A DNA stretch of 64,000 nucleotides, taken from NCBI GenBank assembly GCA_028716565.1, contig JAQUPL010000003.1, forward strand, positions 66,029-130,028, given 5' to 3'. Source of the stretch: Candidatus Omnitrophota bacterium (GTDB lineage Bacteria > Omnitrophota > Gorgyraeia > Pluralincolimonadales > Pluralincolimonadaceae). The position numbers were made by a program, and so were the translations under genes. The notes below the pieces were generated by a model that was not told the DNA's origin, searched no databases, and worked only from the letters and a program-made list of their open reading frames with translations. This document shows, one piece after another, positions 1 to 64,000 of the stretch (positions are counted from its first letter, which is position 1; each line of letters begins with the position of its first letter).

Positions 1-117
1 CCCGCTTGCATGGTAAAATAGCTTCTATAGTTAAGATGTAACTCGGATTAGCTCTGGTTTTGTATTTTTTTTCCTCAAGATTGCCCTTGTGGGCAAAATA
101 ACCGAAATTACCGAAAA

Positions 118-780
118 ATGAAAAAGACATATTTTCTCGTATTGATTGTTGGACTGATCTTTTCCCCGGCATCTCCGGCGCACGCCGGCAATTTGCTGGT
201 CAATCCCGATTTTGAGATGTGGGGGCCATGGGGCGCAGGCGGCGCAGAGGTTCCCGCAGCTTGGTGGAGTATGTTCAATGACCCAAGCGTGATCGGAACA
301 AAGGAATCCGCTATCAAGTGGAGCGGATCTTATTCCGCAAAGGCAGAGTTTGCGGGTACTGCCGGCACATGGGGCGGCTGGGGCCAGAGGATACCTTTTA
401 CGGCCGGAAACAAATTATATGTCCGTCAGCCCCTGAATATACCGGCGCCTTTGGGAGGCAACCATTCGCTGGCGACCCTGGAAATAGCGTTTGAAAGCGC
501 GCCTGACGTTACCATAGGCTCTCCGGTTAAGGGATCGGTATCTGAGGCATACGGAAGCGAGTGGGGCGCTTGGTGGTGGGAGACAGTTGCTCCGGCAGGT
601 ACGACTTCTATCAGGTATGCCGTTCTTTTGGAGACATGGGGAAACGGCAGCGGCACTGCGTATTTTGACGATTGTTATGCCGGTGATACTCCATGGGCGC
701 CAATTCCGGAACCGGCGAGCATGTTATTGCTAGGCTCCGGCTTACTAGGATTATTAGGTATCGCAAAAAGGAAAAATTAG
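118..780 (+). CDS. PEP-CTERM sorting-domain secreted protein
   Basis: N-terminal signal peptide (MKKTYFLVLIVGLIFSPASPAHA). C-terminal PIPEPASMLLLGSGLLGLLGIAKRKN matches the PEP + TM helix + basic tail of the exosortase sorting signal. Confidence 0.6.
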   Translation: MKKTYFLVLIVGLIFSPASPAHAGNLLVNPDFEMWGPWGAGGAEVPAAWWSMFNDPSVIGTKESAIKWSGSYSAKAEFAGTAGTWGGWGQRIPFTAGNKLYVRQPLNIPAPLGGNHSLATLEIAFESAPDVTIGSPVKGSVSEAYGSEWGAWWWETVAPAGTTSIRYAVLLETWGNGSGTAYFDDCYAGDTPWAPIPEPASMLLLGSGLLGLLGIAKRKN

Positions 781-925
781 AGCAATAAATAGACTCCCCG
801 CCGGTATCCCCGCCTAAACGGTTCCCGACTCATTGACTTCTCGACGGTAATATCGTAGTATATTAAGATACGGAGAGCTAGAAAGCCGCCCTCGTTTAAC
901 ATCGATTTAAATAAAAGGAGATAAG

Positions 926-2938
926 ATGAAAAAGCCGGTAATTATTGCCTATGTCTTAGCTTTGGTTTTAGCGGCCGTAATAATTTACCAATTAACGGCG
1001 GCCAAACTTCCCGTAGATAATGTCCTTCCCTCCGGCGCAATAGCGTATATCCGGATCACGGATGTGGAAAAACAGATCAATGAGTTCAAGGGCACGCGGC
1101 TTTGGAAGAACATCAAAAATATCGATATAGGGAAGTTGATGGAAAAAAGCGGCGCGAGCAAGAAGGACATGGAGGAATATCAGGACGCGAGGAAATGGCT
1201 CTCAAGCGCCTTCGGCGGCCAGGCGATAAATGAATTCTTCGGAAAAGAGATGGTGCTCGCGGTATATCCGGGCAACATCAAGGAGATAGGCCCCGGGGCG
1301 ATACAGGACGCCGCGTCAAACGCTGTCTTAGTGACGAGGACCAGGCCGGAGGCCGATTTTATCGAATTCGTGTCAAAACTCATAAACAGATCGGAAAAAA
1401 AGGTTGCCTTATCCGAGGAGACCTATAAGGGCAGGAAGATCACGATCGTCAAGATCAACGATAATACCGATCTTGCCTATACGAATATAAAGGACCTGTT
1501 GATAATCGGTGCCGGGAAGAAAGCCGCTGCTTCCTGTATCGATGTCGTCAACAAGGACAGGCCTTCCCTTTCCCAGGACAAGGACTACATCTCTACCATG
1601 TTGAAGCTTTCAAAGAACGCGAGCGTCGCTGTCTATGGCAATATCGGATCACTTGTTTCCCATGTCAAACAACCCGCTGCGGCAAACGAGCAGATCAGCA
1701 AGATGCTCGGGTTGTACTCGGGTTTCAAGACGATGGGTTATGCCTATTTCGCGGGGAATAAAAAATTAGAAGCCGTATTTTTTTACGATAGAGCGAAGAT
1801 GATCCCCCTCTATGCAAAATTATACTCCCTTGCGCCCCGGAAGGACGAAACCGTCAAGTTTGCTCCGGAAAATGCCATCAGCTACCAATGGGGAACTTTC
1901 GACTTTAAGTCGTATTGGGAATACATCAGCTCCGAAATGGAGCGGCAGTCCGCCCAGGCCGGCCAACCCGATAAGGCATTTCCGCTAAAAGGCCTTGTCT
2001 CCGGGTTGGAAGCTAAGATCGGGATGAGCCTTGATAATGATTTGATCCCCGCGCTGGGCGATGAAGCCGCTTTTATCCTTATGGACATCAACGTAGAAGG
2101 CCTGCTCCCCATGATGGAATTCGTCGCTTGTTTCAAAGTGAAAAACAAGGCGACCATCGAAAAGGCCCTGGATTCCCTGTTGAAAGACGGCGAAATCTCC
2201 CTTCAATCGGAAGGATATAAAGGCGTCGACCTGAAATATATCAATCTGCCCTTCGGAACGGACCTGCAGCCGTCATACTGTTATATGGGGGATTATCTGC
2301 TTGTATCGCTGGGGCGAAAACCCATAAAAGCGTCGATAGACACGTCGAAGGGCGACTTAAAGTCTCTCCTGGAGAATGAGGATTTCAAGGCCGTTAATCA
2401 CGGTCTTACAGGAGAGTGCAATTCAGTATATTTCCTTAAGGCCGACGTCTTGATGTTGAGGGCCAAAAGCATATGCGAATGGCTCTACGGATGGATGGTG
2501 ATCGCGGAGAAGCAAGCCGAGAAATACAAGGAAATGGCAAAGGCCAAATCCGGCGCTTTGGCATCCGATATAGCCGAGGGCGAGGCGGACTTGGAAAAAT
2601 CGGCAGCGATCCTTCAGGCGCTTGAAAAGGAGATAGAAGGCCTTAAAGCGCAAGGGGCTGATACGGCTGCGAAGCAAGCCGAATCGGACAACCTGAAAGA
2701 AGATATCGCGCTGAAGCGGAATATGCTCGATGAGGATAAGAAGAATCTTGAACAGATGCGGGCATCGGCTGAACGCAAGCCTTCGCAGAAGATGGACCTC
2801 CCGCTGGTAAAGCTTTATCTGGATGAGTTGGTTTACCCTGTCATGGACGGCCTGCAGTCCGTGAAGGCCGTGGGGTCAAGGGCCACTTTCGGGAATGATG
2901 TTACGTGCTCGGAGACCTTTTCTAAAGTAGTAGATTGA
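926..2938 (+). CDS. hypothetical membrane-anchored protein with C-terminal coiled-coil
   Basis: 670-aa ORF with N-terminal TM helix; C-terminal third is Lys/Glu/Ala-rich and heptad-like; RBS AAGGAG upstream. Confidence 0.45.
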   Translation: MKKPVIIAYVLALVLAAVIIYQLTAAKLPVDNVLPSGAIAYIRITDVEKQINEFKGTRLWKNIKNIDIGKLMEKSGASKKDMEEYQDARKWLSSAFGGQAINEFFGKEMVLAVYPGNIKEIGPGAIQDAASNAVLVTRTRPEADFIEFVSKLINRSEKKVALSEETYKGRKITIVKINDNTDLAYTNIKDLLIIGAGKKAAASCIDVVNKDRPSLSQDKDYISTMLKLSKNASVAVYGNIGSLVSHVKQPAAANEQISKMLGLYSGFKTMGYAYFAGNKKLEAVFFYDRAKMIPLYAKLYSLAPRKDETVKFAPENAISYQWGTFDFKSYWEYISSEMERQSAQAGQPDKAFPLKGLVSGLEAKIGMSLDNDLIPALGDEAAFILMDINVEGLLPMMEFVACFKVKNKATIEKALDSLLKDGEISLQSEGYKGVDLKYINLPFGTDLQPSYCYMGDYLLVSLGRKPIKASIDTSKGDLKSLLENEDFKAVNHGLTGECNSVYFLKADVLMLRAKSICEWLYGWMVIAEKQAEKYKEMAKAKSGALASDIAEGEADLEKSAAILQALEKEIEGLKAQGADTAAKQAESDNLKEDIALKRNMLDEDKKNLEQMRASAERKPSQKMDLPLVKLYLDELVYPVMDGLQSVKAVGSRATFGNDVTCSETFSKVVD

Positions 2939-2982
2939 CCCTATTGATTTCCCGTCGGGAATAATGTAATATATTGCTTCAC

Positions 2983-3072
2983 GGAGAGGTGTGAGAGCGG
3001 TTGAATCAGCACGCTTGGAAGGCGTGTAGGTCCGTAAGGGCCTCCAGGGTTCAAATCCCTGCCTCTCCGCCA
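2983..3072 (+). tRNA. tRNA-Ser(GGA)
   Basis: Folds by hand: acceptor GGAGAGG/CCTCTCC, anticodon stem CACGC/GCGTG, loop TTGGAAG (anticodon GGA), long variable arm, T-arm CAGGG-TTCAAAT-CCCTG, encoded CCA. Confidence 0.85.
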
Positions 3073-3080
3073 TTTATTTT

Positions 3081-4526
3081 ATGGCATATCGCGAAAAGAG
3101 CTTCCCTATGAAGAGAGTCCTGCTGGTCAATCCTCCTGAAAGCGGCATGGGAGAGCATTCTTCCGCCCCCGCAGGCCTTTTGTATATCGCGGGGGTATTG
3201 CAAAAACATGATATCCCGGTAAAGGTCGTCGACGGGTTTTTAGAAGGATGGAAAGGCGTAGAGGAGACGATCAGGGATTACCGGCCCGATATCATAGGTA
3301 TCACCTGCCATACTTATGCCAGGGCCAGGGCGTTAAAGATCGCCAAACTGGCGAAAGATATCCTCCCTGAAGCAACGGTAGTTGTCGGCGGGGCGCATCC
3401 TACGGTAATGCCCAGGCAGATGCTCGAGAATTACCCCTTCATAGACATAGCGGCTATAGGCGAAGCGGATTATGTCCTGCGGGATGTATGCGAAAATAAA
3501 AGCTATTCGACTATCCCCGGGATAGCGTACCGCGAGAACGGCCGCGTTGTCATAAATCCGAGGTCAGACGTTATCGCGGACCTGGACACCCTGCCGTTCC
3601 CGGCTTGGAACCTCCTCGACCTGAAACGCTACCCTCCGGACGGCCAAGGCGTCTACCGCGGCATAGACCTCGCTAAAGAGCCGCGCATCTCCGTGGTATT
3701 TTCAAGAGGATGCGTAGGCGACTGTAATTTTTGTTCCAACAGGCTGATGTGGAAAAGATGGAGGCACCGTTCCCCGGAAAACATGCTCGGGGAGTTGGAG
3801 CTTTTGAATAAGACCTTCGGCATAAAGCACATCCATTTCAATGACGACTGCTTTTCAGTGGATAAGAAAGCGGCTATAGGCCTGTGCCGCGGCATCGCGG
3901 ACAGGAAACTGGATATAGTCTTTGACATCGTTACGCGCACGGATTGTGTCGATGCCGAAATATTACAGGCATTGAAAGACGCCGGCTGCTATAGTATCAG
4001 TTACGGCGTGGAGACGGCCTCTCCGATCCTGCTTAAGATCATGGGAAAACCGATAAATACAAAAAAACAGGAAGAGGCCATAAAATTAACAAATTCGTTC
4101 GGGATAAGGACCCTGGTCCTCCTCATTGCCGGCTGCGTCGGAGAGACGTGGGAGACGATCAACGAGACCGTGGATTCCATGGACCGGGCGCAGCCCTCGG
4201 CGGTCGGCATAGCTAACGGACTGATGATATTCCCCGGCACAAAGGTCTACGATATAGCCAAGAAGAACGGCGTGATCGATGACAGTTTTTGGCTGACAGA
4301 TTATGCCTGGAAGATGTATACTTTTGAAAACTCCCCTTTATGGCTGGATATCTTCAGCCGCGCGCTTGAGACGAGGCGGAGGTTGTCCCGGTCCCGGATC
4401 GTTAATTTGATCAGGAACCACAGGTTCGTCTCGCGCCGGATCGGGCGCAGGATAAAGGACCTTCTTATGGGATTCGGACTGGCGAAACAGGGAACGGCAG
4501 GCGGCAAATACAAGGTGGTCCGGTAG
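3081..4526 (+). CDS. B12-binding domain radical SAM protein
   Basis: N-terminal Rossmann-like B12-binding region followed by CxxxCxxC (GCVGDCNFCSN) radical SAM core. Confidence 0.7.
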   Translation: MAYREKSFPMKRVLLVNPPESGMGEHSSAPAGLLYIAGVLQKHDIPVKVVDGFLEGWKGVEETIRDYRPDIIGITCHTYARARALKIAKLAKDILPEATVVVGGAHPTVMPRQMLENYPFIDIAAIGEADYVLRDVCENKSYSTIPGIAYRENGRVVINPRSDVIADLDTLPFPAWNLLDLKRYPPDGQGVYRGIDLAKEPRISVVFSRGCVGDCNFCSNRLMWKRWRHRSPENMLGELELLNKTFGIKHIHFNDDCFSVDKKAAIGLCRGIADRKLDIVFDIVTRTDCVDAEILQALKDAGCYSISYGVETASPILLKIMGKPINTKKQEEAIKLTNSFGIRTLVLLIAGCVGETWETINETVDSMDRAQPSAVGIANGLMIFPGTKVYDIAKKNGVIDDSFWLTDYAWKMYTFENSPLWLDIFSRALETRRRLSRSRIVNLIRNHRFVSRRIGRRIKDLLMGFGLAKQGTAGGKYKVVR

Positions 4527-4558
4527 AAGCCGCCAATCGCTTACTAAACGGAGGATAC

Positions 4559-5548
4559 ATGAGATATATCAAGGTCGTGATGGTTTTCCTGGCGATAACG
4601 GTCCTGGCGGCAAATATCTCTTATGCCGCAGGCGCGAACAAAAAAATAAAAGTCGGCGTAAGCGTCGCTACGATGAAAGAGGCGGTATATTCTTTTATGA
4701 AGAAGGCGATGATGGATAATAAGGATAAATATAACGCGGAGATCTACTGGGTCGCGGCAAATAACGACGAGATGGCCCAGGTTGCCAATGTCGAAGACCT
4801 TCTGGCGCAGGGCATCGACGTCCTGATCCTGCACCCGGTCAATACGGTCGCGGCCGGGAGCCTCGTTGAGAAGGCGAGAAAAGAGAACGTGCCGGTAATC
4901 TCGATGGACAGGCTGCCGGTCAACGCCAACGTAAATTGCCACGTCACCGCTAACAGCTTCCTCGTCGGGCAGACGCAGGCTAAGTATCTCGCGGAAAAGC
5001 TTAACGGGAGGGGGAACGTCGTCATCCTCGAGGGAGAGTCGGGTAACGATGTTGCGAAGGAGATAACCGCCGGAAATAAAGATATCCTGAAGAATTATCC
5101 GGGCATGAAGATAGTCGTGGACCAGACGCATAAGGCGTGGTCGAGGAACCTGGCGATGGCTACAACCGAGAACGCGCTGACGAATTACAATAACGATATA
5201 CAGGGTATATCGGCCAACAACAGCGGAATGATAATGGGCGCGGTCCAGGCTATCCTCGCCGAGGGCCTGAAAGGCAAGATAATCACGGTCGGCTCGGACG
5301 CGGACAAGGACAGCTGCCAGGCGATAATCGACGGCACGAACAGCGCCGATGTCGACAAGATGCCCTATCATCTGGGGTTGATCAGTTTTCAGGTTGCCAT
5401 CAGCATCGCCAAAGGGGCAGAGATTGAATCCGATGCGATGGTCCAGAACGGAAAATATAAAGTGCCGGTAAAATTCACGCCGGTCCGCCTCATCACAAAA
5501 GAGAACGTCAAAGAGATGAAAGACCGCTGGCCCGATCTGAAATTTTAA
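4559..5548 (+). CDS. sugar ABC transporter substrate-binding protein (ribose/xylose type)
   Basis: Signal peptide; periplasmic-binding-protein type I fold pattern; first gene of an SBP-ATPase-permease operon. Confidence 0.7.
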   Translation: MRYIKVVMVFLAITVLAANISYAAGANKKIKVGVSVATMKEAVYSFMKKAMMDNKDKYNAEIYWVAANNDEMAQVANVEDLLAQGIDVLILHPVNTVAAGSLVEKARKENVPVISMDRLPVNANVNCHVTANSFLVGQTQAKYLAEKLNGRGNVVILEGESGNDVAKEITAGNKDILKNYPGMKIVVDQTHKAWSRNLAMATTENALTNYNNDIQGISANNSGMIMGAVQAILAEGLKGKIITVGSDADKDSCQAIIDGTNSADVDKMPYHLGLISFQVAISIAKGAEIESDAMVQNGKYKVPVKFTPVRLITKENVKEMKDRWPDLKF

Positions 5549-5558
5549 GGTCATCAAA

Positions 5559-7085
5559 TTGGAAAACCCGGTTATTTTAGAGACTAAGAACATCACGAAA
5601 GACTTTCCCGGCGTCCGCGCCCTGGACAGCGTCTCTTTCCAGCTTAAGAAAGGCGAAGTCCTGGGATTGGTCGGCGAGAACGGTGCCGGTAAATCTACCC
5701 TCATGAAGATATTCAGCGGCGCGTATCCCGCCAACACTTACGACGGCGAGATCTCCATAGAGGGCAAGCGCTGCATTTTCAACGGCCCGAAAGATTCCCA
5801 GGGCGCCGGCATAGCCATCATCTACCAGGAATTGAACCTCATCCCCGAGCTTACGGTCGCGGAAAATATATTTTTAGCCCGCGAGCCGACGGTCGGAAAG
5901 ACAGACATCGTCGACCGTAAAAAACTTTTCAGCCAGGCAAAAGACCTGCTCGACCTGCTGAATATCCCCATACCCGCCCAAGAACAAATAAAGAACCTGA
6001 GTATCGGCAAGCAGCAGATGGTCGAGATAGCAAAGGCCCTCTCCTACCAGGCGAAGATCCTTATCCTCGATGAGCCGACGAGCGCCCTGACCGAGCAGGA
6101 AGTCGAAGTCCTCTTGAAATTGATAGATTCGCTGCGCGCCCGCGGCGTCAGCATGATATATATCTCACATAAACTCGACGAGATATTCAAGATCACCGAC
6201 ACCGTGACCGTGATGCGCGACGGAAAGACCGTTGCCTCCAGGCGCACCCCTGAATTGGGCCGGCAGGAGATGGTCGCGCTCATGGTCGGCCGGAACATAG
6301 AAGATATGTATCCCAAGAAAGCTGCCGCGGAAGGCGATGTAGTCCTGGAAGTGAAAAATCTGTTTGTTTCCCACCCATTCCTTGCCGGGGAAAAAGTGGT
6401 CAAAGATGTGAGTTTTAAAGTGAGAAAAGGGGAGATACTCGGGATATCCGGCCTGATGGGCTCGGGCAGGTCTGAATTGGTCACTTCGATCTTCGGCGCA
6501 TTCCCCGCGGATTCAACCGGAGAGGTGCATATCGGGGGCAAACAAGTCAAGATACGCTCCCCGTATGAGGCGATAAATTACGGCCTCGGGCTGGTGACCG
6601 AAGACCGCAAGTTATTCGGCCTCGTCCTCGGAATGCAGGTAGGGGAGAATATCACGCTCTCCTGCCTGGAAAAATTAAGCTGGCGCCAGATAATAATGCG
6701 GCGCCGGGAAAATGAGTTGATAAACAAATATATAGGCGCCTTGAGGGTAAAGACGCGCAGTTCGGAGACGGTAGTCAATACGTTGAGCGGCGGCAACCAG
6801 CAGAAAGTCGTCATCGCCAAATGGCTCGCCACCAATCCCAAAATTCTTTTACTGGACGAGCCGACGCGCGGCGTGGATGTCGCCGCGAAAGCCGAGATAT
6901 ACCAATTGATGACCAATCTTGCCGGCGAAGGATTGGGTATAGTCATGGTCTCCTCCGACCTTCCCGAAGTAGTGAGCATGAGCGACAGGATACTGATAAT
7001 GCACGAGGGCCGGATGGTAAAGGAACTGCAAAAAAATGAAGCCACGCAGGAGAAGATAATGTTCTACGCGACGGGGGGCAAATGA
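5559..7085 (+). CDS. sugar ABC transporter ATP-binding protein (duplicated ATPase, RbsA/MglA type)
   Basis: Two Walker A motifs (GENGAGKST; GLMGSGRSE), two ABC signatures (LSIGKQQ; LSGGNQQ), two Walker B (ILILDEPT; ILLLDEPT). Confidence 0.85.
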   Translation: MENPVILETKNITKDFPGVRALDSVSFQLKKGEVLGLVGENGAGKSTLMKIFSGAYPANTYDGEISIEGKRCIFNGPKDSQGAGIAIIYQELNLIPELTVAENIFLAREPTVGKTDIVDRKKLFSQAKDLLDLLNIPIPAQEQIKNLSIGKQQMVEIAKALSYQAKILILDEPTSALTEQEVEVLLKLIDSLRARGVSMIYISHKLDEIFKITDTVTVMRDGKTVASRRTPELGRQEMVALMVGRNIEDMYPKKAAAEGDVVLEVKNLFVSHPFLAGEKVVKDVSFKVRKGEILGISGLMGSGRSELVTSIFGAFPADSTGEVHIGGKQVKIRSPYEAINYGLGLVTEDRKLFGLVLGMQVGENITLSCLEKLSWRQIIMRRRENELINKYIGALRVKTRSSETVVNTLSGGNQQKVVIAKWLATNPKILLLDEPTRGVDVAAKAEIYQLMTNLAGEGLGIVMVSSDLPEVVSMSDRILIMHEGRMVKELQKNEATQEKIMFYATGGK

Positions 7086-8203
7086 AAAACCAGGGTAAAA
7101 GCGGCATCGGCCGGGTCATCATCGGGAAATACGGCAATTTAATAGGCCTTGTTGTTTTGATAGTCCTGACGACGATATTGACGAACGGCATGTTCTTTAC
7201 CCAGAGGAACCTTATTAATGTCCTGCGCCAGGTATCGGTGAACGGCATACTTGCCGTCGGCATGACGCTGGTCATCATCACCGGCGGCATCGACCTGTCT
7301 GTAGGTTCTGTGGTGGCCCTGACCGGCATCATCGCGGCGTTGCTGCAGCCGCAAGGGACCGCGGCGGCGATCGTCCTTACCCTGTTGGCAGGAGCGGCGA
7401 TCGGAGGATGTAATGGTTTCTTCGTAACGAAATTCAGGATACCCTCATTTATCATTACCCTGGGCATGATGACGATCGCCAGGGGCCTTGCCTTGGTATT
7501 TTCAAAGGGCGAGGCGATATCAGGGCTTAACGACAGCTTCTCGGCTATAAGTGAAAGTTATATTTCTCCGTCCGTCTCCCTTACGGTCTTTGCCTTTCTA
7601 GCTCTCCTTACCGTATTCTTATTTGTTAAAGAAAGAAAAAGCTCAGGATACGAAAGAAAAATATTTACTTTCAATTTTATCGGCGCGATGAGCATCCTGT
7701 TTATTGCGGCTGCCGTCGCCGTCCTGGTATGGCTGATAGGGTTCCGCGGCATGCCCGCCGGTGTCGCGGTGTTTTTAGGTATAGCGTTCCTCGGCGCTTA
7801 TACGCTTAACCAGACGAGGTTCGGCCGTTATGTATATGCTATCGGAGGCAATGAAGAGGCGTCGCGGCTCTCCGGCATAAACGTCAAACTGGTCAAGTTC
7901 CTGGTCTTTCTCATCATGGGCGTCCTGGCCGCGGTCTCGGGCATGGTCCTGGCCGCGCGCCTTAATTCCGGCGTCCCGACTTCGGGAGTGATGTTCGAAT
8001 TGGACGCCATCGCCTCGGTCGTCATAGGCGGGACAAGCCTCTCCGGCGGTTACGGCAGCGTCGGCGGCTCGATAATAGGCGCTTTTATAATCGGGACGCT
8101 GAATAACGGGATGCAGCTATTGCACATAGATCCTTTTTACCAGGAGATCGCCAAGGGCGTCATAATCATAGGCGCGGTCCTGATGGACAGGAAAAAGAAG
8201 TAA
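7082..8203 (+). CDS. sugar ABC transporter permease (RbsC family)
   Basis: Multi-TM protein translationally coupled (ATGA overlap) to the ATPase gene; carries an extra AT-rich internal segment near 7560-7700. Confidence 0.75.
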   Translation: MKNQGKSGIGRVIIGKYGNLIGLVVLIVLTTILTNGMFFTQRNLINVLRQVSVNGILAVGMTLVIITGGIDLSVGSVVALTGIIAALLQPQGTAAAIVLTLLAGAAIGGCNGFFVTKFRIPSFIITLGMMTIARGLALVFSKGEAISGLNDSFSAISESYISPSVSLTVFAFLALLTVFLFVKERKSSGYERKIFTFNFIGAMSILFIAAAVAVLVWLIGFRGMPAGVAVFLGIAFLGAYTLNQTRFGRYVYAIGGNEEASRLSGINVKLVKFLVFLIMGVLAAVSGMVLAARLNSGVPTSGVMFELDAIASVVIGGTSLSGGYGSVGGSIIGAFIIGTLNNGMQLLHIDPFYQEIAKGVIIIGAVLMDRKKK

Positions 8204-8276
8204 ACCTTTTGTTCCGCCCCGCGTCTAATTTAGCAGGAAAAGGGAAGATTACCACACCTGCTAAAAGGAGGCGGAG

Positions 8277-8711
8277 ATGAAGAGCATAGCGATAGCGTTA
8301 GCGGCAGCGGCACTTTTAAGTTTTTCGGCGACGTCGTTCGCGAGCAGCTGGGATATGGTCGGGAAGGTCCTGACCGGCATCGAAGGGGCGAGGATATTAA
8401 CGGGCGGAAAGTTCGATGTCATCGGCAGCGTTATGGATGTTACCAACATCAGGCAGGACCGCGGCGCGACCGTTGTCGAAAAGCGCGTTTATGTGGTCGA
8501 GCAGCAAGCCCCATGCAAACGTGTCTGGGTACCGACGTATTCTTGCAGGGAAGAGTGGGTCCCGGCCCATTGGGAGCGCGACACGAGAAAAGGAAAAATC
8601 TTCATCGAAGGCCACTATGTGACGTATAAAGTCGAGAACGGCGGGTATTGGGTGAATGAATACCCCCGGCAGGAGAGGTACGCGAGACAGGGCAGCAGGG
8701 GCTGCCGTTAA
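8277..8711 (+). CDS. hypothetical small secreted protein
   Basis: Signal peptide MKSIAIALAAAALLSFSATSFA; RBS AAAGGAGG; Trp/Tyr-rich C-terminal half. Confidence 0.4.
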   Translation: MKSIAIALAAAALLSFSATSFASSWDMVGKVLTGIEGARILTGGKFDVIGSVMDVTNIRQDRGATVVEKRVYVVEQQAPCKRVWVPTYSCREEWVPAHWERDTRKGKIFIEGHYVTYKVENGGYWVNEYPRQERYARQGSRGCR

Positions 8712-8733
8712 GAAAAAGCATATATAGTTCTGC

Positions 8734-8767
8734 AACGGGCCGGATCTAACCATCCGGCCCGTTTTGT
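8734..8767 (+). terminator. Rho-independent terminator
   Basis: AACGGGCCGGAT-CTAACC-ATCCGGCCCGTT hairpin followed by TTGTT. Confidence 0.5.
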
Positions 8768-8841
8768 TAAGGCCCATAAAAAGCTGGATATGGCCGGAAA
8801 AATAAGGTATAATCTGTGCTCTTCTAGCCAAAGGTGAACCC

Positions 8842-9585
8842 ATGGGCGTTTTATCCAATATATTAATAAGTGTTTTTATCGTAAGCGCTATTTCGCTTAT
8901 AGGTATATTTACGCTGCTGTTCAAGAACAAGTCGCTCGACAAGTTATTCTTCGTGCTGGTGAGTTTTGCTACCGGCTCGATGCTCGGTGCGGCTTTTTTG
9001 GACATTCTTCCGGAGGCGGTGGAGAAGGCCTCGCCGGAAATGGTATTCGGGAGCGTGCTTCTCGGCATAATGGTCTTTTTTTTGATGGAGAAGTTCCTCT
9101 ATTGGTATCACTGCCACGAAGGGGAATGTGATGTCCACCAGTTCACGTATTTGAATCTTGTGGGCGACAGCATACATAATTTCCTCGACGGCGTGATCAT
9201 AGCAGCGGCCTTCTTAACGAGCACGTCGGTCGGCGTCATAGCGACAATAGCGATAGTGATGCATGAGATACCGCAGGAGCTGGGGGATTTCGGTATACTC
9301 GTCTACGGCGGCTTCAGCAAAGTCAAAGCGCTGATATATAATTTCATCACCGCCCTTACCGCAGTCGTCGGGGCGGTAATAGCGTATTTTTTCCTGGACA
9401 AGATAACGGGCTTTACGCCTTTCATGCTTGGGATCGCCGCGGGAGGCTTTATCTATATCTCCTGCACGGACCTTATCCCGGAACTTAACAAAGAAAGAAA
9501 GGTTACCAAGTCTGCACAGCAATTCGTCTTAATGCTGCTCGGAATGGGACTTATACTGGCCGGTAAGATATTCTTCAAAGAATAG
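8842..9585 (+). CDS. ZIP family metal (Zn/Fe) transporter
   Basis: Multi-TM protein with the ZIP signature HEIPQELGDFGIL and a His-containing segment. Confidence 0.75.
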   Translation: MGVLSNILISVFIVSAISLIGIFTLLFKNKSLDKLFFVLVSFATGSMLGAAFLDILPEAVEKASPEMVFGSVLLGIMVFFLMEKFLYWYHCHEGECDVHQFTYLNLVGDSIHNFLDGVIIAAAFLTSTSVGVIATIAIVMHEIPQELGDFGILVYGGFSKVKALIYNFITALTAVVGAVIAYFFLDKITGFTPFMLGIAAGGFIYISCTDLIPELNKERKVTKSAQQFVLMLLGMGLILAGKIFFKE

Positions 9586-9609
9586 CCTCCGCCTTAACCC
9601 AATAAAAAT

Positions 9610-11436
9610 ATGATAAAACAGGAAAACATAAGGAACATAGCCATCATTGCGCACGTCGACCACGGTAAGACTACGCTTGTCGACGCCATATTGAGGCAGA
9701 CGCACGTCCAGCGCAACATCGAGGAGATGGGCGAGTGCATCATGGACTCGATGGACCTGGAGCGCGAACGCGGCATCACGATACGCGCGAAGAACGCGAG
9801 CGTCACCTATAAGGGAGTGAAGATCAACATAGTCGATACTCCGGGCCACGCGGATTTCGGCGGGGAGGTCGAGAGGATCCTGCGCATGGTCGACGGCGTC
9901 CTGCTCCTGGTCGACGCGAAAGACGGCCCTATGCCGCAGACGCGTTTTGTCCTTCGCAAGGCCCTGGAGCTCGGCCTTAAGGCGATAGTGGTCATCAATA
10001 AAGTCGACCTTGCCGACGCGCAGATAGATGACGTGCTCAACAGGACATTCGACCTTTTTGTGGAACTTAACGCGAGCGACAAGCAATTGGATTTCCCGAT
10101 AATTTACGCTTCCGCCATAAGGGGCACCGCGACCGTCGACATGAGGCTCCCCTCGGAAAATATTTCTCCGCTTCTCGATACAATAATCAAGAAGGTAGAC
10201 CCCCCGAGTGTCGATCCGAAGGCGCCTTTACAGATATTGATCCTGGCCCTGCTGGGAGACTTTTATAAAGGGAAGATGGGGATAGGAAAGATCACCGGCG
10301 GCTCGTTAAAGGTCGGCAGCAATGCCGCGCTGATCCGCAAGGACGGCAGTAAAACAGTATCCAAGATCACGGCGATCCTGACATACGAGGGCCTCGAACG
10401 CATCGAACGCGAATCCGCCATAGCCGGAGAGATCGTGGCCGTCGCGGGTTTTAACGATATAGGGATAGGAGATACGATCACCGACCCGGAGAACCCCGTG
10501 CCGCTTACCCCTCCGGAGATAGACGAACCGACGGTCCAGATGACCTTCGGTGTAAATAAAAGCCCGTTCGCCGGAAGGGAAGGCAAGTTCGTCACTTCCC
10601 GCGCGATACGCGACAGGCTTTTCAAGGAGACCGAGACGAATGTCTCGCTCAGGATCAATGAGACTGAGGCCTCGGACACTTTTCTTGTATCCGGGCGCGG
10701 GGAGTTGCATCTCGCGATCCTGGTCGAGCAGATGCGCCGCGAAGGATTCGAGCTCCAGGTATCGCAGCCCGAGGTCATTTACCATGAAAAAGGCGGCATA
10801 AAACAGGAACCCTTCGAATTTTTGGCCATTGAAGTACCTGCGGAGTACCAGGGTTCGGTGATAGAAGAGGTCGGCCGCAGGAAAGGGAAATTAAAGCATG
10901 TCTCGCAGAGCGCGACCGGTTCGCTCCATCTAGAATACCAGATATCCACGCGCGGGATCATAGGGCTCAAGGGCGCGCTTATGACCAAGACACGCGGCAT
11001 GGCGGTCATAAACCACGTCTTCGACGAATATAAACCAGTAGAAGAGGGAGCGTTCAATACGGGCTCGCGCGGCTCGCTGGTCGCTATCGAACCGGGCGTA
11101 TCCACGGCTTATGCTCTGGAGAACGCGCAGCAGCGGGGCGAATTATTTATCGGTCCCAATGTAGAGGTCTATGAGGGGATGATAGTGGGAGAGAACCCGC
11201 GCGGCGAGGACATGCCGCTCAGCCCCTGCAAAATGAAAAAACTTACGAACATGAGGTCTTCCACCTCCGATATCGCGGTCGTGCTTACGCCGCCGAGGGA
11301 GTTGACCCTTGAGCTGGCTATAGAGTATATCGGGCCTGATGAACTTGTTGAAGTCACCCCGAAGAGCATACGCCTGCGCAAGAAGATACTGGATACGCTG
11401 GCCAGGAAACGCGCCGGCAGGGACAATAAGGAGTAG
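9610..11436 (+). CDS. typA: translational GTPase TypA/BipA
   Basis: N-terminus [27 protein letters not shown] and NKVD G-motifs; ~600-aa EF-G-like architecture. Confidence 0.9.
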
Positions 11437-11440
11437 AGAG

Positions 11441-11938
11441 ATGGCCGCGAATTTTTCTTTTGATATCGTCTCGGAGATAGACCTGCAGGAAGTCGATAAC
11501 GCCGTAAATCAGGCGAAAAAGGAGCTCTCCCAGAGGTTTGATTTCAGGGGCAGCAAATCCTCCATCGATTATAACCGCGAAGAGAAGAAGATAACCCTTA
11601 TCGCGGACGACGACTTTAAACTGCGCTCCCTCCAGGATATACTTAACGGCAGGATGATAAAACGCAACATCTCGATCAAGGCCCTTACCTATAAGGAGCC
11701 GGAGAAGGCGTTCGAGGGGACGTTCCGCCAGGTGATCGAGCTTGTGAGCGGGTTGGAGCGCGAGAAACAGAAGGAACTGGTGAAAATAATCAGGGACTTA
11801 AACTCCAAGATCCAGACCCAGATAGAAGGCGAAAAGATAAAGGTCTCTTCCCCGAAAAAGGACGACCTTCAGACAGTGATAAGCCACCTGCGCAGCATCG
11901 ATTTTCCCGTCGCCCTGCAATTTACCAATTATCGGTAG
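11441..11938 (+). CDS. yajQ: YajQ family (UPF0234) nucleotide-binding protein
   Basis: MAANFSFDIVSEIDLQEVDNAVNQAKKEL...RFDFRG matches the YajQ N-terminus; the track ORF 11339 is an upstream extension and the true start is the ATG at 11441. Confidence 0.8.
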   Translation: MAANFSFDIVSEIDLQEVDNAVNQAKKELSQRFDFRGSKSSIDYNREEKKITLIADDDFKLRSLQDILNGRMIKRNISIKALTYKEPEKAFEGTFRQVIELVSGLEREKQKELVKIIRDLNSKIQTQIEGEKIKVSSPKKDDLQTVISHLRSIDFPVALQFTNYR

Positions 11939-11981
11939 TGGCAGACAACCCTGTTTTTGTGATATAATTTCATATTACGAC

Positions 11982-12058
11982 GCGCCCGTAGCTCAACTGG
12001 ATAGAGCGTTGGTCTACGGAACCAAAGGTTGGGCGTTCGACCCGCCCCGGGCGCGCCA
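11982..12058 (+). tRNA. tRNA-Arg(ACG)
   Basis: Acceptor GCGCCCG/CGGGCGC, D-arm GCTC-AACTGGATA-GAGC, anticodon loop CTACGGA (ACG), T-arm GGGCG-TTCGACC-CGCCC, encoded CCA. Confidence 0.85.
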
Positions 12059-12071
12059 TTCTTATTTAAAA

Positions 12072-12539
12072 ATGAGCAAGATCGACGAAATATACATGTC
12101 CGAAGCCCTCAAGCAGGCCTACGAGGCGTTCGAGGCCGACGAAGTGCCTGTCGGCGCCGTCATAGTCCACGAGGGGCGGATAATCGCGCGCGCCCACAAC
12201 CAGATAGAGATGCTCAAGGATCCCACCGCGCACGCGGAGATGATAGCCATTACACAGGCCGCCGCGTATCTCAAAAGCGTGCGGTTGCCCGGATGTTCCA
12301 TATATGCTACAATTGAACCGTGTTCGATGTGCGCCGGAGCGCTCGTGCTCGCGCGCGTGAAACATATATATTACGGCGCGAAGGACCCTAAGACAGGGGC
12401 TTGCGGCTCGGTCTTCAATATCGCAGGGGGCAAGAAACTGAACCACAGGGTCAAGGCTACCGGCGGGATCTTGGCCGAGGACTGCGGGTCATTATTGACG
12501 GAATTTTTCAGGAAACAAAGGAAAAAAGGGAAGAAATAG
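12072..12539 (+). CDS. tadA: tRNA adenosine(34) deaminase TadA
   Basis: CDA motifs HAEMIAI and PCSMCAGAL; start chosen at the ATG at 12072 because the longer ORF overlaps the tRNA. Confidence 0.85.
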   Translation: MSKIDEIYMSEALKQAYEAFEADEVPVGAVIVHEGRIIARAHNQIEMLKDPTAHAEMIAITQAAAYLKSVRLPGCSIYATIEPCSMCAGALVLARVKHIYYGAKDPKTGACGSVFNIAGGKKLNHRVKATGGILAEDCGSLLTEFFRKQRKKGKK

Positions 12540-12602
12540 CTTGCGCTATCCCTCGGGACATACCCTCGGGATCCGCTGCGCTTCCTCCAAAATTTAGCTT
12601 GC

Positions 12603-12694
12603 GGAGAGGTGGCTGAGTGGCCGAAAGCAGTCGCCTGCTAAGCGATTGACCCGCGAAAGTGGGTCCCTGGGTTCGAATCCCAGCCTCTCCGCCA
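12603..12694 (+). tRNA. tRNA-Ser(GCU)
   Basis: Acceptor GGAGAGG/CCTCTCC, anticodon loop CTGCTAA (GCT), long variable arm, T-arm CTGGG-TTCGAAT-CCCAG, encoded CCA. Confidence 0.85.
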
Positions 12695-12784
12695 GTTTTT
12701 GAAGTGAACCGTCCGACGAGAACAGGTGGCGGTTTTGATCTGAGTTGTCATGGACGCGAACCCTAAAGATAATAGGAATCAGCG

Positions 12785-13546
12785 ATGAAGCAGTGGTACG
12801 AGTCATTATTTGAAAATTACGCCAAGAAATACGACAAGGAATGCTTTGTCCAGGGGACTGTTGGCGAATGTGATTTTATCGAGCAGGAAATAAGCCGGGA
12901 TAAATCGCTAAAGATCATCGACATCGGTTGCGGCACTGGTCGCCATTCGATCGAATTGACAAAAAGAGGATATAGCGTAACTGGTGTTGATTTATCCGAG
13001 TCACAGCTTATAAGGGCAAAGGAAAAAGCAAAAGAACTTGATCTGAACATTGATTTTCAGAAACATGACGCCAGAAACCTTCCCTTTGAAGGCGAGTTCG
13101 ATCTGGCGATCATGCTCTGCGAGGGTGGTTTTTCTTTAATGGAAACGGATGAGATGAATTTTGAAATATTAAAGAACGCGACAAAGGCGTTAAAAGATAA
13201 AGGCAAGTTTATATTCACGACATTGAACGGGTTATTTCCGCTTTTTCATTCCGTCAAAGAATTTTATGAGTCCGAGGCCAAAGAAGGCAATTCAGCGTGT
13301 AAAAATTGTTCTTTCGATCTGATGACGTTCCGGGACCACAACACCGTCGTGTTCGAGGACGATGCGGGAGCTAAAAAGGAATTAACCTGTAACGAGCGCT
13401 ACTATGTGCCAAGTGAACTCACATGGCTTTTAAAGACGCTGGGGTATAAAAAGATCGATATTTTCGGCGCCAAGCTCGGGGCGTACTCAAGAAACGACAA
13501 GCTGACGACAGGGGATTTTGAGATGCTTGTTATTTCTCAAAAGTAG
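12785..13546 (+). CDS. class I SAM-dependent methyltransferase
   Basis: Motif I IIDIGCGTGRHSIEL; acidic residue after beta-2 (VTGVDLS). Confidence 0.65.
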   Translation: MKQWYESLFENYAKKYDKECFVQGTVGECDFIEQEISRDKSLKIIDIGCGTGRHSIELTKRGYSVTGVDLSESQLIRAKEKAKELDLNIDFQKHDARNLPFEGEFDLAIMLCEGGFSLMETDEMNFEILKNATKALKDKGKFIFTTLNGLFPLFHSVKEFYESEAKEGNSACKNCSFDLMTFRDHNTVVFEDDAGAKKELTCNERYYVPSELTWLLKTLGYKKIDIFGAKLGAYSRNDKLTTGDFEMLVISQK

Positions 13547-13752
13547 AGATTATTGTTCCGTAAGCATCAATGAAAAGAAGCAAAACAAGAGGCATTTAAG
13601 ATATTTCTTTGGAAATTAATTATTGATGGGGCAGTCTAATGATATTTTCCAGCCCATGCTTCGCTTGCGGTAGATTTTTATAAGTAACTGTATTTCAGGT
13701 AGTTGTAGGGTTCGCATTTCGTCCACGACTACCCGCCAGTTTTGAGGATCAA

Positions 13753-15231
13753 ATGAAAAATTACGCATTCTGCAACACCTGCAAGGATGTAGTTCCGGTA
13801 GAGCACGTCGAAAAGGACGGCAAGGTCTACCTCCGGAAAAGCTGCCCCAAGTGCGGCACCGAAGAATACCTTATCTCCAGCGACGCAGGCCTCTATAACA
13901 AAAAACGCGATTTCATGAGCATCGAATGCGGCGCCTGCGCGCTCAATTGCCCGTCATGCAACAAGCACAAAGAACCGGACATCGTATTCATAGACACGAC
14001 CAACCGCTGCAACATGAATTGCCATATCTGCCTAAACAACGTCCTTTCGATGGGGTTCAAGTTCGAGCCGAGGATGGAATATTTCGACAGGATATTCAAG
14101 CATTACGCCCACCGCGACCCGAAACCCTACATACAATTATTCGGCGGCGAGCCGACGATGAGGAACGACCTCTTCGATATAATAAAGCTCGGCAAGTCAT
14201 ACGGCTACTCGATGAGGGTGGTCACCAACGGGCTCAAGCTTGCCGACGAGGAATATTGCAACAAGCTTGCCGACCTCGGCGCGATGATAAACATCGCTTT
14301 TGACGGCCTCAACCGCGAGATGTACACGAAACTGCGCGGGCATCCCGAGGCGCTCGACCTGAAATTAAAGGCTCTTGGGAACCTCGCCAAGCGAAAGAAG
14401 GCCAAGGTCGTCCTGATGAGCGTCGTAGATAAAGAACTGAACAAGAACGACATGGGCGAGTTCCTCAGTTACAGTCTTAAGAACCAGCATGTCATCAGGG
14501 GCATATATTTTATGCCTTTGATACACATGTGGGACGCTAAACAGCTCGATTACGACCCGGAGAGGACAACGCACGAGGATGTCGAGCATATGGTCGAGGA
14601 CGCGGTCGCCGGAGGTAATGTCGAGTTCGTGCCGCTCGGCTCGCTCTTCCTGACGAACCTCTACAAGATCTACGGTATCAAGAATATGCCTTTCCTCGGG
14701 GTCCATCCGAACTGCGAAAGCATAACTTATCTTATATCGGACGGCGAGAAATACGTATCTTTCTCGAAGTATCTCAAGACGTCGCTCTTCGCCCTCATAA
14801 ACGACCTCAGGGCGCTTGAGAAGTTCGCCGCGGGAAAATATAAAGGCGGCAAAGCCGGCTTCTCCGGGAAACTGGCCCTGGACATGAAACTTTTTAATAT
14901 TTTCAGGAAACACCTTAATTTCGGCGCTATCGTAGGGAAAAAGGGCCCGGCGGCTTATATCAAATGGGCCGGGATGATAGGGAAGCTGCTGACAGGGAAG
15001 AAGGCGAAAGAGGTATTAAAGAACGACACCAAACTAAAAGGCGTCCTGCAGATAATGATCCTGCCGTTCGAGGATTCCAAGACGACAGAATCGGAGAGGC
15101 TCTCGATGTGTTCCTCGTGTTTTGTTTATGTCGACCCGGACACAGATAAGATCAGGACACTGCCCACCTGCACGTGGGAAAAATACAAGAAACCCATCAT
15201 GAAGAAGGTCGCCGAGAAGTTCAATGTTTAA
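13753..15231 (+). CDS. radical SAM protein with N-terminal Cys4 zinc-ribbon (paralog 1)
   Basis: CNTCKD...CPKCG zinc ribbon, a second Cys cluster (CGACALNCPSC), radical SAM CNMNCHIC and a glycine-rich SAM motif (LFGGEPT). Confidence 0.65.
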   Translation: MKNYAFCNTCKDVVPVEHVEKDGKVYLRKSCPKCGTEEYLISSDAGLYNKKRDFMSIECGACALNCPSCNKHKEPDIVFIDTTNRCNMNCHICLNNVLSMGFKFEPRMEYFDRIFKHYAHRDPKPYIQLFGGEPTMRNDLFDIIKLGKSYGYSMRVVTNGLKLADEEYCNKLADLGAMINIAFDGLNREMYTKLRGHPEALDLKLKALGNLAKRKKAKVVLMSVVDKELNKNDMGEFLSYSLKNQHVIRGIYFMPLIHMWDAKQLDYDPERTTHEDVEHMVEDAVAGGNVEFVPLGSLFLTNLYKIYGIKNMPFLGVHPNCESITYLISDGEKYVSFSKYLKTSLFALINDLRALEKFAAGKYKGGKAGFSGKLALDMKLFNIFRKHLNFGAIVGKKGPAAYIKWAGMIGKLLTGKKAKEVLKNDTKLKGVLQIMILPFEDSKTTESERLSMCSSCFVYVDPDTDKIRTLPTCTWEKYKKPIMKKVAEKFNV

Positions 15232-16690
15232 TAGGACCGTAAAGACTATATGCCCCGCCTGCAACAAGGACCTCGACGGGAAGTATTACGAGGAGGACGG
15301 CAAGATCCTTCTCGAAAAGATATGCAGCGAACACGGTAAGGTGGTCGACCTCGTCTCTTCCGACGCAGAGATCTTCAAGGATAAGATCAGCCTCTTCGAC
15401 CATCTTAAAGATTACGGCTGCGGCATCCCCAAATGCCGCGAGGGTGTCTTTAAATGCGCGGTCCACCAAATGCGCAAATCCGAGCTGTCATTCATCGAGA
15501 TAACCACCCGCTGTAACATGAAGTGCCCGGTCTGTTACGCCGATGCCGATTCCAAAGGCAAAGACGTCCCGTATGACGACATCGTGCGCATGCTCGAGAC
15601 GATAGCGAAAGAAGACAAGGATACCCACGTCATACTGACAGGCGGCGAGCCGACGATACATCCGGATTTTTTTAAGATAGTCCAAAAAGTGACAGAGCTC
15701 GGGCTCCTGAGGCGTACCTTCATTGCTACAAATTGCATAACAATTGCTAATAAAGATTTTTGTAAAAAGGTATACGACGCCGGAATAAGGAAATTCTACT
15801 TAGCCTTCGACGGGACCGACCCGGAGGCCTGTATAAAATTAAGGGGAAGCCTTATCGCGTACGAATCCGTGCGCAAGGCGCTGCAGAATATCCGCGAGTT
15901 GGGCAAGGCATGGATAATACTTTCGTTTACCACATCGAAAGAATGGAACCTTAACAATCTTCCGGAAGCGATAAAGTTCGCGATGGACAACCAGGACGTC
16001 GTCAAGCGCGTTATGGTGACGACCGAGTGTTATTCCGGCCGCGTTACTGATATAAAGGACCTGGTCAATAAAAGGCTTACCGGCGACTGCGTGGAAAAAT
16101 TCCTCTGCGAAAAGATCGGAGCGAAGGCGATCACTTTTCCGCTCGCTGCCATTTATATTTTGATGAAACCGCTTAAATACGCGGGACTAATAGATGCGGG
16201 TAAATCGGCCTCATCGAATTTCAGCCCGATGTGCGGGCAGATGGGCATGATAATTTCGGAAAAAGGCAAATTATATTCGATGGTCGACCTCGTGGTGAAC
16301 GACCCGCGCAAAAATATTTACAAATGCGGAAGGGAGATAGACGCGCTCGCGGAAAAGATGGAAAAAGCAAACCGCCTGGCGGTATTCCTCTGGTACCTGC
16401 CGGCATATTTCTTCACTTTATTAAAATACATCAACAAGAAATTCCTTTTAAAGGCGATCGGGGCTTCGATCGCGTGCGGATTCAACTCCAAGAAGATCGC
16501 GAAGGCCATCCTCGGGGAAAAAAGAGTGGAACTTTATTACCTTTTGGGTTCGGATAAATATAATTTCGTTTGGGACAGGATGCCGTACTGCGCGACCCAC
16601 CATTACCGCATCCACCCGACGACAAAAGAGATCATAAAAGTCCCCGGATGCCTTGTTTTCGCCTTCAGGGAAGAGCTCCAAAATTATTAA
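15224..16690 (+). CDS. radical SAM protein with N-terminal Cys4 zinc-ribbon (paralog 2)
   Basis: CPACNK...CSEHG zinc ribbon, radical SAM CNMKCPVC and LTGGEPT; same architecture as the upstream gene and overlaps its end by 8 nt. Confidence 0.65.
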   Translation: MFNRTVKTICPACNKDLDGKYYEEDGKILLEKICSEHGKVVDLVSSDAEIFKDKISLFDHLKDYGCGIPKCREGVFKCAVHQMRKSELSFIEITTRCNMKCPVCYADADSKGKDVPYDDIVRMLETIAKEDKDTHVILTGGEPTIHPDFFKIVQKVTELGLLRRTFIATNCITIANKDFCKKVYDAGIRKFYLAFDGTDPEACIKLRGSLIAYESVRKALQNIRELGKAWIILSFTTSKEWNLNNLPEAIKFAMDNQDVVKRVMVTTECYSGRVTDIKDLVNKRLTGDCVEKFLCEKIGAKAITFPLAAIYILMKPLKYAGLIDAGKSASSNFSPMCGQMGMIISEKGKLYSMVDLVVNDPRKNIYKCGREIDALAEKMEKANRLAVFLWYLPAYFFTLLKYINKKFLLKAIGASIACGFNSKKIAKAILGEKRVELYYLLGSDKYNFVWDRMPYCATHHYRIHPTTKEIIKVPGCLVFAFREELQNY

Positions 16691-16756
16691 TTGACTAATC
16701 TATTTATTAGGATTACAATTTAGGCTGTTACTTGTCATCATAAGGAAATTATTTTA

Positions 16757-18424
16757 ATGTCTTATATAGTCTTCGCACGCAAATGGCGGCCGAAAGACTT
16801 CGATAGCGTCCTTGGTCAAGAGCATGTCACGACCACCCTCAGGAACGCGATAGCCCAGAACAGGGTCGCCCACGCGTACATCTTTTCCGGCCCTCGAGGT
16901 GTAGGAAAAACTACTACCGCGCGCATATTCGCCATGGCCCTGAACTGCAAGAACGGGCCCACGAAGGAGCCGTGCGGCGCCTGCGACTCCTGCAAGGAGA
17001 TATCGAACGGCACGAACCTCGATGTCATCGAGATAGACGGCGCCTCGAACCGCGGCATCGACGAGGTCCGCGCCCTGCGCGAAAATATCAAGTTTGCCCC
17101 GACCCGCGGCAAATATAAAGTCTACATCATCGACGAAGTCCATATGCTCACCGAGGAGGCCTTCAACGCCCTGTTGAAGACGCTCGAGGAGCCGCCGGCG
17201 CACGCGATATTCATCTTCGCGACGACGCGCCCGTATAAAGTCCCCTCGACGATATTGTCACGCTGCCAGAGATTTGACTTCAAGCGCCTTACCGTAAACG
17301 AGATCACAGGAAAACTTAAAGAGATAGCAAAGAGCGAGAAGCTCGAGATAGAGGAAGAGGCGCTTTACACTGTTGCGCGCGCCGCCGAAGGCGCAATGCG
17401 CGACGCGGAATCGATGCTCGACCAGCTCGTATCTTTCTGCGGGAAGAAGATAGACGCGGAGAGCGCCACCGCCGTATCCGGGACGGTGGGCCATGAGGTC
17501 CTCTTCGATTTCACCGAGAAGGTGATAAATAAAGATACGGCCGGGATATTGAAACTCGTAGACAGCGTGATCGCCAGCGGCAAAGATATCCCGCAGTTCG
17601 TGAATTCCCTGGTCGTGCATTTCAGGAATATATTGATCGCCAGGACTTCCGACGACCCTGAGGGGCTTATAGACCTCCCTAAAGAGATGATCGGCAGGCT
17701 GGCCGTCCAGGCGAAGTCTTTTTCCAACGAGACGCTGCTTTACATCCTCACGGTCCTGATGGGCGCGCAGGATTCGGTAAGGCGCGCGATATCGCAGAGG
17801 ATCCCGCTCGAACTCGCGGCGATCCGCCTTACCCGTCGCGACGACCTGGTCTCGCTTACCTCGATGCTGGACAGGATCGAACAACTTGAGAAGAAGCTGG
17901 GGAGCGGGGCCGGTAAACCCGAATCGAAAGCAGCGCCGCAGCCGCAGCATAAAGGCGAAAAGATATCCGAACCGGCCAAAGACGCGGAAAAGAAAGAGCA
18001 TTTTGATGTAGAAGTAGAGGTCGAGGCCACGGGACTTTCATTCGAAAGGATATGTGAAGTCTGGCCGAACCTCCTGCGCGAGATCCTTTCGAAGAAGATG
18101 TCGCTCGCCTTATTCCTCCAGCCCGGACAGCCGCTGAAACTCCAGGACAGCGTCCTTACAATAGCTTTTTCCAGGGAACACGTGTTCCACAAGGAGGCGC
18201 TTGAGACGAACGGCAACAGGAAGATGATAGAGAACGCCTTGAGCGGTATCCTGAAGCATAATGTGAGGATCGACATGAAGGTAGTCGAGGCGCTTGAGAA
18301 GAAAGTTTCGGTAGAAGACCTCCTGCAGGAAGAGCGCCAGGAAGAGACCCACGAAGTCGTGAAGTCCGCGCTCGAGATATTCGGCGGAAACCTCAAAAGA
18401 AACGATGCGTCACACCTGACATAA
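16757..18424 (+). CDS. dnaX: DNA polymerase III subunit gamma/tau
   Basis: MSYIVFARKWRPKDFDSVLGQEHV, Walker A GPRGVGKTT, zinc module CGACDSC, DEVHML. Confidence 0.85.
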   Translation: MSYIVFARKWRPKDFDSVLGQEHVTTTLRNAIAQNRVAHAYIFSGPRGVGKTTTARIFAMALNCKNGPTKEPCGACDSCKEISNGTNLDVIEIDGASNRGIDEVRALRENIKFAPTRGKYKVYIIDEVHMLTEEAFNALLKTLEEPPAHAIFIFATTRPYKVPSTILSRCQRFDFKRLTVNEITGKLKEIAKSEKLEIEEEALYTVARAAEGAMRDAESMLDQLVSFCGKKIDAESATAVSGTVGHEVLFDFTEKVINKDTAGILKLVDSVIASGKDIPQFVNSLVVHFRNILIARTSDDPEGLIDLPKEMIGRLAVQAKSFSNETLLYILTVLMGAQDSVRRAISQRIPLELAAIRLTRRDDLVSLTSMLDRIEQLEKKLGSGAGKPESKAAPQPQHKGEKISEPAKDAEKKEHFDVEVEVEATGLSFERICEVWPNLLREILSKKMSLALFLQPGQPLKLQDSVLTIAFSREHVFHKEALETNGNRKMIENALSGILKHNVRIDMKVVEALEKKVSVEDLLQEERQEETHEVVKSALEIFGGNLKRNDASHLT

Positions 18425-18456
18425 TCTAACGCATCCCGCTAAATCAAGGTAATCAC

Positions 18457-19059
18457 ATGCCCGGTTACACCAGGACTATGGAAAAATTGATATCCGAGTT
18501 TACTAAACTGCCCGGTATCGGCCAGAAATCCGCGGAACGCATCGTCATGCATATCCTCAAATCCCCCCGCGAGAACGCGGCCGCCCTCTCCGAAGCGATA
18601 ATAAAACTCAAAGATACCATCGTTTTCTGCAAAAGCTGTTTTAATTTAAGCGAAAGCGATACCTGCCACATCTGCGGCGACCCGATGCGCGATAAAACGA
18701 AGATACTGGTGGTGGAAAGCCCCAAGGACATCCTCGCCATAGAAAAGAGCGGGGCATACAGGGGCCTATACCACGTCCTCCTGGGAGCTATCTCGCCCCT
18801 GGACGGGATAGGGCCGGATGAGCTTAAAATAAAGGAGCTTATGCGCCGCGTAAAGTCGGATAAGATAAAGGAAGTGATCCTCGCGACCGATGCCGATACC
18901 GAGGGCGAGACGACAGCCCTGTATATTTCGCAACTCCTTAGGAATCAAGGCGTTAAGACGACTCGCATAGCCTACGGCCTGCCTGTGGGATCCCATCTCG
19001 AATACGCCGACCAGGCGACCCTCGCCAGGGCGCTCGAAGGCCGGAATCAAATTTCTTGA
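18457..19059 (+). CDS. recR: recombination protein RecR
   Basis: HhH KLPGIGQKSAERI, zinc finger C-x2-C...C-x2-C, Toprim region; a start at 18478 is an alternative. Confidence 0.9.
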   Translation: MPGYTRTMEKLISEFTKLPGIGQKSAERIVMHILKSPRENAAALSEAIIKLKDTIVFCKSCFNLSESDTCHICGDPMRDKTKILVVESPKDILAIEKSGAYRGLYHVLLGAISPLDGIGPDELKIKELMRRVKSDKIKEVILATDADTEGETTALYISQLLRNQGVKTTRIAYGLPVGSHLEYADQATLARALEGRNQIS

Positions 19060-19126
19060 CACAAACCCCCGCCTCTGGTAAAATTTAGTCCTAACCTACC
19101 CGTTTTCATCCAATAAGGAGGCCTTT

Positions 19127-19927
19127 TTGAGGGTCATTAGGGCGGTTGGCCAGGGTTTAAGCATAACCCACAGGGGATGGCCTATAATAGCGGTTATTTT
19201 TATCTTTTACGCAGCCGTTAGGTTCTTTGCGGCCCCGAACGACGCCATCCCTCCTTATATGAAAAAAATGGGGGATTGGGGAGCTACCGTAGTCATCTTC
19301 GCGGCGCTGGTGCTGGGCTTCAACTATCTTCTCGCGGGCGCGCAGATATTCGCGAGGGACGCGATAAGAGAGAGGCGTTTCGGGTTTAATGGGTTCTTCG
19401 GGAATTGCAGCAGGTTTTTCCTGGGGCAACTCGGCGTAAGCGCGGTCCTATGGATACCGGCGTGGATATTGGCGCTCGTGATGGCCGTCCTGATGGGCGG
19501 GGCCATGATGGAATCGAAGCTATATCCGTTGACCGCGGCAGTCCTCGGGGCCTTCTCGGCCGTCGTGGCGCTCCTGCTCGCGGTATTTTACGCCCTTATC
19601 TGCTTGTCGTGGGCGATAACCGCGGCTGACGGCAGGGGCATTTTCAGGAGCATATGGAGGAGCGTCATCTTCTGCGGAGAAAGATTTTTCAGCGTATTCG
19701 GCCTCCTGATACTGTTCTTTGTTTTGATGATCGTTATCTCCCTGGTCGTATGGATAGCTTACGCGTTCGTGGTACAGGGCCTCAGGCGTTTGGGGCTTGA
19801 CGGCCATATAATAATTTTACGCGAGGTCACCGGCTGCATGCTGAACGCCTATTTTTTCTTGTTCCTGACCTCGACGTTAATGTCGTATTACTTAAACAAC
19901 AGGAAGGAAGATGAAAGGTATAACTGA
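19127..19927 (+). CDS. hypothetical polytopic membrane protein
   Basis: TTG start with AAGGAGG RBS; five to six predicted TM helices; possible TTGACA-N17-TAAAAT promoter at 19056-19090. Confidence 0.4.
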   Translation: MRVIRAVGQGLSITHRGWPIIAVIFIFYAAVRFFAAPNDAIPPYMKKMGDWGATVVIFAALVLGFNYLLAGAQIFARDAIRERRFGFNGFFGNCSRFFLGQLGVSAVLWIPAWILALVMAVLMGGAMMESKLYPLTAAVLGAFSAVVALLLAVFYALICLSWAITAADGRGIFRSIWRSVIFCGERFFSVFGLLILFFVLMIVISLVVWIAYAFVVQGLRRLGLDGHIIILREVTGCMLNAYFFLFLTSTLMSYYLNNRKEDERYN

Positions 19928-20483
19928 AGTAGTCTGGCACGGAAGAGGCGGGCAGGGCGCCGTTACCGCGGCAAAGCTGCTGGGTGAAGCGGCCCTCCGC
20001 GAGGGGAAGAATCTCCAGGCGTTCCCGGAGTTCGGCGCTGAACGTACCGGCGCGCCTGTAAGGAGTTTTACGAGGTTAAGCGATAAGCCCATCACGATCC
20101 ACTGCTCGATAACGGCGGCGGATTGCATCGTGGTGCTCGACCCGACGCTCATAGATGTCGTCGACATCACCGAAGGGATGAAGGACGATACGTCGATAGT
20201 CATCAACACCGTCTTCTCGCCGAAAGAGATACGTTCAAAGCTCGGCATAAAGGGCGGAAAGATATTCACGGTTGACGCGACGTCGATATCGGTCGCGAAG
20301 CTCGGACGGAACATCCCGAACATGCCGATGGTCGGGGCGCTGATCAAGGCGACCGGGGTCATTAAGCTCGAGAACCTGACCGAGACGTTCAAAGAAAGTT
20401 TCGCGGCAAAGTTCACGCCTGAGGTCATCAAGGGCAACCTTGAGGCGATCGAGCAGGCGTATAAAGAGGTAAAGGCGGAATAA
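19911..20483 (+). CDS. porG: 2-oxoacid:ferredoxin oxidoreductase gamma subunit
   Basis: VWHGRGGQGAVTAAKLLGEAA gamma-subunit N-terminus; first gene of a gamma-delta-alpha-beta operon. Confidence 0.8.
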   Translation: MKGITEVVWHGRGGQGAVTAAKLLGEAALREGKNLQAFPEFGAERTGAPVRSFTRLSDKPITIHCSITAADCIVVLDPTLIDVVDITEGMKDDTSIVINTVFSPKEIRSKLGIKGGKIFTVDATSISVAKLGRNIPNMPMVGALIKATGVIKLENLTETFKESFAAKFTPEVIKGNLEAIEQAYKEVKAE

Positions 20484-20484
20484 A

Positions 20485-20793
20485 ATGGCAAAAACGGAAA
20501 AAGTAAAAGCACCCAGTTGGAAAGAAGTGGTCATAGGCGGAATAAATCCGGACGCCGGCAGCGCGATGAAGTACAACAGCGGCACATGGCGCACGTTCAA
20601 GCCGGTCTGGTCGGAGGAAAAATGCATCCAGTGCAGCCTGTGCTGGATAAATTGCCCGGATTCATCGATCATGATAAAGGATGGCAAGGTCTGCGGGATG
20701 GACCTGGTTCATTGCAAGGGCTGCGGGATCTGCGCTGCGATCTGCCCGGTGAAACCGAAGAAAGCCATAGAAATGGTCAAGGAAGAAAAATGA
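20485..20793 (+). CDS. porD: 2-oxoacid:ferredoxin oxidoreductase delta subunit (2x[4Fe-4S] ferredoxin)
   Basis: Two CxxCxxCxxxCP motifs (CIQCSLCWINCP; CKGCGICAAICP). Confidence 0.8.
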   Translation: MAKTEKVKAPSWKEVVIGGINPDAGSAMKYNSGTWRTFKPVWSEEKCIQCSLCWINCPDSSIMIKDGKVCGMDLVHCKGCGICAAICPVKPKKAIEMVKEEK

Positions 20794-21971
20794 GCAAAAA
20801 ACTATTAGCTTTGACAGGTAACGACGCGGCAGCGTACGCTATGAAACAGATAAACCCGGATGTCGTTGCGGCATATCCGATCACGCCGCAAACGTCGCTG
20901 ATGGAGAAGTTCGCGCAGTTCGTGGCCGACGGTGAGTTAGATACCGAAATAGTATTGGTAGAGTCCGAACACTCCGCGATGTCGGCATGCGTCGGCGCAT
21001 CGTGCGCGGGAGCGCGCGTGATGACAGCTACATCATCGCAGGGCCTGGCGCTCATGTGGGAGATAGTCTATATCGCCTCGAGCTACCGCCTGCCGATAGT
21101 GATGCCGTTGGTGAACAGGGCGCTTTCAGGCCCCATTAATATACATTGCGACCATTCTGACGCGATGGGCATCCGCGATTCGGGCTGGATACAGCTCTGG
21201 GCCGAGAACGCGCAGGAAGTCTATGATAACCTCTTGCAGGCGATAAGGATAGCCGAGAATTCCGATATCCTCCTGCCTGTAGCAGTAAATTACGACGGCT
21301 TCATCATCAGCCATGCGATAGAGAACATGTATCTATATGACGACGCAGAGGTCAAGAAATTCGTCGGAGAGTACAAACCGAAATACACGCTGCTCGACCC
21401 GAAGAAGCCGACGACATTCGGAGGTTTCGACCTCCCGGATTATTATTTCGAGCACAGACGCCAGATGGCTGACGCGATGTCAAAATCGGCGAAGGTAATA
21501 GCCGATACGGCTAAGGAATTCTCGAAAATATGCGGCCGCGAGTATAAATTCATCGAGGGATACAAGCTCGAGGACGCGGAAGTCGCTATAGTCGCGCTCG
21601 GGTCGACGGTCGGGACGGCGCGCGCCGTCGTCGACGAACTCCGCGAGAAAGGCGTCAAGGCGGGCCTGTTGAAGATCCGCATGTTCAGGCCGTTCCCGGA
21701 GAACGAAATAGCGGATGCCTTAAAACACCTTAAGGCGATAGCGATCCTGGACCGCGCTGACGCGTTGAACGCGGTCGGCGGGCCTTTATTCGATGAGATA
21801 AGGGCTGCGCTTTACAAGAAGTCGACAATGCCGGTCGTCAATTACGTATACGGCCTCGGCGGGCGCGACATGGGCCTCGTCGAGATAAATAAGGTATATT
21901 CGGACCTGGCTGAGATAGCCAAGACCGGCAAGGCCAAAGACCTTGTGACATACCTGGGGGTAAGGGAATAA
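20790..21971 (+). CDS. porA: 2-oxoacid:ferredoxin oxidoreductase alpha subunit
   Basis: Real start is the ATG at 20790, overlapping the porD stop (ATGA); the 91-aa Arg-rich N-terminal extension of track ORF 20517 is in another gene's frame and lacks an RBS. Confidence 0.8.
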   Translation: MSKKLLALTGNDAAAYAMKQINPDVVAAYPITPQTSLMEKFAQFVADGELDTEIVLVESEHSAMSACVGASCAGARVMTATSSQGLALMWEIVYIASSYRLPIVMPLVNRALSGPINIHCDHSDAMGIRDSGWIQLWAENAQEVYDNLLQAIRIAENSDILLPVAVNYDGFIISHAIENMYLYDDAEVKKFVGEYKPKYTLLDPKKPTTFGGFDLPDYYFEHRRQMADAMSKSAKVIADTAKEFSKICGREYKFIEGYKLEDAEVAIVALGSTVGTARAVVDELREKGVKAGLLKIRMFRPFPENEIADALKHLKAIAILDRADALNAVGGPLFDEIRAALYKKSTMPVVNYVYGLGGRDMGLVEINKVYSDLAEIAKTGKAKDLVTYLGVRE

Positions 21972-22901
21972 ATGGCAAACTTAAAAGAACTTAATAAGAG
22001 AAAAGAGCTACTCTCCGGCGGGCACAGGATGTGTGCGGGCTGCGCATCTCCCATAATCGTAAGGCAGATGGGCCTGTCACAGGAGATGCCGTTAGTTGTG
22101 GGAAGCGCTACGGGCTGCCTCGAAGTCTCGACGACGCCGAATCCTTTTACGGCATGGAACTCGAGCTTTGTGCATTGCGCTTTCGAAAATTCCGCCGCCA
22201 CCGTTTCAGGAGCTGAAGCGGCATACAGGTCGTTAAGGCGCCGCGGCAAGGTAAAGGAAGAGATGAGGTTTGTCGCGCTCGGCGGCGACGGCGGCACGTA
22301 TGATATCGGACTGCAGTCGCTTTCGGGCATGCTTGAGCGCGGCCAAAGGATCTTGTATCTTTGCTACAATAACGAAGCTTATATGAATACAGGCGTCCAA
22401 CGTTCAAGCGCCACGCCTATGGGAACCCAGACGACAACAGCGCCGGTCGGCAAGCAATCCATCGGGAAAAAACAGTTCCCGAAGGACTTGACAGGCATAG
22501 CGGTAGCGCATAGAATACCCTTTGTCGCGACGGCGAGCCCCAGCCACTGGAACGACCTTATAACAAAGTCGCAGAAGGCGCTTTCGGTAGACGGGCCCGC
22601 TTTCATGAACGTCATATCGCCGTGCCCGTTAGGGTGGGCTTATCCGTCGGATAAGACGATAGAGATAGCGAAACTCGCGGTCGATACATGCTTCTGGCCG
22701 CTCTACGAGGTTGAGAACGGCAATGCCTGGAAGCTGAGCTATAAGCCGGCCGCCAAGAAGCCGATCACGGATTACCTCAAAGCGCAGGGCCGTTTCCGCC
22801 ACCTGTTAAGGCCGGAGAACGCTTCTGTGGTCGAGGAGATCCAGAAGAGGATAGACGACGATTGGGCCGCGCTGTTGAAACGCTGCGGCGCTGAGGCATA
22901 A
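21972..22901 (+). CDS. porB: 2-oxoacid:ferredoxin oxidoreductase beta subunit (TPP-binding)
   Basis: Cys motif near the N-terminus (CAGCASP...) and the TPP-binding GDG-x-TYDIG region. Confidence 0.8.
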   Translation: MANLKELNKRKELLSGGHRMCAGCASPIIVRQMGLSQEMPLVVGSATGCLEVSTTPNPFTAWNSSFVHCAFENSAATVSGAEAAYRSLRRRGKVKEEMRFVALGGDGGTYDIGLQSLSGMLERGQRILYLCYNNEAYMNTGVQRSSATPMGTQTTTAPVGKQSIGKKQFPKDLTGIAVAHRIPFVATASPSHWNDLITKSQKALSVDGPAFMNVISPCPLGWAYPSDKTIEIAKLAVDTCFWPLYEVENGNAWKLSYKPAAKKPITDYLKAQGRFRHLLRPENASVVEEIQKRIDDDWAALLKRCGAEA

Positions 22902-22925
22902 TATAGAGCAGCACCGTTCTTTGTG

Positions 22926-22942
22926 AAATATCCGCTCCCCTG
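22926..22942 (+). repeat. direct repeat copy 1 (AAATATCCGCTCCCCTG) = duplicated upstream/5' end of tRNA-Asn
   Basis: Identical 17-mer recurs at 23286-23302, where it forms the tRNA-Asn 5' end; a second shared block TAGCTCAGTTGG sits at 23020-23031. Confidence 0.7.
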
Positions 22943-23044
22943 CCCCGAATGTAGTGTTTCGTGGTAGAATATCTTCGGGGTGCCGAAGCGAGAACATCTA
23001 TGAGCTACTTCATTCGGCATAGCTCAGTTGGGATCATTGGAAAT

Positions 23045-23305
23045 ATGCATTATGTTTACATATTAAAAAGTAACAGCTCTGGAAGATATTATATTGGTGA
23101 AACAAGTAATATCGATAGAAGATTATCAGAGCACAAAGAGAAGAAGAGTAGTTTTGGTAAAAGAAATTGCGATTTAGTTCTTGTCTATAGCAGAGAATTT
23201 CACAACAGGACAGAAGCTCGTAAGTTTGAGAATTTCCTGAAACGGCAAAAGAGCCGGACGTTCATTGAAAGATTAGTTTCAAATAAAATATCCGCTCCCC
23301 TGTAG
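23045..23305 (+). CDS. small GIY-YIG nuclease family protein (COG2827-like)
   Basis: YVYILKSNSSGRYYIGETSNIDRRLSEHKEK...RTEARKFENFLKRQK is a GIY-YIG core; the last 7 codons and the stop are encoded by the tRNA-Asn 5' sequence. Confidence 0.6.
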   Translation: MHYVYILKSNSSGRYYIGETSNIDRRLSEHKEKKSSFGKRNCDLVLVYSREFHNRTEARKFENFLKRQKSRTFIERLVSNKISAPL

Positions 23306-23604
23306 CTCAGTTGGTAGAGCAGTGGACTGTGCAAGGCGCAGCTTCTACAGGAAACTGTAGTTGAAAAAGCAGGAGAATTGTCCGCAGCGTAGTATTAGCT
23401 GACGGAGCGCCGCAGATGTGGCGTCTGGAAGCCCCTCTGGGGTAATCAGCAGCCGAGCCCTTTAGAAATAAAGGGAAGGTTCAGAGACTATGCACCTGCC
23501 TCCTAAACGTAAAGCCGTAGGAGATGATATAGTCCAAGTCCGGTAGCAATACCGGGTCACTTGTAATCCACGTGTCCCTGGTTCGAGTCCAGGCGGGGGA
23601 GCCA
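23296..23604 (+). tRNA. tRNA-Asn(GUU) interrupted by a 233-nt intron-like insertion in the anticodon loop
   Basis: 5' exon 23296-23330 is TCCCCTG-TA-GCTC-AGTTGGTA-GAGC-A-GTGGA-CTGT. 3' exon 23564-23604 is TAA-TCCAC-GTGTC-CCTGG-TTCGAGT-CCAGG-CGGGGGA-G-CCA. The joined exons closely resemble canonical bacterial tRNA-Asn. Confidence 0.6.
23331..23563 (+). ncRNA. putative group I intron within tRNA-Asn
   Basis: Insertion after a U of the anticodon loop and ending in G; possible P1 pairing exon CUGU with intron GCAG (U-G at the splice site); no ORF inside. Confidence 0.5.
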
Positions 23605-23613
23605 GTTTGAAGA

Positions 23614-23649
23614 CCCTCTGCAATTAAACATTGCGGAGGGTTTTTGTTT
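23614..23649 (+). terminator. Rho-independent terminator after tRNA-Asn
   Basis: CCCTCTGCAA-loop-TTGCGGAGGG followed by TTTTTGTTT. Confidence 0.55.
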
Positions 23650-23725
23650 ATTAGGCGCGATTTTAGAGTAGAAATGATATAATAGTAAAAAGTGAAGTCG
23701 TTTTTTGTTTATAGGGAGAGAAGCA

Positions 23726-24271
23726 ATGAATCAGCAGACAAGAAGAATAGATTATGCTTGGGCTAGATTTTGGGCGAGATTCATAGACTACTTTCTTTTC
23801 GTTTTCATATTAATTGGGATATTTTATTTTATTAATGATTCTATCTATGGTTTTCCAAGCACTAAACCAGGATTTAGATTTGCAGAGCTATTCGTATGGG
23901 TTTTTATAGAATCTCTCTTGCTTTCGACGTGGGGCGCTACGCCTGGCAAATGGCTCTTAAATATAACCGTCAGAGATTCAAATGGACAAAAACTTAGATA
24001 TTTAGCTGCATTAAAAAGAAGTTTAAAGGTTTGGATAATTGGGCTTCTAACGGGATTTAGCTTTCCACTCAGTTTTTTAGCAATGTTTTTTAACAATCAA
24101 GCGATTAGCAATAAGGGAGTTACAATTTGGGATCGTGAGGGGCAATTTGTGATCTTGCATAGAAAGTTTAGCCCATTTAAGTTTTTCCTGGTAGCCGTAT
24201 TTATAGTTATAGCCGTTTTAATTTATTTGTTTCTGTTTCTTTGTGACAATTGGTCAATGAGGATTACATAG
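23726..24271 (+). CDS. RDD family membrane protein
   Basis: N-terminal R...AxxxD pattern (RFWARFIDYF) and multiple TM helices; strong RBS AGGGAGAG; AT-rich gene. Confidence 0.5.
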   Translation: MNQQTRRIDYAWARFWARFIDYFLFVFILIGIFYFINDSIYGFPSTKPGFRFAELFVWVFIESLLLSTWGATPGKWLLNITVRDSNGQKLRYLAALKRSLKVWIIGLLTGFSFPLSFLAMFFNNQAISNKGVTIWDREGQFVILHRKFSPFKFFLVAVFIVIAVLIYLFLFLCDNWSMRIT

Positions 24272-24330
24272 CTTCATCAGAGTGTAACCAGTTGCGAAAT
24301 TCGTCCAACACAGGGAGCCATCTTTGAAGA

Positions 24331-24360
24331 AAAACCCATCCATTAAGGATGGGTTTTTTA
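24331..24360 (+). terminator. Rho-independent terminator
   Basis: ACCCATCC-ATTAA-GGATGGGT followed by TTTTTT. Confidence 0.55.
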
Positions 24361-24520
24361 TTGTCGAGCCCCCGCTTTCGCAGAGAAGCTGCAGTTAACC
24401 ATTGAAACTCGGCAATCCAAAGCGTATAATTTAAGCCAGTAAAGTGCCCCCTTTTAGGACGGCACTAAAATGGTATAAAGTTTATGATCGGAAATCAATA
24501 AGGGGCAAGTTTAAACAAAC

Positions 24521-25888
24521 ATGAAAAGCGATTTTAAATCCCAGATCCTGAAAGAAATCGAAGACTGGCAAAAAGAAGGTTTGATTTCGGCTGAACAAGA
24601 AAAAAATTTAACTTCAAGATATAGCCTTCCGGAAATAGCGTCGGAAAAATCCGCTTTGGCGAAGATCATTACTTTTTTGTCTATTTTCGGTTCAATTTTA
24701 GTGGGGATAGGGGTAATTTTATTTTTTGCTTCAAACTGGCGGGGGATTTCCAAGCCGGTAAAATTATTACTGATCTTATCAAGTATTTTTGCAGCTTATT
24801 CAATAGGTTACACCTTAAGCTACATCAGGGAAACTTATTCAAAAACCGGAAAAGCGATTATTTTATTAGGCTCGATCCTTTTCGGGTCCGGGATATACTT
24901 AGTGGCCCAGATCTATCATTTTCCGGCCAATTATCCCGCCGGCGTGTTATTTTGGTCCTTGGGCATATTGCCGCTCGCCTATATCTTAAGATTAAACCCG
25001 ATTTTATTTTTGAGCAGTATTTTATTGATACTGTGGAATATTTTACGTTTAACGGGACTAGATCAACCGAATTATTTTTACCTGATATTTCTTGGTTTAA
25101 TTTTCTATCTTACTTATAAAGCAAAGTCCAGCCGCATAATCTTTACCAACCTCGTGGGTTTTATAATTTGGTTGATGTCTTACCTTTATTTTTGGAATCG
25201 CGGATTTGATACACATGCCAGCGTTGTAGTGCTTCTAAATCTTGGAATTTTATTTTATATTTTAGGCAGAGTCCATGAAACAAATCTTAACCTAGGCAGG
25301 CTTAAATATTCTTATAAGTTCTTAGGGATCGCTCTTATGTTTTTCAATACTTACCTTCTGACGTATGATAATGTTTATGAGGCCCATTACTCGATTCTTG
25401 GCCGTGAGTTCCCTGGAATTATGGTCGTCAATTTTGCCATCGTAAGTTTAACTTTCACGGTCTTAGCGGTATTTTCTTTTAAGAACTGGGGAAAAAATAA
25501 AATCGTCCGTTATGAATCCTGCGCCCTTTTGATCGTTATATTACTAAGCATGACGACTTTAATCTTTCCCGAAGCCTCGATGAGACACAATCATTACAGA
25601 AGCGAGGAATTTTTATTCTATCCTTTTATCTTTAATCTTGTTTTATTATTAGAAATAATCGGGGTGATCGTATTGGGTTATTTGTTTAAAGAAATCAGTT
25701 TAGTAAATTTAGGCATTTTATTTTTTGTTATTCAAATATTAACACTCTATTTTAGCGTTTTTTGGAAATTGATGCCGCGGTCGCTATTCTTTATTTGCGG
25801 AGGTTTAATCCTTTTATTGGGCGGCGGCTATTTAGAAAAGAAACGGAAAGATATCATTATTAAGATTAAATCCGGAGAAGCATCATAA
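24521..25888 (+). CDS. DUF2157/DUF4401-like polytopic membrane protein
   Basis: Soluble N-terminus LKEIEDWQKEGLISAEQ followed by ~12 TM helices; AT-rich; immediately followed by a GDYXXLXY-type gene, the usual partner. Confidence 0.5.
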   Translation: MKSDFKSQILKEIEDWQKEGLISAEQEKNLTSRYSLPEIASEKSALAKIITFLSIFGSILVGIGVILFFASNWRGISKPVKLLLILSSIFAAYSIGYTLSYIRETYSKTGKAIILLGSILFGSGIYLVAQIYHFPANYPAGVLFWSLGILPLAYILRLNPILFLSSILLILWNILRLTGLDQPNYFYLIFLGLIFYLTYKAKSSRIIFTNLVGFIIWLMSYLYFWNRGFDTHASVVVLLNLGILFYILGRVHETNLNLGRLKYSYKFLGIALMFFNTYLLTYDNVYEAHYSILGREFPGIMVVNFAIVSLTFTVLAVFSFKNWGKNKIVRYESCALLIVILLSMTTLIFPEASMRHNHYRSEEFLFYPFIFNLVLLLEIIGVIVLGYLFKEISLVNLGILFFVIQILTLYFSVFWKLMPRSLFFICGGLILLLGGGYLEKKRKDIIIKIKSGEAS

Positions 25889-26638
25889 ATGAGCCAGAAA
25901 CTTAAATTCTATATTGTTGTTGCTATGCAGATCAGTTTTATTCTAGGAATGGTTATTTTCCATCAGTTAACAATAGTATCAGGCCAAAAAATATTTTTAA
26001 AGGCTACCCCTGTAGATCCTCTGGACTTATTTCGCGGATATTATGCGCATATTAATTATGATATCTCCAGGGTTTTAATAAGCCAGATAAATATAGATAG
26101 GGAAGATCTTAGGAACGGGGAATATATTTATGCTATTTTAACTAAAAACCCGGAAGAGAAATTTTACAAAGTTAGCGCTATAAGTCATAAGAAACCTTCG
26201 CTAAAAGCAAGTGAAGTCATTGTGAGGGGCAGGATCCAATATTTTCATAATAAAACCACAAGCAAGATTTGGATGCAAACAGAAGAAGGAAAAGTAAGGG
26301 AACGCGAGGAACCATGGAAGTCATACCTTAGACCCGGTGATGAGGTAGTGATCTTTTTAGCTGAAGACGGACAAATTAGATATGTTTCCCGCAAAGAAAA
26401 AAATTTTGTACCTCCTAAGAACCAGAAAGTCGAATACGGTAAAGTAATAAGAATCGAAGAAAAGAAAGACATGGAGTTAAATATTAAATACGGTATTGAA
26501 AGTTATTTTGCCGAAGAAACAAAAACGTTGGAAATCTCGCGGGCACGAAGAGAAGCAGATCTTTATGCGGAGATTTCCTTGAGTAAAGAAGGCCGCGCCT
26601 TGATCAGTCGCATTTTCTTAAACGGCGAACCCCTCTAA
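25889..26638 (+). CDS. GDYXXLXY-like domain protein
   Basis: N-terminal TM anchor, then PVDPLDLFRGYYAHINY resembling the DP-x-DLFRGDYxxLxY signature; ATGA-coupled to the upstream membrane protein. Confidence 0.45.
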   Translation: MSQKLKFYIVVAMQISFILGMVIFHQLTIVSGQKIFLKATPVDPLDLFRGYYAHINYDISRVLISQINIDREDLRNGEYIYAILTKNPEEKFYKVSAISHKKPSLKASEVIVRGRIQYFHNKTTSKIWMQTEEGKVREREEPWKSYLRPGDEVVIFLAEDGQIRYVSRKEKNFVPPKNQKVEYGKVIRIEEKKDMELNIKYGIESYFAEETKTLEISRARREADLYAEISLSKEGRALISRIFLNGEPL

Positions 26639-26682
26639 ATATTGTGCGTCAATGGTTATCGTCTAAACAGAAAGGACCAGCC

Positions 26683-27255
26683 ATGGCAAAGAAAGTACTA
26701 TTTTTCGTATTATTGGTAATGTTGTTAATGCCGCAATTAGCGAAGGCCGAAGGAGAGAAACCTATCCAGATAGCGGTATTCGACCCTATCCAGCTCGTCC
26801 CGGAGGATGAGTCGATAAAAGGCCTGAGCCTTAGCCTTATCTATGGCGCCAACCAGGATGTCGGCGGCATAAGCCTCGGCCTCATCAACCGCACCAAAGG
26901 GCGCGGTGTCGGCCTGCAGTGGGGCGCCGCGAATATCACGGAAGGCGATTTCAGCGGAGTGCAGTTGGGTTTTGTGAACTGGGATGAAGGATTTATGCAC
27001 GGCCTCCAGTACGGGTTCCTGAACGTTTCGAAAGGCCAGTCCGCAGGAATGGAGCTGGGTATGGTTAATTATAACGAAGGATCGTTCAAGGGCCTCCAGT
27101 TCGGCGGATTTAATTATGCCAAAGAAATGCACGGCCTCCAGTTCGGATTTGTCAATTATACGAAATCCCTCGACGGCCTCCAGATAGGCCTCGCCAACTA
27201 CAACGGCAATAAGAAGCCGATGGAGTTTATGGTCCTTGTCAACTGGTCCTTCTGA
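26683..27255 (+). CDS. secreted protein with ~9 tandem 15-aa G-[LV]-Q-x-G-x-x-N-[YW] repeats
   Basis: Signal peptide MAKKVLFFVLLVMLLMPQLAKA; repeats GLQWGAANITEGDFS / GVQLGFVNWDEGFMH / GLQYGFLNVSKGQSA / GLQFGGFNYAKEMH / GLQFGFVNYTKSLD / GLQIGLANYNGNK. Confidence 0.5.
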   Translation: MAKKVLFFVLLVMLLMPQLAKAEGEKPIQIAVFDPIQLVPEDESIKGLSLSLIYGANQDVGGISLGLINRTKGRGVGLQWGAANITEGDFSGVQLGFVNWDEGFMHGLQYGFLNVSKGQSAGMELGMVNYNEGSFKGLQFGGFNYAKEMHGLQFGFVNYTKSLDGLQIGLANYNGNKKPMEFMVLVNWSF

Positions 27256-27264
27256 CACGCGGTT

Positions 27265-27885
27265 ATGTGGTATATTTATATATTGAAGTGCAGGGGAGGG
27301 ACTTTATACACGGGCATGACCAAAGATCCGGAACGCCGCTTCAAAGAACATCTGAGCGGGAAAAGCCGTTACACCAGCTACAACCGGCCCGTATGTTTAG
27401 TATATAAAGAGGAATATCCGACCAGGTCCGCGGCGGCGAAACGCGAGGTCGAGATCAAGACCTGGCCGCGCAAGAGGAAGCTCGCGCTCATTAATAAGGA
27501 TAAGGATCTCAAGGAGGCAGGGATGAAAAAAATAATGGCAGCGGCCGCGATATTATGCCTCACGGCGAGTTGTTTCGCGGTAACCCCTTCCCAGCAAAAA
27601 ATGGAACGTGAAGCTTTGGTGGGAGATGATCAGTCGGCAGGGCTTTCCGGGGAAGAGGCGCCCCTCGTGACATTGGCCGGTGAAATAGTCTCGATCAAGA
27701 GGTCGCTCAATAAGATCACGGTCAAGGACCAGAATACGAGCACCGAGAAGGAATTTACCGTAAAGTCTGAAGATATCAAGTCGTTCAAGCTCGGAGATAC
27801 TGTCGAGGTCAAATACAGGCCCGGCTCAGGCGTTGCCGAGAGTATTACGGCCGCGAAACCCTTGCAGCCGTTACCGGCGTACTAA
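27265..27885 (+). CDS. GIY-YIG nuclease domain (27265-27522) in frame with a downstream lipoprotein module (27523-27885)
   Basis: YIYILKCRGGTLYTGMTKDPERRFKEHL...RSAAAKREVEIKTWPRK is a GIY-YIG core with no stop codon before MKKIMAAAAILCLTASC (lipobox); the lipoprotein has its own AAGGAGG RBS and ATG at 27523. Confidence 0.45.
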   Translation: MWYIYILKCRGGTLYTGMTKDPERRFKEHLSGKSRYTSYNRPVCLVYKEEYPTRSAAAKREVEIKTWPRKRKLALINKDKDLKEAGMKKIMAAAAILCLTASCFAVTPSQQKMEREALVGDDQSAGLSGEEAPLVTLAGEIVSIKRSLNKITVKDQNTSTEKEFTVKSEDIKSFKLGDTVEVKYRPGSGVAESITAAKPLQPLPAY

Positions 27886-27959
27886 TAAAATATGTTGCGT
27901 TGGGTTTTAATTTAAGGTAAAATTACATCAAAGGTGGTTGTTAATAAAAAGGAGGTAAC

Positions 27960-28133
27960 ATGGGGTATCAAGGTGGTGGTGGCGGTGGTGGGTTCGGCGG
28001 CGCGCCGAGAGAGATGCATAAAGCGACTTGCGCGGATTGTAAGAAGGAATGCGAAGTCCCCTTCAAACCGAGAGATGACCGTCCCGTATATTGCAAGGAC
28101 TGTTTTTCGAAGCGCAAGAACGAAGGACGTTAA
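27960..28133 (+). CDS. small Gly-rich CxxC-x17-CxxC zinc-ribbon protein (57 aa; below the ORF-track length cutoff)
   Basis: AAAGGAGGT SD 6 nt before the ATG; MGYQGGGGGGGFGGAPREMHKATCADCKKECEVPFKPRDDRPVYCKDCFSKRKNEGR with exact C-x2-C-x17-C-x2-C; terminator immediately downstream. Confidence 0.65.
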   Translation: MGYQGGGGGGGFGGAPREMHKATCADCKKECEVPFKPRDDRPVYCKDCFSKRKNEGR

Positions 28134-28159
28134 AGAGACTCGATAGAAAGATCAAAGGT

Positions 28160-28194
28160 CCCCTGCAATTTATCTTGCAGGGGATTTTTGTTTG
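28160..28194 (+). terminator. Rho-independent terminator
   Basis: CCCCTGCAA-TTTATC-TTGCAGGGG followed by ATTTTTGTTTG. Confidence 0.6.
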
Positions 28195-28209
28195 CCGTAG
28201 AATAACACC

Positions 28210-28800
28210 ATGCCAAAAAAGATACTGGTTCTCAACGGAAGCCCTAAAAAGAACGGGAACACCGCAAAGCTTTCCGGCTGGTTCGCGGCCGGCGCGCGCT
28301 CTAAAGGCGCCGATGTCGAGGTCGTAAACGTCGCTTTCCTCAAGTACAAGTCCAGCGGCTGTACATCCTGCAGGACGTGCCAGAAGATCAAGGAATATGA
28401 GTGCGTGATAAACGACGGCGCTAAGGCCGTCCTCAAGAAAATGGCCAAAGCGGACGTCATTGTTTTTGCGACGCCGCTCTATTTCTACGGCCCCAGCGCG
28501 CAGCTGAAGGTCATCATCGACAGGATGTTCTCCCTATACAAATGGGATAATACGACCGATACGTTCGAATCGCCGCTGAAGGGGAAGACGATGGCCCTGC
28601 TGCTGAGCGCTTACGAGGATATAGGGCTGGATAACGTTGAAAGATCTTTCAGGATCATAGCCGATTACAGCGAAACGAAATTCAGGTCCTTCCTTGTCCC
28701 TAATGCCCGCGAATCCGGGGAGATCGTAAAGCTGAAGGGCATCCGCAAGAAAGCGGCCGCGTTCGGCAAAAAAATAGCTTTTATTGCTTTAAAAGAGTAA
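28210..28800 (+). CDS. flavodoxin-like NAD(P)H-dependent FMN reductase / iron-sulfur flavoprotein-like
   Basis: ILVLNGSPKKNGNT flavodoxin-like N-terminus plus Cys cluster CTSCRTCQK. Confidence 0.55.
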   Translation: MPKKILVLNGSPKKNGNTAKLSGWFAAGARSKGADVEVVNVAFLKYKSSGCTSCRTCQKIKEYECVINDGAKAVLKKMAKADVIVFATPLYFYGPSAQLKVIIDRMFSLYKWDNTTDTFESPLKGKTMALLLSAYEDIGLDNVERSFRIIADYSETKFRSFLVPNARESGEIVKLKGIRKKAAAFGKKIAFIALKE

Positions 28801-28849
28801 GATAATTTTCCGCAGAGTATGGTAAAATAACCAAAAAGGAGACGGGACA

Positions 28850-29410
28850 ATGAAGAGGATTTTTGCCTTAATTGCCGTTCTATTTTTTGCAATAACCGGC
28901 ACTAACATCAACGGAGGCCTTTTTGCCATGGACGACCAGGTCGTTGTATTAGAGACTAACCAGGGGACTATCGAGATAAAACTTATGCCCGAGGTAGCGC
29001 CGAAGGCTTGTGAGAATTTCACCACGCTGGCCGGGAAAGGGTATTATAACGGCCTGATATTCCACAGGGTCATAAAAGGTTTCATGATACAGGGCGGAGA
29101 CCCGACAGGGACGGGCACGGGCGGGCAATCGTGCTGGGGAAAACCGTTCGCGGACGAGACCGACCCGAAAGTCCAGTTTGACAGCCCGGGGCTGCTGGCC
29201 ATGGCGAACGCCGGGCCCGGCACTAACGGGAGCCAGTTCTTTATTACTACCGCCAAGACCCCATGGCTGAACGGGAAACACACCATATTCGGCAAAGTGG
29301 TATCCGGCTATGACGTGGTCGAAAAGATAGAGAACTCGCCCATAGGCAGGAACGACAAGCCTAAGACCGAGCAAAAGATCATCAAGGCATATCTGAAGGC
29401 CGCCAAATAA
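28850..29410 (+). CDS. peptidyl-prolyl cis-trans isomerase, cyclophilin type (secreted)
   Basis: Signal peptide; cyclophilin motifs [15 protein letters not shown] and GSQFFIT. Confidence 0.8.
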
Positions 29411-29477
29411 AAGCTTAATTAACGGCCGTAAATTTTTCCTCGGGAGCGGCACAGATAGGGCAGACCAAAGGTAAAAT

Positions 29478-30401
29478 ATGACTATGGCTAAGACCTTCCC
29501 TGAGATAACGGAAAAAGAAAGCGAGCGCAGGCAGTTATCCGCCGCGAGCGTATCATTCTGGGGTTCGATAGCGCTGTTCGCCATTTCGGCGTCGGCGGGT
29601 ATTGCGGTAGATTCCATAACCCTTATATTGGACGCCTCCGCAAGCCTTGTCATACTGGTCGTGGCCTTCCTCATGAACTCCACCATAAAGAAGATACACA
29701 GCCCGCCCGACGAGATCTTCAATTTCGGTTACGAAAAATACGAGCCGTTCACGGTCGTATTGCAGGGCGCCCTTATAATCATGACCTGCCTGATAAGCGT
29801 TAAATTCGCGATCCAGGACATCATCCATTCGGAAGATATAGAGAATTACCAGATACCTGTTCTCGCGGCATGCCTGTCAGTCGCGATAGGGATATTTGTA
29901 AGCATATTCATCAAGGCCGCCGCGCGCAAGACACACTCATCGATGATGCATACGGCGAGCATGCATTGGTTCATAGATACAGGCATGTCGGTCGGCATAC
30001 TCGGCGGGTTTTGCGCGGGCTGGGTACTGAAAGAGAAGGGGTACACCAATATCACGCGTTTCGTCGACCCGGCCATGGCCATCATACTGGCGCTGGTCTT
30101 CATTATACCTCCCGCGAGGACGATAAAAAGACATTTTATGGAGCTTTTGGATGCCGTCCCGTCAAAAGAGATAAGGGACAAGGTAAGGAAGGTAGTGGAT
30201 GAATATAAACCCAGGATGTTCGGTGTCAGCAGGGTCAGGACAAGGAAAGCCGGGGATAAGATCTTCGTAGATATCTGTTTTGTCGTGAAGGAAGATATGA
30301 CCGTCAGGGAGGCCGAAGCGGTTGCCGTGGATTTCGAGAAGGACCTTAAGACCCATTTGCACCATCTTGACATAGTGGTATATTTTAGGCCTATGAAATA
30401 A
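29478..30401 (+). CDS. cation diffusion facilitator (CDF) family transporter
   Basis: Six TM helices, CDF signature FGYEKYEPF, C-terminal cytoplasmic domain. Confidence 0.65.
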   Translation: MTMAKTFPEITEKESERRQLSAASVSFWGSIALFAISASAGIAVDSITLILDASASLVILVVAFLMNSTIKKIHSPPDEIFNFGYEKYEPFTVVLQGALIIMTCLISVKFAIQDIIHSEDIENYQIPVLAACLSVAIGIFVSIFIKAAARKTHSSMMHTASMHWFIDTGMSVGILGGFCAGWVLKEKGYTNITRFVDPAMAIILALVFIIPPARTIKRHFMELLDAVPSKEIRDKVRKVVDEYKPRMFGVSRVRTRKAGDKIFVDICFVVKEDMTVREAEAVAVDFEKDLKTHLHHLDIVVYFRPMK

Positions 30402-30405
30402 TCCC

Positions 30406-30801
30406 ATGTCAAAAAGCCGGCTTGAAAAGAAGATTTATTACCATGACACGGATTGCGGCGGCGTCGTTTATCACGCCTCGTATTTAAACCATCTTGAAGA
30501 AGGCAGGACCGAACTTCTTCGCGAAAAAGGTGTCGATGTCGGAGAACTCGCCTGCAAGGGGACGATCTTTCCGGTCGTCCACGTCGAAATCGACTACAAA
30601 TACCCCGCCGTATACGGTGACACCATCGAAGTGCTCACCTCGATCGAGAAGGTCGGCCACGCCTCCATAAATTTCGACCAGGAGATAATGAAGGGCGGCA
30701 CCCTGCTGCTGAAGGCGAAGGTCGTATGCGCGTGCGTGGATACGGACCTGAAGGCAAAGCCTATCCCTGAAGCGGAACTTTCCAAACTGAAGATTGTCTA
30801 A
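30406..30801 (+). CDS. YbgC/4HBT-family acyl-CoA thioesterase
   Basis: YHDTDCGGVVYHASYLNHLEEGRTE hot-dog fold signature. Confidence 0.7.
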   Translation: MSKSRLEKKIYYHDTDCGGVVYHASYLNHLEEGRTELLREKGVDVGELACKGTIFPVVHVEIDYKYPAVYGDTIEVLTSIEKVGHASINFDQEIMKGGTLLLKAKVVCACVDTDLKAKPIPEAELSKLKIV

Positions 30802-31344
30802 ATGAGTGAAAAGAGCATAAATTTCGACGAGCTGGTCCTGGAGCATAAGGACAAGGTGTTCAATTTATGCTATCGTTTCATGGGCGATCACGGCGAGGCC
30901 GACGACTGCGCGCAGGAGACTTTCGTCAAGGTATACCGGTCGCTGAAGGATTTCAGGCGCGAGTCATCAGTATCGACGTGGATCTACAGGATAGCGGTAA
31001 ACACGTGCAAGAACAGGCTCTCTTCCGCGCAATACCGCAGGAACAGGTATATGGTGCGGCTCGACGAGCCAAAAGATACAGGGGAAGGCGAGCAGCCGGT
31101 CGAGATAGGCGGCAAGGCCCTTTCCCCGTCGGCGGAGCTGGACAGGAAAGAAAAGGGAGAGACGATACAGGAGGCGATAAATTCACTTACCGGCGACCAC
31201 AGGTCGGTTGTCGTGCTCCGCGATATCGAAGGGCTCTCATACGAGGAGATATCTGAAATTATGGGTTATAACCTCGGCACAGTGAAATCGAAACTGGCGA
31301 GGGCAAGGCAGGAATTAAGGGAGAAGCTAAAGGGGCTGGTCTAG
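30802..31344 (+). CDS. ECF-subfamily RNA polymerase sigma-70 factor
   Basis: Region 2 ETFVKVYRSL and region 4 HTH VLRDIEGLSYEEISEIMG. Confidence 0.8.
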   Translation: MSEKSINFDELVLEHKDKVFNLCYRFMGDHGEADDCAQETFVKVYRSLKDFRRESSVSTWIYRIAVNTCKNRLSSAQYRRNRYMVRLDEPKDTGEGEQPVEIGGKALSPSAELDRKEKGETIQEAINSLTGDHRSVVVLRDIEGLSYEEISEIMGYNLGTVKSKLARARQELREKLKGLV

Positions 31345-32163
31345 ATGGAACGCGAAGACAAGAAAGACATGATGCCGGAAGAAGAATACTTAAAGCAGAT
31401 GAGTTCCCTGCCTAAGGTAAAGGCGCCCGGGAATTTTCTTCAGAAGGTGCGCGAGCGCATCGAAAGTCGTTCGGCCTTCGAGAAGATAATGCGCGCCTTG
31501 TTCGTGCCGGTAAAGATCAAAGTCCCGCTGGAACTTGCGGCGATGGCCGCGGCGGTCATACTGATCGTCTCTACGGCAGGCATAAAGAAGCCCATGGAAC
31601 AACTTGCGTATGCACCGAAGGCAAAAATGGCGACCGGAACAGGGGTCATTATGAAAAGTGAATTGTCTGCCGGCAGCGGGTCGGCAGTAGCCGAAGAGGA
31701 CAAGAAGACAGGCGGGCTCTTTATTAACAAAGGATTAAACGATTCCGATAGCAAGCCTATTGAGATCGCTCTTCTCATCAGGACAGAAGAGCCGGTCAAG
31801 GCGCGCGATGCGCAAAAATCCGCAGAGATGGACAGTTTTGACTCGAGTAAATTTAAAGAAGCGTATGCCCGGGAAGAAAAAGCCGTCCGTCACGAAGCGG
31901 AAACGGCCATAGGCCTGAAACCGTATTTGACCGAAGCCCTTTCGAAGGTAAAGAACCAGGTAGAGCTGGCGCAGGGCAAAATCACAAAGACCGAGGTAAA
32001 TAAAGATACCGGTATGCCCCAATATGTCGATGTCGAGATACCCACGGCCGGTTATGCGAAATTCGTAGAGAGCCTGTCAGGCATCGGCACCCTCCGGGAA
32101 CCCATCCTTAAAGAAGCGCCCCAGGGCCGGGATATCGTCCGGGTCCGCATCAAGCTACTATAG
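31345..32163 (+). CDS. putative anti-sigma factor / membrane-anchored protein
   Basis: ATGA-coupled to the sigma-factor gene; single TM helix (LELAAMAAAVILIVS). Confidence 0.4.
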   Translation: MEREDKKDMMPEEEYLKQMSSLPKVKAPGNFLQKVRERIESRSAFEKIMRALFVPVKIKVPLELAAMAAAVILIVSTAGIKKPMEQLAYAPKAKMATGTGVIMKSELSAGSGSAVAEEDKKTGGLFINKGLNDSDSKPIEIALLIRTEEPVKARDAQKSAEMDSFDSSKFKEAYAREEKAVRHEAETAIGLKPYLTEALSKVKNQVELAQGKITKTEVNKDTGMPQYVDVEIPTAGYAKFVESLSGIGTLREPILKEAPQGRDIVRVRIKLL

Positions 32164-32270
32164 GATATGTTGTCTTTTTTGAGGCGTCCCCGAATTTTTA
32201 CTGGATAATTCGAGGGGCGCAATATATACTTAATGTTGTGCCCCTTTTGTATAAATGAGGAGGAAAAATA

Positions 32271-32852
32271 ATGAGGGTTTCTTTTTGTTTGGCGGTCATG
32301 CTGGTCCTGTCGCTGGCCGCGGCCGTCTTCGCGGTGGACTTTTCGGCCGATGTAGTCACCACCCAGTCGGGCAAAACCTTCAACGCCAAGGTTTTTGTCA
32401 GCGGAGAAAAGAGCAGGATGGAAGCCCCCGAGAGCATATCCATATCGAGAGTGGACAAGAAAGTCGTCTGGGTGCTGATCCCCGGGCAAAAGATGTATAT
32501 GGAGCAGGCTTTTGACGCCAAGAAGATGATGGCCGCCTCGGATAAGGTAGAAGGCGAGCTTGAGCGCACTCCTCTCGGGAAGGACACGGTGGACGGCAAG
32601 ACGGCGGACAAATATAAGGTAACCTACGAAATAGAGGGTATCAAGAACGAGATGTTCCAATGGGTAGAGAGCGGTTCAAACCTCCCGCTTAAGTCTGCCG
32701 CTTTGGACGGAAGCTGGAGCGTAGAATACAGGAATATCAAGACCGGACCGCAGCCTGATTCGTTGTTCGAGGTGCCGTCCGATTACAAGAAATTCTCCAT
32801 GGAGATGCCTGACATAGGCAAAATGATGAAAGGAATGGAAAAAAATGAATAG
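32271..32852 (+). CDS. hypothetical secreted protein
   Basis: Signal peptide MRVSFCLAVMLVLSLAAAVFA; RBS GAGGAGGAAAAA. Confidence 0.4.
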   Translation: MRVSFCLAVMLVLSLAAAVFAVDFSADVVTTQSGKTFNAKVFVSGEKSRMEAPESISISRVDKKVVWVLIPGQKMYMEQAFDAKKMMAASDKVEGELERTPLGKDTVDGKTADKYKVTYEIEGIKNEMFQWVESGSNLPLKSAALDGSWSVEYRNIKTGPQPDSLFEVPSDYKKFSMEMPDIGKMMKGMEKNE

Positions 32853-35355
32853 GCCCGGGATCTTTCTGCTCTCACTTGCCTTATTTCTTTTGTTTTCGGC
32901 TGCGGCTGTTTACGGCGAGGACCAACAGGCGGAAAAGAAGATCGATGAATTGATAAAAAAGATGACGCTCAGCGAGAAGGTGACCCTTATCGCGGGAAAC
33001 GAGATGGAGACGTATCCCATCGACAGGTTGGGTATCCCGAAATTGAAGTGTTGCGACGGCCCGGTCGGCGTCGCCAGGAGCGGCCCGGTGACGGCATTCC
33101 CGTCGTCCATATGCATGGCCGCGACATGGGACCCGGACCTGATCTATAAAGTGTCGGCGGCGCTTGCCGAAGAAGTCAAGGGAAAGGACAGGAATATGTC
33201 CCTCGCGCCGTGCGTGAATATCCACAGGGTCCCGATGGGCGGAAGGAATTTCGAGAGTTTCGGAGAAGACCCGTATCTCTCGTCGCGGCTGGCTGTAGTA
33301 TATGTGAAGGGCCTTCAGGACAATAAAGTCGTCGCGACAGTAAAACATTACGCCTGCAACAACCAGGAATGGGAACGCGGCACGATAGATGTGGTCATCG
33401 ACGAGCGGGCGCTCAGGGAGATATACCTGCCGGCATTTGAGGCGGCGGTGAAAGAAGGCGGTTCATGGTCCGTAATGGCCTCCTACAATAAAGTGAACGG
33501 CTATCATTCGAGCGAGAACGACCGCCTGCTAAATGAGATTCTTAAGAAAGAATGGGGATTCAAAGGGTTTGTCGTCTCGGACTGGGGGGGAACGCACAGC
33601 ACGGTCAACGCGGCGAATTACGGCCTCGATCTCGAGATGCCGAGAGGGGATAATTTTAACTCGAAATTGGTGAGCGCGGTCAATAACGGCCAGGTAAAGG
33701 AAGCCGTGATAGACGACAAGGTAAGGCGGATCCTAAGGGCGATGTTCTGGCTCGGCCTCTTCGACGCCAACCCGGCGCCGAACCGCGGGTCCCTTAATAC
33801 GGCGGCACACAAAGAGGCGGCCTTCCTGACGTCCAAGGAAGGGATAGTCCTGCTCAAGAATACCGGCGGTGTCCTGCCTATCGACATAACCAAGATAAAA
33901 TCGATCGCGGTCATAGGCCCCAATGCCGCTGTCAACAGGTTCGGCGGCGGAGGCAGTTCAGAGGTGACGCCTGCCTATAACGTGAGCCCGCTCGACGGAC
34001 TGAAGAAGAGACTCGGCAATAAAGTCGCAATAAATTACGCGTTGGGATGCAAACTTGAAGGCGAAGTAGTGCCGATCGAGACGTCGGCTGTCCAGACCGT
34101 CTTCAACGGGAAAAAAGTAAACGGTTTTCTGGGGGAATATTTCAATAACCAAAGGCTCGAGGGCACTCCGGCCGTGAAAAGGGTCGACAAGAATATAGAC
34201 TTCTCATGGGGCGATGGGCCGCCGGCAGACGGCATACAGAAAGACCATTTCTCCGCCAGGTGGACGGCGAAACTCACGCCGCCGAAGACCGGCGAGTACG
34301 AGGTGAACCTGCGGAGCGACGACGGTTCCCGCCTCTTCATAGACGGCAGGGAGATCATAGACAGCTGGAAAGACCACGGCGAAGAGACTAAAAGCACTAC
34401 GATGAAGTTTGAGGCGGGCAAGGAGTACGACCTGCGCGTCGAATTCTATGAGAACGGCGGAGGAGCGGTTGTTAAGTTGGGATGGGATATTCCCCGGGAA
34501 TTGGCCGCAGAGGCCGCCGAGGTCGCGAAGAAATCCGATATTGCGATCGTATTTATCGGTCTCTCCGGGCGCTTTGAGTCAGAAAATTTCGACAGGAAAG
34601 ATATAAACCTTCCTGATAGCCAGAACGATCTCGTCAAGAAGGTCGTCGCGGCGAATAAAAATACGGTCGTCGTATTGAATTCCGGGGCCGCGGTCATTAT
34701 GAATGAATGGGTAAATGACGTCCCTGCGATCCTCGAGATGTGGTATCCTGGACAGGAAGGCGGCAATGCTATCGCGGATGTGCTGCTCGGATATTACAAT
34801 CCGTCGGGCAAACTGCCCACAACCTTCCCGATCAAATGGGAAGATTGTTCGGCGTATTCCACTTATCCGGGCAAGAACGGCAAGGTATATTATTCGGACG
34901 GCGTCTTCGTAGGCTACCGCTACTTCGACAAGCAGGGGACAAAGGTCCTCTTCCCGTTCGGCCATGGCCTTTCTTATACCACCTTTGAATACAGCAACCT
35001 TACGATAACGCCCGGCGCGGTGTCGGACGGTAAGATCGATATCACGGCCTCTTTCGACCTCAAGAACACCGGCAGGAGGGAAGGCGCCGAGGTCGCCCAG
35101 TTGTATGTAAGGGAGGTCGCTCCGGGCGTCGAGAGGCCCGTAAGGGAGCTTAAGGGATTCAAGAGGGTGAATCTTAAGCCCGGCGAAACGCTAAAGGTGA
35201 CATTCAAGCTCGATAAGAGGTCCCTCGCGTTCTATGATGTCGATAAGAAGGATTGGACCGCCAAGCCCGGAGAATTCGAGATCGAGGTGGGCAGTTCGTC
35301 CAGGGATATCAAGCTCAAGGGTACCTTTAGTCTGCAAAAGGGCAAAATGCTCTGA
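32845..35355 (+). CDS. glycoside hydrolase family 3 beta-glucosidase with PA14 domain
   Basis: GH3 N-domain (KHYACNNQE, catalytic VVSDW), PA14 insert (GEYFNN...DFSWGDGPP), GH3 C-domain and fibronectin-like tail. Confidence 0.8.
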   Translation: MNRPGIFLLSLALFLLFSAAAVYGEDQQAEKKIDELIKKMTLSEKVTLIAGNEMETYPIDRLGIPKLKCCDGPVGVARSGPVTAFPSSICMAATWDPDLIYKVSAALAEEVKGKDRNMSLAPCVNIHRVPMGGRNFESFGEDPYLSSRLAVVYVKGLQDNKVVATVKHYACNNQEWERGTIDVVIDERALREIYLPAFEAAVKEGGSWSVMASYNKVNGYHSSENDRLLNEILKKEWGFKGFVVSDWGGTHSTVNAANYGLDLEMPRGDNFNSKLVSAVNNGQVKEAVIDDKVRRILRAMFWLGLFDANPAPNRGSLNTAAHKEAAFLTSKEGIVLLKNTGGVLPIDITKIKSIAVIGPNAAVNRFGGGGSSEVTPAYNVSPLDGLKKRLGNKVAINYALGCKLEGEVVPIETSAVQTVFNGKKVNGFLGEYFNNQRLEGTPAVKRVDKNIDFSWGDGPPADGIQKDHFSARWTAKLTPPKTGEYEVNLRSDDGSRLFIDGREIIDSWKDHGEETKSTTMKFEAGKEYDLRVEFYENGGGAVVKLGWDIPRELAAEAAEVAKKSDIAIVFIGLSGRFESENFDRKDINLPDSQNDLVKKVVAANKNTVVVLNSGAAVIMNEWVNDVPAILEMWYPGQEGGNAIADVLLGYYNPSGKLPTTFPIKWEDCSAYSTYPGKNGKVYYSDGVFVGYRYFDKQGTKVLFPFGHGLSYTTFEYSNLTITPGAVSDGKIDITASFDLKNTGRREGAEVAQLYVREVAPGVERPVRELKGFKRVNLKPGETLKVTFKLDKRSLAFYDVDKKDWTAKPGEFEIEVGSSSRDIKLKGTFSLQKGKML

Positions 35356-36308
35356 TGCTGATCCGGGAATTCGTTTCGCTCGGCGTTTTTCTCGCGTTTG
35401 TTCTCGCCGTATACATAAAAGAGGGCCAGCTGATATCCGGGCTGGTCCTCCATAAATTACGGCGCAAGGAAGGGCCTTCCGGTTTCCTGTCCAAGCCGGC
35501 GATAGCCGTCCATATCCTGGCGGCGGCCGGTATCCTTTGCTTCCTCTACGGCCTTTTAATAGAACCGCATTGGATAGAAGTCAAGAGAGTGGAGATAGAG
35601 AGCAGCAAATTATCCCGCGCCAGTCTCCGTATAGTCCAGTTATCAGACCTGCATACCGACCCCAAAGGCACGAACGAGAAAAAAGTTATAGAGGCGGTGA
35701 ACGCGCTGAAACCCGACATCATCGTCTTCACGGGGGACGCGGTAAATTCCCCGAAGGCGCTGCCCGTCTTTAAAAAGACCCTGAAGAGCCTTAAGGCTAA
35801 TATAGGAAAATATGCCGTGACAGGGAACTTCGATTACTGGTTCCTGCGCGGGCTCGACCTGTTCGGGGGGACCGGTTTCGATCCCCTGGACGCGAAGATC
35901 GAGAGGATAAACAAAGACGGGGATATTTTTTTCATCTCAGGCCTTAATTTCGAGCATGGCGGGTATTGGTTTCCGTTACTGAAGAATGTGCCGCGAGGGT
36001 ATTACAGCATATTTTTGTACCATAAGCCCGACCTCATCGAGGACCTGAAAGGCGTAAATGTCGACCTGTATCTAGCCGGACATACCCACGGCGGACAGGT
36101 GGCGCTCCCGTTTTACGGCGCGATAATCACCCTTTCGAAATACGGCAAGAGATATGAAGCAGGGGAATACAAGGTCGGGAACACCGTCCTTTACGTGAAC
36201 CGCGGCATAGGGACCGAAGGGAAGGCCGGTGTGAGGGTCAGGTTCATGGTGAGGCCGGAGATAACCGTATTCGACATCAGGCCCCCGCGTCCCGTCGCAA
36301 AAAAATGA
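35355..36308 (+). CDS. membrane-anchored metallophosphoesterase (calcineurin-like)
   Basis: Two N-terminal TM helices; metal-binding motifs DLH, GD, GNFD and GHTHGGQ. Confidence 0.65.
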   Translation: MLIREFVSLGVFLAFVLAVYIKEGQLISGLVLHKLRRKEGPSGFLSKPAIAVHILAAAGILCFLYGLLIEPHWIEVKRVEIESSKLSRASLRIVQLSDLHTDPKGTNEKKVIEAVNALKPDIIVFTGDAVNSPKALPVFKKTLKSLKANIGKYAVTGNFDYWFLRGLDLFGGTGFDPLDAKIERINKDGDIFFISGLNFEHGGYWFPLLKNVPRGYYSIFLYHKPDLIEDLKGVNVDLYLAGHTHGGQVALPFYGAIITLSKYGKRYEAGEYKVGNTVLYVNRGIGTEGKAGVRVRFMVRPEITVFDIRPPRPVAKK

Positions 36309-36375
36309 AATTGGCCGTTGAAAAATCCCCCCGTTTGTGGTATATATAGTCATCTTTCCAAGGAGGAAAATCAAA

Positions 36376-36954
36376 ATGGATAAATCATTGAAGGGCACGA
36401 AGACCGAAAAGAACCTGCTTGCCTCGTTCGCGGGCGAATCCCAGGCGAGGAACAGGTATACGTATTTCGCCAGCGCCGCGCGAAAAGAAGGCTATGAGCA
36501 GATAGCGAATATATTCACCGAGACCGCGGAGAACGAAAAGGAGCACGCCAAGGTATTTTTCAAGTATCTTGAAGGCGGAGATGTCGAGATAACGGCCGCT
36601 TACCCGGCCGGTAAGATAAATAATACGAAGGCGAACCTTGAAGCCGCGGCCGCAGGAGAGAAGCTGGAGTGGACTACGCTGTATTCCGATTTTGGAAGGA
36701 TAGCCAAGGATGAAGGATTTCCCGAAGTCGCCAGCTCCTTCGAGCAGATAGCGAAAGTTGAAAGATTCCACGAGTCTAGATACAGGAGGCTCATCAACAA
36801 CATAGCTAACGGCGAAGTATTCAAGAAGAAGGCGCCGGTCAAGTGGCATTGCATAAACTGCGGCTATGTGTTCGAAGGGGCAGAGGCCCCAAAAGAATGC
36901 CCGGCCTGCAAACACCCCCAGGCATTTTACGAGATCCTCTCCGAGAATTTTTAG
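36376..36954 (+). CDS. rbr: rubrerythrin
   Basis: Ferritin-like di-iron E-x-x-H pairs (ENEKEHAK; EVE; ERFHESRY) and C-terminal rubredoxin CINCG...CPACKHP; AAGGAGG RBS; TTGAAA-N17-TATATA promoter at 36318-36346. Confidence 0.85.
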   Translation: MDKSLKGTKTEKNLLASFAGESQARNRYTYFASAARKEGYEQIANIFTETAENEKEHAKVFFKYLEGGDVEITAAYPAGKINNTKANLEAAAAGEKLEWTTLYSDFGRIAKDEGFPEVASSFEQIAKVERFHESRYRRLINNIANGEVFKKKAPVKWHCINCGYVFEGAEAPKECPACKHPQAFYEILSENF

Positions 36955-36985
36955 GGGTCCTGCTCCAGCCTGAAGAGATGCCGCC

Positions 36986-39538
36986 ATGACACAGAAAGCG
37001 CAATACCCGTCTTTTGATTATATCGGCAGCCCGATCGAGGAGATATTTTCCAAGCTTAAGACCTCCCCGAAGGGCCTCTCTGAGAAAGAAGCGCAGAAGC
37101 GGCTCGAATATTACGGTTTCAACGAACCCGCCAAAAAGAAGAAGAGGACCGTATTAACCGAGATCCTCTCCAAATTCCTGAATCCCCTTGTTATCGTCCT
37201 GGTCATCATCGGGTCGTTTTCCCTTTATTTCGGCTCGCAAATAAGCGCGCTGCTTGTCTTCATGATGATAATATTGAGCGTATTCCTTTCGTTCATACAG
37301 GAACACCGCTCCGAGAAAGCCGCGGAAAAACTGAGCGAGATGGTCCGTACGACCGCGACCGTTTACAGGAACGGCAGGCCCAAAGAAATAAATATCCGCG
37401 AGATAGCGCCGGGCGATATCGTCGACTTGTTCGCGGGCGACATGATACCGGCCGACTTGAGGATAATCTCCTGCAAGGACCTCTTTATTAACCAGGCCTC
37501 GCTGACCGGCGAATCTTTCCCTATAGAAAAAGTCTCGGGGGCGGTCCAGGTAAAATCAGCCTCGATCTCGGAATTGCGCAACATCGCTTTCATGGGCTCA
37601 AGCGTGGTAAGCGGGACTGCGCTCGGCGTAGTCGTAAAGACAGGCATCGCGACGCAATTCGGCGAGATCTCGCGCAAGCTCGCCAACATGAGGATCGAGA
37701 CGAGTTTCGACAGGGGAGTTAACAGCTTTGTCTGGCTTATGATCCGGGTGATGTTGATAATGGTGATGGCCATCTTCGCGATAAACGCGATGCGCGGGCG
37801 CCATTTTATCGATGCGCTCCTTTTCTCCCTAAGCGTCGCGGTCGGCCTTACGCCTGAGATGCTGCCGATGCTTATCACCATCAACCTCTCAAAAGGCGCC
37901 ATAGCGATGTCGAAGAAAGAGGTGATAGTCAAGCGCCTGAACTCCATCCAAAACTTCGGCGCGATGGATGTCATCTGCACCGACAAGACCGGCACGCTGA
38001 CCATGGACCAGATCATACTCGAGAAGCATTGCGATGTGGTGAGGAAAGAGGACCAGGACGTCCTTAAATATGCCTATATAAACAGCTATTACCAGACGGG
38101 CCTGAAGAACCTGCTCGATAAGGCCATACTCAAGCACGAAAAGATAGCGGTTAAGAAGTTCAGGAAAATAGACGAGATGCCTTTCGATTTTTCAAGGAAG
38201 ATCATGTCTGTCGTCGTCGATATGGACAATAGGCACGCACTCATCTCGAAAGGGGCCCCGGAGGAGATATTCAAGCGCTGCACGCATTACGAGCTCGACG
38301 GGGAGATATTCGAGATGGAGCAATGGCTCCTGGCCGACTTGCGGGAGGAGTATGACAGGTTAAGCGCCGACGGTTTCAGGGTCCTGGCCATCGCGTATAA
38401 GGATAGCGACGCGAAGAAAGAGGTATATTCGAAAGACGATGAGCAAGGGTTGGTGCTTAAGGGCTATGTCGCTTTCCTCGACCCGCCGAAGGCGGACGCG
38501 AAAGAGGCCATCGAGGCGCTGACAAAACAAGGCATACAATTCAAGGTCCTGACCGGGGACAACGAGCTCGTCACCCAGAAGATATGCAGCGAGGTAGGCC
38601 TTGGGATAACCGGTCTCGTGCTTGGCGAGCAATTGGAAAAGATGCCTGACGCCGGGCTTCAGGCTGCGGTGGAGACGGCGAACGTCTTTGCCCGCATGTC
38701 GCCCCTCCAGAAGGAAAGGGTGATCAGGGCGCTCCATAAGAATAACCATATAGTCGGTTACCTCGGCGACGGTATAAATGACGCCCCGGCGCTGAAGGCG
38801 TCGGATGTCGGCATCTCCGTGGATAACGCGGTAGATATCGCGAAAGAATCGGCGGATATAATCCTGTTGAGGAAAAACCTCCTCGTCCTCGAAGACGGCG
38901 TGATCGAAGGCAGGAAGACATTCGGGAATATCATCAAATATATAAAGATGGGCTCTAGCTCGAATTTCGGGAACATGTTCAGCATGACAGGGGGAAGCAT
39001 CTTTTTGCCTTTCCTCCCTATGCTTCCCATACAGATACTCCTCAATAATTTCCTCTATGACGTATCGCAGGTGGCGATACCCACCGATGAGGTCGACGGG
39101 GAATATCTCATGAAACCGCGCCCGTGGAACATAAAGGCCGTGAGGAATTTCATGGTGATGATCGGGCCGATAAGCTCGATCTTTGATTTCCTCACGTTCG
39201 GCGTCATGTTGTATGTCTTCAATACCTGGAATAACCCCGCATTGTTCCGCACCGGGTGGTTCATCGAATCGCTTTGCACCCAGACGCTGGTAATACACGT
39301 GATACGCACCGGAAAAATCCCTTTTATAGAAAGCCGCCCGAGCAAGCCGCTGGTATTTATGTCGCTGTTCATAGTCGCGGCAGGCATTTTAATAGCGCTT
39401 TCCCCGGTGGGAAGCCATTTCGGGTTTACCGCGCCGCCGCCTTTATATTTCTTTTTACTCGCGGGGATGGTCCCGGCTTACCTGTTGTCGGTGCAGGCCG
39501 TGAAAACACTATTCGTAAAGAAATTCGGATATGATTAG
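36986..39538 (+). CDS. mgtA: magnesium-translocating P-type ATPase
   Basis: DKTGTLT phosphorylation motif, TGES, GDGINDAPAL, 10-TM topology, ~850 aa. Confidence 0.85.
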   Translation: MTQKAQYPSFDYIGSPIEEIFSKLKTSPKGLSEKEAQKRLEYYGFNEPAKKKKRTVLTEILSKFLNPLVIVLVIIGSFSLYFGSQISALLVFMMIILSVFLSFIQEHRSEKAAEKLSEMVRTTATVYRNGRPKEINIREIAPGDIVDLFAGDMIPADLRIISCKDLFINQASLTGESFPIEKVSGAVQVKSASISELRNIAFMGSSVVSGTALGVVVKTGIATQFGEISRKLANMRIETSFDRGVNSFVWLMIRVMLIMVMAIFAINAMRGRHFIDALLFSLSVAVGLTPEMLPMLITINLSKGAIAMSKKEVIVKRLNSIQNFGAMDVICTDKTGTLTMDQIILEKHCDVVRKEDQDVLKYAYINSYYQTGLKNLLDKAILKHEKIAVKKFRKIDEMPFDFSRKIMSVVVDMDNRHALISKGAPEEIFKRCTHYELDGEIFEMEQWLLADLREEYDRLSADGFRVLAIAYKDSDAKKEVYSKDDEQGLVLKGYVAFLDPPKADAKEAIEALTKQGIQFKVLTGDNELVTQKICSEVGLGITGLVLGEQLEKMPDAGLQAAVETANVFARMSPLQKERVIRALHKNNHIVGYLGDGINDAPALKASDVGISVDNAVDIAKESADIILLRKNLLVLEDGVIEGRKTFGNIIKYIKMGSSSNFGNMFSMTGGSIFLPFLPMLPIQILLNNFLYDVSQVAIPTDEVDGEYLMKPRPWNIKAVRNFMVMIGPISSIFDFLTFGVMLYVFNTWNNPALFRTGWFIESLCTQTLVIHVIRTGKIPFIESRPSKPLVFMSLFIVAAGILIALSPVGSHFGFTAPPPLYFFLLAGMVPAYLLSVQAVKTLFVKKFGYD

Positions 39539-39546
39539 GAGTAGAT

Positions 39547-40284
39547 ATGCAAAAGATTAAAAGATACCTCGGGATCTCGGCGGTGCTCATCATTGTTGCG
39601 GCCACGGCGATAACGCTCTTTTGCGTCTTTTTTGACCAGGCGGTCTTCGTGCGAAAATCCACCGTCTTCCGCGTCAAGACCGATGAGAAGGTCGTGGCCC
39701 TGACTTTCGACGACGGCCCTTCGCCGGCATGGACGCCGCTGATCCTCGACGAGCTTAAAAAAGCCGGCATCAAAGCGACCTTTTTTATGGTGGGAAAACA
39801 CGTGGAGCGGTATCCTGAGATCGCCAAGCGCGTCGCTCGCGAGGGGCACGATATAGAGAACCACGGATACGACCATAGGGTCATGATCTATTATAAAATG
39901 GACGAACTTAAGAAAGAGATAGACGAGACGGAGAAGATCATTAAGGACGTAACCGGCCAGACGACAAGATATTTCAGGCCTCCCAAGGCCTGGCTTAACG
40001 ATACGGAAAAACAAAAGATCAAGGAGATGGGATACGGGATCGTGCTGTGGTCCTTGAACTCCAAGGACTGGGTGACGTTCCACGATAAGCAGATCACATC
40101 ATATATTTCAAGGCATATCAGGCCGGGAGACATCATCCTGTTCCATGACAGCGGAGGGGTATTCAGCACCGAGGGAGGGGACCGCAGGCAGACCGTCAAG
40201 ACCATTCCGCGGCTGGTAAGGAAACTGCAGGAAAAAGGCTACAGGTTCGTGACCGTATCGGAATTATTAAGCGGCAAATTCTAG
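39547..40284 (+). CDS. polysaccharide deacetylase family protein (NodB-type)
   Basis: NodB motifs TFDDGP and HGYDH; N-terminal membrane anchor. Confidence 0.75.
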   Translation: MQKIKRYLGISAVLIIVAATAITLFCVFFDQAVFVRKSTVFRVKTDEKVVALTFDDGPSPAWTPLILDELKKAGIKATFFMVGKHVERYPEIAKRVAREGHDIENHGYDHRVMIYYKMDELKKEIDETEKIIKDVTGQTTRYFRPPKAWLNDTEKQKIKEMGYGIVLWSLNSKDWVTFHDKQITSYISRHIRPGDIILFHDSGGVFSTEGGDRRQTVKTIPRLVRKLQEKGYRFVTVSELLSGKF

Positions 40285-41093
40285 AATTTGTAGCAGCTTT
40301 TCAACTGGAAAAAATGGCCTTTTGGCGCATTTTCGGTGAAGGCGTCATAAAGATAACTGAAGTCAAAACTCATCCCCGAGAACTTCGTGTAGAATTCCGC
40401 CCCGACCGAAAGCGTCTGGCGGGCGCTGTCAGGTACCCTTACTCCGTCCACACTCTTGTCCCGGCTTAGCATCCAGTTTACCGACGGCCCGAGCTTTATG
40501 TCTTTCGTGACGTTGTAGCCGAGAAGATATTGGAGGTGCAACTCGTCGCCGGGCGCGATGTTCTTGTCGTTCTCCAGCCTGAAAAAATATTTCGCTGCGG
40601 CGTCCATGCTGAAATCCTTTACTGTCTTGTGGAAAAAGACGACGGGCCTTATGTCAACCTGGTGCGTGCCGTAGTTGGTGCTCTTGTCCGAGGCGTATTC
40701 ACCGGTAGGCGCCTTCACGAAGAGCATCGGCAGGATATCGACTTCCTTGACCGGCAGGAACCACCCGCCGCCTATCGAGGCGTCGCCAAGGCCGAAGGAA
40801 TTCTTGTCCGTCGACCCGACGTGGACGCCTCCCGCGGGCAGGAGCGCCGTGAACACGAAATCGGGCGAATAGTAGCAAAAACGCAGCAGCTCCTCGACCT
40901 TAAGCAGGTCGTAATCCTTTATGGCCGTCCTGCCCTTGGAGTCGGTCACCTTGTCGGCGGCATAGACGGTGGAGTAGGTGAGGAAGTAGAGCCCCTTGGC
41001 CGCCCGCACCCCGTCATAGAAGTTTACCGCAGCCGCGGTATTTGGTATCATGATAAGTGAGGCAAAGGCCAGGGCCGGGAGCAGTGAACGCAT
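40281..41093 (-). CDS. outer-membrane beta-barrel protein
   Basis: Signal peptide; alternating hydrophobic pattern; C-terminal aromatic residue (…KSCYKF); the only sizeable minus-strand gene in this stretch. Confidence 0.5.
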   Translation of the reverse strand: MRSLLPALAFASLIMIPNTAAAVNFYDGVRAAKGLYFLTYSTVYAADKVTDSKGRTAIKDYDLLKVEELLRFCYYSPDFVFTALLPAGGVHVGSTDKNSFGLGDASIGGGWFLPVKEVDILPMLFVKAPTGEYASDKSTNYGTHQVDIRPVVFFHKTVKDFSMDAAAKYFFRLENDKNIAPGDELHLQYLLGYNVTKDIKLGPSVNWMLSRDKSVDGVRVPDSARQTLSVGAEFYTKFSGMSFDFSYLYDAFTENAPKGHFFQLKSCYKF

Positions 41094-41131
41094 TGTAAAC
41101 CTCCATTAGATTTTATGGTTTACAATTATAT

Positions 41132-42289
41132 ATGAAATATAATATAATGCAAGAGAAAAATAAAATGACGCCTTCATTGTATATACACATACCTTTTTGC
41201 GCGAAAAAGTGCGGTTACTGCGATTTTTACAGCATCAATTATAAAAGAGGCCCGGCGTCCGTTTACGTTGACGTTTTGGGCGGCCAGATGGAAGCTATCC
41301 GCGGCCCGGTCTCGACGATATTCATAGGCGGCGGCACCCCTACGGCGATGGATACGCCGTTATTGAGGAAGCTTTTGCGCGGCGCAAGGAGATTGGCCGC
41401 TGAAGATGCCGAGTTCACGATTGAGGCGAATCCGGAGAGCCTTGACGCCGGAAAACTCGACCTCTTTTTGGATGAAGGGGTCAACAGGTTGAGCATAGGC
41501 GTCCAGTCCTTCAACGACGCGAAATTAAAAAGGCTGGGCAGGATCCACAGCGCAAAGAAAGCGGTGGATGCGGTCATGCTGTCGAGGAAGAGAGGTTTCA
41601 AGAACATCGGCATAGATCTTATATTCGGCGCCCCGGGAGAGACGCCCGAAGACTGTTCCGCCGAAATGGCGCGGGCGGTAAAATTGCCGGTTACTCATGT
41701 TTCATGTTACGGCCTGACCTACGAAAAGGGGACGCCGCTTTACAAGGCGAGAAAAAAAGGCGAGGTCATCCCGGCCGATGAAGGATCTTCGGCGCGGATG
41801 TATTCCCTGGCGCTCGAATATCTTCCCGCGCACGGTTTCCGGCATTACGAGGTATCGAACTTCGCAAAAAAAGGCTTTGAATGCAGGCACAACCTCAATT
41901 ATTGGCGTAACGGCGAGTATATAGGCCTCGGGCCGTCGGCGGTCTCGTATATCGGAGGGGTCAGAAAAAGACATCTGGCCGATGTCCGGGAATATGTCAA
42001 AAGGGCCGAAGCAGGGAAAAGCACGGTAACCTCTTCCGAACGGCTTACCCGGGACCGTAAGGCGAAAGAGACCGCGGCGGTGAAGATAAGGACGGCCGAG
42101 GGGATAGATTTCGGCTGGTTTAAGGAGAAGACCGGGTTCGATCTCAGGGAGCTCGAGGCGGATGCCCTGCGGAAACTTTCCGGCACAGGACTCATTAAAT
42201 ATAAGAAGTTCGCAGGCAAGGGCGCCGGCGTAGCCCTGACGAAAAAAGGGTTCCTCTTTTGCGATACGGTTTCAAGTGAGTTGATATAG
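41132..42289 (+). CDS. hemW: radical SAM heme chaperone HemW / HemN-like
   Basis: LYIHIPFCAKKCGYCDFY (CxxxCxxC) plus a HemN C-terminal domain; the start may be the ATG at 41165. Confidence 0.75.
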   Translation: MKYNIMQEKNKMTPSLYIHIPFCAKKCGYCDFYSINYKRGPASVYVDVLGGQMEAIRGPVSTIFIGGGTPTAMDTPLLRKLLRGARRLAAEDAEFTIEANPESLDAGKLDLFLDEGVNRLSIGVQSFNDAKLKRLGRIHSAKKAVDAVMLSRKRGFKNIGIDLIFGAPGETPEDCSAEMARAVKLPVTHVSCYGLTYEKGTPLYKARKKGEVIPADEGSSARMYSLALEYLPAHGFRHYEVSNFAKKGFECRHNLNYWRNGEYIGLGPSAVSYIGGVRKRHLADVREYVKRAEAGKSTVTSSERLTRDRKAKETAAVKIRTAEGIDFGWFKEKTGFDLRELEADALRKLSGTGLIKYKKFAGKGAGVALTKKGFLFCDTVSSELI

Positions 42290-42364
42290 GGGACACTTTT
42301 CCGATTGTCTCAAGAACCGTCCCTGTGTTATAATTGTAAACAACAAAATAAACGGAGGTAGACG

Positions 42365-42988
42365 ATGAGTGCGATAACTTTGGGCGAAAGATACGCAAAG
42401 ACAAGATACGAGATATTCAAGTGGAGATACCACCTGGCCGAGGCCGAAAAACTGACACTTGCCTTTTTGATGGTCGGCCTTATGGCGGTCCTCGCGCAGG
42501 TGAGGATACCATTGCCGTGGACGCCGGTCCCGATAACGGGCTCGACGTTCGCCGCGCTATTCGCAGGGGTCCTGCTCGGCAATGTCTGGGGCGGGATAAG
42601 TATGCTCTTATATATCGCCCTCGGCGCGGCAGGCCTGCCGGTATTCACCGGTTTTAAAGGCGGCGCGGCCGTCCTGCTGGGGCCGACAGCCGGATATCTG
42701 CTCGGCTATGCGGTGGTCTCGTTTTCTATCGGCTATATTATGGATAATTACGCGAAGGCAAGAAAGTTCCTGCCTCTATTCAACATAATGCTCGTCTCAA
42801 GCGCCGTCATCCTCGCGTTCGGCTCGGCATATCTCGCGATATGGCTGGGCGCGGTAAAAGGGCAGGGCGCCTCTTTAAGCGAGGTCCTCTGGATGGGTTT
42901 CATTCCGTTCATCCCGGGAGACATATTCAAGTCCCTCATCGCGGCACTCATCGCGACCTCGATCATGCCAAAAGAAAATTATAAGTAA
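42365..42988 (+). CDS. bioY: biotin transporter BioY
   Basis: ~200 aa, six TM helices, PITGSTFAALFAGVLLG BioY pattern. Confidence 0.75.
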   Translation: MSAITLGERYAKTRYEIFKWRYHLAEAEKLTLAFLMVGLMAVLAQVRIPLPWTPVPITGSTFAALFAGVLLGNVWGGISMLLYIALGAAGLPVFTGFKGGAAVLLGPTAGYLLGYAVVSFSIGYIMDNYAKARKFLPLFNIMLVSSAVILAFGSAYLAIWLGAVKGQGASLSEVLWMGFIPFIPGDIFKSLIAALIATSIMPKENYK

Positions 42989-43160
42989 TCAAGCATATCC
43001 TCCGCAATTAAATTGCTATAGGACAAGCTGTCACCATAAGTAAGAAGGGCGGTCCGAAAAGGACGGCCCTCTTTTTTTATTGACAAGGTATTGTGATTAT
43101 GATAAGTTTGATAACAAGCATAAATATTATAGTTATTGTAACTATGATAAGTGGGGGTTT

Positions 43161-43427
43161 ATGAAGAAGGATCTCATATCCGCTAAGGAGATAGCCCGGA
43201 AACACAACCTTACCTACCAGACCGTCAACCATTATACTAATTTCGGCTTGATAAACGTCGTCTCGAAGAAGGGGAATGTCCGTCTTTATGCCGAGGAGGA
43301 TACCGCCAGCCGCCTGGCCAGGATAACCCAGCTTATAAACGCGGGCCTTCCTCTGCGCGTTATCCGGAAGGCCCTGGATGAGGAGCTAAGCGTAAAGGTC
43401 TTGAATAACGATACGGGTGCCGCATGA
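43161..43427 (+). CDS. MerR-like helix-turn-helix transcriptional regulator (short)
   Basis: ISAKEIARKHNLTYQTVNHYTNFGLI HTH; upstream TTGACA, two TATGATAAGT direct repeats and a 17-bp palindrome. Confidence 0.45.
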   Translation: MKKDLISAKEIARKHNLTYQTVNHYTNFGLINVVSKKGNVRLYAEEDTASRLARITQLINAGLPLRVIRKALDEELSVKVLNNDTGAA

Positions 43428-43670
43428 CCCGCTGTAGGATTTTGGAGCGCTTTCGTCTTGTTTCAATCGGGGAGATGAAGGCGCTCCTACGTTTTTCCCG
43501 GGTGGAAGGGAAGGATCCGGCTCCGGTGGTGGAGTTTCAATTTGTTACTTCTTCGGTTTTCTGAAACTCCACCTCGGCGCTTATAAGACCGCTCGCCATC
43601 ATTGACATTTTGGATGTTTCCTAGTATACTTGTCAACAATTCGGGTAGGGAGCCATACTAGGGAGAATCG

Positions 43671-44594
43671 ATGGCTAACGAGACAGTTTTCAAGCGTTAC
43701 AGAGGCAATCCTATTATAACGGCGAAAGCCGTTCCCCGCGCTAATTCCATCCATAATAGCGCTATCGTCCGTTTCGGTGATGAATACAGGGGCATATTCC
43801 GGGTCGACGAGATCGACCTGAACTATACCCTTCATCTGGGCAGGAGCAGGGACGGGGTCAAGTGGGATATAGAAGCCGATCCCATAAAGATGAAGAGCGG
43901 CGATCCCGAGGTCTTCGTTACCGACCACAGCTATGACCCGCGCGTCACGAAGCTCGGTGATACCTATTACGTCACATGGTGCAATGCCGGCGCCCAGGGG
44001 CCGTGCATCGGACTTGCCACCACCAAAGATTTCAAGGCGTTCAAGCAGCTGGAGAACCCTCTTCCCCCGGCCAACCGCAACTGCGTCATCTTCCCGGAGA
44101 AGATAGACGGCAAGTTCGCGATGCTCCACAGGCCGAGCGACAGGGGGCACACGCCGTTCGGCGACGTATTTTACGCCGAAAGCCCTGACCTGGTCCACTG
44201 GGGCCACCACAGGTTCGTATTAGGGCCCAAAGGCGGCTGGCAGTCGACCAAGGTAGGCCCGGGGCCGCATCCCATAAGGACTAAAGACGGTTGGCTGCTC
44301 ATATACCACGGCGTATGGACGAGCTGTAACGGCTATATCTACTCGGCCGGCGGCGCGCTCCTCGACCTTAAAAAGCCGTGGAAGGTGCTTTACAGGACGC
44401 GCGATTACCTGATGTACCCGTCCGAGATCTACGAGCGAGTAGGCGATGTGCCGAACGTCCTCTTTCCGAGCTCTGCCGTGGTCGAGGGCGACCGGCTCAG
44501 GCTTTATTACGGGTGCGCCGATACCTGCATAGGCATGGCAGAGGCGAGCGTTTCCGAGATCGTGAAGTTCATAAAGAAACACAGTTTCAAATAA
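43671..44594 (+). CDS. GH130 family glycosidase / mannoside phosphorylase-like
   Basis: YRGNPIIT...NSAIVRFGDEYRGIFRVDE and later beta-propeller blades typical of GH130. Confidence 0.7.
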   Translation: MANETVFKRYRGNPIITAKAVPRANSIHNSAIVRFGDEYRGIFRVDEIDLNYTLHLGRSRDGVKWDIEADPIKMKSGDPEVFVTDHSYDPRVTKLGDTYYVTWCNAGAQGPCIGLATTKDFKAFKQLENPLPPANRNCVIFPEKIDGKFAMLHRPSDRGHTPFGDVFYAESPDLVHWGHHRFVLGPKGGWQSTKVGPGPHPIRTKDGWLLIYHGVWTSCNGYIYSAGGALLDLKKPWKVLYRTRDYLMYPSEIYERVGDVPNVLFPSSAVVEGDRLRLYYGCADTCIGMAEASVSEIVKFIKKHSFK

Positions 44595-44633
44595 TCGGTT
44601 GACAAAAAACGGAAGTTAAGGTATTATTACATA

Positions 44634-44730
44634 GTCATGGTTTCAGGGTTAAGAAGCGTTTTAAGAGCGAGTGAGGGTATAGAAAGATTGAGCCGTAAGG
44701 CAAGATAGTCTAACCTTACGGCTTTTTTTT
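44634..44730 (+). ncRNA. candidate small RNA or attenuated leader
   Basis: TTGACA (44599-44604)-N17-TATTAT (44622-44627) promoter, then ~95 nt ending in a perfect 9-bp GC-rich hairpin GCCGTAAGG/CCTTACGGC plus T8; no plausible ORF. Confidence 0.4.
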
Positions 44731-44773
44731 GTTCTGCCCTTATCTACAATTTTTATCGAAAGGAGGTAATGCA

Positions 44774-44974
44774 GTGGCGACAGGCAAGGTGAAGTGGTTC
44801 AGCAACCAGAAGGGTTATGGTTTCATAACCCCTGAATCGGGTAATGATGTGTTCGTGCATTATAGCGCTATCCAGGGCGACGGTTATAAGACTCTGGAAG
44901 AGGGCCAGGCAGTCAATTTCGACATCGAAAAAGGCGACAAAGGCGAACAAGCTAAAAATGTAACAAAGGCGTAA
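44774..44974 (+). CDS. cspA: cold-shock protein (CspA family)
   Basis: GTG start 6 nt after AGGAGGT; [29 protein letters not shown] contains RNP1/RNP2. Confidence 0.85.
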
Positions 44975-44988
44975 GACCCGAAAACAAC

Positions 44989-45020
44989 GGGCCCGCGTCC
45001 AAAGCGCGGGCCCTTTTCTA
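44989..45020 (+). terminator. Rho-independent terminator
   Basis: GGGCCCGCG-TCCAAA-GCGCGGGCCC followed by TTTTCTATTT. Confidence 0.6.
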
Positions 45021-45046
45021 TTTCGGGCGGAAGGAATAGGAGTAAG

Positions 45047-46336
45047 ATGAAGATAGTATTTATTGAACCGCGCTCGACAGAAGCGAATGTATACAGCAGG
45101 ATATCCATGCCCCTTTTGGGACCGATATATCTGGGTACCATACTTAAAGCCCGCGGGCATGAGGTCGAGATATATAACGAGGACATATTCAAGCCGGATT
45201 ACTCCAAATTGGAGGCGGACCTGGTAGGGATCTCGATCCTGACCTCGACCGCGAAACGCGGCTACGAGATAGCTGCCCAATTTCCCAGGGAAAAAGTGAT
45301 AATGGGCGGAGTGCACGCCAGCCTTGTCCCGGAAGAGGCCATAAAATACGCAAGGCAGGTGGTCATCGGCGAGGCCGAAGAGGTCATCGTTGATATCGCC
45401 GAAGGCAGGACCACGGAGCCGATCGTGAAGGGGAGGCCCGTAAAGGACCTCGACGCCCTCCCATACCCGGATTTTTCGTTGATAAAGGGCGACAGGTCGC
45501 GCTGCCTGGCGACGCCCATTTCTACCTCGAGGGGCTGTCCTTACGACTGCAGTTTCTGCTCGGTCACGAAGATGTTCGGGCGCGAATACCGTTTCAGGAG
45601 CGCCAAGAACGTGATGGGAGAGTTAAAGGATAACAAGAAGTCGATATTTTTCTGTGATGACAATTTCGCGGCCAAGCCTTCGCGCACATACGAATTGCTA
45701 AGCCTCCTGATCAAGGACAAAATAAGGGGTTGGTCGTGCCAGGTCCGCTGTGATGTCACCAGGGACGACAAAATACTTGAACTCATGTCCAGGGCCGGCT
45801 GCGGCTCCGTATGCGTCGGTATCGAGTCGGTGAACGAGAAGACCCTTGCCGCCTACGACAAAAAGCAGACGGTGGCCCAGATAATAAACGCGATCAGAGC
45901 GTTCCATAAAAACAGGATCAAGGTCCACGGGATGTTCGTCATCGGCGGCGATGACGACAATATAGCGACCGTATGGGAGACGCTCAAATTCGCGATAAAA
46001 CAGAAGATCGACACCATACAGATGATGGCGCTGACACCGTTCCCGGGGACAAAGGTCTACAAAGACCTCGAATCCCAGAAAAGGATATTCACCAAGGACT
46101 GGAGCCTCTATGACGGGCAGCATTTCGTATTCAAGCCCAAGCTCATATCCGCGAAAGAGCTGCAGTTAAGCGTACTTAAGGCGTACACGGAATTCTACTC
46201 GCTTTCCAGGGCGTTCTCCCTGCTGTTAGGGTTGCACATCAGGAATGCCTTGCACTGCCTAATGGGTTATTCCATCGTCAAAGAGTGGAAAAGGAACAAC
46301 CGCAAGTTTTCGTGGTTGTCTTCCGCGCCGGTTTAA
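45047..46336 (+). CDS. B12-binding domain radical SAM protein (second copy)
   Basis: N-terminal B12-binding fold and CPYDCSFCS radical SAM motif. Confidence 0.7.
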   Translation: MKIVFIEPRSTEANVYSRISMPLLGPIYLGTILKARGHEVEIYNEDIFKPDYSKLEADLVGISILTSTAKRGYEIAAQFPREKVIMGGVHASLVPEEAIKYARQVVIGEAEEVIVDIAEGRTTEPIVKGRPVKDLDALPYPDFSLIKGDRSRCLATPISTSRGCPYDCSFCSVTKMFGREYRFRSAKNVMGELKDNKKSIFFCDDNFAAKPSRTYELLSLLIKDKIRGWSCQVRCDVTRDDKILELMSRAGCGSVCVGIESVNEKTLAAYDKKQTVAQIINAIRAFHKNRIKVHGMFVIGGDDDNIATVWETLKFAIKQKIDTIQMMALTPFPGTKVYKDLESQKRIFTKDWSLYDGQHFVFKPKLISAKELQLSVLKAYTEFYSLSRAFSLLLGLHIRNALHCLMGYSIVKEWKRNNRKFSWLSSAPV

Positions 46337-46352
46337 GATATAATCCCTATCT

Positions 46353-47426
46353 ATGAAGATCGGTATTATAGGCCTGCCCCAGACCGGCAAGAAGACCTTA
46401 TTCGAACTGCTGACAAACCACAAGATCTCGGAGAAGGACCTTGCCTCAGGCAAGAACATCAAGAGTATAGCCGAGATCAAGGACCCCCGCTACGACAAGC
46501 TCGTCGCGCTCTATAAGCCCAAAAAACAGGTAAGGGCAAGGATAGATATAGAGCTCCTCCCCAAGATAGAAAAAGACGCCATAACCAAGGGCGACATCTT
46601 CAAGGACATCGCAGAGACCGACGCCATATGCCATGTGGTAAGGGCCTTTAAGGACGATTCGGTCTACCACATAAACGGCACGGTCGATCCCAAACGCGAT
46701 ATAGACAGCGTCAATTCCGAACTCATCCTCCACGACCTGATATTCGCGGAGAAACGCCTCGAGAAGCTGGACCTGGACCTCAGGAAAGCCAAAGACGAGG
46801 CCAAGTCGAAGGAGAGGGAGGTCGTGGCGCGCGTAAAAACCCACATAGAAAAAGAACTGCCCCTCAGGCTGCTAGAGCTTAAGCCCGAGGAGAAGAGGGT
46901 AATCGCCAGTTATCCTTTCGTGACATTAAAGGAGATGATACTGGCGGTAAATGTCTCGGAAGACGACCTTAAAAACAAGGCGCTCCTGGACGACCTCAAG
47001 AAAAAATATGAACATTTAAAAATAGAAGTGATGCTCGTCTCGGCCAAGGTCGAGTCGGAGATCGCCTCCCTCGAGACGGAGAAGGAGCAGCAGGAGTTCC
47101 TTTCCGCGCTCGGGATAGAGGAGCCGGCGATAAATGTGCTCAGCCGCCTCTGCATACAGGCGCTAAACCTCATATCGTTCTTCACGGTGGGCGAAGACGA
47201 GGTCCGGCAGTGGCCGGTAAAACGCAACTCATCGGCGCCGGAAGCGGCAGGAGCGATACACTCAGACCTGCAGAAAGGCTTTATCCGCGCCGAGGTCATC
47301 AAATTCGCGGACCTCGAAAGGCTCGGCAGCGAGGAGAAGGTCAAAGAAGCCGGCAAACTCTACCTCAAGGGCAAAGATTACATAGTAGAGGACGGCGATA
47401 TAATAAACATAAGATTTAACGTCTAG
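46353..47426 (+). CDS. ychF: redox-regulated ATPase YchF
   Basis: MKIGIIGLPQTGKKTLFELLT G1 motif, OBG-type GTPase fold, C-terminal TGS domain. Confidence 0.9.
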   Translation: MKIGIIGLPQTGKKTLFELLTNHKISEKDLASGKNIKSIAEIKDPRYDKLVALYKPKKQVRARIDIELLPKIEKDAITKGDIFKDIAETDAICHVVRAFKDDSVYHINGTVDPKRDIDSVNSELILHDLIFAEKRLEKLDLDLRKAKDEAKSKEREVVARVKTHIEKELPLRLLELKPEEKRVIASYPFVTLKEMILAVNVSEDDLKNKALLDDLKKKYEHLKIEVMLVSAKVESEIASLETEKEQQEFLSALGIEEPAINVLSRLCIQALNLISFFTVGEDEVRQWPVKRNSSAPEAAGAIHSDLQKGFIRAEVIKFADLERLGSEEKVKEAGKLYLKGKDYIVEDGDIINIRFNV

Positions 47427-47503
47427 GCCGGTCCCGCAGCAGTTCCCCTCCTTATCAAATAATTTTCGTGACATTCCGCGGTTTTATGGTATAATTAATT
47501 AGA

Positions 47504-47521
47504 TTGTGAAAATCGTAACAA
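47504..47521 (+). promoter_or_regulatory. putative Rex operator (TTGTGAAAATCGTAACAA) downstream of a GTGACA-N16-TATAAT promoter (47468-47495)
   Basis: Matches TTGTGAA-N4-TTCACAA with two mismatches in the right half; sits 8 nt upstream of the rex start codon. Confidence 0.5.
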
Positions 47522-47529
47522 ACTAAGTA

Positions 47530-48168
47530 ATGCCCAAAACTAAAAAGTACATTCCCCAGGATACAGCAAGCCGTTTAAGCCTATACCTCAGAAGCTTAAG
47601 GATGCTTGAGAAGAAGAGGGTGGACGTCGCCTCATCAGAGGACATCACCGAGTTCCTCAATGTCTCGTCAGTCCAGTTCAGGAAGGACCTCTCTTATTTC
47701 GGCGGCTTCGGAAAGCGCGGTGTCGGCTATGGCACAAGCGCGCTTAAAAAAGAGATAGAAAAGATCCTCGGCACCGACATGGAGTGGAAGATCGCCATCG
47801 TTGGGACCGGCAAGCTCGGCTCAGCCCTCCTGGGATACCCCGGTTTCACGGAATTCAACCTACGGATCGCCGCCGCATTCGATAATGACCCCGAAAGGAT
47901 AGGCAAGGTCCGCAAGGGCATAAAGATAGAGGATGCCAAGGTGATGAAAGGCATATTGAAGGAGAAGGGGATAAAGATAGCCATCCTCGCGGTCCCTGCC
48001 GATAAAGCGCAGGAAGTCGGCGAGGAACTCGCCGCTTGCGGCGTAAAAGCGATATTGAACTTCGCGCCTGTAAACCTCATGTTGCCCAAAAGGATCCCGG
48101 TCTCGAACGTAGATATGGCCTCAGAGCTTCAGGGCCTGATATATAAATTAAAAGGAGAACATGCATGA
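47530..48168 (+). CDS. rex: redox-sensing transcriptional repressor Rex
   Basis: N-terminal winged helix (RLSLYLRSLRML) and Rossmann NAD(H)-binding IAIVGTGKLG. Confidence 0.85.
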   Translation: MPKTKKYIPQDTASRLSLYLRSLRMLEKKRVDVASSEDITEFLNVSSVQFRKDLSYFGGFGKRGVGYGTSALKKEIEKILGTDMEWKIAIVGTGKLGSALLGYPGFTEFNLRIAAAFDNDPERIGKVRKGIKIEDAKVMKGILKEKGIKIAILAVPADKAQEVGEELAACGVKAILNFAPVNLMLPKRIPVSNVDMASELQGLIYKLKGEHA

Positions 48169-48686
48169 AAGCAGCTTTGGAGAGGGATGTAGATACGAAG
48201 TCGTTGGACAGGATAATCGAAAAATATAAGGGCGGGCCGGGCGATGTCCTCTGTATCCTCGAGGAGGCGCAGGAGCTCCACAGGCATAAATTCCTCCCGA
48301 GAGAGACGCTCCAATACATAGCCGAGAACCTCGACCTGCCGGCCTCGAAGATCTACAGCGTCGCCACTTTTTACGCATTTTTTAACCTTAAGCCGCAGGG
48401 CGAGCATTCGATAATAGTATGCAGGGGAACGGCCTGCCACACTAAGGGTTCGAAGGCGCTATTAGAGCACCTCGAAGGCATATTGAAGATAAGAGGGGTT
48501 TTTGACGAAGGCGAGTCGTTCTATACCACGCCCGACAACAAGTTCACGGTGAGGACGGTCGCCTGCTTCGGCCAGTGCGCGCTCGCGCCGGTCGTAGTCA
48601 TTGACGGCAAAATATATGTCCATATGGACACGGGAAGATTATCAAGGATGATAAAAGAGCTCAGCCGGGAAGGAAAGAAGAAATGA
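48165..48686 (+). CDS. NuoE-like [2Fe-2S] thioredoxin-fold subunit (hydrogenase HydC-type)
   Basis: C-x4-C...C-x3-C pattern (CRGTAC...CFGQC); ATGA-coupled to rex. Confidence 0.8.
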   Translation: MKAALERDVDTKSLDRIIEKYKGGPGDVLCILEEAQELHRHKFLPRETLQYIAENLDLPASKIYSVATFYAFFNLKPQGEHSIIVCRGTACHTKGSKALLEHLEGILKIRGVFDEGESFYTTPDNKFTVRTVACFGQCALAPVVVIDGKIYVHMDTGRLSRMIKELSREGKKK

Positions 48687-51600
48687 TAATAGCTGATCTG
48701 GAACATTTAAACAATGAAAGGGATAAAAGGTTAAGGCAGATATTGTCGCACAGGCCGCGGATCTCCGTGGGCATGGGCACCTGCGGCATCGGGAACGGCG
48801 CCGACGAGGTATATAAAGAACTCGAGAAGTCACTGCACAGGAAGAAGGCTGAGATATCACTCGGAAAGGTCGGCTGTTTCGGTTTCTGCGCCGACGAGCC
48901 GGTGGTAAATATTTATATGCCCGGGAAGCCGCTTATCGTACTCTCTAAAGTCAAGCCGAAGGACGCCGCGAAGATTGTCGAAAAGACGATGAAGGGTGAT
49001 ATATACAGGGAAAGGGTCTTATGCAAGATCGAGGAATGGGACCACATCACTGGAAAGGTGATATACGGGCGCGGTTTTCCCGGAGTCCCGGTTTGGAACG
49101 AGGTGCCGTTCTTCAGGGGCCAGAAGAAGATAGTCCTTAGGGATTGCGGCCTCATAGACCCCGAGAACATAGACGATTACATAGCGGTCGGCGGATACCA
49201 GTCATTATATAAGGCCATTACGAGCATGACCCCGGAGAAGATCATAGAAGAGCTCAAGATCTCGAAGTTGAGGGGCAGGGGCGGCGCGGGTTTCCCGCCG
49301 TGGAGGAAATGGGAGATCATGCGCGGCATAAAGGCCGACAAGAAATTCGTGGTATGCAACGCTGACGAAGGCGACCCCGGCGCTTACATGAACCGCAATG
49401 AGATAGAGAGCGACCCGCACATGCTGATAGAAGGCATAGCGATAGCCGCCTATACGATGGGTGCTACCGGCGGGATAATCTACGTCCGCGCGGAATATCC
49501 GTTGGCGGTCCAGAGGATAAAGAAGGCGCTTGTCCAGGCCGAGGAGTGGGGTTTCCTCGGGAAGAATATCATGGGGACAAATTTTAATTTTGACATCCAG
49601 ATAGTCGAGGGCGCGGGCGCGTTCGTCTGCGGCGAGGAGACGGCCCTTATATTCTCGCTCGAGGGCAAGCCGGGCCGTCCGAGGCCCAGGCCTCCTTTCC
49701 CTGCGGAAAGGGGATTATGGGACAAGCCCACGACCATAAATAACGTCGAAACATTAAGCAACGTCCCGGCGATAATCGCCAGGGGCGGCCAGTGGTTCGC
49801 GCAGACAGGCACGTCGGCGAGCGCCGGCACAAAAGTCTTTTCGCTCGTCGGCAAGGTAAAGAATACCGGCCTGGTCGAGCTTCCGTTCGGTTCTCCCGTG
49901 CTTTCGCTCATCTACCAGATGGGCGAGGGGAGCGGCAAGAACAAGGTCATTAAATCGGTCCAGTCAGGCGGCCCGTCCGGCGGATGCATCCCGGCGTCGC
50001 TTTTCAATTCCAAGATAGATTACGAGAACCTCGCCCAGCTCGGCGCGATACTCGGCTCCGGCGGTATGGTCGTGATGGACCAGGACAACTGCATGGTCGA
50101 TGTCGCGCGCTATTTCATAGAATTTACCACGGCCGAGTCGTGCGGCAAATGCACGCCGTGCCGCGAGGGGCTCCAACAGGCGTTAAAGATCCTCAAGGAC
50201 ATAACCGAGGGTAAGGGCAAGATGGAGGATATTAAGACGCTCGAAGACCTCGGCAAGGTCATAAAGGACACGGCGATATGCGGCCTCGGCCAGACAGCGC
50301 CGAACCCGGTCCTTACGACGCTCAAATATTTCAGGGACGAATACGAGGAGCATATAAGGGATAAGAGATGCGACGCGGGCGTATGCCAGTCGTTGTTCCT
50401 CTCGCCGTGCGAGAACAGCTGTCCGCTCCACATGAACATCCCGGGTTTCCTCGAATTGGTAAACGAGAAACAGATGGACGACGCATACGACCTCATCCTG
50501 CGCGACAATCCGTTCCCGGCGAGCTCGGGAAGGATATGCCATTTCCATTGCAAGATGCGCTGCAGGAGGGAGGATATCGACGATCCGGTATCCCAGGGAG
50601 AGATACACCGCTTCGTCGCCGATAATATGCACAAATACGGCAAGGATAAAGCCGTGATGCGCAGGTTGTTAAAAGAGAAGCTTCCTCCGACCGGGAAAAA
50701 GATCGCCGTAGTCGGCGGCGGCCCGGCAGGACTCACCGCGGCGTATTATCTCGCGCGGCTAGGACATTCGGTCACTGTGTACGAGGAGAAACCGAAAGCC
50801 GGCGGCGTCCTGATGTACGGCATACCGTCATACAGGCTGCCTAAGGATGTCCTTGAAAGGGAGATAAAATTCATCAAGGACTTCGGCGTGAAATTTATCT
50901 TTAACTCTAAAGTCAGCGAGCAGAAATTGAGAGAGCTTGAGAGATCCTTCGATTCAGTTTTCCTCGCGACCGGCGCATATAAAGAGATGGATCTCGACAT
51001 CCCGGGCAGGGACCTTAAGGGCGTCCTGCGCGGGACCGAATACCTCGAGCAGGTCGCGACAGGCAAGAAGCCCGCGACAGGCAAGAAGGTGGCCATAATC
51101 GGCGCCGGTAACGTCGCGATAGACGCGGCCAGGACCGCTTTCAGGTCCGGCAGCGACGTCACGGTAGTTTACCGCCGCGAGAAAGAGGATATGCCGGCGA
51201 ATAAAGAAGAGATCAAAGAGGCCCAGCACGAAGGCATCAAATTCGTCTTCCTTGCCGCCCCGAAATCGATCATCGGCGAAAAAGGAAAAGTGAAAGGCAT
51301 CGAGATAAGCAAGATGAAGCCGGGGGAGTTCGACCTATCGGGCAGGAGGAGGCCGGTAGCCACAGACGTATACGAGGCGATTACCTGCAACTCGGTCATC
51401 CTCGCCATAGGCGAGCGCGTCGATTCCGGTTTTATACGCAACGTCGGCATCGACGCGAACGAGGACGGGACGATAAAAGTGGACAGGTCCACGCTCCAGA
51501 CCGTCACCCCTAAAGTATACGCGGGCGGCGACCTCGTCATGGGGCCTGCGACCGCGGTCGAGGCGATGGCGCAGGGCAGGAAGGCCGCTGAGGCGATGGA

Positions 51601-51826
51601 CCGCGAGCTGATGGGCGAAGAACGGCTGTCATTGTTGTCCAAGAAATTCAAATATAAGAACGAAGTCCCGCTCGAGCCGAGCCCCGAGGGCAGGAGATAT
51701 CCGAAGACGCTTTCGGTAAAAGCGAGGAGGAGGAATTTCAAAGAGGTCTCGCTCGGATTGTGCTGGGACGACGTAAAGACCGAGACTACCCGCTGCTTGA
51801 GATGCGATGTGAAGGAGGCGATCTAA
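48683..51826 (+). CDS. NuoF-like flavoprotein (HydB-type) fused to a GltD/NfnB-like NAD(P)H oxidoreductase module
   Basis: N-half has GRGGAGFPPWRKWE (FMN/NADH) and ESCGKCTPCREG; the middle has 2x[4Fe-4S] ferredoxin; the C-half has two Rossmann motifs (VVGGGPAGLTAAYYL; IIGAGNVAID) and GltD-type Cys clusters. Confidence 0.75.
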   Translation: MIIADLEHLNNERDKRLRQILSHRPRISVGMGTCGIGNGADEVYKELEKSLHRKKAEISLGKVGCFGFCADEPVVNIYMPGKPLIVLSKVKPKDAAKIVEKTMKGDIYRERVLCKIEEWDHITGKVIYGRGFPGVPVWNEVPFFRGQKKIVLRDCGLIDPENIDDYIAVGGYQSLYKAITSMTPEKIIEELKISKLRGRGGAGFPPWRKWEIMRGIKADKKFVVCNADEGDPGAYMNRNEIESDPHMLIEGIAIAAYTMGATGGIIYVRAEYPLAVQRIKKALVQAEEWGFLGKNIMGTNFNFDIQIVEGAGAFVCGEETALIFSLEGKPGRPRPRPPFPAERGLWDKPTTINNVETLSNVPAIIARGGQWFAQTGTSASAGTKVFSLVGKVKNTGLVELPFGSPVLSLIYQMGEGSGKNKVIKSVQSGGPSGGCIPASLFNSKIDYENLAQLGAILGSGGMVVMDQDNCMVDVARYFIEFTTAESCGKCTPCREGLQQALKILKDITEGKGKMEDIKTLEDLGKVIKDTAICGLGQTAPNPVLTTLKYFRDEYEEHIRDKRCDAGVCQSLFLSPCENSCPLHMNIPGFLELVNEKQMDDAYDLILRDNPFPASSGRICHFHCKMRCRREDIDDPVSQGEIHRFVADNMHKYGKDKAVMRRLLKEKLPPTGKKIAVVGGGPAGLTAAYYLARLGHSVTVYEEKPKAGGVLMYGIPSYRLPKDVLEREIKFIKDFGVKFIFNSKVSEQKLRELERSFDSVFLATGAYKEMDLDIPGRDLKGVLRGTEYLEQVATGKKPATGKKVAIIGAGNVAIDAARTAFRSGSDVTVVYRREKEDMPANKEEIKEAQHEGIKFVFLAAPKSIIGEKGKVKGIEISKMKPGEFDLSGRRRPVATDVYEAITCNSVILAIGERVDSGFIRNVGIDANEDGTIKVDRSTLQTVTPKVYAGGDLVMGPATAVEAMAQGRKAAEAMDRELMGEERLSLLSKKFKYKNEVPLEPSPEGRRYPKTLSVKARRRNFKEVSLGLCWDDVKTETTRCLRCDVKEAI

Positions 51827-53607
51827 TGGCCGGCAAAATAATGAACATAAAGATAGACGGTAAAGAATACAAAGCAGAAGAAGGAACGACGATACTCAAG
51901 GCAGCCAGGCAGGCGGGCATAGAGATACCGACCCTCTGTTATCTCGAGGGGATATCCGAGAACGCCTCGTGCGGTGTCTGCTGCGTCGAGGTCAGGAACG
52001 CTAAGAGTCTTTTGAGGGCGTGCATAACAAAGGTCTCCGAAGGGATGGAGATATACACGAACACGCCGGCTGTCCGCGGCGCGCGCAGGATGAACGTCGA
52101 GCTCCTTTTGGCGGGCCATCCGAAAGAGTGCCCGACCTGCGACAAGAACGAGACCTGCGAATTGCGGATCCTGGCTTCGGACCTCGGCATAAGGGATGTG
52201 AGGTTTGCGAAGACGAGGAAGCGTGACTTCGACATCGACCTGAGCTCGCCCTCGATCATACGCGACCCTAACAAATGTATACTTTGCGGACGCTGCATCG
52301 CGGTCTGCTCGCAGGTCCAGTCCGTAAACGCGATAGATTTTGTGAACAGGGGCGCCAAGACCATCGTCTCGACTTTTTTTAACGAAGGGCTCGGGAAGGT
52401 CGAATGCGCCAACTGCGGCCAGTGCGTCCTCGTCTGTCCGACGGGCGCGCTGACCGAGAAGAGCTCGATAGACGACGTATGGAAGGCGATACACGACCCG
52501 AAGAAGACCGTAGTCGTCCAGACGGCGCCGGCGGTAAGGGCCGCGATAGGCGAGGAGTTCGGCCTGCCCGCGGGAACGCTCGTTACAGGGAAGATGACCG
52601 CTGCGCTCCGCAGGCTCGGGTATAACAAAGTCTTCGACACGCAGTTTACCGCGGACCTCACCATCATGGAGGAAGGCTTTGAGCTCATCGACAGGATAAA
52701 GAATAAAGGCATCCTTCCTTTAATAACCTCCTGCTCGCCGGGCTGGATAAAGTTCAGCGAGCATTTCTTCCCGGAGGTCCTCGACCATCTTTCGACCTGC
52801 AAATCGCCCCAGCAGATGTTCGGCGCGGTCGCGAAGACATATTACGCGGAGAAGGCCGGCGTAGACCCGAAGGATATGGTGGTAGTCTCGATAATGCCTT
52901 GCACCGCGAAGAAATTCGAGGCTAAGCGCCCGGAGATGGACGGCGCATTCGAATATTGGAAAGACAAAAAAGCATATAAGGATAGCGACAAATTCCCGGA
53001 CGTCGATCATGTCCTTACGACGAGGGAAGCCGCCCAGATGATAAAAGAGGCGGGCATCGATTTCAATAAGCTTCCCGATGAGGATTTCGACAATCCGCTC
53101 GGCGAATCGACAGGCGCGGCCGTCATATTCGGCGCGACCGGAGGCGTCATGGAGGCCGCGTTAAGGACCGCCTATGAAGTCATCACCAAGAAGAAACTCG
53201 ACAAGCTTGATTTCAACGATGTCCGCGGTTTTGAAGGGATAAAATCCGCCGAGGTAGACGTCGACGGGTTGAAAGTAAAGGTCGCGGTCGCGAGCGGGCT
53301 CTCGAACGCGCGTAAGTTGCTGGACGAGGTCAAGGCGGGTAAGTCGCCTTACCATTTCATTGAGATAATGTGCTGCCCGGGCGGATGCCTCGGCGGCGGC
53401 GGCCAGCCCATCCCCACGAATACCGAGACCAGGAAGAAGAGGGCTGAGGCGATATATAGGGAAGACCTGGGCAAGCCGATAAGGAAATCGCACGAGAACC
53501 CTTCGATCACGGCTATCTACAAGGAGTTCCTCGTCGAACCGCTCGGCGAGAAGTCGCATCATCTCTTACATACGACATACACCAAGCGCGGACTTGTAAA
53601 AAAATGA
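51826..53607 (+). CDS. hydA: [FeFe] hydrogenase catalytic subunit HydA with variant H-cluster motifs
   Basis: N-terminal 2Fe-2S and 2x[4Fe-4S] domains; L2 MPCTAKKFE is canonical; L1 reads TSCSPGW (not TSCCPxW) and L3 reads MCCPGGCLGGGGQP (not MACPGGC); start is the ATG at 51826 with GAAGGAGG RBS. Confidence 0.8.
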   Translation: MAGKIMNIKIDGKEYKAEEGTTILKAARQAGIEIPTLCYLEGISENASCGVCCVEVRNAKSLLRACITKVSEGMEIYTNTPAVRGARRMNVELLLAGHPKECPTCDKNETCELRILASDLGIRDVRFAKTRKRDFDIDLSSPSIIRDPNKCILCGRCIAVCSQVQSVNAIDFVNRGAKTIVSTFFNEGLGKVECANCGQCVLVCPTGALTEKSSIDDVWKAIHDPKKTVVVQTAPAVRAAIGEEFGLPAGTLVTGKMTAALRRLGYNKVFDTQFTADLTIMEEGFELIDRIKNKGILPLITSCSPGWIKFSEHFFPEVLDHLSTCKSPQQMFGAVAKTYYAEKAGVDPKDMVVVSIMPCTAKKFEAKRPEMDGAFEYWKDKKAYKDSDKFPDVDHVLTTREAAQMIKEAGIDFNKLPDEDFDNPLGESTGAAVIFGATGGVMEAALRTAYEVITKKKLDKLDFNDVRGFEGIKSAEVDVDGLKVKVAVASGLSNARKLLDEVKAGKSPYHFIEIMCCPGGCLGGGGQPIPTNTETRKKRAEAIYREDLGKPIRKSHENPSITAIYKEFLVEPLGEKSHHLLHTTYTKRGLVKK

Positions 53608-54500
53608 AGAAATTCGCGTTCTTCCCGGCGCTTTGCGTGGTATTGTTTCTTACAGTACCATCATACGCATTAGGATTGAACGAACGGCCGAAAGATATAG
53701 TACTCATCGGCTGGGACGGGGCGCAATTGAACCACGTTAAAGAATGCCTCGGCCGCGGCGAGCTGCCGAACCTCAAGAAATTATCGTCCGAGGGCTCGTT
53801 CGTCGAGATAGAGGTCCGGGGCCACCAGACCGAGACCGAACCGGGATTCGCGCAAATATTGACCGGTTACGACGATGAGACCTCGGGTGTCCGCTCTAAC
53901 GATAAATATCAAGCGATACCCAAAGGGTACACGATATTCGAGCGGCTCGAGGACCGCTTCGGCCATGACAAATTCGTTACGGTCGCCCTTGTCAGTAAAG
54001 GCCACCGCCTCAATTACGGCACTCCGGAGAAACCTTATTACAACGCGGCCAAGGCCGCCGACATTTTCATCAACGGCCTCAACGAGGACCGGAAGGTCGC
54101 GAGTGAGGCCGAGAGGCTCCTAGAGGAATATAAAGGAAGGCCGTTCTTCTTTTTCCTGCAGTTCGCCGCGGCGGACAAGAACGGCCACGAATTCGGCGAG
54201 AATTCGAAAGAATACAACGACGCGCTCATCTCCTGCGATAAATTGACCGGCGATATCGTCAAGAAACTCAAAGAGCTGAAATTATACGATACGACGGTGA
54301 TCTACGTGACCTCCGACCACGGCTTTGACGAGGGTCAGAAGGGGCACGGTTACGCCCCGTATGTCTTTATGGCCGCTAACGACCCGCGGGGGATAAGGCA
54401 GGGCTTCCAATCAGACGTCACCCCGACTATCCTCGACAGGTTTGGCGTGGACGTCGGGAAGATCAGCCCGCCGCTTGACGGAAAACCGCTCACTAATTAG
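53604..54500 (+). CDS. secreted alkaline-phosphatase-superfamily protein (phosphodiesterase/pyrophosphatase-like)
   Basis: Signal peptide; IGWDGAQ and DHGFDEGQKGHG metal-ligand-like motifs. Confidence 0.45.
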   Translation: MKKFAFFPALCVVLFLTVPSYALGLNERPKDIVLIGWDGAQLNHVKECLGRGELPNLKKLSSEGSFVEIEVRGHQTETEPGFAQILTGYDDETSGVRSNDKYQAIPKGYTIFERLEDRFGHDKFVTVALVSKGHRLNYGTPEKPYYNAAKAADIFINGLNEDRKVASEAERLLEEYKGRPFFFFLQFAAADKNGHEFGENSKEYNDALISCDKLTGDIVKKLKELKLYDTTVIYVTSDHGFDEGQKGHGYAPYVFMAANDPRGIRQGFQSDVTPTILDRFGVDVGKISPPLDGKPLTN

Positions 54501-54508
54501 GAGGAAAA

Positions 54509-55066
54509 ATGCTGGGATTCGGATCGGTCGGATTACTGCTCGCAATAGGGCTTGCAATATGGTCTATCTTCACCTATAACCTCCTTATCAAATACAAGAA
54601 CCTGATGAAAGAAGCCTGGAGCGGGATCGACGTCCAACTCAAGCGCCGCGCCGACCTCATACCGAACCTCGTCGAGGCCGTCAAGGGATATAAGCAATTC
54701 GAAGGGAAGACCCTCGAAGAAGTCACCGCGCTGCGTTCCAAAAGCATGACGGCGGAAGGGCCGCAGGACAAAGCCGGGCCGGAGAACGCCATCTCCCGTT
54801 CGTTAAAATCTATTTTCGCCGTAGTGGAGGCATACCCGGAACTAAAGGCGAGCCGAAGTTTCCTCGACCTGCACAAGAACCTCGTCGAGATAGAGGAGAA
54901 CCTGCAGATGGCCCGCCGTTATTACAACGGCGCGGCCCGCGATTATAATATTTTATCGCAGACCTTTCCCAGCAGCATCATCGCCGGCAGTTTCCATTTC
55001 GATAAGGCCGGGTTCTTCGAGATAGAACTGGCTACCGAAAGGCAAGCCCCCGAAGTAAAATTATAA
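54509..55066 (+). CDS. lemA: LemA family protein
   Basis: N-terminal TM helix then [26 protein letters not shown] LemA signature. Confidence 0.85.
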
Positions 55067-55076
55067 AGGAACTTAC

Positions 55077-57056
55077 ATGCCCTTGAAAAGGACCCTTTTC
55101 ACAGCACCTTTCCTTATAGCGCTGCTTTTTATCCTGCCCGCGTCCCGCGCCTCCGAAAGGATACTCTCCTTTGACAGCCGCATCGCCGTCCATCCGGACT
55201 CGACGATGACCGTCACCGAAACGATAAAAGTAAATGCCGAGGGCAGCCGGATAAAGCGGGGGATCTACCGCGATTTTCCCACTATGTACAGAGGCGGTTA
55301 TAGGGTCGGGTTCAATATTAAAGAAGTAAAGAGGGACGGCGCCCCGGACGGCTACCATACGGAGAACCTCCCGAACGGCGTGCGCGTTTATATCGGGAAG
55401 AGCGGCGTATTTATCTCCCGGGGCGAACATACCTATGAATTGACTTATAATACCGACAGGCAGCTCGGTTTCTTCGAAGACCACGACGAGCTTTACTGGA
55501 ATGTCACGGGTAATGGGTGGATATTCCCCATAGACCGGGCGTCAGCCACCGTCATCCTGCCCGGCGGCATCCCGGAGGACCGGATAAGGACCGAGGCGTA
55601 TACAGGACCCCAAGGATCAAAAGCGAAAGAATTTAATGTTTCCCGGCGTGACGGAAATCCTTACTTTTTAACGACGAGGCCATTAAGGCCTTACGAGGGC
55701 CTCACGATAGTTGCCGGCTGGCCCAAGGGTTACATAACCCAGCCGCAGGCTGTTTCGAGGCCGAAAGAAGCCGAGGACCTGCCGCCGCCGTCCGGCTCGA
55801 CGAGCGGGACTTTTCGTTTTCTTATGCCGTCCCCCGGCAAGATGATCCTGGGCGAGGCGCTCATATTAGTGATCGTAATATATTATATTTTAGTCTGGGC
55901 GAAGGTCGGCAGAGACCCGGAGAAGGGCGTCATCGTTCCGCTCTTCGCGCCGCCCAAAGGCATATCTCCGGCCGCATGCCGTTATATTTCTAAGATGTCC
56001 TATGACAACAAAGCTTTCGCCGCCTCGCTCATAGATATGGCCGTAAAGGGCAATATCGAGATAATCGAGGAGGTGAAGGGCAAGTATGAGATCAAGCGGA
56101 AGGGCGCAGACCTTTCCGGGCTTACGAACGACGAGAAGAAGGTGTTCGACATCCTCCTTAAGGGTTCAGAACACCTTGATCTGGACCAGGAGAACCACGT
56201 AAAGATAAAAGGCGCAATAACCTCACTCAAGGATGCCCTTAAGACGGCATACGAAAAGGTATACTTCCTCACCAATACGCAATATTTCGTCCCGGGCGCG
56301 GTCCTATCGTTCGTCATCCTGGCGCTGTGCGCCTTCGTGACATCGCCGTCGATCACGCCGGAAAGGATAGCCGCGATGGTCTTCATGTGCGTATGGCTCT
56401 CCCTGTGGACCGTGGGCGTCATAGCGCTGCTTATGGCCACGATAACGGCCTGGAAGAAACTCTTTTCAAGCGGCAGGTTCTATTATATAGGCGAGCCGCT
56501 CTTCCTTTCGCTCTTTTCGGCGCCGTTCATATTCTTCGAGATAATGGGCCTGGGTTTCTTAACCGCGGCGTCTTCATTGTTGATGCCGGTTGCGCTCTTC
56601 GAGATCATATTCATCAATGTCCTTTTTTACCACTTGCTCAAGGCGCGGACGCTTGCCGGCAGGAGCGTAATGGATTCGATAGAGGGATTCAAGATGTACC
56701 TCGGCACGGCGGAAAAAGACGAGATAAGGAGCATGGGCGCCCCTGCCCGGACCCCGCAGATCTTCGAAAGATATCTTCCTTATGCCATCGCGCTGGATGT
56801 CGAGAATGCATGGGCGGAATATTTCACCGACGTACTTTCAAAGGCGAGCGTGGACGGGAAAGGGTATTCTCCGGGCTGGTATTCGGGCACGTCTTATAGC
56901 ACGTTTAGCGCCGCGGGCTTCGCGTCGGCGATGGGGACGTCGCTTTCCGGCGCCATATCGTCTTCTTCAGCCGCCCCGGGTTCAAGTTCCGGTTTTAGCG
57001 GAGGTGGCGGAGGCGGAGGAGGAGGCGGCGGCGGTGGTGGGGGAGGAGGCTGGTAA
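55077..57056 (+). CDS. DUF2207 domain membrane protein with C-terminal poly-Gly tail
   Basis: Signal peptide, extracytoplasmic domain, 3-4 TM helices, C-terminal [19 protein letters not shown]; gene immediately follows lemA. Confidence 0.75.
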
Positions 57057-58108
57057 TGATGGAGATACTGACAGGCTTAATAAAAGAGATCTGGCACACA
57101 TTCAGCACGGCCGCGCCATATATTATTTTCGGCACTTTTATGGCGGGGTTCATCCATATTTTCTTTGACCGCGAAAAAGTGGTAAAGCACCTCGGCAAGC
57201 CGGGGCTCAAGTCGGTATTTTTGGCGGCCCTGTTCGGCATACCTTTGCCGCTCTGCTCGTGCGGCGTCCTGCCGACGGCGATGTCGTTGCGCAAGAGCGG
57301 CGCCTCGAAGGGAGCGACACTTTCATTCTTGATATCTACGCCCGAGACAGGCATCGACTCGATATTCCTCACATACGCGTTGCTCGACCCGCTGATGACC
57401 GTATTCCGGCCTTTCGCGGCGCTTATTACCGCCCTGGTGGCCGGCATATCGGAAAACCTCTTCGGGAAGAAAGAAAAACCCGCGGCCGCGCCGAAGGAAG
57501 AAAAATGCGTCTTCTGCGAAGAGAACGGGCACGAACACGCGCACGCGCATTCCTTCTTCAGCAAATTCGCGCACTCGATGGAATACGCTTTTGTGGACCT
57601 GCTCGGGGATATTGCCCTCTGGCTCACCCTGGGCATAATAGCCGGAGGCGTGATATCGTATTTCGTGCCGGCGAGTTTGATCGAGAATTACCTCGGCTAC
57701 GACTTGCGCGCGATGTTCATAATGCTTTTGATAGGGATACCTTTGTATATCTGCGCGTCGGCCTCGACGCCTATCGCGGCGGCGCTCATCGCGAAGGGGA
57801 TGAGCCCGGGCGTGGCGCTCGTATTTTTGCTCGCCGGGCCGGCGACGAATACCGCCGGGATAATCACTATAGCGAAGTTTTTAGGGAAGAGGACGGTCGT
57901 TATCTATCTTTTGGCAATATCGGCATGCACGATCGGCATGGGGCTCCTCCTGAATTATATCTACAAGACTTTCCATATCGACATAATGGCTGTCCTCGGC
58001 AAGGGCTCACATATGCATCTCGCGCAGGACGCGGGCCTTGTCGCAGGACCACTGCTCATCATCCTCATGATAAACGCCCTGCGCAGAAAGATTGCTTGCC
58101 CGGCATGA
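57056..58108 (+). CDS. DUF318/ArsP-type permease
   Basis: Polytopic; LPLCSCGVLP motif and a central His-rich cytoplasmic loop (ENGHEHAHAHS). Confidence 0.6.
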   Translation: MMEILTGLIKEIWHTFSTAAPYIIFGTFMAGFIHIFFDREKVVKHLGKPGLKSVFLAALFGIPLPLCSCGVLPTAMSLRKSGASKGATLSFLISTPETGIDSIFLTYALLDPLMTVFRPFAALITALVAGISENLFGKKEKPAAAPKEEKCVFCEENGHEHAHAHSFFSKFAHSMEYAFVDLLGDIALWLTLGIIAGGVISYFVPASLIENYLGYDLRAMFIMLLIGIPLYICASASTPIAAALIAKGMSPGVALVFLLAGPATNTAGIITIAKFLGKRTVVIYLLAISACTIGMGLLLNYIYKTFHIDIMAVLGKGSHMHLAQDAGLVAGPLLIILMINALRRKIACPA

Positions 58109-58113
58109 ATTAC

Positions 58114-58166
58114 GGTGACAGTATACTTAATTATTGGACGAATGGGGAATTAAGTATACTGTCACT
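58114..58166. repeat. palindromic element A1 (GGTGACAGTATACTTAATT...AATTAAGTATACTGTCAC)
   Basis: Perfect 17-bp inverted arms at 58116-58132 and 58148-58164 around a 15-nt spacer; member of the GGTGACAG family. Confidence 0.8.
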
Positions 58167-58205
58167 ATAATTATTTGTATAATATAAGCAAGAAAGCGTT
58201 AAAGT

Positions 58206-59144
58206 ATGATCAAATTCATAAAAAACCTTAAAACGAACGATACGATCGAGGATGTGTATTTCCTTAAGAAGAAGGAGCTCGCGCTAACGCAAGGCGGCAA
58301 ACCTTACCTCAAGCTGACCCTCTCGGACAAATCCGGCCGGATGGAAGCGAAGATGTGGGAGAATGCCGAGGCCGCCGACGAGATGGTCGCCACAGGCGCG
58401 GCGGTCTTTGTCCAGGGCCGCGTCGATTCGTTCAAGGGCGACCTGCAGATACGCGTCGACCAGATCCGGATCGCCGACCCGAAAGAATATAAATTCGAAG
58501 ACCTCGTCCGCTCGGTCGAGAAGCCTGACGAAATATTCAAGAATATCAAGGGGATGCTCGACGGGATCTCCGAAAAATGGCTCGCGGAGCTGGCGAAAGA
58601 ATTTCTCGCAGACGAAGAGCTCATGGCGAAATTCAAAAAATCGCCGGGCGCGCAGAGCTGGCACAATGCATACATCGGCGGGCTGATGGAACACACGTAT
58701 GAAGTGATGCGCATCAGCGGCGTGGTCTGCGACCTCTATACCGAGGCGGACCGCGACATCGTGATGATCGGCGCGTTTGCCCACGACATCGGCAAGACGG
58801 TCGAGCTTGACATCAACACCTTCGAATATACGGTCGACGGCGGGCTGATCGGCCACTTGACGCTCGGCTACGAGATGGTGTCCGGGAAGATAAAAGATAT
58901 CAAGGGTTTCCCCAGGGAGCTCGCCCTGCGCCTCAAACACATCATCCTAAGCCACCACGGTGAATACGAACAGCAGTCGCCGATACTGCCGAAGACACTC
59001 GAGGCGACGATCGTCTACCAGGCCGACGAGCTCGTCTCGCAGGCGAACGCGGTCAAGGAGATCATCACCCAGCAGTCCGGCGGCGACAAAGTCTGGTCGT
59101 CGTTCGTAAGCCTCAAGAGCCGCAAATATCTGCTAAAGAAATAA
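58206..59144 (+). CDS. YhaM-like 3'-5' exoribonuclease (OB-fold + HD domain)
   Basis: N-terminal OB-fold; HD-domain residues H…HD…H (HNAYIGGLMEHT; AFAHDIGK). Confidence 0.7.
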   Translation: MIKFIKNLKTNDTIEDVYFLKKKELALTQGGKPYLKLTLSDKSGRMEAKMWENAEAADEMVATGAAVFVQGRVDSFKGDLQIRVDQIRIADPKEYKFEDLVRSVEKPDEIFKNIKGMLDGISEKWLAELAKEFLADEELMAKFKKSPGAQSWHNAYIGGLMEHTYEVMRISGVVCDLYTEADRDIVMIGAFAHDIGKTVELDINTFEYTVDGGLIGHLTLGYEMVSGKIKDIKGFPRELALRLKHIILSHHGEYEQQSPILPKTLEATIVYQADELVSQANAVKEIITQQSGGDKVWSSFVSLKSRKYLLKK

Positions 59145-59169
59145 TTAAGGTGACAGTATACTTAATTAT
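59143..59169. repeat. palindromic element A2 (AATTAAGGTGACAGTATACTTAATTAT)
   Basis: Overlaps the yhaM-like stop codon and lies immediately 5' of the osmC RBS. Confidence 0.8.
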
Positions 59170-59180
59170 GAGGAGGAAAA

Positions 59181-59561
59181 ATGTATCACGTAGACGTATT
59201 GTGCAAGGAAGACAGCGTTTTTAACGTCAAGGCGGGCACGGCGGGCATTACGATAGACATGAGCGAGAAGAACCTGTCCCCGCTGCATGCGCTCCTCGGG
59301 GCGTTCGGCTCGTGCGTAGGCGTTTTTGTCAGGAAGTATGCCGACAACCTGAAACTCCCCATCAAGGAATTCAGCGTCTGCGTAGAGTCCGACCTCGTGA
59401 AAGAGAATCCGATGGGTTTCCGCTATATAAGCGTCTCAATAGACTTAAAAGGCGTGGAACTGGACGATACAAAGAGGGAAGGCCTGATGCGCTTCATAGG
59501 GAATTGCCCGGTGGGTAACACGCTGCGCGGCAACCCGGAAATAAACGTTGTCCTTAAATAA
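59181..59561 (+). CDS. OsmC/Ohr family peroxiredoxin-like protein
   Basis: Two conserved Cys regions (LGAFGSCVGV; IGNCPVG) in the OsmC fold; GAGGAGG RBS. Confidence 0.75.
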   Translation: MYHVDVLCKEDSVFNVKAGTAGITIDMSEKNLSPLHALLGAFGSCVGVFVRKYADNLKLPIKEFSVCVESDLVKENPMGFRYISVSIDLKGVELDDTKREGLMRFIGNCPVGNTLRGNPEINVVLK

Positions 59562-59584
59562 TTAAGTATACTGTCACCTTAATT
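59558..59584. repeat. palindromic element A3 = exact reverse complement of A2
   Basis: ATAATTAAGTATACTGTCACCTTAATT; overlaps the osmC stop, so osmC is bracketed by perfect 27-bp inverted repeats. Confidence 0.8.
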
Positions 59585-59918
59585 ATTTCAATATTCTTAT
59601 CGAAGTCGCCGAGCCGATATTTTCCGTTATGGCGGTGCCTGTCGCGTTCACGTGGCAGCCCCTCTTTATCGCCTCTAAGGTGACCGGTTTATAATCGATC
59701 CCATAGAACTGGGTATCGGGAGTGATCTCGAATAAAACCCTCTCGCCGTTGTCGTCAGTGACCGCGATCGTCGGTTTCAGCCCCCTGGACGGGTCGGCCG
59801 ATTTCGCGGAAGTCACCTTACCCGTAATGCTCTGCGTCTTGACCTTTGCCTCTGCCGGCGCGGCGGAAAAAGAAACCACAACCGCACCAAGCAATACCGC
59901 TAACATTATTTTTTTCAT
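59583..59918 (-). CDS. hypothetical small secreted protein
   Basis: Signal peptide MKKIMLAVLLGAVVVSFSAAPAEA; AAGGAG RBS on the minus strand. Confidence 0.4.
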   Translation of the reverse strand: MKKIMLAVLLGAVVVSFSAAPAEAKVKTQSITGKVTSAKSADPSRGLKPTIAVTDDNGERVLFEITPDTQFYGIDYKPVTLEAIKRGCHVNATGTAITENIGSATSIRILK

Positions 59919-59928
59919 TCCGCTCCTT

Positions 59929-59961
59929 GAATAATTAAGTGAGCTGTTACCATAATTATTC
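59929..59961. repeat. palindromic element A4 (degenerate: GAATAATTAAGTGAGCTGTTACCATAATTATTC)
   Basis: Same AATTAAG...TAATTAT arms around a diverged GGTAACAGCTCACT core; overlaps the stop of the gene at 59956. Confidence 0.55.
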
Positions 59962-60288
59962 GGTGAGTTTGACGGATTTCGCCAGCCCGACCCCGCCCTC
60001 TAGGTTATCGTATTCTATCTCGACCGGGTCGTTCTGGTTGATATTGCCGAGGCTTATCGGCTCGCCTATCGGGCCGGAGATGACGGTTGCGGCTGTCACG
60101 TAGAAGAGTATAGTGACGCCGGACTCATCTACGACTGAAATAGTGGAATCCTCGCCCTCTACCTGCGCCACCGTGACCGTATCTACCTGCGCGGCGAGAG
60201 TTCCGCTGGTGCCGTCGGCCTGGACAGTCCCCAAACCCGCAAAAAGGGTAAAAGAGACAACCGATAACATAATAATAGCAGTTTTCAT
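59956..60288 (-). CDS. hypothetical small secreted protein
   Basis: Signal peptide MKTAIIMLSVVSFTLFAGLGTVQA; AAGGAGG RBS; Thr/Val-rich beta-type composition. Confidence 0.4.
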   Translation of the reverse strand: MKTAIIMLSVVSFTLFAGLGTVQADGTSGTLAAQVDTVTVAQVEGEDSTISVVDESGVTILFYVTAATVISGPIGEPISLGNINQNDPVEIEYDNLEGGVGLAKSVKLTE

Positions 60289-60335
60289 TGCGCCCTCCTT
60301 GGAGTATAATTATACCATCCAATTATAGCACAAAT

Positions 60336-63300
60336 ATGATCAATCTGAACACCCAGCAAAAATTAGCCGCCGAGACCCTCGACGGCCCCGTATTAGTCCT
60401 TGCCGGACCCGGAACAGGAAAGACCGAGCTGCTTTCCGTCCGTGCGGCGAACATAATCAAGGCAAAGAAGGCCCGCCCCGAGAATATCCTCATCCTCACA
60501 TACACAAATGCCGCCGCGAAGGCGATGAAAGAGCGCCTCGTCAATCTCTTGGGCGCCGACGCGTATAATATCGAGACCGCGACGTTCCACAGCTTCGCGA
60601 ATTCAGTCGTCCTCGAGTCCGAGGAAGCCGCCGAATACATCCAGGAACGCGTCCAGATAACCGACATCGAGCAGATAAAGCTCCTCGAATACATTTTGGA
60701 TAATACAGACGGTATCGACAAGATCCGGCCGTTCCGCGCGCCGTACGCTTTTGAGCGCGAGATAAGCCAGCGCATAACCGAGCTTAAACGTGAAGGCGTT
60801 TCGCCGGCGCAGTTCGCCAAGATAATAGAAAAAACCGAGCCTGACGGGGCCTATATCGAAGAAAAACATATAGAACGGCTCAAGGCCCTGGCTACCGTAT
60901 ATAAGCTGTATGAAGAGTACAAAGCGGGCAAAAATAAGGCACTTTTCGATGACCGGGGCAGGTACGATTACGATGATATGATACTTTTCGCGGTCGAGGC
61001 GATCCGCAATGAACCCGAACTTAAAGCGGCCCTCCAAAAACAATATACCTACATCATGGTCGACGAGTTCCAGGACACCAACGGTGCCCAGATGGACCTG
61101 TTGTTTGAGTTGGTAGGAGATTTTGGTGACAGTTTCTCTAATTCCCGTACCAAGGGGTCTGAATTAGGTAACTGTCACCAAAATCTCTGTTGCGTCGGCG
61201 ATGACGACCAGTCAATATTCCGCTTCCAGGGTGCATCGGTCGCGAATTTCCGCGAACTCAAAAAAAGATTTCCGAAATTAAAAGAGATCCCGCTCGAGAA
61301 AAACTATCGCTCGACCAAAGAGATAATCTCGCTCGCCGGGCGCATAATAAATAACCTTCCGGTAAAAGAGCGCGTCCACGCCAAAGAGCTCGCGCCTGAG
61401 ACAGATTTTAAGAAAAAGACGATCGAATACGACGAATTCACGACCGAGACCGAGGAACTGCTCTTCATCGCGCGCCGCATAAAGGAGATAGCGAATAAAG
61501 AGGAGGTTCCTCTGGATGAAGTCGCCGTTCTCGTGCGCCAGCGTGATGATATCCTCAAGATCGTAGACACTTTCCTGCGCGCAGGCATCCCGTACGCCAC
61601 CGACGGCAAGGAGGATATCGCCGGCGAGAAACGCGTCCGCCAGATGCTCGACGTGCTCTATTTCGCGCACACGCCTGACCTCGACATCGAGCAGAAGGAC
61701 GCCTATCTTTACCGCATTTTGACCGCCGATTATATGCAGATCCCGATGAACGACGTCCTGCGCTTCATCGCCGGCGTCCGGGTGAAAAAATATGAACAGC
61801 GCAAGAAGGGCGAAGCACCGACGGTTTCAATGTTCAGTGAAATCATGAATTCGGTGACAGCTTCTAAGATTGGTGACAAGAATTTGGTGACTGCTTCTCT
61901 AATTCCCGCTAAAAGTGGTAATGAATTAGGTAGCTGTCACCAAATTCTTTCTAGTTTGCTTTTCGAAGCCGAATCTCGCCCCGTCCACGCCATGCTCATG
62001 CAATACATCAAAGACGCCGGCGTCATGAAATTTATCCTCGATAAGTATAATAAAAACGACCTCCTTCGTATCCGCGACCTGCGCGCGCTCACGTCATTCG
62101 TCAACATGGTCAAGGAATCCGACATCGCGCGCCCGGGCATCACGCTCAAGGAATTCATCGACGAGCTGGAGACGCGCAAGGCCCACGGCATGTCCCTGCA
62201 GGGCGAGCTCGTCACGGCGACACAGGAAGGCGTGCGCATCTACACGGCCCACGGCTCAAAAGGCCTCGAATTCCACACGGTATTCATCCCGTTCTGCCTC
62301 GAGAAGAAGCGCTGGCCGAAGCGGCCGCAGGGCGTCTCGATCCCGCTCCCGCCCGAGGTCTACAAGTCGAAGGAGGTCCCGACCGACAAGGATATCTTAA
62401 AACAGCTCGATTATTACGACGAGACGCGCCTCTTCTACGTCGCCTCGACGCGCGCCAAGGCGAACCTCATCTACACCGCCAGCCCGACCGAGAGCGCGAT
62501 CCCGAGCTCGTACCTTACGGGCGTGGCCGATGGGGGAGCCGCCGCCAAGAAAGAAGAGGACCTGCTCAAAGCCGCGCTCGAGATAACCGACGCAGAAGAC
62601 CCGTTCATCGGCACCGACAAGATATTGAAAGATCTTGTCGCCGGCATCTCGCTCAACCCCACATCGCTCAACAATTATATAAATTGCCCGCGCAAATATC
62701 TCTATGATAACGCCCTGATGCTGCCGTCGGGCAAGAAGCAGCCGCTCGTCTTCGGTAACTGCACCCACAAGGCGCTGGAAAATACCTATGATAAATTCAT
62801 GAAGACCGGCAAATTCCCGGATTTTGCGTTCTTTAAGGAGGCGTTCGCCAAAGAGTTAAACCACGAAGCCCCGGAAGCGGCGATAAAGACCGCCTGCCTG
62901 CGCCAGGTCGAGACGTTCAAGGCCTGGTTCAAGGAAGAGTCGCGCCTGCCGGTCAAGCCGCTCGGCCTCGAGAAACGGCTCGTGGTTATGCTTGAAGACG
63001 ACCTTAAATTTTCCGGAAAGTATGATAAAACCGAGCCCGTTGGCACCGCCGCCGTTCGTGTGATAGATTACAAGACCGGCGAGCCGGACAAGCACGTCAA
63101 GGGCATAAACAGTTCGCTCTCGAAAGAGATCCCGGTTGCAAGCGATGAGTTCGAAGGATATTTGCGCCAGCTCATCGCGTACAAACTACTCTTCGACCGC
63201 GATAAGAATGAATCGCAGGGCCGCAAGGTAAAGGAGGGGGTGCTCGTCTTCCTCGACCCGGCCAAAGAGTCGGTTGCCAAGCACGACCTCAAGGCGGGCG

Positions 63301-63485
63301 GATTCGTCAAGAAGAAGGTCGAGCTGACCGAGGATATGGTCGCCGAGCTCGAGTCGGCCATCAAGGACGTCCGTCACCGCATCAAGAAGCTCGACTTCGC
63401 CAAACTGCCGGAGATCGACGAGAAACCCGGCAAATGCGGCCAGGGCAACAATAAATGCGATTTTTACGATATCTGCTGGGGATAG
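60336..63485 (+). CDS. UvrD/PcrA-family SF1 helicase fused to a C-terminal PD-(D/E)xK nuclease with Cas4/AddB-like Cys cluster
   Basis: Motif I AGPGTGKT, motif II DEFQDTN, motif III VGDDDQSIFRFQGA; C-terminus has YINCPRKY...DYKTGEP...KCGQGNNKCDFYDIC (C-x6-C-x5-C); contains two in-frame palindromic-element insertions. Confidence 0.75.
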   Translation: MINLNTQQKLAAETLDGPVLVLAGPGTGKTELLSVRAANIIKAKKARPENILILTYTNAAAKAMKERLVNLLGADAYNIETATFHSFANSVVLESEEAAEYIQERVQITDIEQIKLLEYILDNTDGIDKIRPFRAPYAFEREISQRITELKREGVSPAQFAKIIEKTEPDGAYIEEKHIERLKALATVYKLYEEYKAGKNKALFDDRGRYDYDDMILFAVEAIRNEPELKAALQKQYTYIMVDEFQDTNGAQMDLLFELVGDFGDSFSNSRTKGSELGNCHQNLCCVGDDDQSIFRFQGASVANFRELKKRFPKLKEIPLEKNYRSTKEIISLAGRIINNLPVKERVHAKELAPETDFKKKTIEYDEFTTETEELLFIARRIKEIANKEEVPLDEVAVLVRQRDDILKIVDTFLRAGIPYATDGKEDIAGEKRVRQMLDVLYFAHTPDLDIEQKDAYLYRILTADYMQIPMNDVLRFIAGVRVKKYEQRKKGEAPTVSMFSEIMNSVTASKIGDKNLVTASLIPAKSGNELGSCHQILSSLLFEAESRPVHAMLMQYIKDAGVMKFILDKYNKNDLLRIRDLRALTSFVNMVKESDIARPGITLKEFIDELETRKAHGMSLQGELVTATQEGVRIYTAHGSKGLEFHTVFIPFCLEKKRWPKRPQGVSIPLPPEVYKSKEVPTDKDILKQLDYYDETRLFYVASTRAKANLIYTASPTESAIPSSYLTGVADGGAAAKKEEDLLKAALEITDAEDPFIGTDKILKDLVAGISLNPTSLNNYINCPRKYLYDNALMLPSGKKQPLVFGNCTHKALENTYDKFMKTGKFPDFAFFKEAFAKELNHEAPEAAIKTACLRQVETFKAWFKEESRLPVKPLGLEKRLVVMLEDDLKFSGKYDKTEPVGTAAVRVIDYKTGEPDKHVKGINSSLSKEIPVASDEFEGYLRQLIAYKLLFDRDKNESQGRKVKEGVLVFLDPAKESVAKHDLKAGGFVKKKVELTEDMVAELESAIKDVRHRIKKLDFAKLPEIDEKPGKCGQGNNKCDFYDICWG
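61119..61185. repeat. palindromic element B1, in frame inside the helicase gene
   Basis: GATTTTGGTGACAGTT...AACTGTCACCAAAATC with perfect 16-bp arms plus inner CTAATTC/GAATTAG pairing; encodes ~22 extra residues between helicase motifs II and III. Confidence 0.8.
61847..61947. repeat. palindromic element B2 (composite, three left half-sites), in frame inside the helicase gene
   Basis: GAATTCGGTGACAGCT / TTGGTGACAAG / GAATTTGGTGACTGCT...AGCTGTCACCAAATTC; encodes ~33 residues (NSVTASKIGDKNLVTASLIPAKSGNELGSCHQI). Confidence 0.75.
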
Positions 63486-63491
63486 AAAGGT

Positions 63492-63561
63492 GAATTTTGG
63501 TGACTGCTCCTTAATTCCCCTATATACTTATTGTGAATTAAGGTAGCTGTCACCAAAATTC
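63492..63561. repeat. palindromic element B3 between the helicase gene and the NYN gene
   Basis: GAATTTTGGTGACTGCT...AGCTGTCACCAAAATTC; starts 7 nt after the helicase stop and ends 12 nt before the NYN start. Confidence 0.8.
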
Positions 63562-63573
63562 TTGGTTTATAAT

Positions 63574-63945
63574 ATGCCCATACTCATCGACGGCTGGAAC
63601 ATGGTTCGCCACGAAGGTTCAGGGATAGATCATGACGACGCCTTGGCCGGCGCAATGCACCTGATCGCCATCCTGGAGAAGTTCCAGGAGACCCACGCCG
63701 ACCCCATCACCCTTGTATTCGACAGCAAGAATGAATATCTCGATATACCGAACAGGAGCACGGCGAAACTGCATATCGTCGCGGCCCGGAACGCCGATTC
63801 TTACATAAAGAAACACATCGACCAGATCCCGCCGCGCCAGCGCCGCAACCTTCGCGTCGTCTCCTCCGACCGCTCGCTGTATTTTTATGCGAAGGATGCG
63901 CGGGCTACGCCGATGAAATGTGAGGAGTTTTGGGGTAAGGTATGA
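63574..63945 (+). CDS. NYN-domain (YacP/Rae1-like) putative ribonuclease
   Basis: MPILIDGWNMVRH resembles the LIDGYN signature of YacP/NYN PIN-like nucleases; acidic residues spaced as in PIN folds. Confidence 0.55.
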   Translation: MPILIDGWNMVRHEGSGIDHDDALAGAMHLIAILEKFQETHADPITLVFDSKNEYLDIPNRSTAKLHIVAARNADSYIKKHIDQIPPRQRRNLRVVSSDRSLYFYAKDARATPMKCEEFWGKV

Positions 63946-64000
63946 AAATTTCTGAAAGAAATTTTAACTTTTTGTCGTCTATATACTAGAGGATTATTAT

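Follow-up and report, generated by a model that had tools for sequence, protein, structure and literature searches.

The two radical-SAM genes at positions 13753-15231 and 15224-16690 of the forward strand, here called A and B, are sister paralogs of ancient origin and form a two-gene functional unit. Their products are four-metallocentre enzymes of the Tes/GDGT-MAS superfamily, distantly related to the archaeal enzyme that joins lipid tails into membrane-spanning lipids, and had not been named before. A (492 aa) belongs to an 'A clade' of the Tes superfamily and B (488 aa) to a small 'B clade'. The window (the whole 64,000-nt stretch analysed) had been read from sequence alone as a three-gene cassette, with a methyltransferase gene and a long leader ahead of the pair. 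The two radical-SAM open reading frames lie exactly where that reading placed them, on the same strand, whereas the methyltransferase and the larger part of the leader belong to an insertion of about 1 kb, unrelated to the pair, at the 3' end of a tRNA-Ser gene.

Metal sites of A and B

Zn_ribbon_HMPTM and Radical_SAM were identified in both proteins by a Pfam search, and the ligands of the metal sites were taken from Lloyd et al. 2022 (PMC9433317). Each protein contains a rubredoxin-like iron site, an N-terminal [4Fe-4S] cluster held by three cysteines and a histidine, the SAM-cleaving [4Fe-4S] cluster and a C-terminal [4Fe-4S] cluster with three invariant cysteines and one iron site open or weakly held. 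The rubredoxin-like site of A is formed by four cysteines (C7, C10, C31, C34), followed by the N-terminal cluster (C62, C66, C69, H72), the CxxxCxxC of the radical-SAM cluster (C86, C90, C93), the FGGEPT motif (residues 130-135) and the C-terminal cluster (C321, C453, C473). The same elements in B are C10, C13, C34 and H37; a re-spaced N-terminal cluster, C66-x4-C71-x6-C78-x2-H81; the CxxxCxxC of C97, C101 and C104; TGGEPT (residues 139-144); and C337, C456 and C476. The double C-x2-C ribbon that the sequence-only reading gave to both genes thus holds for A, the one in B being C10-x2-C13...C34-x2-H37 as in archaeal Tes; the second Cys cluster, the CxxxCxxC core and the (F/T)GGEPT motif were recovered in both.

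In the alignment of 118 A-type and 40 B-type sequences the ligands of all four Tes metal sites are kept and the three C-terminal cysteines are 100% conserved; the fourth rubredoxin ligand is Asp in 9 of the 40 B-type sequences. The position of the protective Met439 of Tes is occupied by Leu in A (L437) and B (L440), as in 111/118 A and 38/40 B sequences, and that of Tyr459 by F457 in A and H460 in B.

Kinship with Tes and other radical-SAM families

The best NCBIfam match of both proteins is Tes (NF045702), with 213 bits for A and 188 for B; the equivalog cutoff of this model is 450 bits, and archaeal Tes reaches 682 and bacterial Tes-like proteins 497-593. A sequence search of the PDB ranked 7TOL first (E 1e-46 for A, 2e-42 for B). 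The AF2 models (pLDDT 92.1 and 89.8) were matched by Foldseek to 7TOL for A (E 2e-35, TM 0.78) and to 7TOM/7TOL for B (E 7.5e-34, TM 0.74-0.75); the 7TOL/7TOM matches run over the full length, about 510 columns at TM 0.74-0.79, whereas the next fold, MoaA, stays at about 0.35. The earlier guess of a Tes/GDGT-MAS relationship is therefore borne out for superfamily and fold. Orthology to Tes was rejected, on the scores below the cutoff and on the replacement of Met439 and Tyr459.

Archaeal Tes (GDGT-MAS; MJ0619) shares with A and B the four-domain fold, the four metallocentres with their Cys and His ligands, the length class (about 490-510 aa) and the three cysteines of the C-terminal cluster, which in Tes stores the substrate radical. 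The differences are an identity of only 23-29%, the Leu for Met439 and the Phe or His for Tyr459, the Cys4 rubredoxin site of A, the re-spaced N-terminal motif of B, and a 5-aa insertion and a deletion of about 10 aa common to A and B. Moreover, A and B form a translationally coupled heteropair in a bacterium not known for isoprenoid ethers.

The 'Tes homologs' described in Acidobacteria and Planctomycetes are further bacterial members of the superfamily and, like A and B, have a putative role in membrane-spanning lipids; a part in brGDGT synthesis has been suggested for them (Zeng et al. 2022; Garcia et al. 2024). The canonical ones sampled (P0164, P0165 and P0207) exceed the Tes cutoff, keep the Met and the Tyr and group with archaeal Tes in the tree, in contrast to A and B. 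According to the literature they cluster with gms, whereas A-type genes recurrently adjoin a SufS-like desulfurase and a lipoprotein. The second-best NCBIfam match was TrsS (NF045646; 159 bits for A, 146 for B, cutoff 490), confined to the N-terminal 285 residues or so. TrsS-like radical SAM (seleno)proteins, along with a group of about 475 aa from proteobacteria and Bacteroidota, present the N-terminal ribbon, the N-terminal cluster and the radical-SAM core of A and B; of the three C-terminal cysteines that A and B retain, two are gone from this group. [quoted passage not shown] PqqE/SPASM, another family suggested for comparison, matched through the radical-SAM core alone (45-50 bits, cutoff 381), and no SPASM domain was identified in A or B by the family-model search.

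The A-B pair and its distribution

A and B are 28% identical over 310 aa (E 4e-33) and form sister clades (98.5% NJ bootstrap); A, A' and B together are monophyletic, also at 98.5%, and share two indels in the alignment. The genes are thus paralogs as had been proposed, the duplication being ancient and not a recent tandem copy. The loci retrieved comprise 8 with AB, 11 with AA', 41 with a single A and none with B alone, A being directly upstream in every locus that bears B. About 8 of 1.84 billion representatives belong to the B clade; its matches lie on contigs equal in size to those of A-type matches.

The stop of A and the start of B overlap by 8 nt (ATGTTTAA, 15224-15231, forward strand), as the first reading had noted. 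The overlap is 8, 11 or 20 nt in L002-L005, L084, L009 (Auribacterota) and L014 (Verrucomicrobiia) and is thus conserved over three phyla; it couples the two genes translationally. The genes around the pair differ from genome to genome, and no lipid-biosynthesis genes were identified in the 64-kb window; both observations were counted against a lipid assignment.

The insertion at tRNA-Ser and the methyltransferase

A tRNA-Ser(GCT) gene was identified by ARAGORN at 12603-12694 (forward strand; Rfam tRNA 59 bits; fold z = -4.0 against shuffles), and the 3' end of this gene bounds the insertion on the left. The insertion comprises about 1.03 kb (12700-13732, forward strand; blastn breakpoints against the syntenic locus L004) and contains the methyltransferase gene and non-coding DNA alone. 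The left direct repeat, CCGCCAGTTTT (12689-12699, forward strand; repeat family D1), consists of the last 6 nt of the tRNA and a 5-nt trailer; positions 7974-7985 of L004 align by blastn both to it and to 13733-13744. At the other end a degenerate copy of the tRNA-Ser 3' end (13707-13743, forward strand; T-loop GGGTTCGCAT ... CCGCCAGTTTT; repeat families D1 and D14) covers the right-hand repeat (13733-13743) together with the 3' strand of the hairpin stem discussed below. Its local alignment score is 23 against 14.8 +/- 2.0 for shuffles, a value reached by 8/2000 shuffles and 3/1200 genomic windows. The site is empty in L004, where A follows this tRNA after about 22 nt, and in L005 it is occupied by another insert of 2.5 kb with different genes. 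The GC content is 0.39-0.46 in the insertion and 0.49-0.58 in the flanks. With tRNA-associated genomic islets the insertion shares its exact position at the 3' end of a tRNA gene, the flanking direct repeat with the tRNA terminus in it, a GC content below that of the surroundings, and an empty site or alternative cargo in relatives; unlike these, it is only about 1 kb long, contains no integrase or other mobility gene, and carries an ancient, strongly constrained Omnitrophota gene instead of obviously foreign DNA.

That gene encodes a class I SAM-dependent methyltransferase of 253 aa (12785-13546, forward strand; Pfam Methyltransf_25, E 2.6e-20), as the first reading had it to the exact coordinate; no NCBIfam model scored above its cutoff. 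Its relatives with 83-95% identity make up more than 120 clusters and have different neighbours in every genome compared, and DNA homology to the other copies ends at the ends of the open reading frame. In no related locus was it seen next to a Tes-like gene. Conserved to a high degree in Omnitrophota, it stands by itself and has no link to the radical-SAM pair.

The 206-nt 'leader' (13547-13752, forward strand) exists, with GC of about 0.39-0.42 in 300-nt windows. Its first part (13547-13732) is a spacer within the insertion and the rest (13733-13752) is the original tRNA-trailer/RBS region before A, with a Shine-Dalgarno-like GAGGA read from the sequence at 13744-13748 (forward strand; AGGAG in L004). 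The hairpin is present as described, its stem being formed by GGTAGTTGT (13698-13706) and ACGACTACC (13725-13733) and followed by CGCCAGTTTT on the forward strand. Neither the whole leader (z = -0.80; 36/200 shuffles equally stable) nor the hairpin (z = -1.21; 30/200) is a notable fold, contrary to the structured leader first supposed. The terminator scan did not call the hairpin, which has only 4 U, the first one 6 nt past the stem; the Rfam scan that had been suggested gave no match to the leader even at E <= 1; and the leader is conserved neither with the methyltransferase nor with A elsewhere.

A single biosynthetic cassette of methyltransferase, A and B, with the hairpin as transcription attenuator of the downstream genes, is hence very improbable and already largely refuted by comparative genomics. 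The tRNA and the three genes do lie on one strand, where read-through co-transcription is possible, and a 9-bp hairpin followed by UUUU precedes the RBS closely; but methyltransferase and leader are absent in L004 and replaced in L005, the methyltransferase occurs in unrelated contexts elsewhere, and the attenuator has neither stability above shuffles nor a terminator call. The related genomes lack the three-gene arrangement and keep the A-B pair.

Proposed function and alternatives

By analogy with GDGT-MAS, A and B may be a coupled pair performing Tes-like radical chemistry on lipid tails, a reading held with about as much belief as doubt. Each enzyme would take up the alkyl tail of a lipid in a hydrophobic tunnel, cleave SAM and take hydrogen from an unactivated terminal sp3 carbon; the carbon radical would be parked on a sulfide belonging to the C-terminal cluster until a second SAM cleavage led to the C-C bond. 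Bacterial lipids that are macrocyclic or span the membrane (bolaform) would result, with A and B acting in one complex or in two couplings, successive or regiochemically distinct. A precedent is M. acetivorans, whose two Tes homologs differ in product spectra (PMC8941075). The literature also speaks against the lipid assignment: production of membrane-spanning lipids has been shown experimentally for no bacterial Tes homolog (PMC11868695), and the known bacterial producers use Mss, mostly without Tes homologs (PMC13159169).

A substrate other than a lipid tail is rather unlikely; it would be a cofactor, a molecule resembling a pterin, a peptide (RiPP) or some further hydrophobic metabolite, for example a polyprenyl, quinone or hopanoid. 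In favour of this reading, A and B lie very far in sequence from characterised Tes, the window lacks a lipid gene context, and relatives are labelled '7,8-dihydro-6-hydroxymethylpterin dimethyltransferase' in the sources, the old HMPTM or class D methylase annotation. However, the pterin-methylase assignment of MJ0619 was not reproducible and its structure shows a lipid tunnel (PMC9433317); a SPASM domain is missing, RiPP maturases match at the level of the radical-SAM core only, no small ORF is conserved and the leader is missing in relatives; and PADLOC yields generic core matches only. Since A-type genes elsewhere adjoin a cysteine desulfurase, which hints at other chemistry, the enzymes might instead stop at, or exploit, the Tes-type C-S intermediate for sulfur insertion, which is judged unlikely. 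The C-terminal cluster would then be a sacrificial sulfur donor, like those of LipA, BioB and MiaB, a hydrophobic substrate would be thiolated or thioether-linked, and a dedicated desulfurase would rebuild the cluster. This agrees with the lipid-S-cluster adduct of Tes (PMC9433317, PMC13459092), with the loss of the protective Met439 and with a divergent SufS-like protein directly adjoining A-type genes in 14 loci of Omnitrophota, Sumerlaeota, Brocadiia, Acidobacteriota, other Planctomycetota and Desulfobacterota (Aminotran_5 1e-87; SufS 286-317 bits, under the cutoff of 475; PLP-Lys and catalytic-Cys motifs found), accompanied in 11 by a lipoprotein gene of about 200 aa. But the desulfurase is found in none of the 8 A-B loci nor within this window, the M439A variant of Tes still forms C-C bonds (PMC9433317), and a desulfurase beside a three-cluster enzyme may serve cluster assembly only.

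It is improbable that only one partner is catalytic, B being a degenerate scaffold or regulator of A or the reverse. In the loci retrieved B is never alone, its clade is very small, and its N-terminal spacing and occasional Asp ligand depart from the norm; yet CX3CX2C, GGEPT and every cluster ligand are present in 40/40 B sequences, and purifying selection on B (dN/dS 0.08) equals in strength that on its housekeeping neighbours.

Genes of the locus

The locus comprises three genes on the forward strand, and the ORFs proposed in the sequence-only reading were recovered with exactly the same limits. The first is a class I SAM methyltransferase of 253 aa (12785-13546; Pfam Methyltransf_25, E 2.6e-20) for which no NCBIfam model was found at or above cutoff. 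The other two are radical-SAM genes, here A (13753-15231, 492 aa) and B (15224-16690, 488 aa), both with the Pfam domains Zn_ribbon_HMPTM and Radical_SAM and both annotated so far as 'radical SAM protein' only. The end of A and the start of B share 8 nt (ATGTTTAA), and their products are distant homologs (E 4e-33; 28% identity along 310 residues). The window belongs to a metagenome-assembled genome of Candidatus Omnitrophota, and a stretch identical to it is also present in GCA_028711645.1.

Insertion at the tRNA-Ser gene

The gene order typA-yajQ-tadA-tRNA-Ser(GCT)-A-B-dnaX-recR-membrane protein-porGDAB is kept in related Omnitrophota loci. In one of them, the syntenic locus L004, whose flanking proteins are 92-97% identical to those of the window, ~22 nt separate tRNA-Ser from the start codon of A and neither the methyltransferase nor a long spacer lies between them. 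The blastn comparison of the window with L004 gave two blocks (8681-12700 = L004 3990-7985 and 13733-20762 = L004 7974-14973); as both blocks share L004 7974-7985, these 12 nt match the two ends of a window-specific segment of ~1.03 kb. The direct repeat CCGCCAGTTTT, made of the six final bases of tRNA-Ser plus trailer, was identified at both borders (12689-12699 and 13733-13743), and a weaker similarity between the borders reaches into the T-loop (GGGTTCGAAT vs GGGTTCGCAT). The extended similarity has a local alignment score of 23 vs 14.8 +/- 2.0 in shuffles, a value reached by 8 of 2000 shuffles and by 3 of 1200 other genomic windows. The GC content of the inserted segment is 0.39-0.46 vs 0.49-0.58 in its surroundings, and between 12700 and 13732 no integrase or other mobility gene was identified, the methyltransferase being the sole convincing ORF. 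A tRNA-gene islet is recognised by a direct repeat that takes in the tRNA 3' end on either side and by a relative in which the site is empty; both were observed here, and the methyltransferase with its leader is very probably an insertion that stands outside the A-B system. This reading guards against testing a three-gene construct, which would be the wrong one.

The same tRNA-Ser/A junction of another relative, L005, contains a different insert of 2.5 kb (5484-8000) with an MBOAT/AlgI-like membrane acyltransferase and an SGNH-like protein, both judged by motifs only, and L002 and L003 present yet other sequences 5' of A. This junction is an insertion hotspot.

Relatives of the methyltransferase (83-95% identity) fall into more than 120 clusters, which come from many Omnitrophota bins and also from bins labelled Pacebacteria, Phycisphaerae and Verrucomicrobiota. 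The gene is always solitary and its neighbourhood differs each time (after TrkH, after FeoB or beside a GH172 gene in L086, L089 and L090), with no Tes-like gene (Tes being the archaeal tetraether synthase, GDGT-MAS) beside it in any of the other contexts examined. DNA homology among the copies is confined to the ORF (12785-13545, 80-85% identity), which indicates that the leader does not travel with the gene. The GC content of the copies (0.41-0.47) covers a narrower range than that of their hosts (0.35-0.55). Low GC and insertion at a tRNA would suggest recent foreign DNA, but the identity of ~87% in amino acids vs only ~80% in nucleotides and the frequency of the gene in Omnitrophota favour, tentatively, an old and strongly constrained gene that would relocate.

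The leader (13547-13752) had been read as structured and its hairpin (13698-13706 paired with 13725-13733) as a possible attenuator. An Rfam scan of the leader at E <= 1 gave no match and the terminator scan called none. Compared with shuffles, the fold has a z of -0.80 for the leader and -1.21 for the hairpin alone, the adjacent tRNA giving -4.0. The 3' arm of the hairpin falls within the degenerate copy of the tRNA 3' end, and the leader is missing 5' of A in L002-L005. A riboswitch or attenuator was rejected on the Rfam, terminator and folding results; of the marks of an attenuator, neither a GC-rich stem followed immediately by a U-run, nor stability, nor conservation was found. The proposed cassette of methyltransferase, A and B likewise loses its basis, since the segment is absent in L004 and the methyltransferase is unlinked to Tes-like genes elsewhere; the gene was rejected as a member on synteny and on its own contexts in other genomes.

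Family and fold of the radical-SAM proteins

The best NCBIfam match of A and B is Tes (NF045702), with 212.7 and 188.4 bits, followed by TrsS. Neither protein reaches the curated equivalog cutoff of the Tes model, a whole-protein score of 450 bits. On this model archaeal Tes obtained 682 bits, bacterial Tes-like proteins keeping Met/Tyr 497-593 bits, and members of A, B and A' (the second A-type gene of A-A' tandems) 183-213 bits, or 183-206 bits when the two proteins of the window are set aside. The best solved structure by sequence is GDGT-MAS 7TOL (E 1e-46 for A and 2e-42 for B). AlphaFold2 models were built from 49 homologs of A and 34 of B (pLDDT 92.1 and 89.8, pTM 0.91 and 0.89); in Foldseek the model of A matched 7TOL with E 2.2e-35 and TM 0.78 over 510 columns, and that of B matched 7TOM/7TOL with E 7.5e-34 and TM 0.74-0.75. 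Taken together, the models align to 7TOL/7TOM over the full length (TM 0.74-0.79) and present the same four-domain architecture. The next fold is MoaA, aligned over the radical-SAM core only with TM ~0.35. The earlier guess of Tes/GDGT-MAS-like proteins is thus borne out at the level of superfamily and fold, by the best NCBIfam, PDB and Foldseek matches, and stops short of orthology: A and B fall below the curated score and lack the archaeal Met/Tyr signature, and by neither measure are they Tes orthologs.

Other radical-SAM families fit less well. The TrsS model (NF045646) gave 158.7 and 146 bits vs a cutoff of 490, over only ~3-294 of its 441 positions. PqqE, named together with SPASM proteins as a comparison in the sequence-only reading, reached 45 and 49 bits where 381 are required, with the match confined to the radical-SAM core, and no SPASM Pfam domain was found in A or B. 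A SPASM/RiPP maturase was rejected, the matches being at core level only and a conserved precursor ORF being absent; a defence system was rejected too, as the PADLOC matches were generic viperin-core and methyltransferase-domain ones.

Metal sites

Four metal centres define Tes. They are a rubredoxin-like Fe (C-X2-C...C-X2-H), a [4Fe-4S]N bound by three Cys (C73, C77, C80) and a conserved His, the CX3CX2C radical-SAM cluster, and a [4Fe-4S]C bound by three Cys and the labile Met439; a sulfide of this last cluster takes up the first substrate radical (Lloyd et al. 2022, PMC9433317; 2026 review PMC13459092). In an alignment of 232 sequences the Cys/His ligands of all four sites are kept throughout the A (n=118) and B (n=40) families, with the exception of variants in the ribbon.

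The rubredoxin-like site of A is a Cys4 variant (C7, C10, C31, C34; Cys as fourth ligand in 117 of 118), and that of B is formed by C10, C13, C34 and H37, the fourth ligand in the B family being His (30 members) or Asp (9 members). The motifs listed in the sequence-only reading were therefore present, except that the CxxC...CxxC ribbon described for both proteins applies to A only. The [4Fe-4S]N site is C62-x3-C66-x2-C69-x2-H72 in A, with canonical spacing, and C66-x4-C71-x6-C78-x2-H81 in B, re-spaced with respect to Tes; each is invariant in its family. The radical-SAM motifs are C86/C90/C93 with FGGEPT in A and C97/C101/C104 with TGGEPT in B. For [4Fe-4S]C the cysteines are C321, C453 and C473 in A (118/118) and C337, C456 and C476 in B (40/40), the Tes ligands being assigned from alignment conservation and not from coordinates. 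All three are kept in A and B, whereas the TrsS-like group of ~475 aa has lost two of them. Since all four ligand sets are conserved, A and B retain the complete Tes catalytic apparatus.

The exceptions are two residues fully conserved across 1000 archaeal homologs, Met439 and Tyr459 (PMC9433317). Leu stands at the Met439 position in 111 of 118 sequences of A and in 38 of 40 of B; at the Tyr459 position A mostly has Phe (110 of 118) and B mostly has His (39 of 40). These substitutions leave Tes-type chemistry possible, because Tes variants M439A and Tyr-to-Phe/Leu keep activity (PMC9433317, PMC13459092).

Pairing and evolution of A and B

A neighbour-joining tree (numpy implementation, 200 bootstraps) recovered A+A' at 100%, B at 100% and A+A'+B at 98.5%, a method open to long-branch attraction; the last grouping leaves out archaeal Tes, bacterial Tes and the TrsS-like proteins. 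Two indels common to A and B agree with the tree, an insertion of 5 residues before the last cluster Cys and a deletion of ~10 residues after the rubredoxin domain. Sequence comparison thus places A and B within the Tes superfamily as sister clades, both deep and so far without a name. The B clade is tiny, comprising ~8 of 1.84 billion 50%-identity representatives above 195 bits, with the next scores at or below 170 bits.

Among the fetched loci with enough room to judge, a single A was identified in 41, an A-A' tandem in 11 and an A-B tandem in 8; B alone was found in none. The contigs bearing B-clade matches agree in size with those bearing A-type matches. The overlap between the stop of A and the start of B (8, 11 or 20 nt) is conserved across Omnitrophota, Auribacterota and Verrucomicrobiia, and A-A' pairs have a 16-nt gap instead. 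B is under purifying selection comparable to that of its housekeeping neighbours (dN/dS 0.08). Pairing, overlap and selection support an obligate co-function of A and B, which may be that of a complex or of consecutive steps, and there is little doubt that they form a translationally coupled pair of the Tes superfamily with four metallocentres.

Gene A is hypervariable. Compared with L004 its dS reaches 2.15, with saturation over the full length of the gene, vs 0.41-0.78 in typA, tadA, B, dnaX and recR, with dN/dS ~0.10 for A and for these genes. Alleles of A are 66-71% identical among four close relatives (83% between the window and L002), those of B 77-93%. Relaxed selection was rejected as the source of this divergence, dN/dS being 0.10 as in the neighbours and dS being saturated; the pattern suggests that alleles of A have been replaced repeatedly, with breakpoints where A meets tRNA-Ser and where it meets B.

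A-type genes are present in multiple copies in some Planctomycetota genomes: the MAG VGYV01 contains at least 7 paralogs on 6 contigs (L027, L029, L034, L043, L044, L060), and three loci (L032, L048, L064) lie on one scaffold of 5.97 Mb.

Neighbours and proposed function

All functional claims on A and B, beyond the observed fold, cofactor ligands and pairing, rest on homology. By analogy with Tes, which couples lipid tails tail-to-tail by C-C bonds in a hydrophobic tunnel that ends at the 5'-dA site, the two proteins would act on a hydrophobic chain through two SAM cleavages: the C-terminal cluster would store the first carbon radical in the form of a C-S bond, a C-C bond would form after this storage and the second cleavage, and the products would be macrocyclic or membrane-spanning lipids. 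A division of labour between A and B has a precedent in M. acetivorans, whose two Tes homologs differ in product spectra (PMC8941075). The lipid function is weakened by three observations: bacterial Tes homologs are experimentally untried (PMC11868695); known bacterial producers of membrane-spanning lipids use Mss, a separate synthase, and mostly lack Tes homologs (PMC13159169); and no lipid-synthesis genes were identified within the 64-kb window or as recurring members of the variable neighbourhoods of the pair. The non-recurring neighbours of distant A-B loci include an LpxL-like acyltransferase, a PMT/ArnT-like glycosyltransferase and an Aas-like acyltransferase. Coupling of lipid tails by A and B is accordingly put forward tentatively, at somewhat less than an even chance.

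The other chemistry to be weighed is sulfur insertion of the LipA or BioB kind by the A-type enzymes. All ORFs around A-type genes were clustered in 78 loci and two recurrent neighbours were obtained. The first, in 14 loci, is a divergent SufS-like cysteine desulfurase (Aminotran_5 1e-87; SufS 286-317 bits vs a cutoff of 475) with visible PLP-Lys and catalytic-Cys motifs, and its recurrence speaks for such a chemistry. The second, in 11 loci, is a protein of ~200 aa with a lipoprotein-type signal. The gene orders are F4-F3-A-A' or F4-A-F3 (F3 and F4 being handles for genes in these orders), and the loci (L007/L082, L008, L010-L012, L017, L022, L030, L035, L036, L038, L040, L045, L079) span at least five phyla, from Omnitrophota, Sumerlaeota, Brocadiia and Acidobacteriota to other Planctomycetota and Desulfobacterota. 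The desulfurase is present in 5 of 5 A-A' loci having upstream sequence; it could, however, serve a dedicated cluster assembly instead, and it was identified in none of the 8 A-B loci nor in the window, the lipoprotein-like protein also never being found beside A-B pairs. Sulfur insertion is improbable. Two further neighbour 'families', of 26 loci and of 250 aa, were discarded as antisense shadow ORFs in GC-rich genomes.

A more specific form of the lipid reading, in which A and B make up a heteromeric tetraether or bolalipid synthase of bacterial type, specific to Omnitrophota, Auribacterota and some Verrucomicrobiota and distinct in evolution from archaeal Tes and from Mss, is rather unlikely on present evidence. 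If it held, brGDGT-like membrane-spanning lipids of anoxic waters and sediments would have a source overlooked so far, namely these abundant, uncultured anaerobic nanobacteria. The A-type genes that stand alone or beside a desulfurase, in Planctomycetota and others, would then represent a third and broader lineage of the enzyme. brGDGTs and related bacterial membrane-spanning lipids are widely used palaeoclimate proxies, and bacterial Tes homologs are often invoked as the source of brGDGT-type lipids; to our knowledge, the biological sources of these lipids are a long-standing open question. The A-B pair would be a compact, testable two-gene target for heterologous expression bearing on this question.

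Bacterial 'Tes homologs' are already known from BLAST surveys (PMC8941075, PMC11868695) and are included in the sequence-similarity network of IPR034474 (PMC9433317). Loose BLAST thresholds pool at least three different bacterial lineages under that name. The A and B clades combine a full catalytic metallocofactor set, the absence of the archaeal signature and a fixed, translationally coupled pairing; in the searched literature no account was found of these clades as distinct from Tes, of their coupled pairing or of a link from them to Omnitrophota lipids.

Other genes

Further radical-SAM genes were identified in the window at 3081-4526, 41132-42289 and 45047-46336, two of the three with B12-binding domains (Pfam). 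At 48683-53607 the large subunit of an [FeFe]-hydrogenase comes after a 1047-aa protein in which NuoF-like (Complex1_51K) and pyridine-nucleotide-disulphide oxidoreductase domains are fused; these genes and the POR genes (19911-22901) are in keeping with a fermentative anaerobe. The tRNA-Arg(ACG) gene (11982-12058) lies directly 5' of tadA (12072-12539), and the adjacency is kept in relatives (L004 7270-7824; L005 4738-5357). TadA, a tRNA adenosine deaminase, acts on this tRNA. Finally, the A-B locus L084 contains a Thy1 (ThyX)-domain protein of 501 aa (11028-12533), which seems long for a ThyX-type protein and whose start lies within the end of B, like a third gene of the operon.

Follow-up and report, generated by a model that had tools for sequence, protein, structure and literature searches.

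The locus is located downstream of the porB gene on the forward strand of the window, i.e., the whole 64-kb stretch of DNA that was analysed, and contains an open reading frame (ORF) for a minimal GIY-YIG nuclease of 86 aa (23045..23305, Pfam PF01541) lying between two copies of a sequence that belongs to a tRNA-Asn gene. The 17-mer AAATATCCGCTCCCCTG occurs exactly twice in the window, at 22926-22942 and 23286-23302, and no further copy was detected in the 64 kb at up to 3 mismatches, the chance expectation being 0.22. The 12-mer TAGCTCAGTTGG also occurs exactly twice, at 23020-23031 and 23303-23314. Jointly, the two words make up a 29-nt repeat consisting of a 10-nt leader and positions 1-19 of tRNA-Asn. 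The downstream repeat (23286..23314, forward strand) is uninterrupted and provides the leader and the first 19 positions of the functional tRNA gene. The upstream copy is partial and is split on the same strand into a part A (22926..22942, the leader and tRNA positions 1-7, corresponding to the exact 17-mer) and a part B (23020..23031, positions 8-19, corresponding to the exact 12-mer) by a 77-nt element (22943..23019, forward strand) inserted between tRNA positions 7 and 8. The element is composed of two hairpins, CCCCGAA...TTCGGGG at 22943-22980 and TGCCGAA...TTCGGCA at 22981-23019. An earlier note on this DNA had reported the repeated 17-mer and the two-hairpin insert followed by the D-arm 12-mer, and had read the upstream region as a broken duplicate of tRNA-Asn. 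All three observations were confirmed, the 17-mer being exact with no third copy in the window and the duplicate covering the leader and tRNA positions 1-19, and the 5' end of the tRNA had to be moved from 23286 to 23296, as the first 10 nt of the 17-mer belong to the 5' leader.

The functional tRNA-Asn(GUU) gene is made up of a 5' exon covering positions 1-35 (23296..23330) and a 3' exon with an encoded CCA (23564..23604), both on the forward strand and both called by ARAGORN on the spliced sequence, where joining 23296-23330 to 23564-23604 returned a canonical 76-nt tRNA-Asn(gtt). The unspliced tRNA is overlooked by the program because the gene is interrupted in the anticodon loop by an ORF-less group I intron (23331..23563, forward strand), which is a neighbour of the cassette and lies outside it. 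The intron matched Rfam RF00028 with 52.5 bits (gathering threshold 50, E=7e-12), starts after a U and finishes with a G, and its removal restores the canonical tRNA. The whole unit is preceded by a promoter-like site, TTGAAA-16-CATAAT (22875..22902, forward strand), which overlaps the end of porB and matched the consensus at 10 of 12 positions in a consensus scan, representing a putative promoter, and is closed by a terminator-like hairpin with a T run (23608..23646, forward strand). No pseudo-copies were present at the other three tRNAs of the window, and no att-like repeat of the tRNA 3' end was found bounding the AT-rich block beyond the tRNA.

The ORF and the tRNA gene overlap, the last 10 nt of the former being positions 1-10 of the latter and the TAG stop codon corresponding to tRNA positions 8-10. 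The tRNA 5' end had been proposed to encode the last seven codons and the stop; the 17-mer plus TAG accounts for six codons and the stop (K I S A P L *), and the tRNA proper encodes the final 10 nt (T CCC CTG TAG), the remaining part of the 17-mer being leader. The leader variant is the same in the two copies within a genome and differs between genomes, being ATATCCGC in the window and ATTTCCGC in its relative L001, a pattern that fits either separate recent integrations or a continuing exchange between the repeats. The sequence GTTCTTTG preceding the pseudo-copy was considered as a possible remnant of an earlier GIY-YIG C-terminus. This reading was rejected, since the same flank abuts the intact tRNA in an empty site (L156) and GTTCTTTG is therefore native upstream region.

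The assignment of the ORF product as a GIY-YIG nuclease, already advanced from the sequence, was supported by its match to PF01541 (E=2e-16, 60.4 bits against a cutoff of 22.6) and by the integrity of the catalytic residues. Residues Y5, Y16, G18, R26, H30 and E62 were invariant among 15 relatives, and Y5, Y16, R26 and E62 correspond to Y6, Y17, R27 and E75 of I-TevI. The AF2 model (pLDDT 92.3) predicted a GIY-YIG alpha/beta fold with the order beta-beta-alpha-alpha-beta-alpha-alpha. Foldseek searches with this model returned the UPF0213 proteins BH0048 (1zg2) and EF2693 (1ywl) as top matches, followed by Slx1, the I-TevI catalytic domain and UvrC, and phmmer detected BH0048 and EF2693 at E=1.7e-6 and 3.7e-5 respectively. 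The 86 residues are entirely accounted for by the catalytic domain and a short helix, with no linker or C-terminal DNA-binding domain, and the score against TIGR01453, the model of intron- and phage-type GIY-YIG endonucleases, was 20 bits against a cutoff of 56, with the match limited to residues 3-35. Slx1, the closest of these structures with a characterised function, is a structure-selective nuclease, and a hairpin or cruciform substrate would fit the Slx1 likeness of the protein. The GC content of the ORF is 34% versus 52-58% in the host neighbourhood. The comparison of the window with L001 gave a dN/dS of about 0.2 for the ORF, indicating that purifying selection acts on the protein. No identical copy of the protein is on record, and tblastn searches of phage and plasmid collections returned no match. 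The family is large, with 3026 representatives at 50% identity and E<=1e-3, and among the 150 listed nearly all are 80-130 aa long.

The closest proteins are encoded by Omnitrophota MAGs, with 54-92% identity. All the Omnitrophota loci found by protein similarity alone (L001-L016) repeat the arrangement of the window, namely a partial 5' copy of tRNA-Asn, the two-hairpin insert, the ORF and an intact tRNA-Asn gene that overlaps or abuts the stop codon. The insert directly follows tRNA position 7 in three cases (the window, L001 and L002) and position 19 in L006 and L014; L013 carries two copies of the 77-nt element in one pseudo-copy, at both positions (7/8 and 19/20), and L020 resembles a deletion between two hairpin inserts. 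In L014 the partial copy extends to about tRNA position 32, almost the whole 5' exon. The position of the element within the pseudo-copy does not track the protein tree, and at least some of the hairpin insertions are therefore separate events.

Empty sites were reached through homologues of the upstream gene porB. In L158, whose porB is 82% identical, tRNA-Asn starts 25 nt past porB and the site is free of the ORF, the partial copy, the hairpins and the intron; in L156 and L160 (porB 90% and 81% identical) the native leader joins tRNA-Asn directly. The empty sites of the relatives show a TATAAT box 6-7 nt upstream of the tRNA +1. The earlier note had expected porB directly followed by tRNA-Asn in a related genome if the GIY-YIG gene belonged to a mobile cassette, and L158, as well as L156 and L160, provided this arrangement. 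When the window was compared with L001, porB showed a dN of 0.10, a dS of 2.0 and a nucleotide identity of about 75%, whereas the GIY-YIG ORF showed a dN of 0.04 and a dS of 0.20, and the stretch 22970-23329 was 90-97% identical at the nucleotide level. Both synonymous divergence and nucleotide identity show that sharing of the cassette is far more recent than that of the host genes. The precise empty sites, together with a dS of 0.2 versus 2.0 for porB, indicate that the cassette is much younger than its flanks and horizontally mobile, so that the proposal of a mobile cassette was borne out. The amino acid identity of the GIY-YIG protein, which tracks that of porB and recR, had suggested a vertically inherited, domesticated gene; this reading was dropped because synonymous divergence and nucleotide identity show the cassette to be younger than its flanks.

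The 77-nt element is also a dispersed repeat. A search of one-genome-per-species contigs with a pattern of its conserved core returned 59 stretches, nearly all of them in MAGs of Omnitrophota or of the PVC group. As many as eight contigs bear a copy within one MAG; the window carries one. No family corresponding to the element was found in Rfam. The copies are sited in intergenic DNA, some nested in each other, and occur also within RNase P RNA genes (L052, L059) and in a 16S-23S spacer (L021). Of about 55 copies, 17 interrupt a partially duplicated tRNA end, whose intact counterpart occurs 39-493 nt further on. The tRNAs concerned are Asn, Arg, Thr, Pro, Val, Met and Ile, and the insertion invariably took place at a G^T step, at position 7/8 or in the D-loop. 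The notion that the intact copy is invariably found on the right-hand side of the element was discarded, as L021 carries the element in the opposite orientation. The duplicated arrangement without a GIY-YIG gene, which had been regarded beforehand as evidence against a mobile nuclease cassette, was thus found in part, that is at other tRNAs with no detectable GIY-YIG gene. The tRNA loci carrying only the element were considered as possible decayed cassettes, but a nucleotide profile of the ORF revealed a GIY-YIG remnant in L023 alone, and the other interrupted and intact copies, in which no remnant was detectable, speak against the cassette model.

Pairing as two hairpins was satisfied by 99.4% of cells, and covariation was seen at the closing pair (U-A 45, C-G 10), the sole free pair of a test whose power is limited because the stems are invariant through the construction of the search pattern. 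A single long hairpin was evaluated as well and found to have less support, since the discriminating positions favour two hairpins and the extended pairs are just 40-50% paired. The MFE fold of the region prefers the single long hairpin.

A metagenome scan with the protein alignment, in which loci were ascertained by the protein alone, returned 80 loci with 36-60% identity. One cluster of the wider family carries the name Aquaticitalea (Flavobacteriaceae) in its source. An adjacent tRNA on the same strand was present in 58 of the 80 loci and a tRNA on the opposite strand in none; about half of the loci with no adjacent tRNA end at a contig edge. The adjacent tRNAs were Phe (36), Asn (12), Lys (4), Pro (3), Met (2), Val (2) and Gln (1). 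The ORFs of this wider family are bracketed by direct repeats made from pieces of tRNA, in two geometries. In the geometry of the window, an interrupted 5' fragment precedes the ORF and the intact tRNA follows it; in the alternative geometry, the ORF comes after the intact tRNA with its terminator and is itself followed by an interrupted 3' fragment. Tandem arrays, with a maximum of five units, were seen in L097, L101, L107, L023 and L031. The motif TCCCG-N3-30-CGGGA was counted 71 times in 31.8 kb of ORF flanks versus 2 times in 160 kb elsewhere, i.e., the TCCCG...CGGGA hairpin is enriched about 180-fold beside the ORF, and it was present in 51 of the 80 loci. Within the tRNA copy the hairpin replaces a loop or an arm (positions 57-61, 15-17, 54-56, 26-42 or 11-25). 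Copies of tRNA-Phe lose 57-61 and those of tRNA-Asn either 15-17 or 54-56; in the Lys and Pro copies the hairpin takes the place of the anticodon arm and the D arm, respectively. The Omnitrophota 77-mer opens with the stem of the wider family (TCCCGAA...TTCGGGA) and can be read as an elaborated doublet of the TCCCG...CGGGA module. The loci appear to represent a widespread and apparently undescribed family of selfish cassettes living at tRNA genes without breaking them.

The cassette consists of a gene for a minimal Slx1/UPF0213-like GIY-YIG nuclease and a partial copy of the target tRNA split by a palindromic hairpin module that is specific to the family. The explanation that we favour, and consider probable, is that of a selfish, nuclease-only cassette located at the tRNA-Asn 5' end, which integrates and excises by recombination through the tRNA sequence. 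Since one of the two bracketing copies is a complete functional gene, the essential tRNA is never lost. From this architecture we infer the course of integration and excision. The unit of interrupted fragment and ORF would enter a resident tRNA gene via recombination at the shared tRNA sequence, and a crossover on the hairpin side that preserves the gene, of the Campbell type or ends-in, would leave an intact gene behind; crossovers to the left or to the right of the hairpin would generate the two geometries. Recombination between the repeats could result either in precise excision, producing empty sites, or in amplification, producing arrays. The structure-selective nuclease might start these events by cutting the hairpin or cruciform, or the matching place in a naive tRNA gene. 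Because the native promoter region is separated from the tRNA by the cassette, transcription probably yields a pre-tRNA whose 5' leader is the nuclease mRNA. Cleavage by RNase P would then remove the stop codon, which suggests a tight limit on nuclease expression. The 77-nt doublet of Omnitrophota has in addition become a dispersed, non-autonomous repeat, which may be mobilised in trans. A simple homing mechanism based on cutting the empty allele faces an immunity problem, because the tRNA of the filled site keeps an uninterrupted target. The homology on the productive side of the hairpin amounts to 17-35 nt, which is marginal for RecA-dependent recombination.

A broader reading, put forward tentatively and as somewhat doubtful, is that these loci represent a new class of nuclease-only elements, in which an 80-100-aa Slx1-like GIY-YIG protein would act on its own hairpin planted in a tRNA copy. 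The universally conserved tRNA sequence would provide portable homology arms, or else act as a guide at the DNA or RNA level, allowing the element to invade the same tRNA gene elsewhere without inactivating it, to form tandem arrays and, in Omnitrophota, to have its REPIN-like doublets mobilised in trans.

Other explanations place the hairpins or the tRNA fragment, instead of the cassette, at the centre. In a REPIN/RAYT-like system the GIY-YIG gene would be a long-term, immobile resident that mobilises the hairpins, these being the replicators, and the tRNA duplications would be by-products or survivors of insertion. The dispersal of the 77-nt element in multiple, nested copies, even in RNase P RNA genes and an rRNA spacer, agrees with this view, as do its presence next to every Omnitrophota GIY-YIG gene, the interrupted and intact copies at about ten other tRNAs with no detectable GIY-YIG remnant, the occurrence of the element at either or both of two sites within a pseudo-copy, and an amino acid identity of the nuclease that roughly follows the neighbouring genes. 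We nevertheless judge it unlikely, as the empty sites are free of both the gene and the pseudo-copy, the dS of the cassette is ten times below that of the flanking gene and, outside Omnitrophota, the hairpin is almost confined to the cassette, with 2 motifs in 160 kb elsewhere. Moreover, to our knowledge, a hydrolytic GIY-YIG enzyme alone is incapable of strand transfer. Another idea is that of two unrelated events, in which the GIY-YIG gene would have inserted with a long target duplication and a MITE- or REP-like repeat would later have entered the dead upstream copy, the sole place where it was tolerated. Insertions at many sites unrelated to GIY-YIG genes, a position that varies by lineage away from the protein tree and the two copies in L013 would be accounted for in this way, but a hairpin with the same stem is found beside relatives of the nuclease in distant lineages, in which it does not form a dispersed repeat (about 180-fold enrichment, 51 of 80 loci), and the element is found in all the protein-ascertained Omnitrophota loci, making such a coincidence highly improbable.

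A role at the RNA level would instead see the fragment as a tRNA-like leader that governs how the nuclease mRNA and the tRNA are processed or expressed, or as a tRNA-like scaffold or guide RNA that brings the nuclease to the corresponding tRNA gene. Since a loop or an entire arm is substituted by the hairpin, a cloverleaf-like design is retained in some copies: the fragment of L131 is still called a tRNA, and those of L129 and L153 lack the anticodon arm only. The fragment is also identical to the resident tRNA though non-functional as a tRNA, it is predicted by the promoter and terminator scan to lie within the same transcription unit, and pairing of the flanks around the element was detected in L141 and L021. 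However, the fold of the window region is no better than that of shuffled sequences (z = -0.9), one half of the tRNA, 3' or 5', is missing from most fragments, an obvious RNA-binding module is absent from the 86-aa catalytic domain and covariation cannot tell an RNA hairpin from a DNA palindrome, so that we regard this role as quite unlikely, although less so than two unrelated events. The adjacent intron had led the earlier note to connect the locus with group I intron homing, and a form of collaborative homing, with a classical GIY-YIG homing endonuclease serving the tRNA-Asn intron by cutting the intron-less gene, could be envisaged from the proximity of the nuclease gene to an ORF-less intron and from weak N-terminal matches to homing-endonuclease models. 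This link was contradicted by relatives in which cassette and intron occur independently of each other, with the cassette on an intron-less tRNA-Asn in L006, L009 and L076 and an intron bearing its own HNH ORF, with no cassette, in L156 and L160. The relatives reside at many intron-less tRNAs. In view of this distribution, of the sub-threshold TIGR01453 score (20 versus 56 bits) and of the absence of a DNA-binding domain, the protein is not the homing enzyme of the intron, and collaborative homing is exceedingly improbable.

The selfish cassette that we favour works most like a free-standing homing-endonuclease gene, yet it fell outside the I-TevI/Seg group in the membership tests. The Seg genes of T-even phages are likewise stand-alone, selfish GIY-YIG genes located by tRNA genes, with presence/absence polymorphism. 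Seg proteins are roughly at least 200 aa long, bear DNA-binding domains and are encoded by phage genes, and we know of no Seg gene that leaves a duplicated, hairpin-interrupted copy of its target. The window protein differs in being a bare 86-aa catalytic domain encoded on bacterial chromosomes, with no tblastn match in the phage collection. Collaborative homing is known for the cyanophage psbA intron and F-CphI, where an ORF-less group I intron is served by an adjacent free-standing endonuclease; the window shows the same juxtaposition, but here nuclease and intron are distributed independently among relatives. Integrase islands and prophages resemble the cassette in their insertion at tRNA genes, in supplying a replacement piece and in leaving a partial tRNA copy at the other end. 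The cassette, in contrast, has a single 86-aa ORF between the repeats and no tyrosine or serine recombinase, a conserved hairpin interrupts its partial copy, and in the window the target is the 5' end. With REP/REPIN sequences the 77-nt element shares the organization in short palindromic doublets that are dispersed and nested, as well as an enzyme gene flanked by the repeat; unlike RAYT, the enzyme has a GIY-YIG fold rather than an HUH/Y1 fold, and the cassette is tied to tRNA genes and horizontally mobile.

SegB, which is located in the tRNA gene cluster of T4, is reported to promote segmental amplification (PMC2330249, PMC13096335), and this recalls the tandem arrays of the cassette. The stand-alone prokaryotic GIY-YIG proteins of the BH0048 and EF2693 type were assigned to the Slx1 cluster by Dunin-Horkawicz et al. 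2006 (PMC1564403), and a term search of this survey of the superfamily revealed no mention of an association with tRNA genes, of a hairpin or of a duplicated tRNA fragment. The window protein has size, fold and detectable sequence similarity in common with these UPF0213 proteins. No earlier description of the cassette or of its hairpin sequences was found in the openly accessible literature.

Thousands of small bacterial proteins are annotated as 'GIY-YIG nuclease family' or UPF0213-like with no known role, and the locus offers a concrete, testable biology for part of this family as engines of tiny tRNA-colonising cassettes. The arrangement explains tRNA gene fragments and tRNA-adjacent contig breaks in MAGs, and it flags overlaps between ORF and tRNA, which annotation pipelines may treat as errors. 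If the proposed mechanism is true, it would represent a minimal way of moving DNA between genomes, relying on a structure-selective nuclease, host recombination and the conservation of tRNA sequences, and it would connect the origin of dispersed hairpin repeats with a family of nucleases.

The 86-aa GIY-YIG ORF located between the hairpin-interrupted partial copy of tRNA-Asn and the intact gene terminates at a TAG codon supplied by the tRNA itself (window 23303-23305, corresponding to tRNA U8-A9-G10). A conserved tRNA motif likewise supplies the TAG that ends the ORF in several lineages; in two loci of the wider GIY-YIG family, L129 and L153, this is the D-arm motif GGTAGAGC (1745-1760 in both). 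A more distant GIY-YIG ORF was found on the reverse strand of locus L046, 5' of tRNA-Ser(GCT), at about 6900-7500 of the oriented locus. Partial tRNA-Ser copies occur on both sides of this ORF, split by another two-hairpin module, TCCCGCCGAAGGCGGGA ... TCCCGCAGTAGGCGGGA, which differs from the 77-nt doublet. The window itself carries a second GIY-YIG ORF of 206 aa on the forward strand (27265-27885), with the GIY-YIG domain in the first ~80 residues (profile E=1e-17) and, after it in the same frame, a tail that resembles a signal peptide or lipoprotein; this ORF has no adjoining tRNA and the hairpin motif is absent.

The 77-nt hairpin doublet was also detected in other RNA loci. In the rRNA operon spacer of locus L021 (1880-2100, reverse orientation) it interrupts a partial copy of the tRNA-Ile 5' end; this copy sits immediately 5' of the real tRNA-Ile and is followed by sequence complementary to its own start. 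In two Omnitrophota MAGs the doublet lies antisense within the RNase P RNA gene (L052 6520-6967 and L059 7104-7598), these genes being 448-495 nt in length and the model 367 nt.

Upstream of the cassette, the window porB is intein-free, while inteins with Intein_splicing and LAGLIDADG domains were observed in several Omnitrophota porB homologues (L013 1-2612; proteins P0025, P0031, P0038 and P0039). The contigs of the relatives often stop or turn masked at most a few hundred bases 3' of porB, near the hairpin/tRNA region, as shown by the contig ends of L156, L157, L159 and L160 and by a run of N in L013 (2860-2958), and the repeats of this region may have broken the MAG assemblies.

Directly 3' of tRNA-Asn starts a 3 kb AT-rich block (window 23650-26650; 31-41% GC vs 52-58% in the surroundings) encoding large membrane proteins together with a member of the RDD family; the block may represent an island on the 3' side of the tRNA. 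A search for an att-like repeat of the tRNA-Asn 3' end for this block returned none.

Finally, the tRNA-Asn group I intron has no ORF in the window (23331-23563), contains an HNH endonuclease ORF (116 or 90 aa) at the cassette-free sites L156 (3631-4145) and L160 (3457-4045), is longer than that of the window in the cassette-bearing locus L001 (5287-5576), and is missing from the tRNA-Asn of L006 and L158. On the basis of this variation we therefore conclude that tRNA-Asn is the target of at least three independent mobile elements.

Follow-up and report, generated by a model that had tools for sequence, protein, structure and literature searches.

The classical IC3 introns interrupt tRNA-Leu(UAA) at 34/35, tRNA-fMet at 33/34, and tRNA-Ile(CAU) and tRNA-Arg(CCU) at 36/37. 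The combination of Rfam, ARAGORN and exon scoring used in Williams 2020 (bioRxiv 10.1101/2020.01.27.920355) raised the number of intron-bearing bacterial tRNA settings from 4 to 21, and the setting of the locus described here is among the 17 that were added; in Williams numbering, as cited in PMC13011429, it is Asn.4Ug, denoting anticodon-loop position 4, a U before the site and a G at omega. In that preprint the new settings are represented by counts alone; for Omnitrophota neither a structure nor an endonuclease is described, and nothing is said at phylum level. Introns between positions 35 and 36 of tRNA-Asn were subsequently described by Nakagawa et al. 2026 (mSystems, PMC13011429), who observed precise splicing in vitro, demonstrated GTP-dependent self-splicing for related tRNA-Asn and tRNA-Asp 35/36 introns and found that mutation of omega-G to C stopped exon ligation. 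Their survey of 4,934 complete genomes yielded 28 introns at 35/36 (Patescibacteria 19, Cyanobacteriota 3, Nitrospirota 3 and three other phyla 1 each), 25 of which were typed as IA. HNH genes were present in four Patescibacteria tRNA-Asn introns, HEG-bearing 35/36 introns being found only in that phylum, and the sole entry for Omnitrophota in their Table S5 (PMC13011429) is a tRNA-fMet intron. A literature search pairing Omnitrophota with group I introns or tRNA introns found nothing pertinent.

The DNA analysed here, referred to as the window, is a 64-kb stretch from a Candidatus Omnitrophota genome, and it very probably contains a functional tRNA-Asn(GUU) gene in which a compact group I intron with no ORF separates U35 from U36. 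It had originally been suggested that tRNA-Asn was a novel host for such an intron and that a split after position 35 was unusual, but the host had already been reported (Williams 2020, as Asn.4Ug; Nakagawa et al. 2026) and 35/36 tRNA-Asn introns have been published and experimentally validated (PMC13011429). With the tRNA host and the insertion site both established in this way, the window intron adds no new kind. What is modestly new is that the Asn 35/36 intron is widespread in Omnitrophota, that its core is compact and has no P7.1, that HNH-bearing copies exist outside the Patescibacteria, and that copies differ in having or lacking a twin-hairpin module in P4.

The interrupted gene and its intron

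With introns allowed (ARAGORN -i) a 76-nt tRNA-Asn(gtt) was called at 23296-23604 with the annotation 'Intron Insertion Position(35-36)' and the borders actgt-intron-taatc. Its coordinates and its acceptor, D, anticodon and T arms are the same as those of the original prediction, in which tRNA-Asn(GUU) was split by the 233 nt of 23331-23563. An identical canonical cloverleaf, ending in an encoded CCA, results when 23296-23330 is joined manually to 23564-23604, ARAGORN reads the anticodon GUU from the spliced as well as the unspliced sequence, and the spliced tRNA is 84.2% identical to the annotated E. coli tRNA-Asn across all 76 nt. Only the 35/36 boundary provides an anticodon loop of 7 nt together with U-1 and omega-G, and U23330 and G23563 lie at this one workable position, as was anticipated from an exon ending in U and an insert ending in G. 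Default ARAGORN, with introns off, made no tRNA call at 23296-23604 and called only tRNA-Ser, tRNA-Arg and tRNA-Ser in the whole 64-kb window. One of its calls, tRNA-Ser(gga) at 2983-3072, is yet unlisted by the Rfam tRNA model at the gathering threshold. The features of the locus are collected in Table 1.

Table 1. Coordinates in the window of the tRNA-Asn gene, its intron and adjoining features
Feature	Position	Strand	Details
GIY-YIG ORF	23045-23305	+	86 aa from ATG; Pfam 59 bits; GC 0.345 vs genome ~0.52
tRNA-Asn(GUU) 5' exon	23296-23330	+	35 nt, positions 1-35; ends ...CUGU; U35 = intron U-1; ARAGORN -i
Group I intron	23331-23563	+	233 nt, ORF-free; GCAAGG at start, CACTTG at end; omega-G 23563
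P1	23327-23341	+	exon CUGU + intron GC (23327-23332) with guide GCGCAG (23336-23341); 3-nt loop AAG
P2 hairpin	23345-23360	+	CUACAG-GAAA-CUGUAG, GAAA cap
P3 5' strand	23369-23375	+	GCAGGAG, partner CACCUGC 23493-23499; fits P3 brackets of the Rfam alignment
P4-P5 domain	23379-23451	+	aligns with RF00028 P4/P5 consensus
Twin-hairpin insertion	23381-23424	+	44 nt; splits P4 5' strand between its base pairs 2 and 3
P6 and P6a	23452-23480	+	P6 GCC/GGU; P6a CCCUUUA-GAAA-UAAAGGG
P7 with enclosed P3 3' strand and P8	23484-23535	+	P3 3' strand 23493-23499; P8 23500-23523
P9 and P9a	23536-23562	+	P9 AAGU/ACUU; P9a CCGGUA-GCAA-UACCGG; directly 5' of omega-G
tRNA-Asn 3' exon	23564-23604	+	U36 to encoded CCA; discriminator G; reads TAATCCAC...GCCA
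Intrinsic-terminator-like hairpin and T-run	23608-23646	+	starts 4 nt past CCA end

The assignment of the insert to group I, originally put forward on its end nucleotides and guide, is supported by the covariance model RF00028, which matches 23320-23556 on the + strand over its full length (1-253) with 52.5 bits (E 1.8e-10), a score that is just 2.5 bits above the gathering score of 50 bits. The 309-nt precursor has a fold z-score of -3.83 and none of 100 shuffles was equally stable; its minimum free energy (MFE) fold returns the four tRNA arms together with P1, P2, P5, P6/P6a, P8 and P9, and both stems of the twin hairpin at 23381-23424. The GCAG thought to pair with exon CUGU through a U-G pair in P1 is found at intron nt 8-11, the helix being lengthened by GC/GC, and both a direct reading and, independently, the MFE fold place the U23330•G23338 wobble at the 5' splice site. 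P4 is formed by UG (23379-80) and CUGG (23425-28) paired with UCAGCA (23446-51), the P5 hairpin occupies 23431-23443, and J4/5 and J5/4 are both AA. P7, presumed to be the guanosine-binding helix, can form between G-A-GACUA (23484-23490) and UAGUC-C (23530-23535) in agreement with the Rfam consensus, and it is invariant among the relatives because it was fixed by the pattern used to find them. Downstream of the gene, a single terminator-like site was found in 22700-23800 against a shuffle mean of 0.9, a count that is not above expectation, and it is the position of the site after the CCA, not the count, that is suggestive.

The closest match is with the tRNA-Asn 35/36 introns of Nakagawa et al., with which the window intron shares the host tRNA, the site, U-1 and omega-G, and a GCAG guide paired with CUGU; some of those introns also have HNH-type ORFs, and tRNA finders likewise miss the gene or label it Thr. 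In a MAFFT alignment with the Nitrospira introns and the validated Saccharimonadia intron (Table S5 of that study) the guide, J3/4, P4, J6/7-P7 and J8/7 all align, and the blocks common to the window and published introns are GCAGC, GAAUU, GGAAGCC, GGUAAUC, GGAAGGUUCAGAGACUA and GAUAGUCC. However, the Saccharimonadia and Nitrospira introns (those of Nitrospira being labelled IA1) have a P7.1-type hairpin of ~12-30 nt between P7 and P3', which the window intron and its Omnitrophota relatives do not. Only UG separates P7 (…GACUA) from P3' (CACCUGC) in the window, and the extra P7.1/P7.2 that is the trait of subgroup IA is lacking. The window intron differs from the Nakagawa set further in its twin-hairpin insertion in P4 and in its host phylum. 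In some respects it is like the IC3 tRNA introns, which are also ORF-less, ~200-250 nt long and located in the anticodon loop, form P1 with anticodon-loop nucleotides, pass straight from P7 to P3' and have a short P8 and GNRA-type loops ending P2 and P9, but those introns occupy other tRNAs and other sites, whereas the sequence affinity of the window intron is with the tRNA-Asn family.

Relatives of the intron and the conservation of its structure

The core pattern TTCARAGACTA-N-GATATAGTC-N-GTAAYC was scanned over 185,579 species, one genome each, and yielded 55 loci (designated here by L and a number). Omnitrophota or Omnitrophica appears in the titles of 41 of the 55 and 'uncultured Planctomycetia' or 'Planctomycetales' in nine, the remainder being one each from Saccharibacteria, Peregrinibacteria, Desulfocicer, 'Deltaproteobacteria' and 'bacterium'. 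For these loci ARAGORN -i reported ghost exons and assigned the tRNAs variously to Asn, Thr, Pro and Asp, an artefact noted both by Nakagawa et al. (PMC13011429) and in Williams 2020 (bioRxiv 10.1101/2020.01.27.920355). The relatives were mapped instead by CTGT and omega-G together with anticodon-stem pairing at no fewer than four of the five pairs; a cut-off of 5/5 missed most loci because a mismatch, A27·C43, is conserved in the family. Of 52 loci in which the 5' exon could be mapped, 51 yield tRNA-Asn(GUU) on excision at U-1 and omega-G, so that 51 other species-level genomes, mostly of Candidatus Omnitrophota, share the intron, its tRNA host and its site. The terminal G is kept in all 53 family members, the window included. 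The mismatch atop the anticodon stem (AGUGG…CCACC) is present in 22 of 29 aligned tRNA-Asn genes (e.g. L033, L020 and L038), while pair 27-43 is a normal G-C in the window's clade. The 3' CCA is unencoded in L010, L013, L017, L019, L032, L036, L040, L048 and L052, where the gene ends in …GGGGGAGTTA, GTAA, GCTT or similar; the window and most other loci do encode it.

The gene immediately upstream in the window encodes PorB, and an identical protein is found on MAG contigs of GCA_028714115.1 and GCA_028711645.1. PorB is 94-95% identical in L053 and L021, which come from MAGs titled Candidatus Omnitrophota and so place the window in that phylum, and 90% identical in L014, a locus titled Planctomycetia/Planctomycetales; tRNA-Asn lies ~40-60 nt past porB in all three, and its 5' exon is identical or near-identical to that of the window.

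Covariation was assessed on an alignment of 29 sequences (A1), the structure having been drawn on the window sequence and then projected. Standard pairs occupy 94.1% of the 1706 cells, compared to 28-50% when the partners are slid by 1-3 columns, compensatory changes on both sides occur at 36 of the 59 pairs, and none of 500 shuffles matched any of the five measures. Individual helices of these 29 sequences behave differently. P2 is paired in 100% of cells with compensatory changes at all six pairs, P3 is 97.7% paired with double changes at two pairs, and P4-P5 is 98.7-100% paired and mainly invariant; P6 is invariant, with compensatory changes at 7/7 pairs of P6a, and such changes are found at five of six pairs in P8 and at nine of ten in P9/P9a (97-99% paired). 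P7 and J8/7, being fixed by the scan pattern, carry no covariation information. The P3-P9 core that the original prediction called for is present and covarying, apart from this constraint on P7 itself. P1 was counted apart from A1, in which its two exon-proximal nucleotides were split off, and the P4 insertion, also misplaced in A1, was folded for each sequence individually. Exon CUGU and guide GCAG are retained in 53 of 53 sequences, the window included, and the first intron-internal pair of P1 in 51 of the 53, as G-C, C-G or A-U.

Standard tRNA finders and the gene calls of the MAG itself miss the gene, so that tRNA-Asn would be scored absent in completeness estimates for Omnitrophota genomes. 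Omnitrophota are added as a second phylum of bacteria that are very small, often depend on a host and commonly have tRNA-Asn interrupted at 35/36.

Proposed splicing of the precursor and alternative readings

The structure, taken together with experiments on related but non-identical introns, leads us to infer that the window intron is self-splicing. By the established group I pathway, transcription of the precursor would run to the putative terminator at 23608-23646 and the intron would fold into P1-P9. An external guanosine held in P7 would then attack the phosphodiester after U23330, marked by the U•G wobble of P1. G23563 would next enter that guanosine site, and the bond following it would be attacked by the 3'-OH released on U35. 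The joining of ...CUGU to UAAUCC... would produce a 76-nt tRNA with its CCA encoded and a junction region reading ...GGACUGUUAAUCCAC....

Many group I introns require proteins in vivo. The locus could accordingly hold a true group I intron whose compact core would not self-splice alone and whose removal in the cell depends on a protein cofactor, either a maturase or a chaperone, and the pared-down core, which lacks P7.1/P7.2 and in which P5 is very short, fits such a dependence. However, no candidate maturase is encoded within or next to the intron, and the neighbouring GIY-YIG ORF is missing from sister genomes that retain the intron, so we regard a requirement of this kind as very unlikely.

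It is also very improbable that the locus is a relic, in which the intron is splicing-dead, the gene is a pseudogene and an intact tRNA-Asn is present elsewhere in the genome. The loss of the endonuclease ORF from the window copy, the extra 44 nt within P4 and the low-GC foreign DNA on both flanks of the gene are what might be expected of decay, but all core helices are intact, both exons are canonical and there is a terminator-like hairpin past the CCA. Differences from the HEG-bearing sister copies consist of clean insertions or deletions and a few compensated substitutions, and the P4 insertion is also found, with compensatory changes, in L014, L021 and about nine others. The original prediction had itself named a separate intact tRNA-Asn as the mark of a pseudogene, and no uninterrupted tRNA-Asn was found in the 64-kb window (default ARAGORN) or in the flanks of the 55 related loci. 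The interrupted genes of Patescibacteria are the sole tRNA-Asn copies of their genomes (PMC13011429), and the gene at 23296-23604 is probably also the only copy in its genome.

That the gene is instead tRNA-Thr(UGU) with its intron at 33/34, the boundary often picked for this family by ARAGORN and tFind, given as Thr(tgt) i(34,...) by ARAGORN -i in many relatives and recognised as an ambiguity in Nakagawa et al. (PMC13011429), can practically be dismissed, since the intron would then end in U (…CACU|UGUAAUCC) with no omega-G and the splice site would fall at a U-A pair, not at a U•G wobble, while in the window ARAGORN calls Asn and the tRNA body, 84% identical to E. coli tRNA-Asn, has discriminator G.

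Putative endonuclease genes, the twin hairpin and flanking DNA

The functional, intron-interrupted tRNA-Asn gene favoured here belongs to a family with a bimodal distribution of intron lengths, 189-389 nt and 526-618 nt. A sense-strand ORF of ~105-120 aa is present in 21 of the 22 long introns, that is in 21 of 51 relatives (~40%), and its carriers are nearly all labelled Omnitrophota or Planctomycetia, whereas the HEG-bearing 35/36 introns of PMC13011429 are from Patescibacteria only. The ORFs have the invariant motifs CxxCGY...FHH...N-CH-RE-H. All 14 of the ORFs sampled were matched by Pfam HNH over the full profile, with scores that in no case reached gathering (best E 7e-4); a profile search of the PDB had as its best results the HNH enzyme McrA (E 0.002) and, at E 0.05, a group II maturase, and a search of NCBIfam gave nothing relevant for the relatives' intron ORF. 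These similarities hint that the ORF may encode an HNH homing endonuclease.

The closest relatives with complete loci are L014 (3882-4483) and L021 (6026-6627), whose introns align with that of the window base for base and differ by a few substitutions and by a block of 351 nt in the P1 loop. The HNH-like ORF in this block has a Shine-Dalgarno sequence of its own, and its C-terminus is translated through P1', P2 and P3. Another close relative, L053, has neither the 351-nt block nor the 44-nt twin hairpin of 23381-23424. Judged by these comparisons, the window copy is the endonuclease-free state of what appears to be a mobile homing intron, as in the usual cycle of gain and loss. Being endonuclease-free, it would no longer be able to home by itself and would be inherited with the gene.

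About 12 of the 53 introns have a twin-hairpin module of 42-88 nt inserted at an identical point, namely the window intron and L003, L008, L012, L014, L021, L023, L027, L029, L034, L045 and L051, and the copies in L014 and L021 show compensatory changes relative to that of the window. An insertion of 44 nt within the 5' strand of P4 is unusual and could in principle impair folding, but we take the twin hairpin to be an optional peripheral module, which might for instance act as a tertiary brace. The clean presence or absence of both the HNH ORF and the twin hairpin provides a natural series for study of the cycle of intron and endonuclease gain and loss.

It has been proposed that the family spread from or into Patescibacteria, and both its prevalence in Omnitrophota and the endonuclease-bearing copies outside Patescibacteria bear on this published idea. 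The HNH-like protein of L009, a Saccharibacteria locus, is 57% identical to that of L014, a likeness which suggests that the intron may have been exchanged between Patescibacteria and Omnitrophota.

The stretch between porB and the tRNA is 395 nt in the window and holds the GIY-YIG ORF, which is missing from the gene calls of the source contig and whose stop codon TAG coincides with tRNA positions 8-10, inside the acceptor/D region. No GIY-YIG ORF is present at this place in the syntenic L053, L021 and L014. In two other lineages, L018 (7373-7732, - strand) and L044 (530-844, - strand), a GIY-YIG ORF with only ~30% identity to that of the window is found immediately upstream of the interrupted tRNA-Asn and on its strand. 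The DNA examined contains five GIY-YIG ORFs in total, three of which adjoin an interrupted tRNA-Asn; all three of these introns are HEG-less, and no GIY-YIG ORF was found alongside an HNH-bearing intron in that DNA. The ORF might specify a free-standing nuclease, either engaged in 'collaborative homing' with the endonuclease-less intron or targeting the 5' flank of tRNA-Asn, although this seems improbable.

Immediately past the terminator-like site of the tRNA there is a low-GC block of ~3 kb (23705-26638, GC 0.35-0.37) with genes for RDD, DUF2157 and GDYXXLXY proteins. L021 and L014 lack it, their next shared gene (the homologue of 26644-27255) being nearer the tRNA, and the block looks like an acquired islet adjacent to the tRNA. 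A reading of the intron as belonging to the low-GC DNA around it was considered and rejected, since the porB-tRNA-Asn synteny and the intron are common to relatives without those insertions. A second GIY-YIG protein is encoded at 27265-27885 (+ strand), its N-terminal 72 aa being fused to a C-terminal region of ~130 aa with a hydrophobic segment, and this protein is of normal GC and is conserved at 3469-4079 in L021 with 57-72% identity.

Follow-up and report, generated by a model that had tools for sequence, protein, structure and literature searches.

A family of short palindromic repeats was found in a 64-kb stretch of an Omnitrophota contig (64,000 nucleotides, hereafter the window), where it occupies 8 loci, 7 of them within 5.5 kb. 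The repeats can form hairpins, their sites are filled in some relatives and empty in others, two copies lie in frame inside a helicase gene, and the same sites are re-used in relatives by other repeat families. On the whole, we think it probable that these are members of a lineage-specific, non-autonomous family of the MITE or REPIN type, which would be moved in trans and would persist at the ends of genes and in protein loops that tolerate insertions.

The repeat arm and its hairpins

The core GGTGACAG occurs nine times in the 64 kb for 0.70 expected, a number that none of 100 shuffles reaches, and eight of the nine occurrences fall within 58.1-63.6 kb. Over the same window, TTGGTGACWGYT is found eight times for 0.39 expected. 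A preliminary description of this DNA had listed seven elements of two types, A and B, and had proposed that they share a core. All seven were recovered at the positions first given, and both the enrichment of GGTGACAG/TTGGTGACWGYT and a single arm profile bear out the common core. Types A and B have one arm in common, (A/T-rich)GGTGACAG-N4-6-(T)TAATT, of about 25 nt, in which an A/T-rich end and the core are followed by 4-6 variable bases and (T)TAATT. The profile, built from 10 arms and run over the 64-kb window, recovers 11 full arms and partial copies at 61850 and 43025-43039. The count of seven copies in 5.5 kb stands, but an extra, degenerate eighth copy lies outside that range. The features are the following:

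43025..43039, minus strand: degenerate solo arm fragment ATGGTGACAGCT (profile E 0.057)
58108..58172, unstranded: A1, two type A arms (GGTGACAGTATACTTAATT / AATTAAGTATACTGTCAC) forming an inverted doublet around a 15-nt spacer
59138..59169, plus strand: A2, single type A unit ATAATTAAG-GTGACAGTATA-CTTAATTAT
59181..59561, plus strand: OsmC-like gene (Pfam OsmC), bracketed by A2 and A3
59558..59589, minus strand: A3, a lone type A unit that is A2 in exact reverse complement
59929..59961, minus strand: A4, degenerate single unit GGTAACAGCTCACTTAATT, given for the minus strand (profile E 1.2e-4)
60336..63485, plus strand: UvrD/PcrA-type helicase gene with a C-terminal PD-(D/E)XK nuclease domain, host of B1 and B2
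61117..61187, unstranded: B1, inverted doublet within the helicase ORF, its outer arms perfect over 18 nt
61847..61949, unstranded: B2, within the helicase ORF; two additional partial left arms (61847-61877) come before the inverted doublet itself (61878-61949)
63492..63561, unstranded: B3, inverted doublet in the intergenic spacer that separates the helicase stop (63483-63485) from a NYN/YacP-like gene (63562-63945)

The arm is single in A2, A3, A4 and the 43-kb remnant, whereas A1 and B1-B3 are inverted doublets. Elements measure 27-103 nt; in the doublets, the two arms are 16-25 nt long and show 92-100% complementarity (25 nt and 92% in A1). Copies within this genome are alike, as seen from the mutual alignment of B1, B2 and B3 (z 11-19). 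It should be noted that 12 of the 13 arm matches are concentrated in 5.5 kb and that the other 58 kb contains one remnant, a distribution that counts against mobility; genome-wide dispersal is the hallmark of a mobile family.

When folded as DNA, the doublets give -16.5 kcal/mol for A1 (z -8.9 against shuffled sequences), -23.2 kcal/mol for B1 (z -8.6), -22.5 kcal/mol for B2 (z -6.8) and -22.3 kcal/mol for B3 (z -12.3). The hairpins of the type A singlets are weak, with energies between -3.3 and -4.3 kcal/mol and z between -3 and -3.8. Type B arms taken singly are also weakly self-complementary, at energies between -1 and -3.1 kcal/mol and z between -0.4 and -2.7. Among the four doublets compared, paired changes on both sides keep pairing at 6 of 24 stem pairs.

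Copies at gene ends and inside a helicase gene

Type A copies coincide with the ends of genes. A1, located between the stop of an ArsP-like permease gene and an HD-domain gene, shares its first base with the final base of the ArsP-like TGA (58106-58108). A2 covers the TAA of the HD gene (59142-59144) and leaves 11 nt between its end and the osmC start codon. The AT-rich ends of A3 supply TAA stop codons to osmC (59559-59561) and to a convergent minus-strand ORF (59583-59585). A4, flanked by two minus-strand ORFs resembling small secreted proteins, overlaps the stop of ORF 59956-60288. Indeed, the type A ends TAATTAAG / CTTAATTA give stop codons in both orientations. The overlap with a stop codon, which the preliminary description had pointed out, is a property of type A only, as B1 and B2 overlap none and B3 begins 7 nt past the helicase TAG. 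The 43025-43039 fragment is downstream of a BioY gene and adjoins a terminator-like hairpin.

Such a location, exactly at gene ends and in inter-cistronic spacers, with A2 just upstream of the osmC ribosome-binding site, would suit cis-regulatory or RNA-structural elements serving the flanking genes (operators, terminators, mRNA-stabilizing or processing hairpins). We nevertheless find this explanation distinctly unlikely. Promoter-like matches merely overlap the AT-rich parts of the elements, Rfam offers no family beyond sub-threshold generic hairpins, two copies are within coding sequence, and the elements are not conserved at orthologous positions, A1 being absent from relatives. Intrinsic terminators (a GC-rich stem followed by a T run) were rejected as candidates, no element being found among the terminator-like sites.

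A2 and A3 had been presented as exact reverse complements over 27 nt; the identity in fact extends over 32 nt (100% complementary, 388 nt apart). These perfect inverted repeats enclose the whole of osmC and its ribosome-binding site. This raises the possibility of a mini-transposon that is bounded by A2 and A3 and carries osmC as cargo, as was first proposed, or of an invertible, phase-variable osmC segment delimited by them. However, osmC is found between the HD gene and the helicase gene in all 5 relatives examined (L001, L003, L010, L011, L012), none of which has A2/A3-type repeats around it. Moreover, the type A unit also exists as independent copies elsewhere in the window, where no recombinase, invertase or transposase is encoded. 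Either variant is very unlikely in our opinion; gene order largely refutes the cargo reading, and osmC has every appearance of a resident gene. Because it is syntenic in five relatives without the repeats, A2 and A3 are best regarded as single copies independent of each other and oppositely oriented.

B1 and B2 are located within the helicase ORF, which the preliminary description had not mentioned. The encoded protein (P0001, 1049 aa) is identical to NCBI MDD5546523.1 and matches Pfam PF00580, PF13361 and PF12705. B1 reads as residues ~262-283 (DFGDSFSNSRTKGSELGNCHQN), between motif II (DEFQD) and motif III (VGDDDQS), and aligns with PcrA 1pjr as an insertion just before motif III. B2 reads as residues ~505-540. 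Both copies keep the reading frame, and for each of them the frame used is the only one of six that lacks stops; the peptides predicted from them include DSFSNSR and SGNELGSCHQILSSLLFEAESR. The loop of intergenic B3 is AT-rich and has stops in 5 of 6 frames. In an AlphaFold2 model of the helicase (mean pLDDT 81.9), coil with pLDDT <50 is predicted at residues 264-280 (B1) and 512-521 (B2). B1 and B2 are in-frame, stop-free inserts that, judging from this model and from the PcrA alignment, lie in tolerated surface loops; these are the traits of inserts of the Rickettsia palindromic element (RPE) type.

One may ask whether B1 and B2 are translated at all, or removed from the RNA as hairpin-type intervening sequences. 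Near-perfect stems of 16-18 bp could, by inference, suit a double-strand-specific RNase. However, B1 and B2 keep the frame and intergenic B3 does not have their stop-free reading, the intragenic copies of relatives all leave ORFs intact, and we know of no ligation mechanism for such a case. Removal from the RNA is extremely improbable, and the inserts are probably translated.

The same sites in related genomes

The relatives compared have helicases 58-90% identical to that of the window, 90% being the value for the nearest in the database. The A1 site is unoccupied in both L001 and L003. At the A2 site, relatives have a different unit (GGGGACGTCCCATTGGGGGACACCCC in L001) or a Yip1 gene (L010-L012). 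At the A4 junction, L001 has a GGGGAC unit together with additional genes (two-component system) that span about 2.5 kb. Overall, the five intergenic copies are all at junctions where gene content varies among relatives. As for the two helicase sites, they are either empty in relatives or filled by other palindromic repeats. Site 1 is unoccupied in P0002, the closest relative, as well as in ~100 of 120 homologues, with a baseline spacer of 5-8 aa; the 8-aa baseline spacer is also present in outgroups. Site 2 contains several unrelated palindromic-repeat peptides across relatives. In L003, the two helicase copies do not differ in their 30-nt arms, and the peptides translated from them have the same 22 residues DVPFGDTLLQKNKNGVSPSRTS. 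One relative's repeat unit is also in frame within a response-regulator gene.

In a helicase tree built with both insert sites masked, the filled site-1 proteins (P0001, P0007, P0020, P0025 and P0030) are each nearest to empty-site relatives, a pattern that speaks for repeated gain or loss. The DNA of L002 is identical to that of L001, the two differing in gene calling only; no same-species polymorphism was seen. Comparison of filled and empty sites revealed no target-site duplication at any copy, the spacers being diverged and the boundaries approximate. Both negatives count against mobility. The preliminary description had envisaged that the repeats might prove to be conserved at fixed positions in orthologous loci. 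Sequences were found to differ at orthologous sites, and A1 to be missing from L001 and L003. Its proposal of one palindromic MITE-like family is retained here to the extent that a single family behaves like inserted DNA, with A1 and helicase site 1 empty in relatives.

Alternatively, these could be non-mobile hairpin sites, that is, ancient fixed palindromes homogenized by gene conversion or cruciform repair, or co-evolving with a genome-specific hairpin-binding protein, and spreading by sequence replacement. In line with this idea, the HD/osmC spacer, the post-osmC spacer and helicase sites 1 and 2 have different palindromes in relatives, and copies within a genome are near-identical. A short motif likeness is also found (TTGG[G/T]GAC; TTGGGGACAG in L010 vs TTGGTGACAG here), and a multi-motif left arm is common to B2 and its orthologous-site counterparts. 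However, full-length alignments of B1-B3 with the orthologous-site copies of other genomes give z ~0-2, and because this is no better than with shuffled sequences, common descent is not established. Truly empty sites exist, with a baseline spacer that outgroups share, and A1 is without counterpart in two relatives. Finally, arms only 16-30 nt long would be short for gene conversion by recombination. Fixed palindromes are in our view a rather unlikely explanation. The idea that the GGTGACAG family is a mutated, concertedly evolving descendant of the GGGGAC family of relatives was also considered and rejected. Because full-length alignments are insignificant, only a short-motif likeness between the two families is claimed.

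Origin of the family and comparison with known systems

Returning to a family of inserted, non-autonomous elements, the following scheme can be proposed. Doublets would be extrudable as 65-72-nt hairpins. An enzyme encoded elsewhere in the genome would recognize the arm or the hairpin and copy or move the element, probably via a single-stranded or cruciform intermediate. Harmful insertions would then be purged by selection. Survivors would be found, on the one hand, at gene ends and in tiny intergenic spacers within a region of variable gene content and, on the other hand, in two surface loops of the helicase-nuclease that tolerate them, where copies that keep the frame and contain no stop would be read as ~21-35 extra disordered residues. 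A bolder possibility, to which we give little credit, is that the elements and their putative hairpin-specific enzyme are not passively filtered junk. They would form a system with a real target preference that re-occupies the same helicase codons in separate Omnitrophota lineages (at least five filled, each with empty-site sisters), possibly crosses phyla (near-identical arms in a Pseudomonadota MAG), and recurrently generates protein loops and gene-content breakpoints.

As the preliminary description had indicated, no transposase, RAYT or integrase was found in the window (60 ORFs scanned against Pfam), and none is listed in the gene tables of the relatives' loci (L001, L003, L010-L012), which likewise counts against mobility. 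Type B hairpin patterns were searched for in GTDB species genomes and JGI metagenomes, neither of which includes the source genome, and no Omnitrophota copy with the inner CTAATTC/GAATTAG pair was retrieved. The matches are other hairpins having the forced 12-13-nt arm in common, most of them probably arising by chance or from unrelated MITEs. A naive estimate of chance matches is too low because the palindrome makes the second arm "free." An unrelated Pseudomonadota MAG, JBDLQR01 (bin.101), has arms agreeing at ~12/15 unforced positions (counted by eye), which is compatible with horizontal spread. As a separate observation, toxin-antitoxin genes are bracketed by relatives in a Pseudomonadota MAG.

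Peptide searches were made with queries so short as to be below the reach of both tools used. A 49-aa query from the B1 and B2 peptides gave no word candidates, and a 34-aa query (the relatives' GDVPFGDT...GVSPNGTSP insert) retrieved, among 1.84 billion representatives, one unrelated repeat protein (P0121). Viral contigs and plasmids gave no relevant match. Rfam, at gathering and E-value thresholds, gave no family, its sub-threshold matches being to generic hairpins (miRNA precursor). In the literature, the core and arm strings returned primer coincidences only, and nothing relevant was found for Omnitrophota or Omnitrophica with palindromic or inverted repeats. The claim that the family is previously undescribed is consistent with these Rfam, literature-string, plasmid and viral negatives, although negatives are not proof.

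If the favored reading is true, Rickettsia-type tolerance and translation of selfish palindromic DNA in essential genes would extend to an uncultured phylum with compact genomes. The helicase offers a natural comparison series, in which two loops stand empty in some lineages and in others are occupied, or re-occupied by different repeat families; it could be useful for studying site choice and survival of the elements as well as the gain of disordered protein loops. Such repeats also inflate apparent protein divergence and may mislead annotation and alignment of Omnitrophota genes.

Several known systems share features with this family. As in MITEs (Correia, ERIC, RUP, Nezha; review PMC10969869), the elements are small (<~500 bp), have terminal inverted repeats and no coding capacity, differ in presence or absence, here between species, and are occasionally in frame within genes. 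However, MITEs usually have target-site duplications and ends in common with a parent IS, and neither was found here (60 window ORFs for the IS). As in REPs and REPINs, singlets co-exist with inverted doublets able to form long hairpins, tandem clusters of partial arms recall BIMEs, target-site duplication is lacking, the sequence is lineage-specific and mobilization would occur in trans. However, REPs are extragenic, whereas B1 and B2 are inside an ORF. REPs have a 5' GT[AG]G head, whereas arms here start with (A/T-rich)GGTGACAG, without GTAG or GTGG at a fixed offset. The REP unit is a 20-40-nt imperfect palindrome, whereas single arms here are weakly self-complementary. Finally, a RAYT gene (Y1 HUH transposase; Y1_Tnp) is flanked by its REPs, and the window has no RAYT.

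Genome-specific imperfect palindromes between single genes also recall integron attC sites and CALINs. However, the attC core is RYYYAAC...GTTRRRY, whereas GTT is here in the left arm and AAC in the right arm. The attC reading was rejected in view of this reversed order, of near-perfect stems without extrahelical bases, of the lack of an integrase in the window and of the copies inside an ORF. The 32-nt perfect inverted repeats A2 and A3 are reminiscent of invertons, but no invertase is found among the 60 window ORFs. Coding palindromes of Nematomorpha mitochondria are likewise hairpin-forming inverted repeats in protein genes, with both arms translated, but they belong to a eukaryotic organelle, are much longer, share no core and have no intergenic copies (PMC6649704).

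Because two copies are in-frame insertions in the helicase gene, RPEs appear to be the closest analogue. To our knowledge, RPEs are restricted to Rickettsia, with a conserved peptide encoded by each family. In PMC10969869, RPEs are described as ~150 bp long, in frame in unrelated housekeeping genes and read as a fold-compatible extra peptide (Ogata et al., 2000, as cited there), with several families and no transposase of their own. By that account, the elements of the window, also short in-frame palindromes without their own transposase, would be related to RPEs by functional analogy and not by homology, and no sequence relationship is expected. They differ from the RPEs so described by their size (27-103 nt), host phylum (Omnitrophota), sequence, variable loops and 27-32-nt single units that supply stop codons. 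The repeat family appears to be new, and its kind, MITE/REPIN/RPE-like, to be one already known.

The palindromic repeats and their folding

All seven elements of the preliminary description, namely type A copies A1 (an inverted doublet), A2, A3 and A4 (singlets) and the type B inverted doublets B1-B3, are present as described within 57.8-64.0 kb of the window, which comes from a Candidatus Omnitrophota (Omnitrophica) MAG. The motif GGTGACAG occurs nine times in the whole window for 0.70 copies expected, a count reached in none of 100 shuffles, and eight of these copies fall within 58114-63554. The longer type B arm TTGGTGACWGYT has eight copies in the window (0.39 expected). The repeat feature is real and statistically solid. 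Arms of both types share an alignment, (A/T-rich)GGTGACAG followed by 4-6 nt and (T)TAATT, on which we take types A and B to be a single family. A profile built from ten arms and run over the window matched 11 arms in full, one further partial arm belonging to B2 and a remnant at 43025-43039; 12 of the 13 matches lie within 58.1-63.6 kb.

The inverted-repeat finder reports A1, B1, B2 and B3 as hairpins with arms of 16-33 nt. Folded as single-stranded DNA, the four doublets reach -16.5 to -23.2 kcal/mol (z -6.8 to -12.3), and the singlets fold weakly (-3.3 to -4.3 kcal/mol). That these hairpins are regulatory or RNA elements is quite improbable. Searches of viral contigs, plasmids and Rfam returned nothing for the repeats, as did a literature search for the repeat strings.

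Repeats within the helicase gene

It had been stated that each element overlaps a stop codon. This holds only for the type A copies, whose AT-rich ends (TAATTAAG / CTTAATTA) supply the TAA stops of osmC, the HD gene and two ORFs on the minus strand (coordinates checked by hand). B1 and B2 lie in frame in a helicase gene, a placement that had been overlooked.

Helicase ORF and the repeats within it
60336-63485, UvrD/PcrA-type helicase with a PD-(D/E)XK nuclease domain, 100% identical to NCBI MDD5546523.1
61117-61187, B1, within the helicase ORF, which stays open
61847-61949, B2, within the helicase ORF, which stays open

Of the six reading frames, only that of the helicase runs through B1 and through B2 without a stop codon; for intergenic B3, five of the six contain stops. 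B1 is located after helicase motif II (DEFQD) and before motif III (VGDDDQS), at a segment for which PcrA (1pjr) has no residues. An AlphaFold2 model of the helicase has a mean pLDDT of 81.9; among its stretches scoring under 50 are residues 264-280, which belong to B1, and residues 512-521, which belong to B2, and both are predicted as coil. Excision of the two copies at the RNA level, given these open frames, is hardly credible.

The positions corresponding to B1 (site 1) and B2 (site 2) were surveyed in 120 homologues. In the 88 more distant homologues, and in several that are closer, the site 1 spacer measures 8 aa; a spacer of 5 aa is also seen. Eleven of the 120 proteins, each of them a member of the close clade (identity of at least 58%), have 12-32 aa inserted here. 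With the two sites masked, the tree gives every filled site-1 lineage (the window's own helicase P0001, and P0007, P0020, P0025 and P0030) empty-site proteins as nearest relatives. Site 1 has therefore been repeatedly gained or lost. Site 2 holds several unrelated palindrome-derived peptides: GDVPFGDT...GVSPNGTSP, GTCQKGT, GGHT and, each encoded in frame by a GC-rich palindromic repeat family, RLRGNDK...SPRTRGSS (P0026) and SPLPKGERE...SPQRGEGKGEG (P0022). In the relative's locus L003, sites 1 and 2 carry two GGGGAC-type hairpins of ~71 nt with identical 30-nt arms, and the encoded peptides are identical across 22 residues (DVPFGDTLLQKNKNGVSPSRTS).

B1-B3 are strongly alike within the window (alignment z 11-19) and have no significant similarity to the same-site elements of relatives L001, L003 and L010 (z about 0-2). 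Short likenesses were seen (TTGG[G/T]GAC; L010 TTGGGGACAG against window TTGGTGACAG), on which we base no claim of shared ancestry. Of the 24 stem pairs compared across the four doublets, 6 stay paired despite changes on both sides. Fixed hairpin sites, kept alike through conversion or a co-evolving binding protein, are an unlikely explanation. The simplest reading is that various repeat families insert recurrently and persist just at permissive sites.

Gene junctions and osmC in related loci

Loci around helicases 81-90% identical were compared: L001/L002 (helicase P0002, GCA_003141835.1), L003 (P0007), L010 (P0004), L011 (P0012) and L012 (P0015). The anchor order (ArsP-like permease, OB-fold/HD protein, OsmC, helicase, NYN/YacP) is conserved. 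Between window 57056-64000 and L001, L003 and L010-L012, gene content differs at every anchor-gene junction, the variable genes including Yip1, a methyltransferase, small ORFs, TPR/glycosyltransferase, a two-component system, Fic and an M48 peptidase. All five intergenic window copies (A1-A4 and B3) lie at such junctions. Downstream, the relatives carry defence genes (restriction-modification, Fic, TIR, DndB, AbiE); the repeats thus adjoin a region that is plastic, resembles a defence island and runs on beyond the window end.

A2 and A3 are perfect 32-nt inverted repeats 388 nt apart, and osmC had been proposed as a cargo gene. It stands in the same place in all these relatives (L001, L003, L010-L012) without A2/A3-like repeats and is therefore resident. 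No invertase came up when 60 window ORFs were scanned against Pfam; osmC as cargo or as an invertible segment is very unlikely.

Neither L001 nor L003 carries an element at the A1 site. In L001, another unit, GGGGACGTCCCATTGGGGGACACCCC, occupies the HD/osmC spacer; L001 has three copies of it. One (9329-9356) is in frame within the receiver domain of a response-regulator gene (8880-9590, minus strand), with conceptual peptide HEMGCPPMGRPP in the context ...LHEMGCPPMGRPPVLILTAKD...; in-frame insertion is therefore not confined to the helicase.

Matches elsewhere and likeness to known repeats

The absence of transposase, RAYT and integrase from the window was borne out by the Pfam scans of the 60 ORFs. 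Unexpectedly, the few pattern matches in GTDB genomes included MAGs with intergenic doublets, singlets and partial-arm tandems whose arm, GAAWTYGGTGACAGTTACC(T)NATT, is nearly that of the window.

GAAWTYGGTGACAGTTACC(T)NATT hairpins in unrelated MAGs
L004 2773-3642, Pseudomonadota MAG bin.101
L005 2742-2820, 4658-4715 and 6464-6505, Pseudomonadota MAG bin.101
L006 1353-1588, Allosphingosinicella MAG
L008 4113-4176, Sneathiellales MAG

Genes of PIN toxin and sugar metabolism lie between these hairpins, which include tandem partial arms resembling those of B2; the loci contain no transposase. By-eye counting gave ~12 of 15 pattern-unforced positions matching between the L005 and window arms. This likeness, from few loci and an ascertainment-biased search, may reflect a cross-phylum family or recognising enzyme. 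Metagenome contigs L014, L016-L019, L021, L023, L025 and L027-L029 share a perfect palindrome of 80-100 nt, ATGTCATACAGGTTTGGTGACWGCTTGC..., probably an unrelated MITE matching just the forced core; their GC is 0.37-0.41, and the three checked (L014, L021, L025) are almost without long ORFs.

Elsewhere in the window, Rfam gives a borderline group I intron match (23320-23556; 52.5 bits, gathering score 50), for which no host gene was identified, directly downstream of a 114-aa GIY-YIG ORF (22961-23305); a second GIY-YIG ORF lies at 27265-27885. These features (23-28 kb) are unconnected with the palindromic repeats. GC falls to 0.36 at 24-26 kb, across RDD, DUF2157 and GDYXXLXY membrane-protein genes. 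ARAGORN calls a tRNA-Ser(GGA) at 2983-3072 that the Rfam gathering-threshold scan does not list.

We consider it reasonably probable that the repeats are a lineage-specific, non-autonomous palindromic family of the MITE/REPIN kind. An enzyme would mobilise them in trans, copies would persist at the ends of genes and in two helicase loops that tolerate them, and the loop copies would be read through. What is of most interest is that two copies sit in frame in the helicase and that, across Omnitrophota, different palindromic repeats have come to occupy these two sites time and again, an aspect other than that emphasised in the preliminary description. Compared with strict MITEs, the window copies are without target-site duplication and, among the 60 ORFs scanned, without a parent IS. 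Strict REP/REPINs differ in that the window family has two intragenic copies (B1, B2), arms without a GTAG head, single type B arms that self-pair weakly and no RAYT among the 60 window ORFs. The presumed read-through of the helicase inserts may be likened to that of Rickettsia palindromic elements (PMC10969869).
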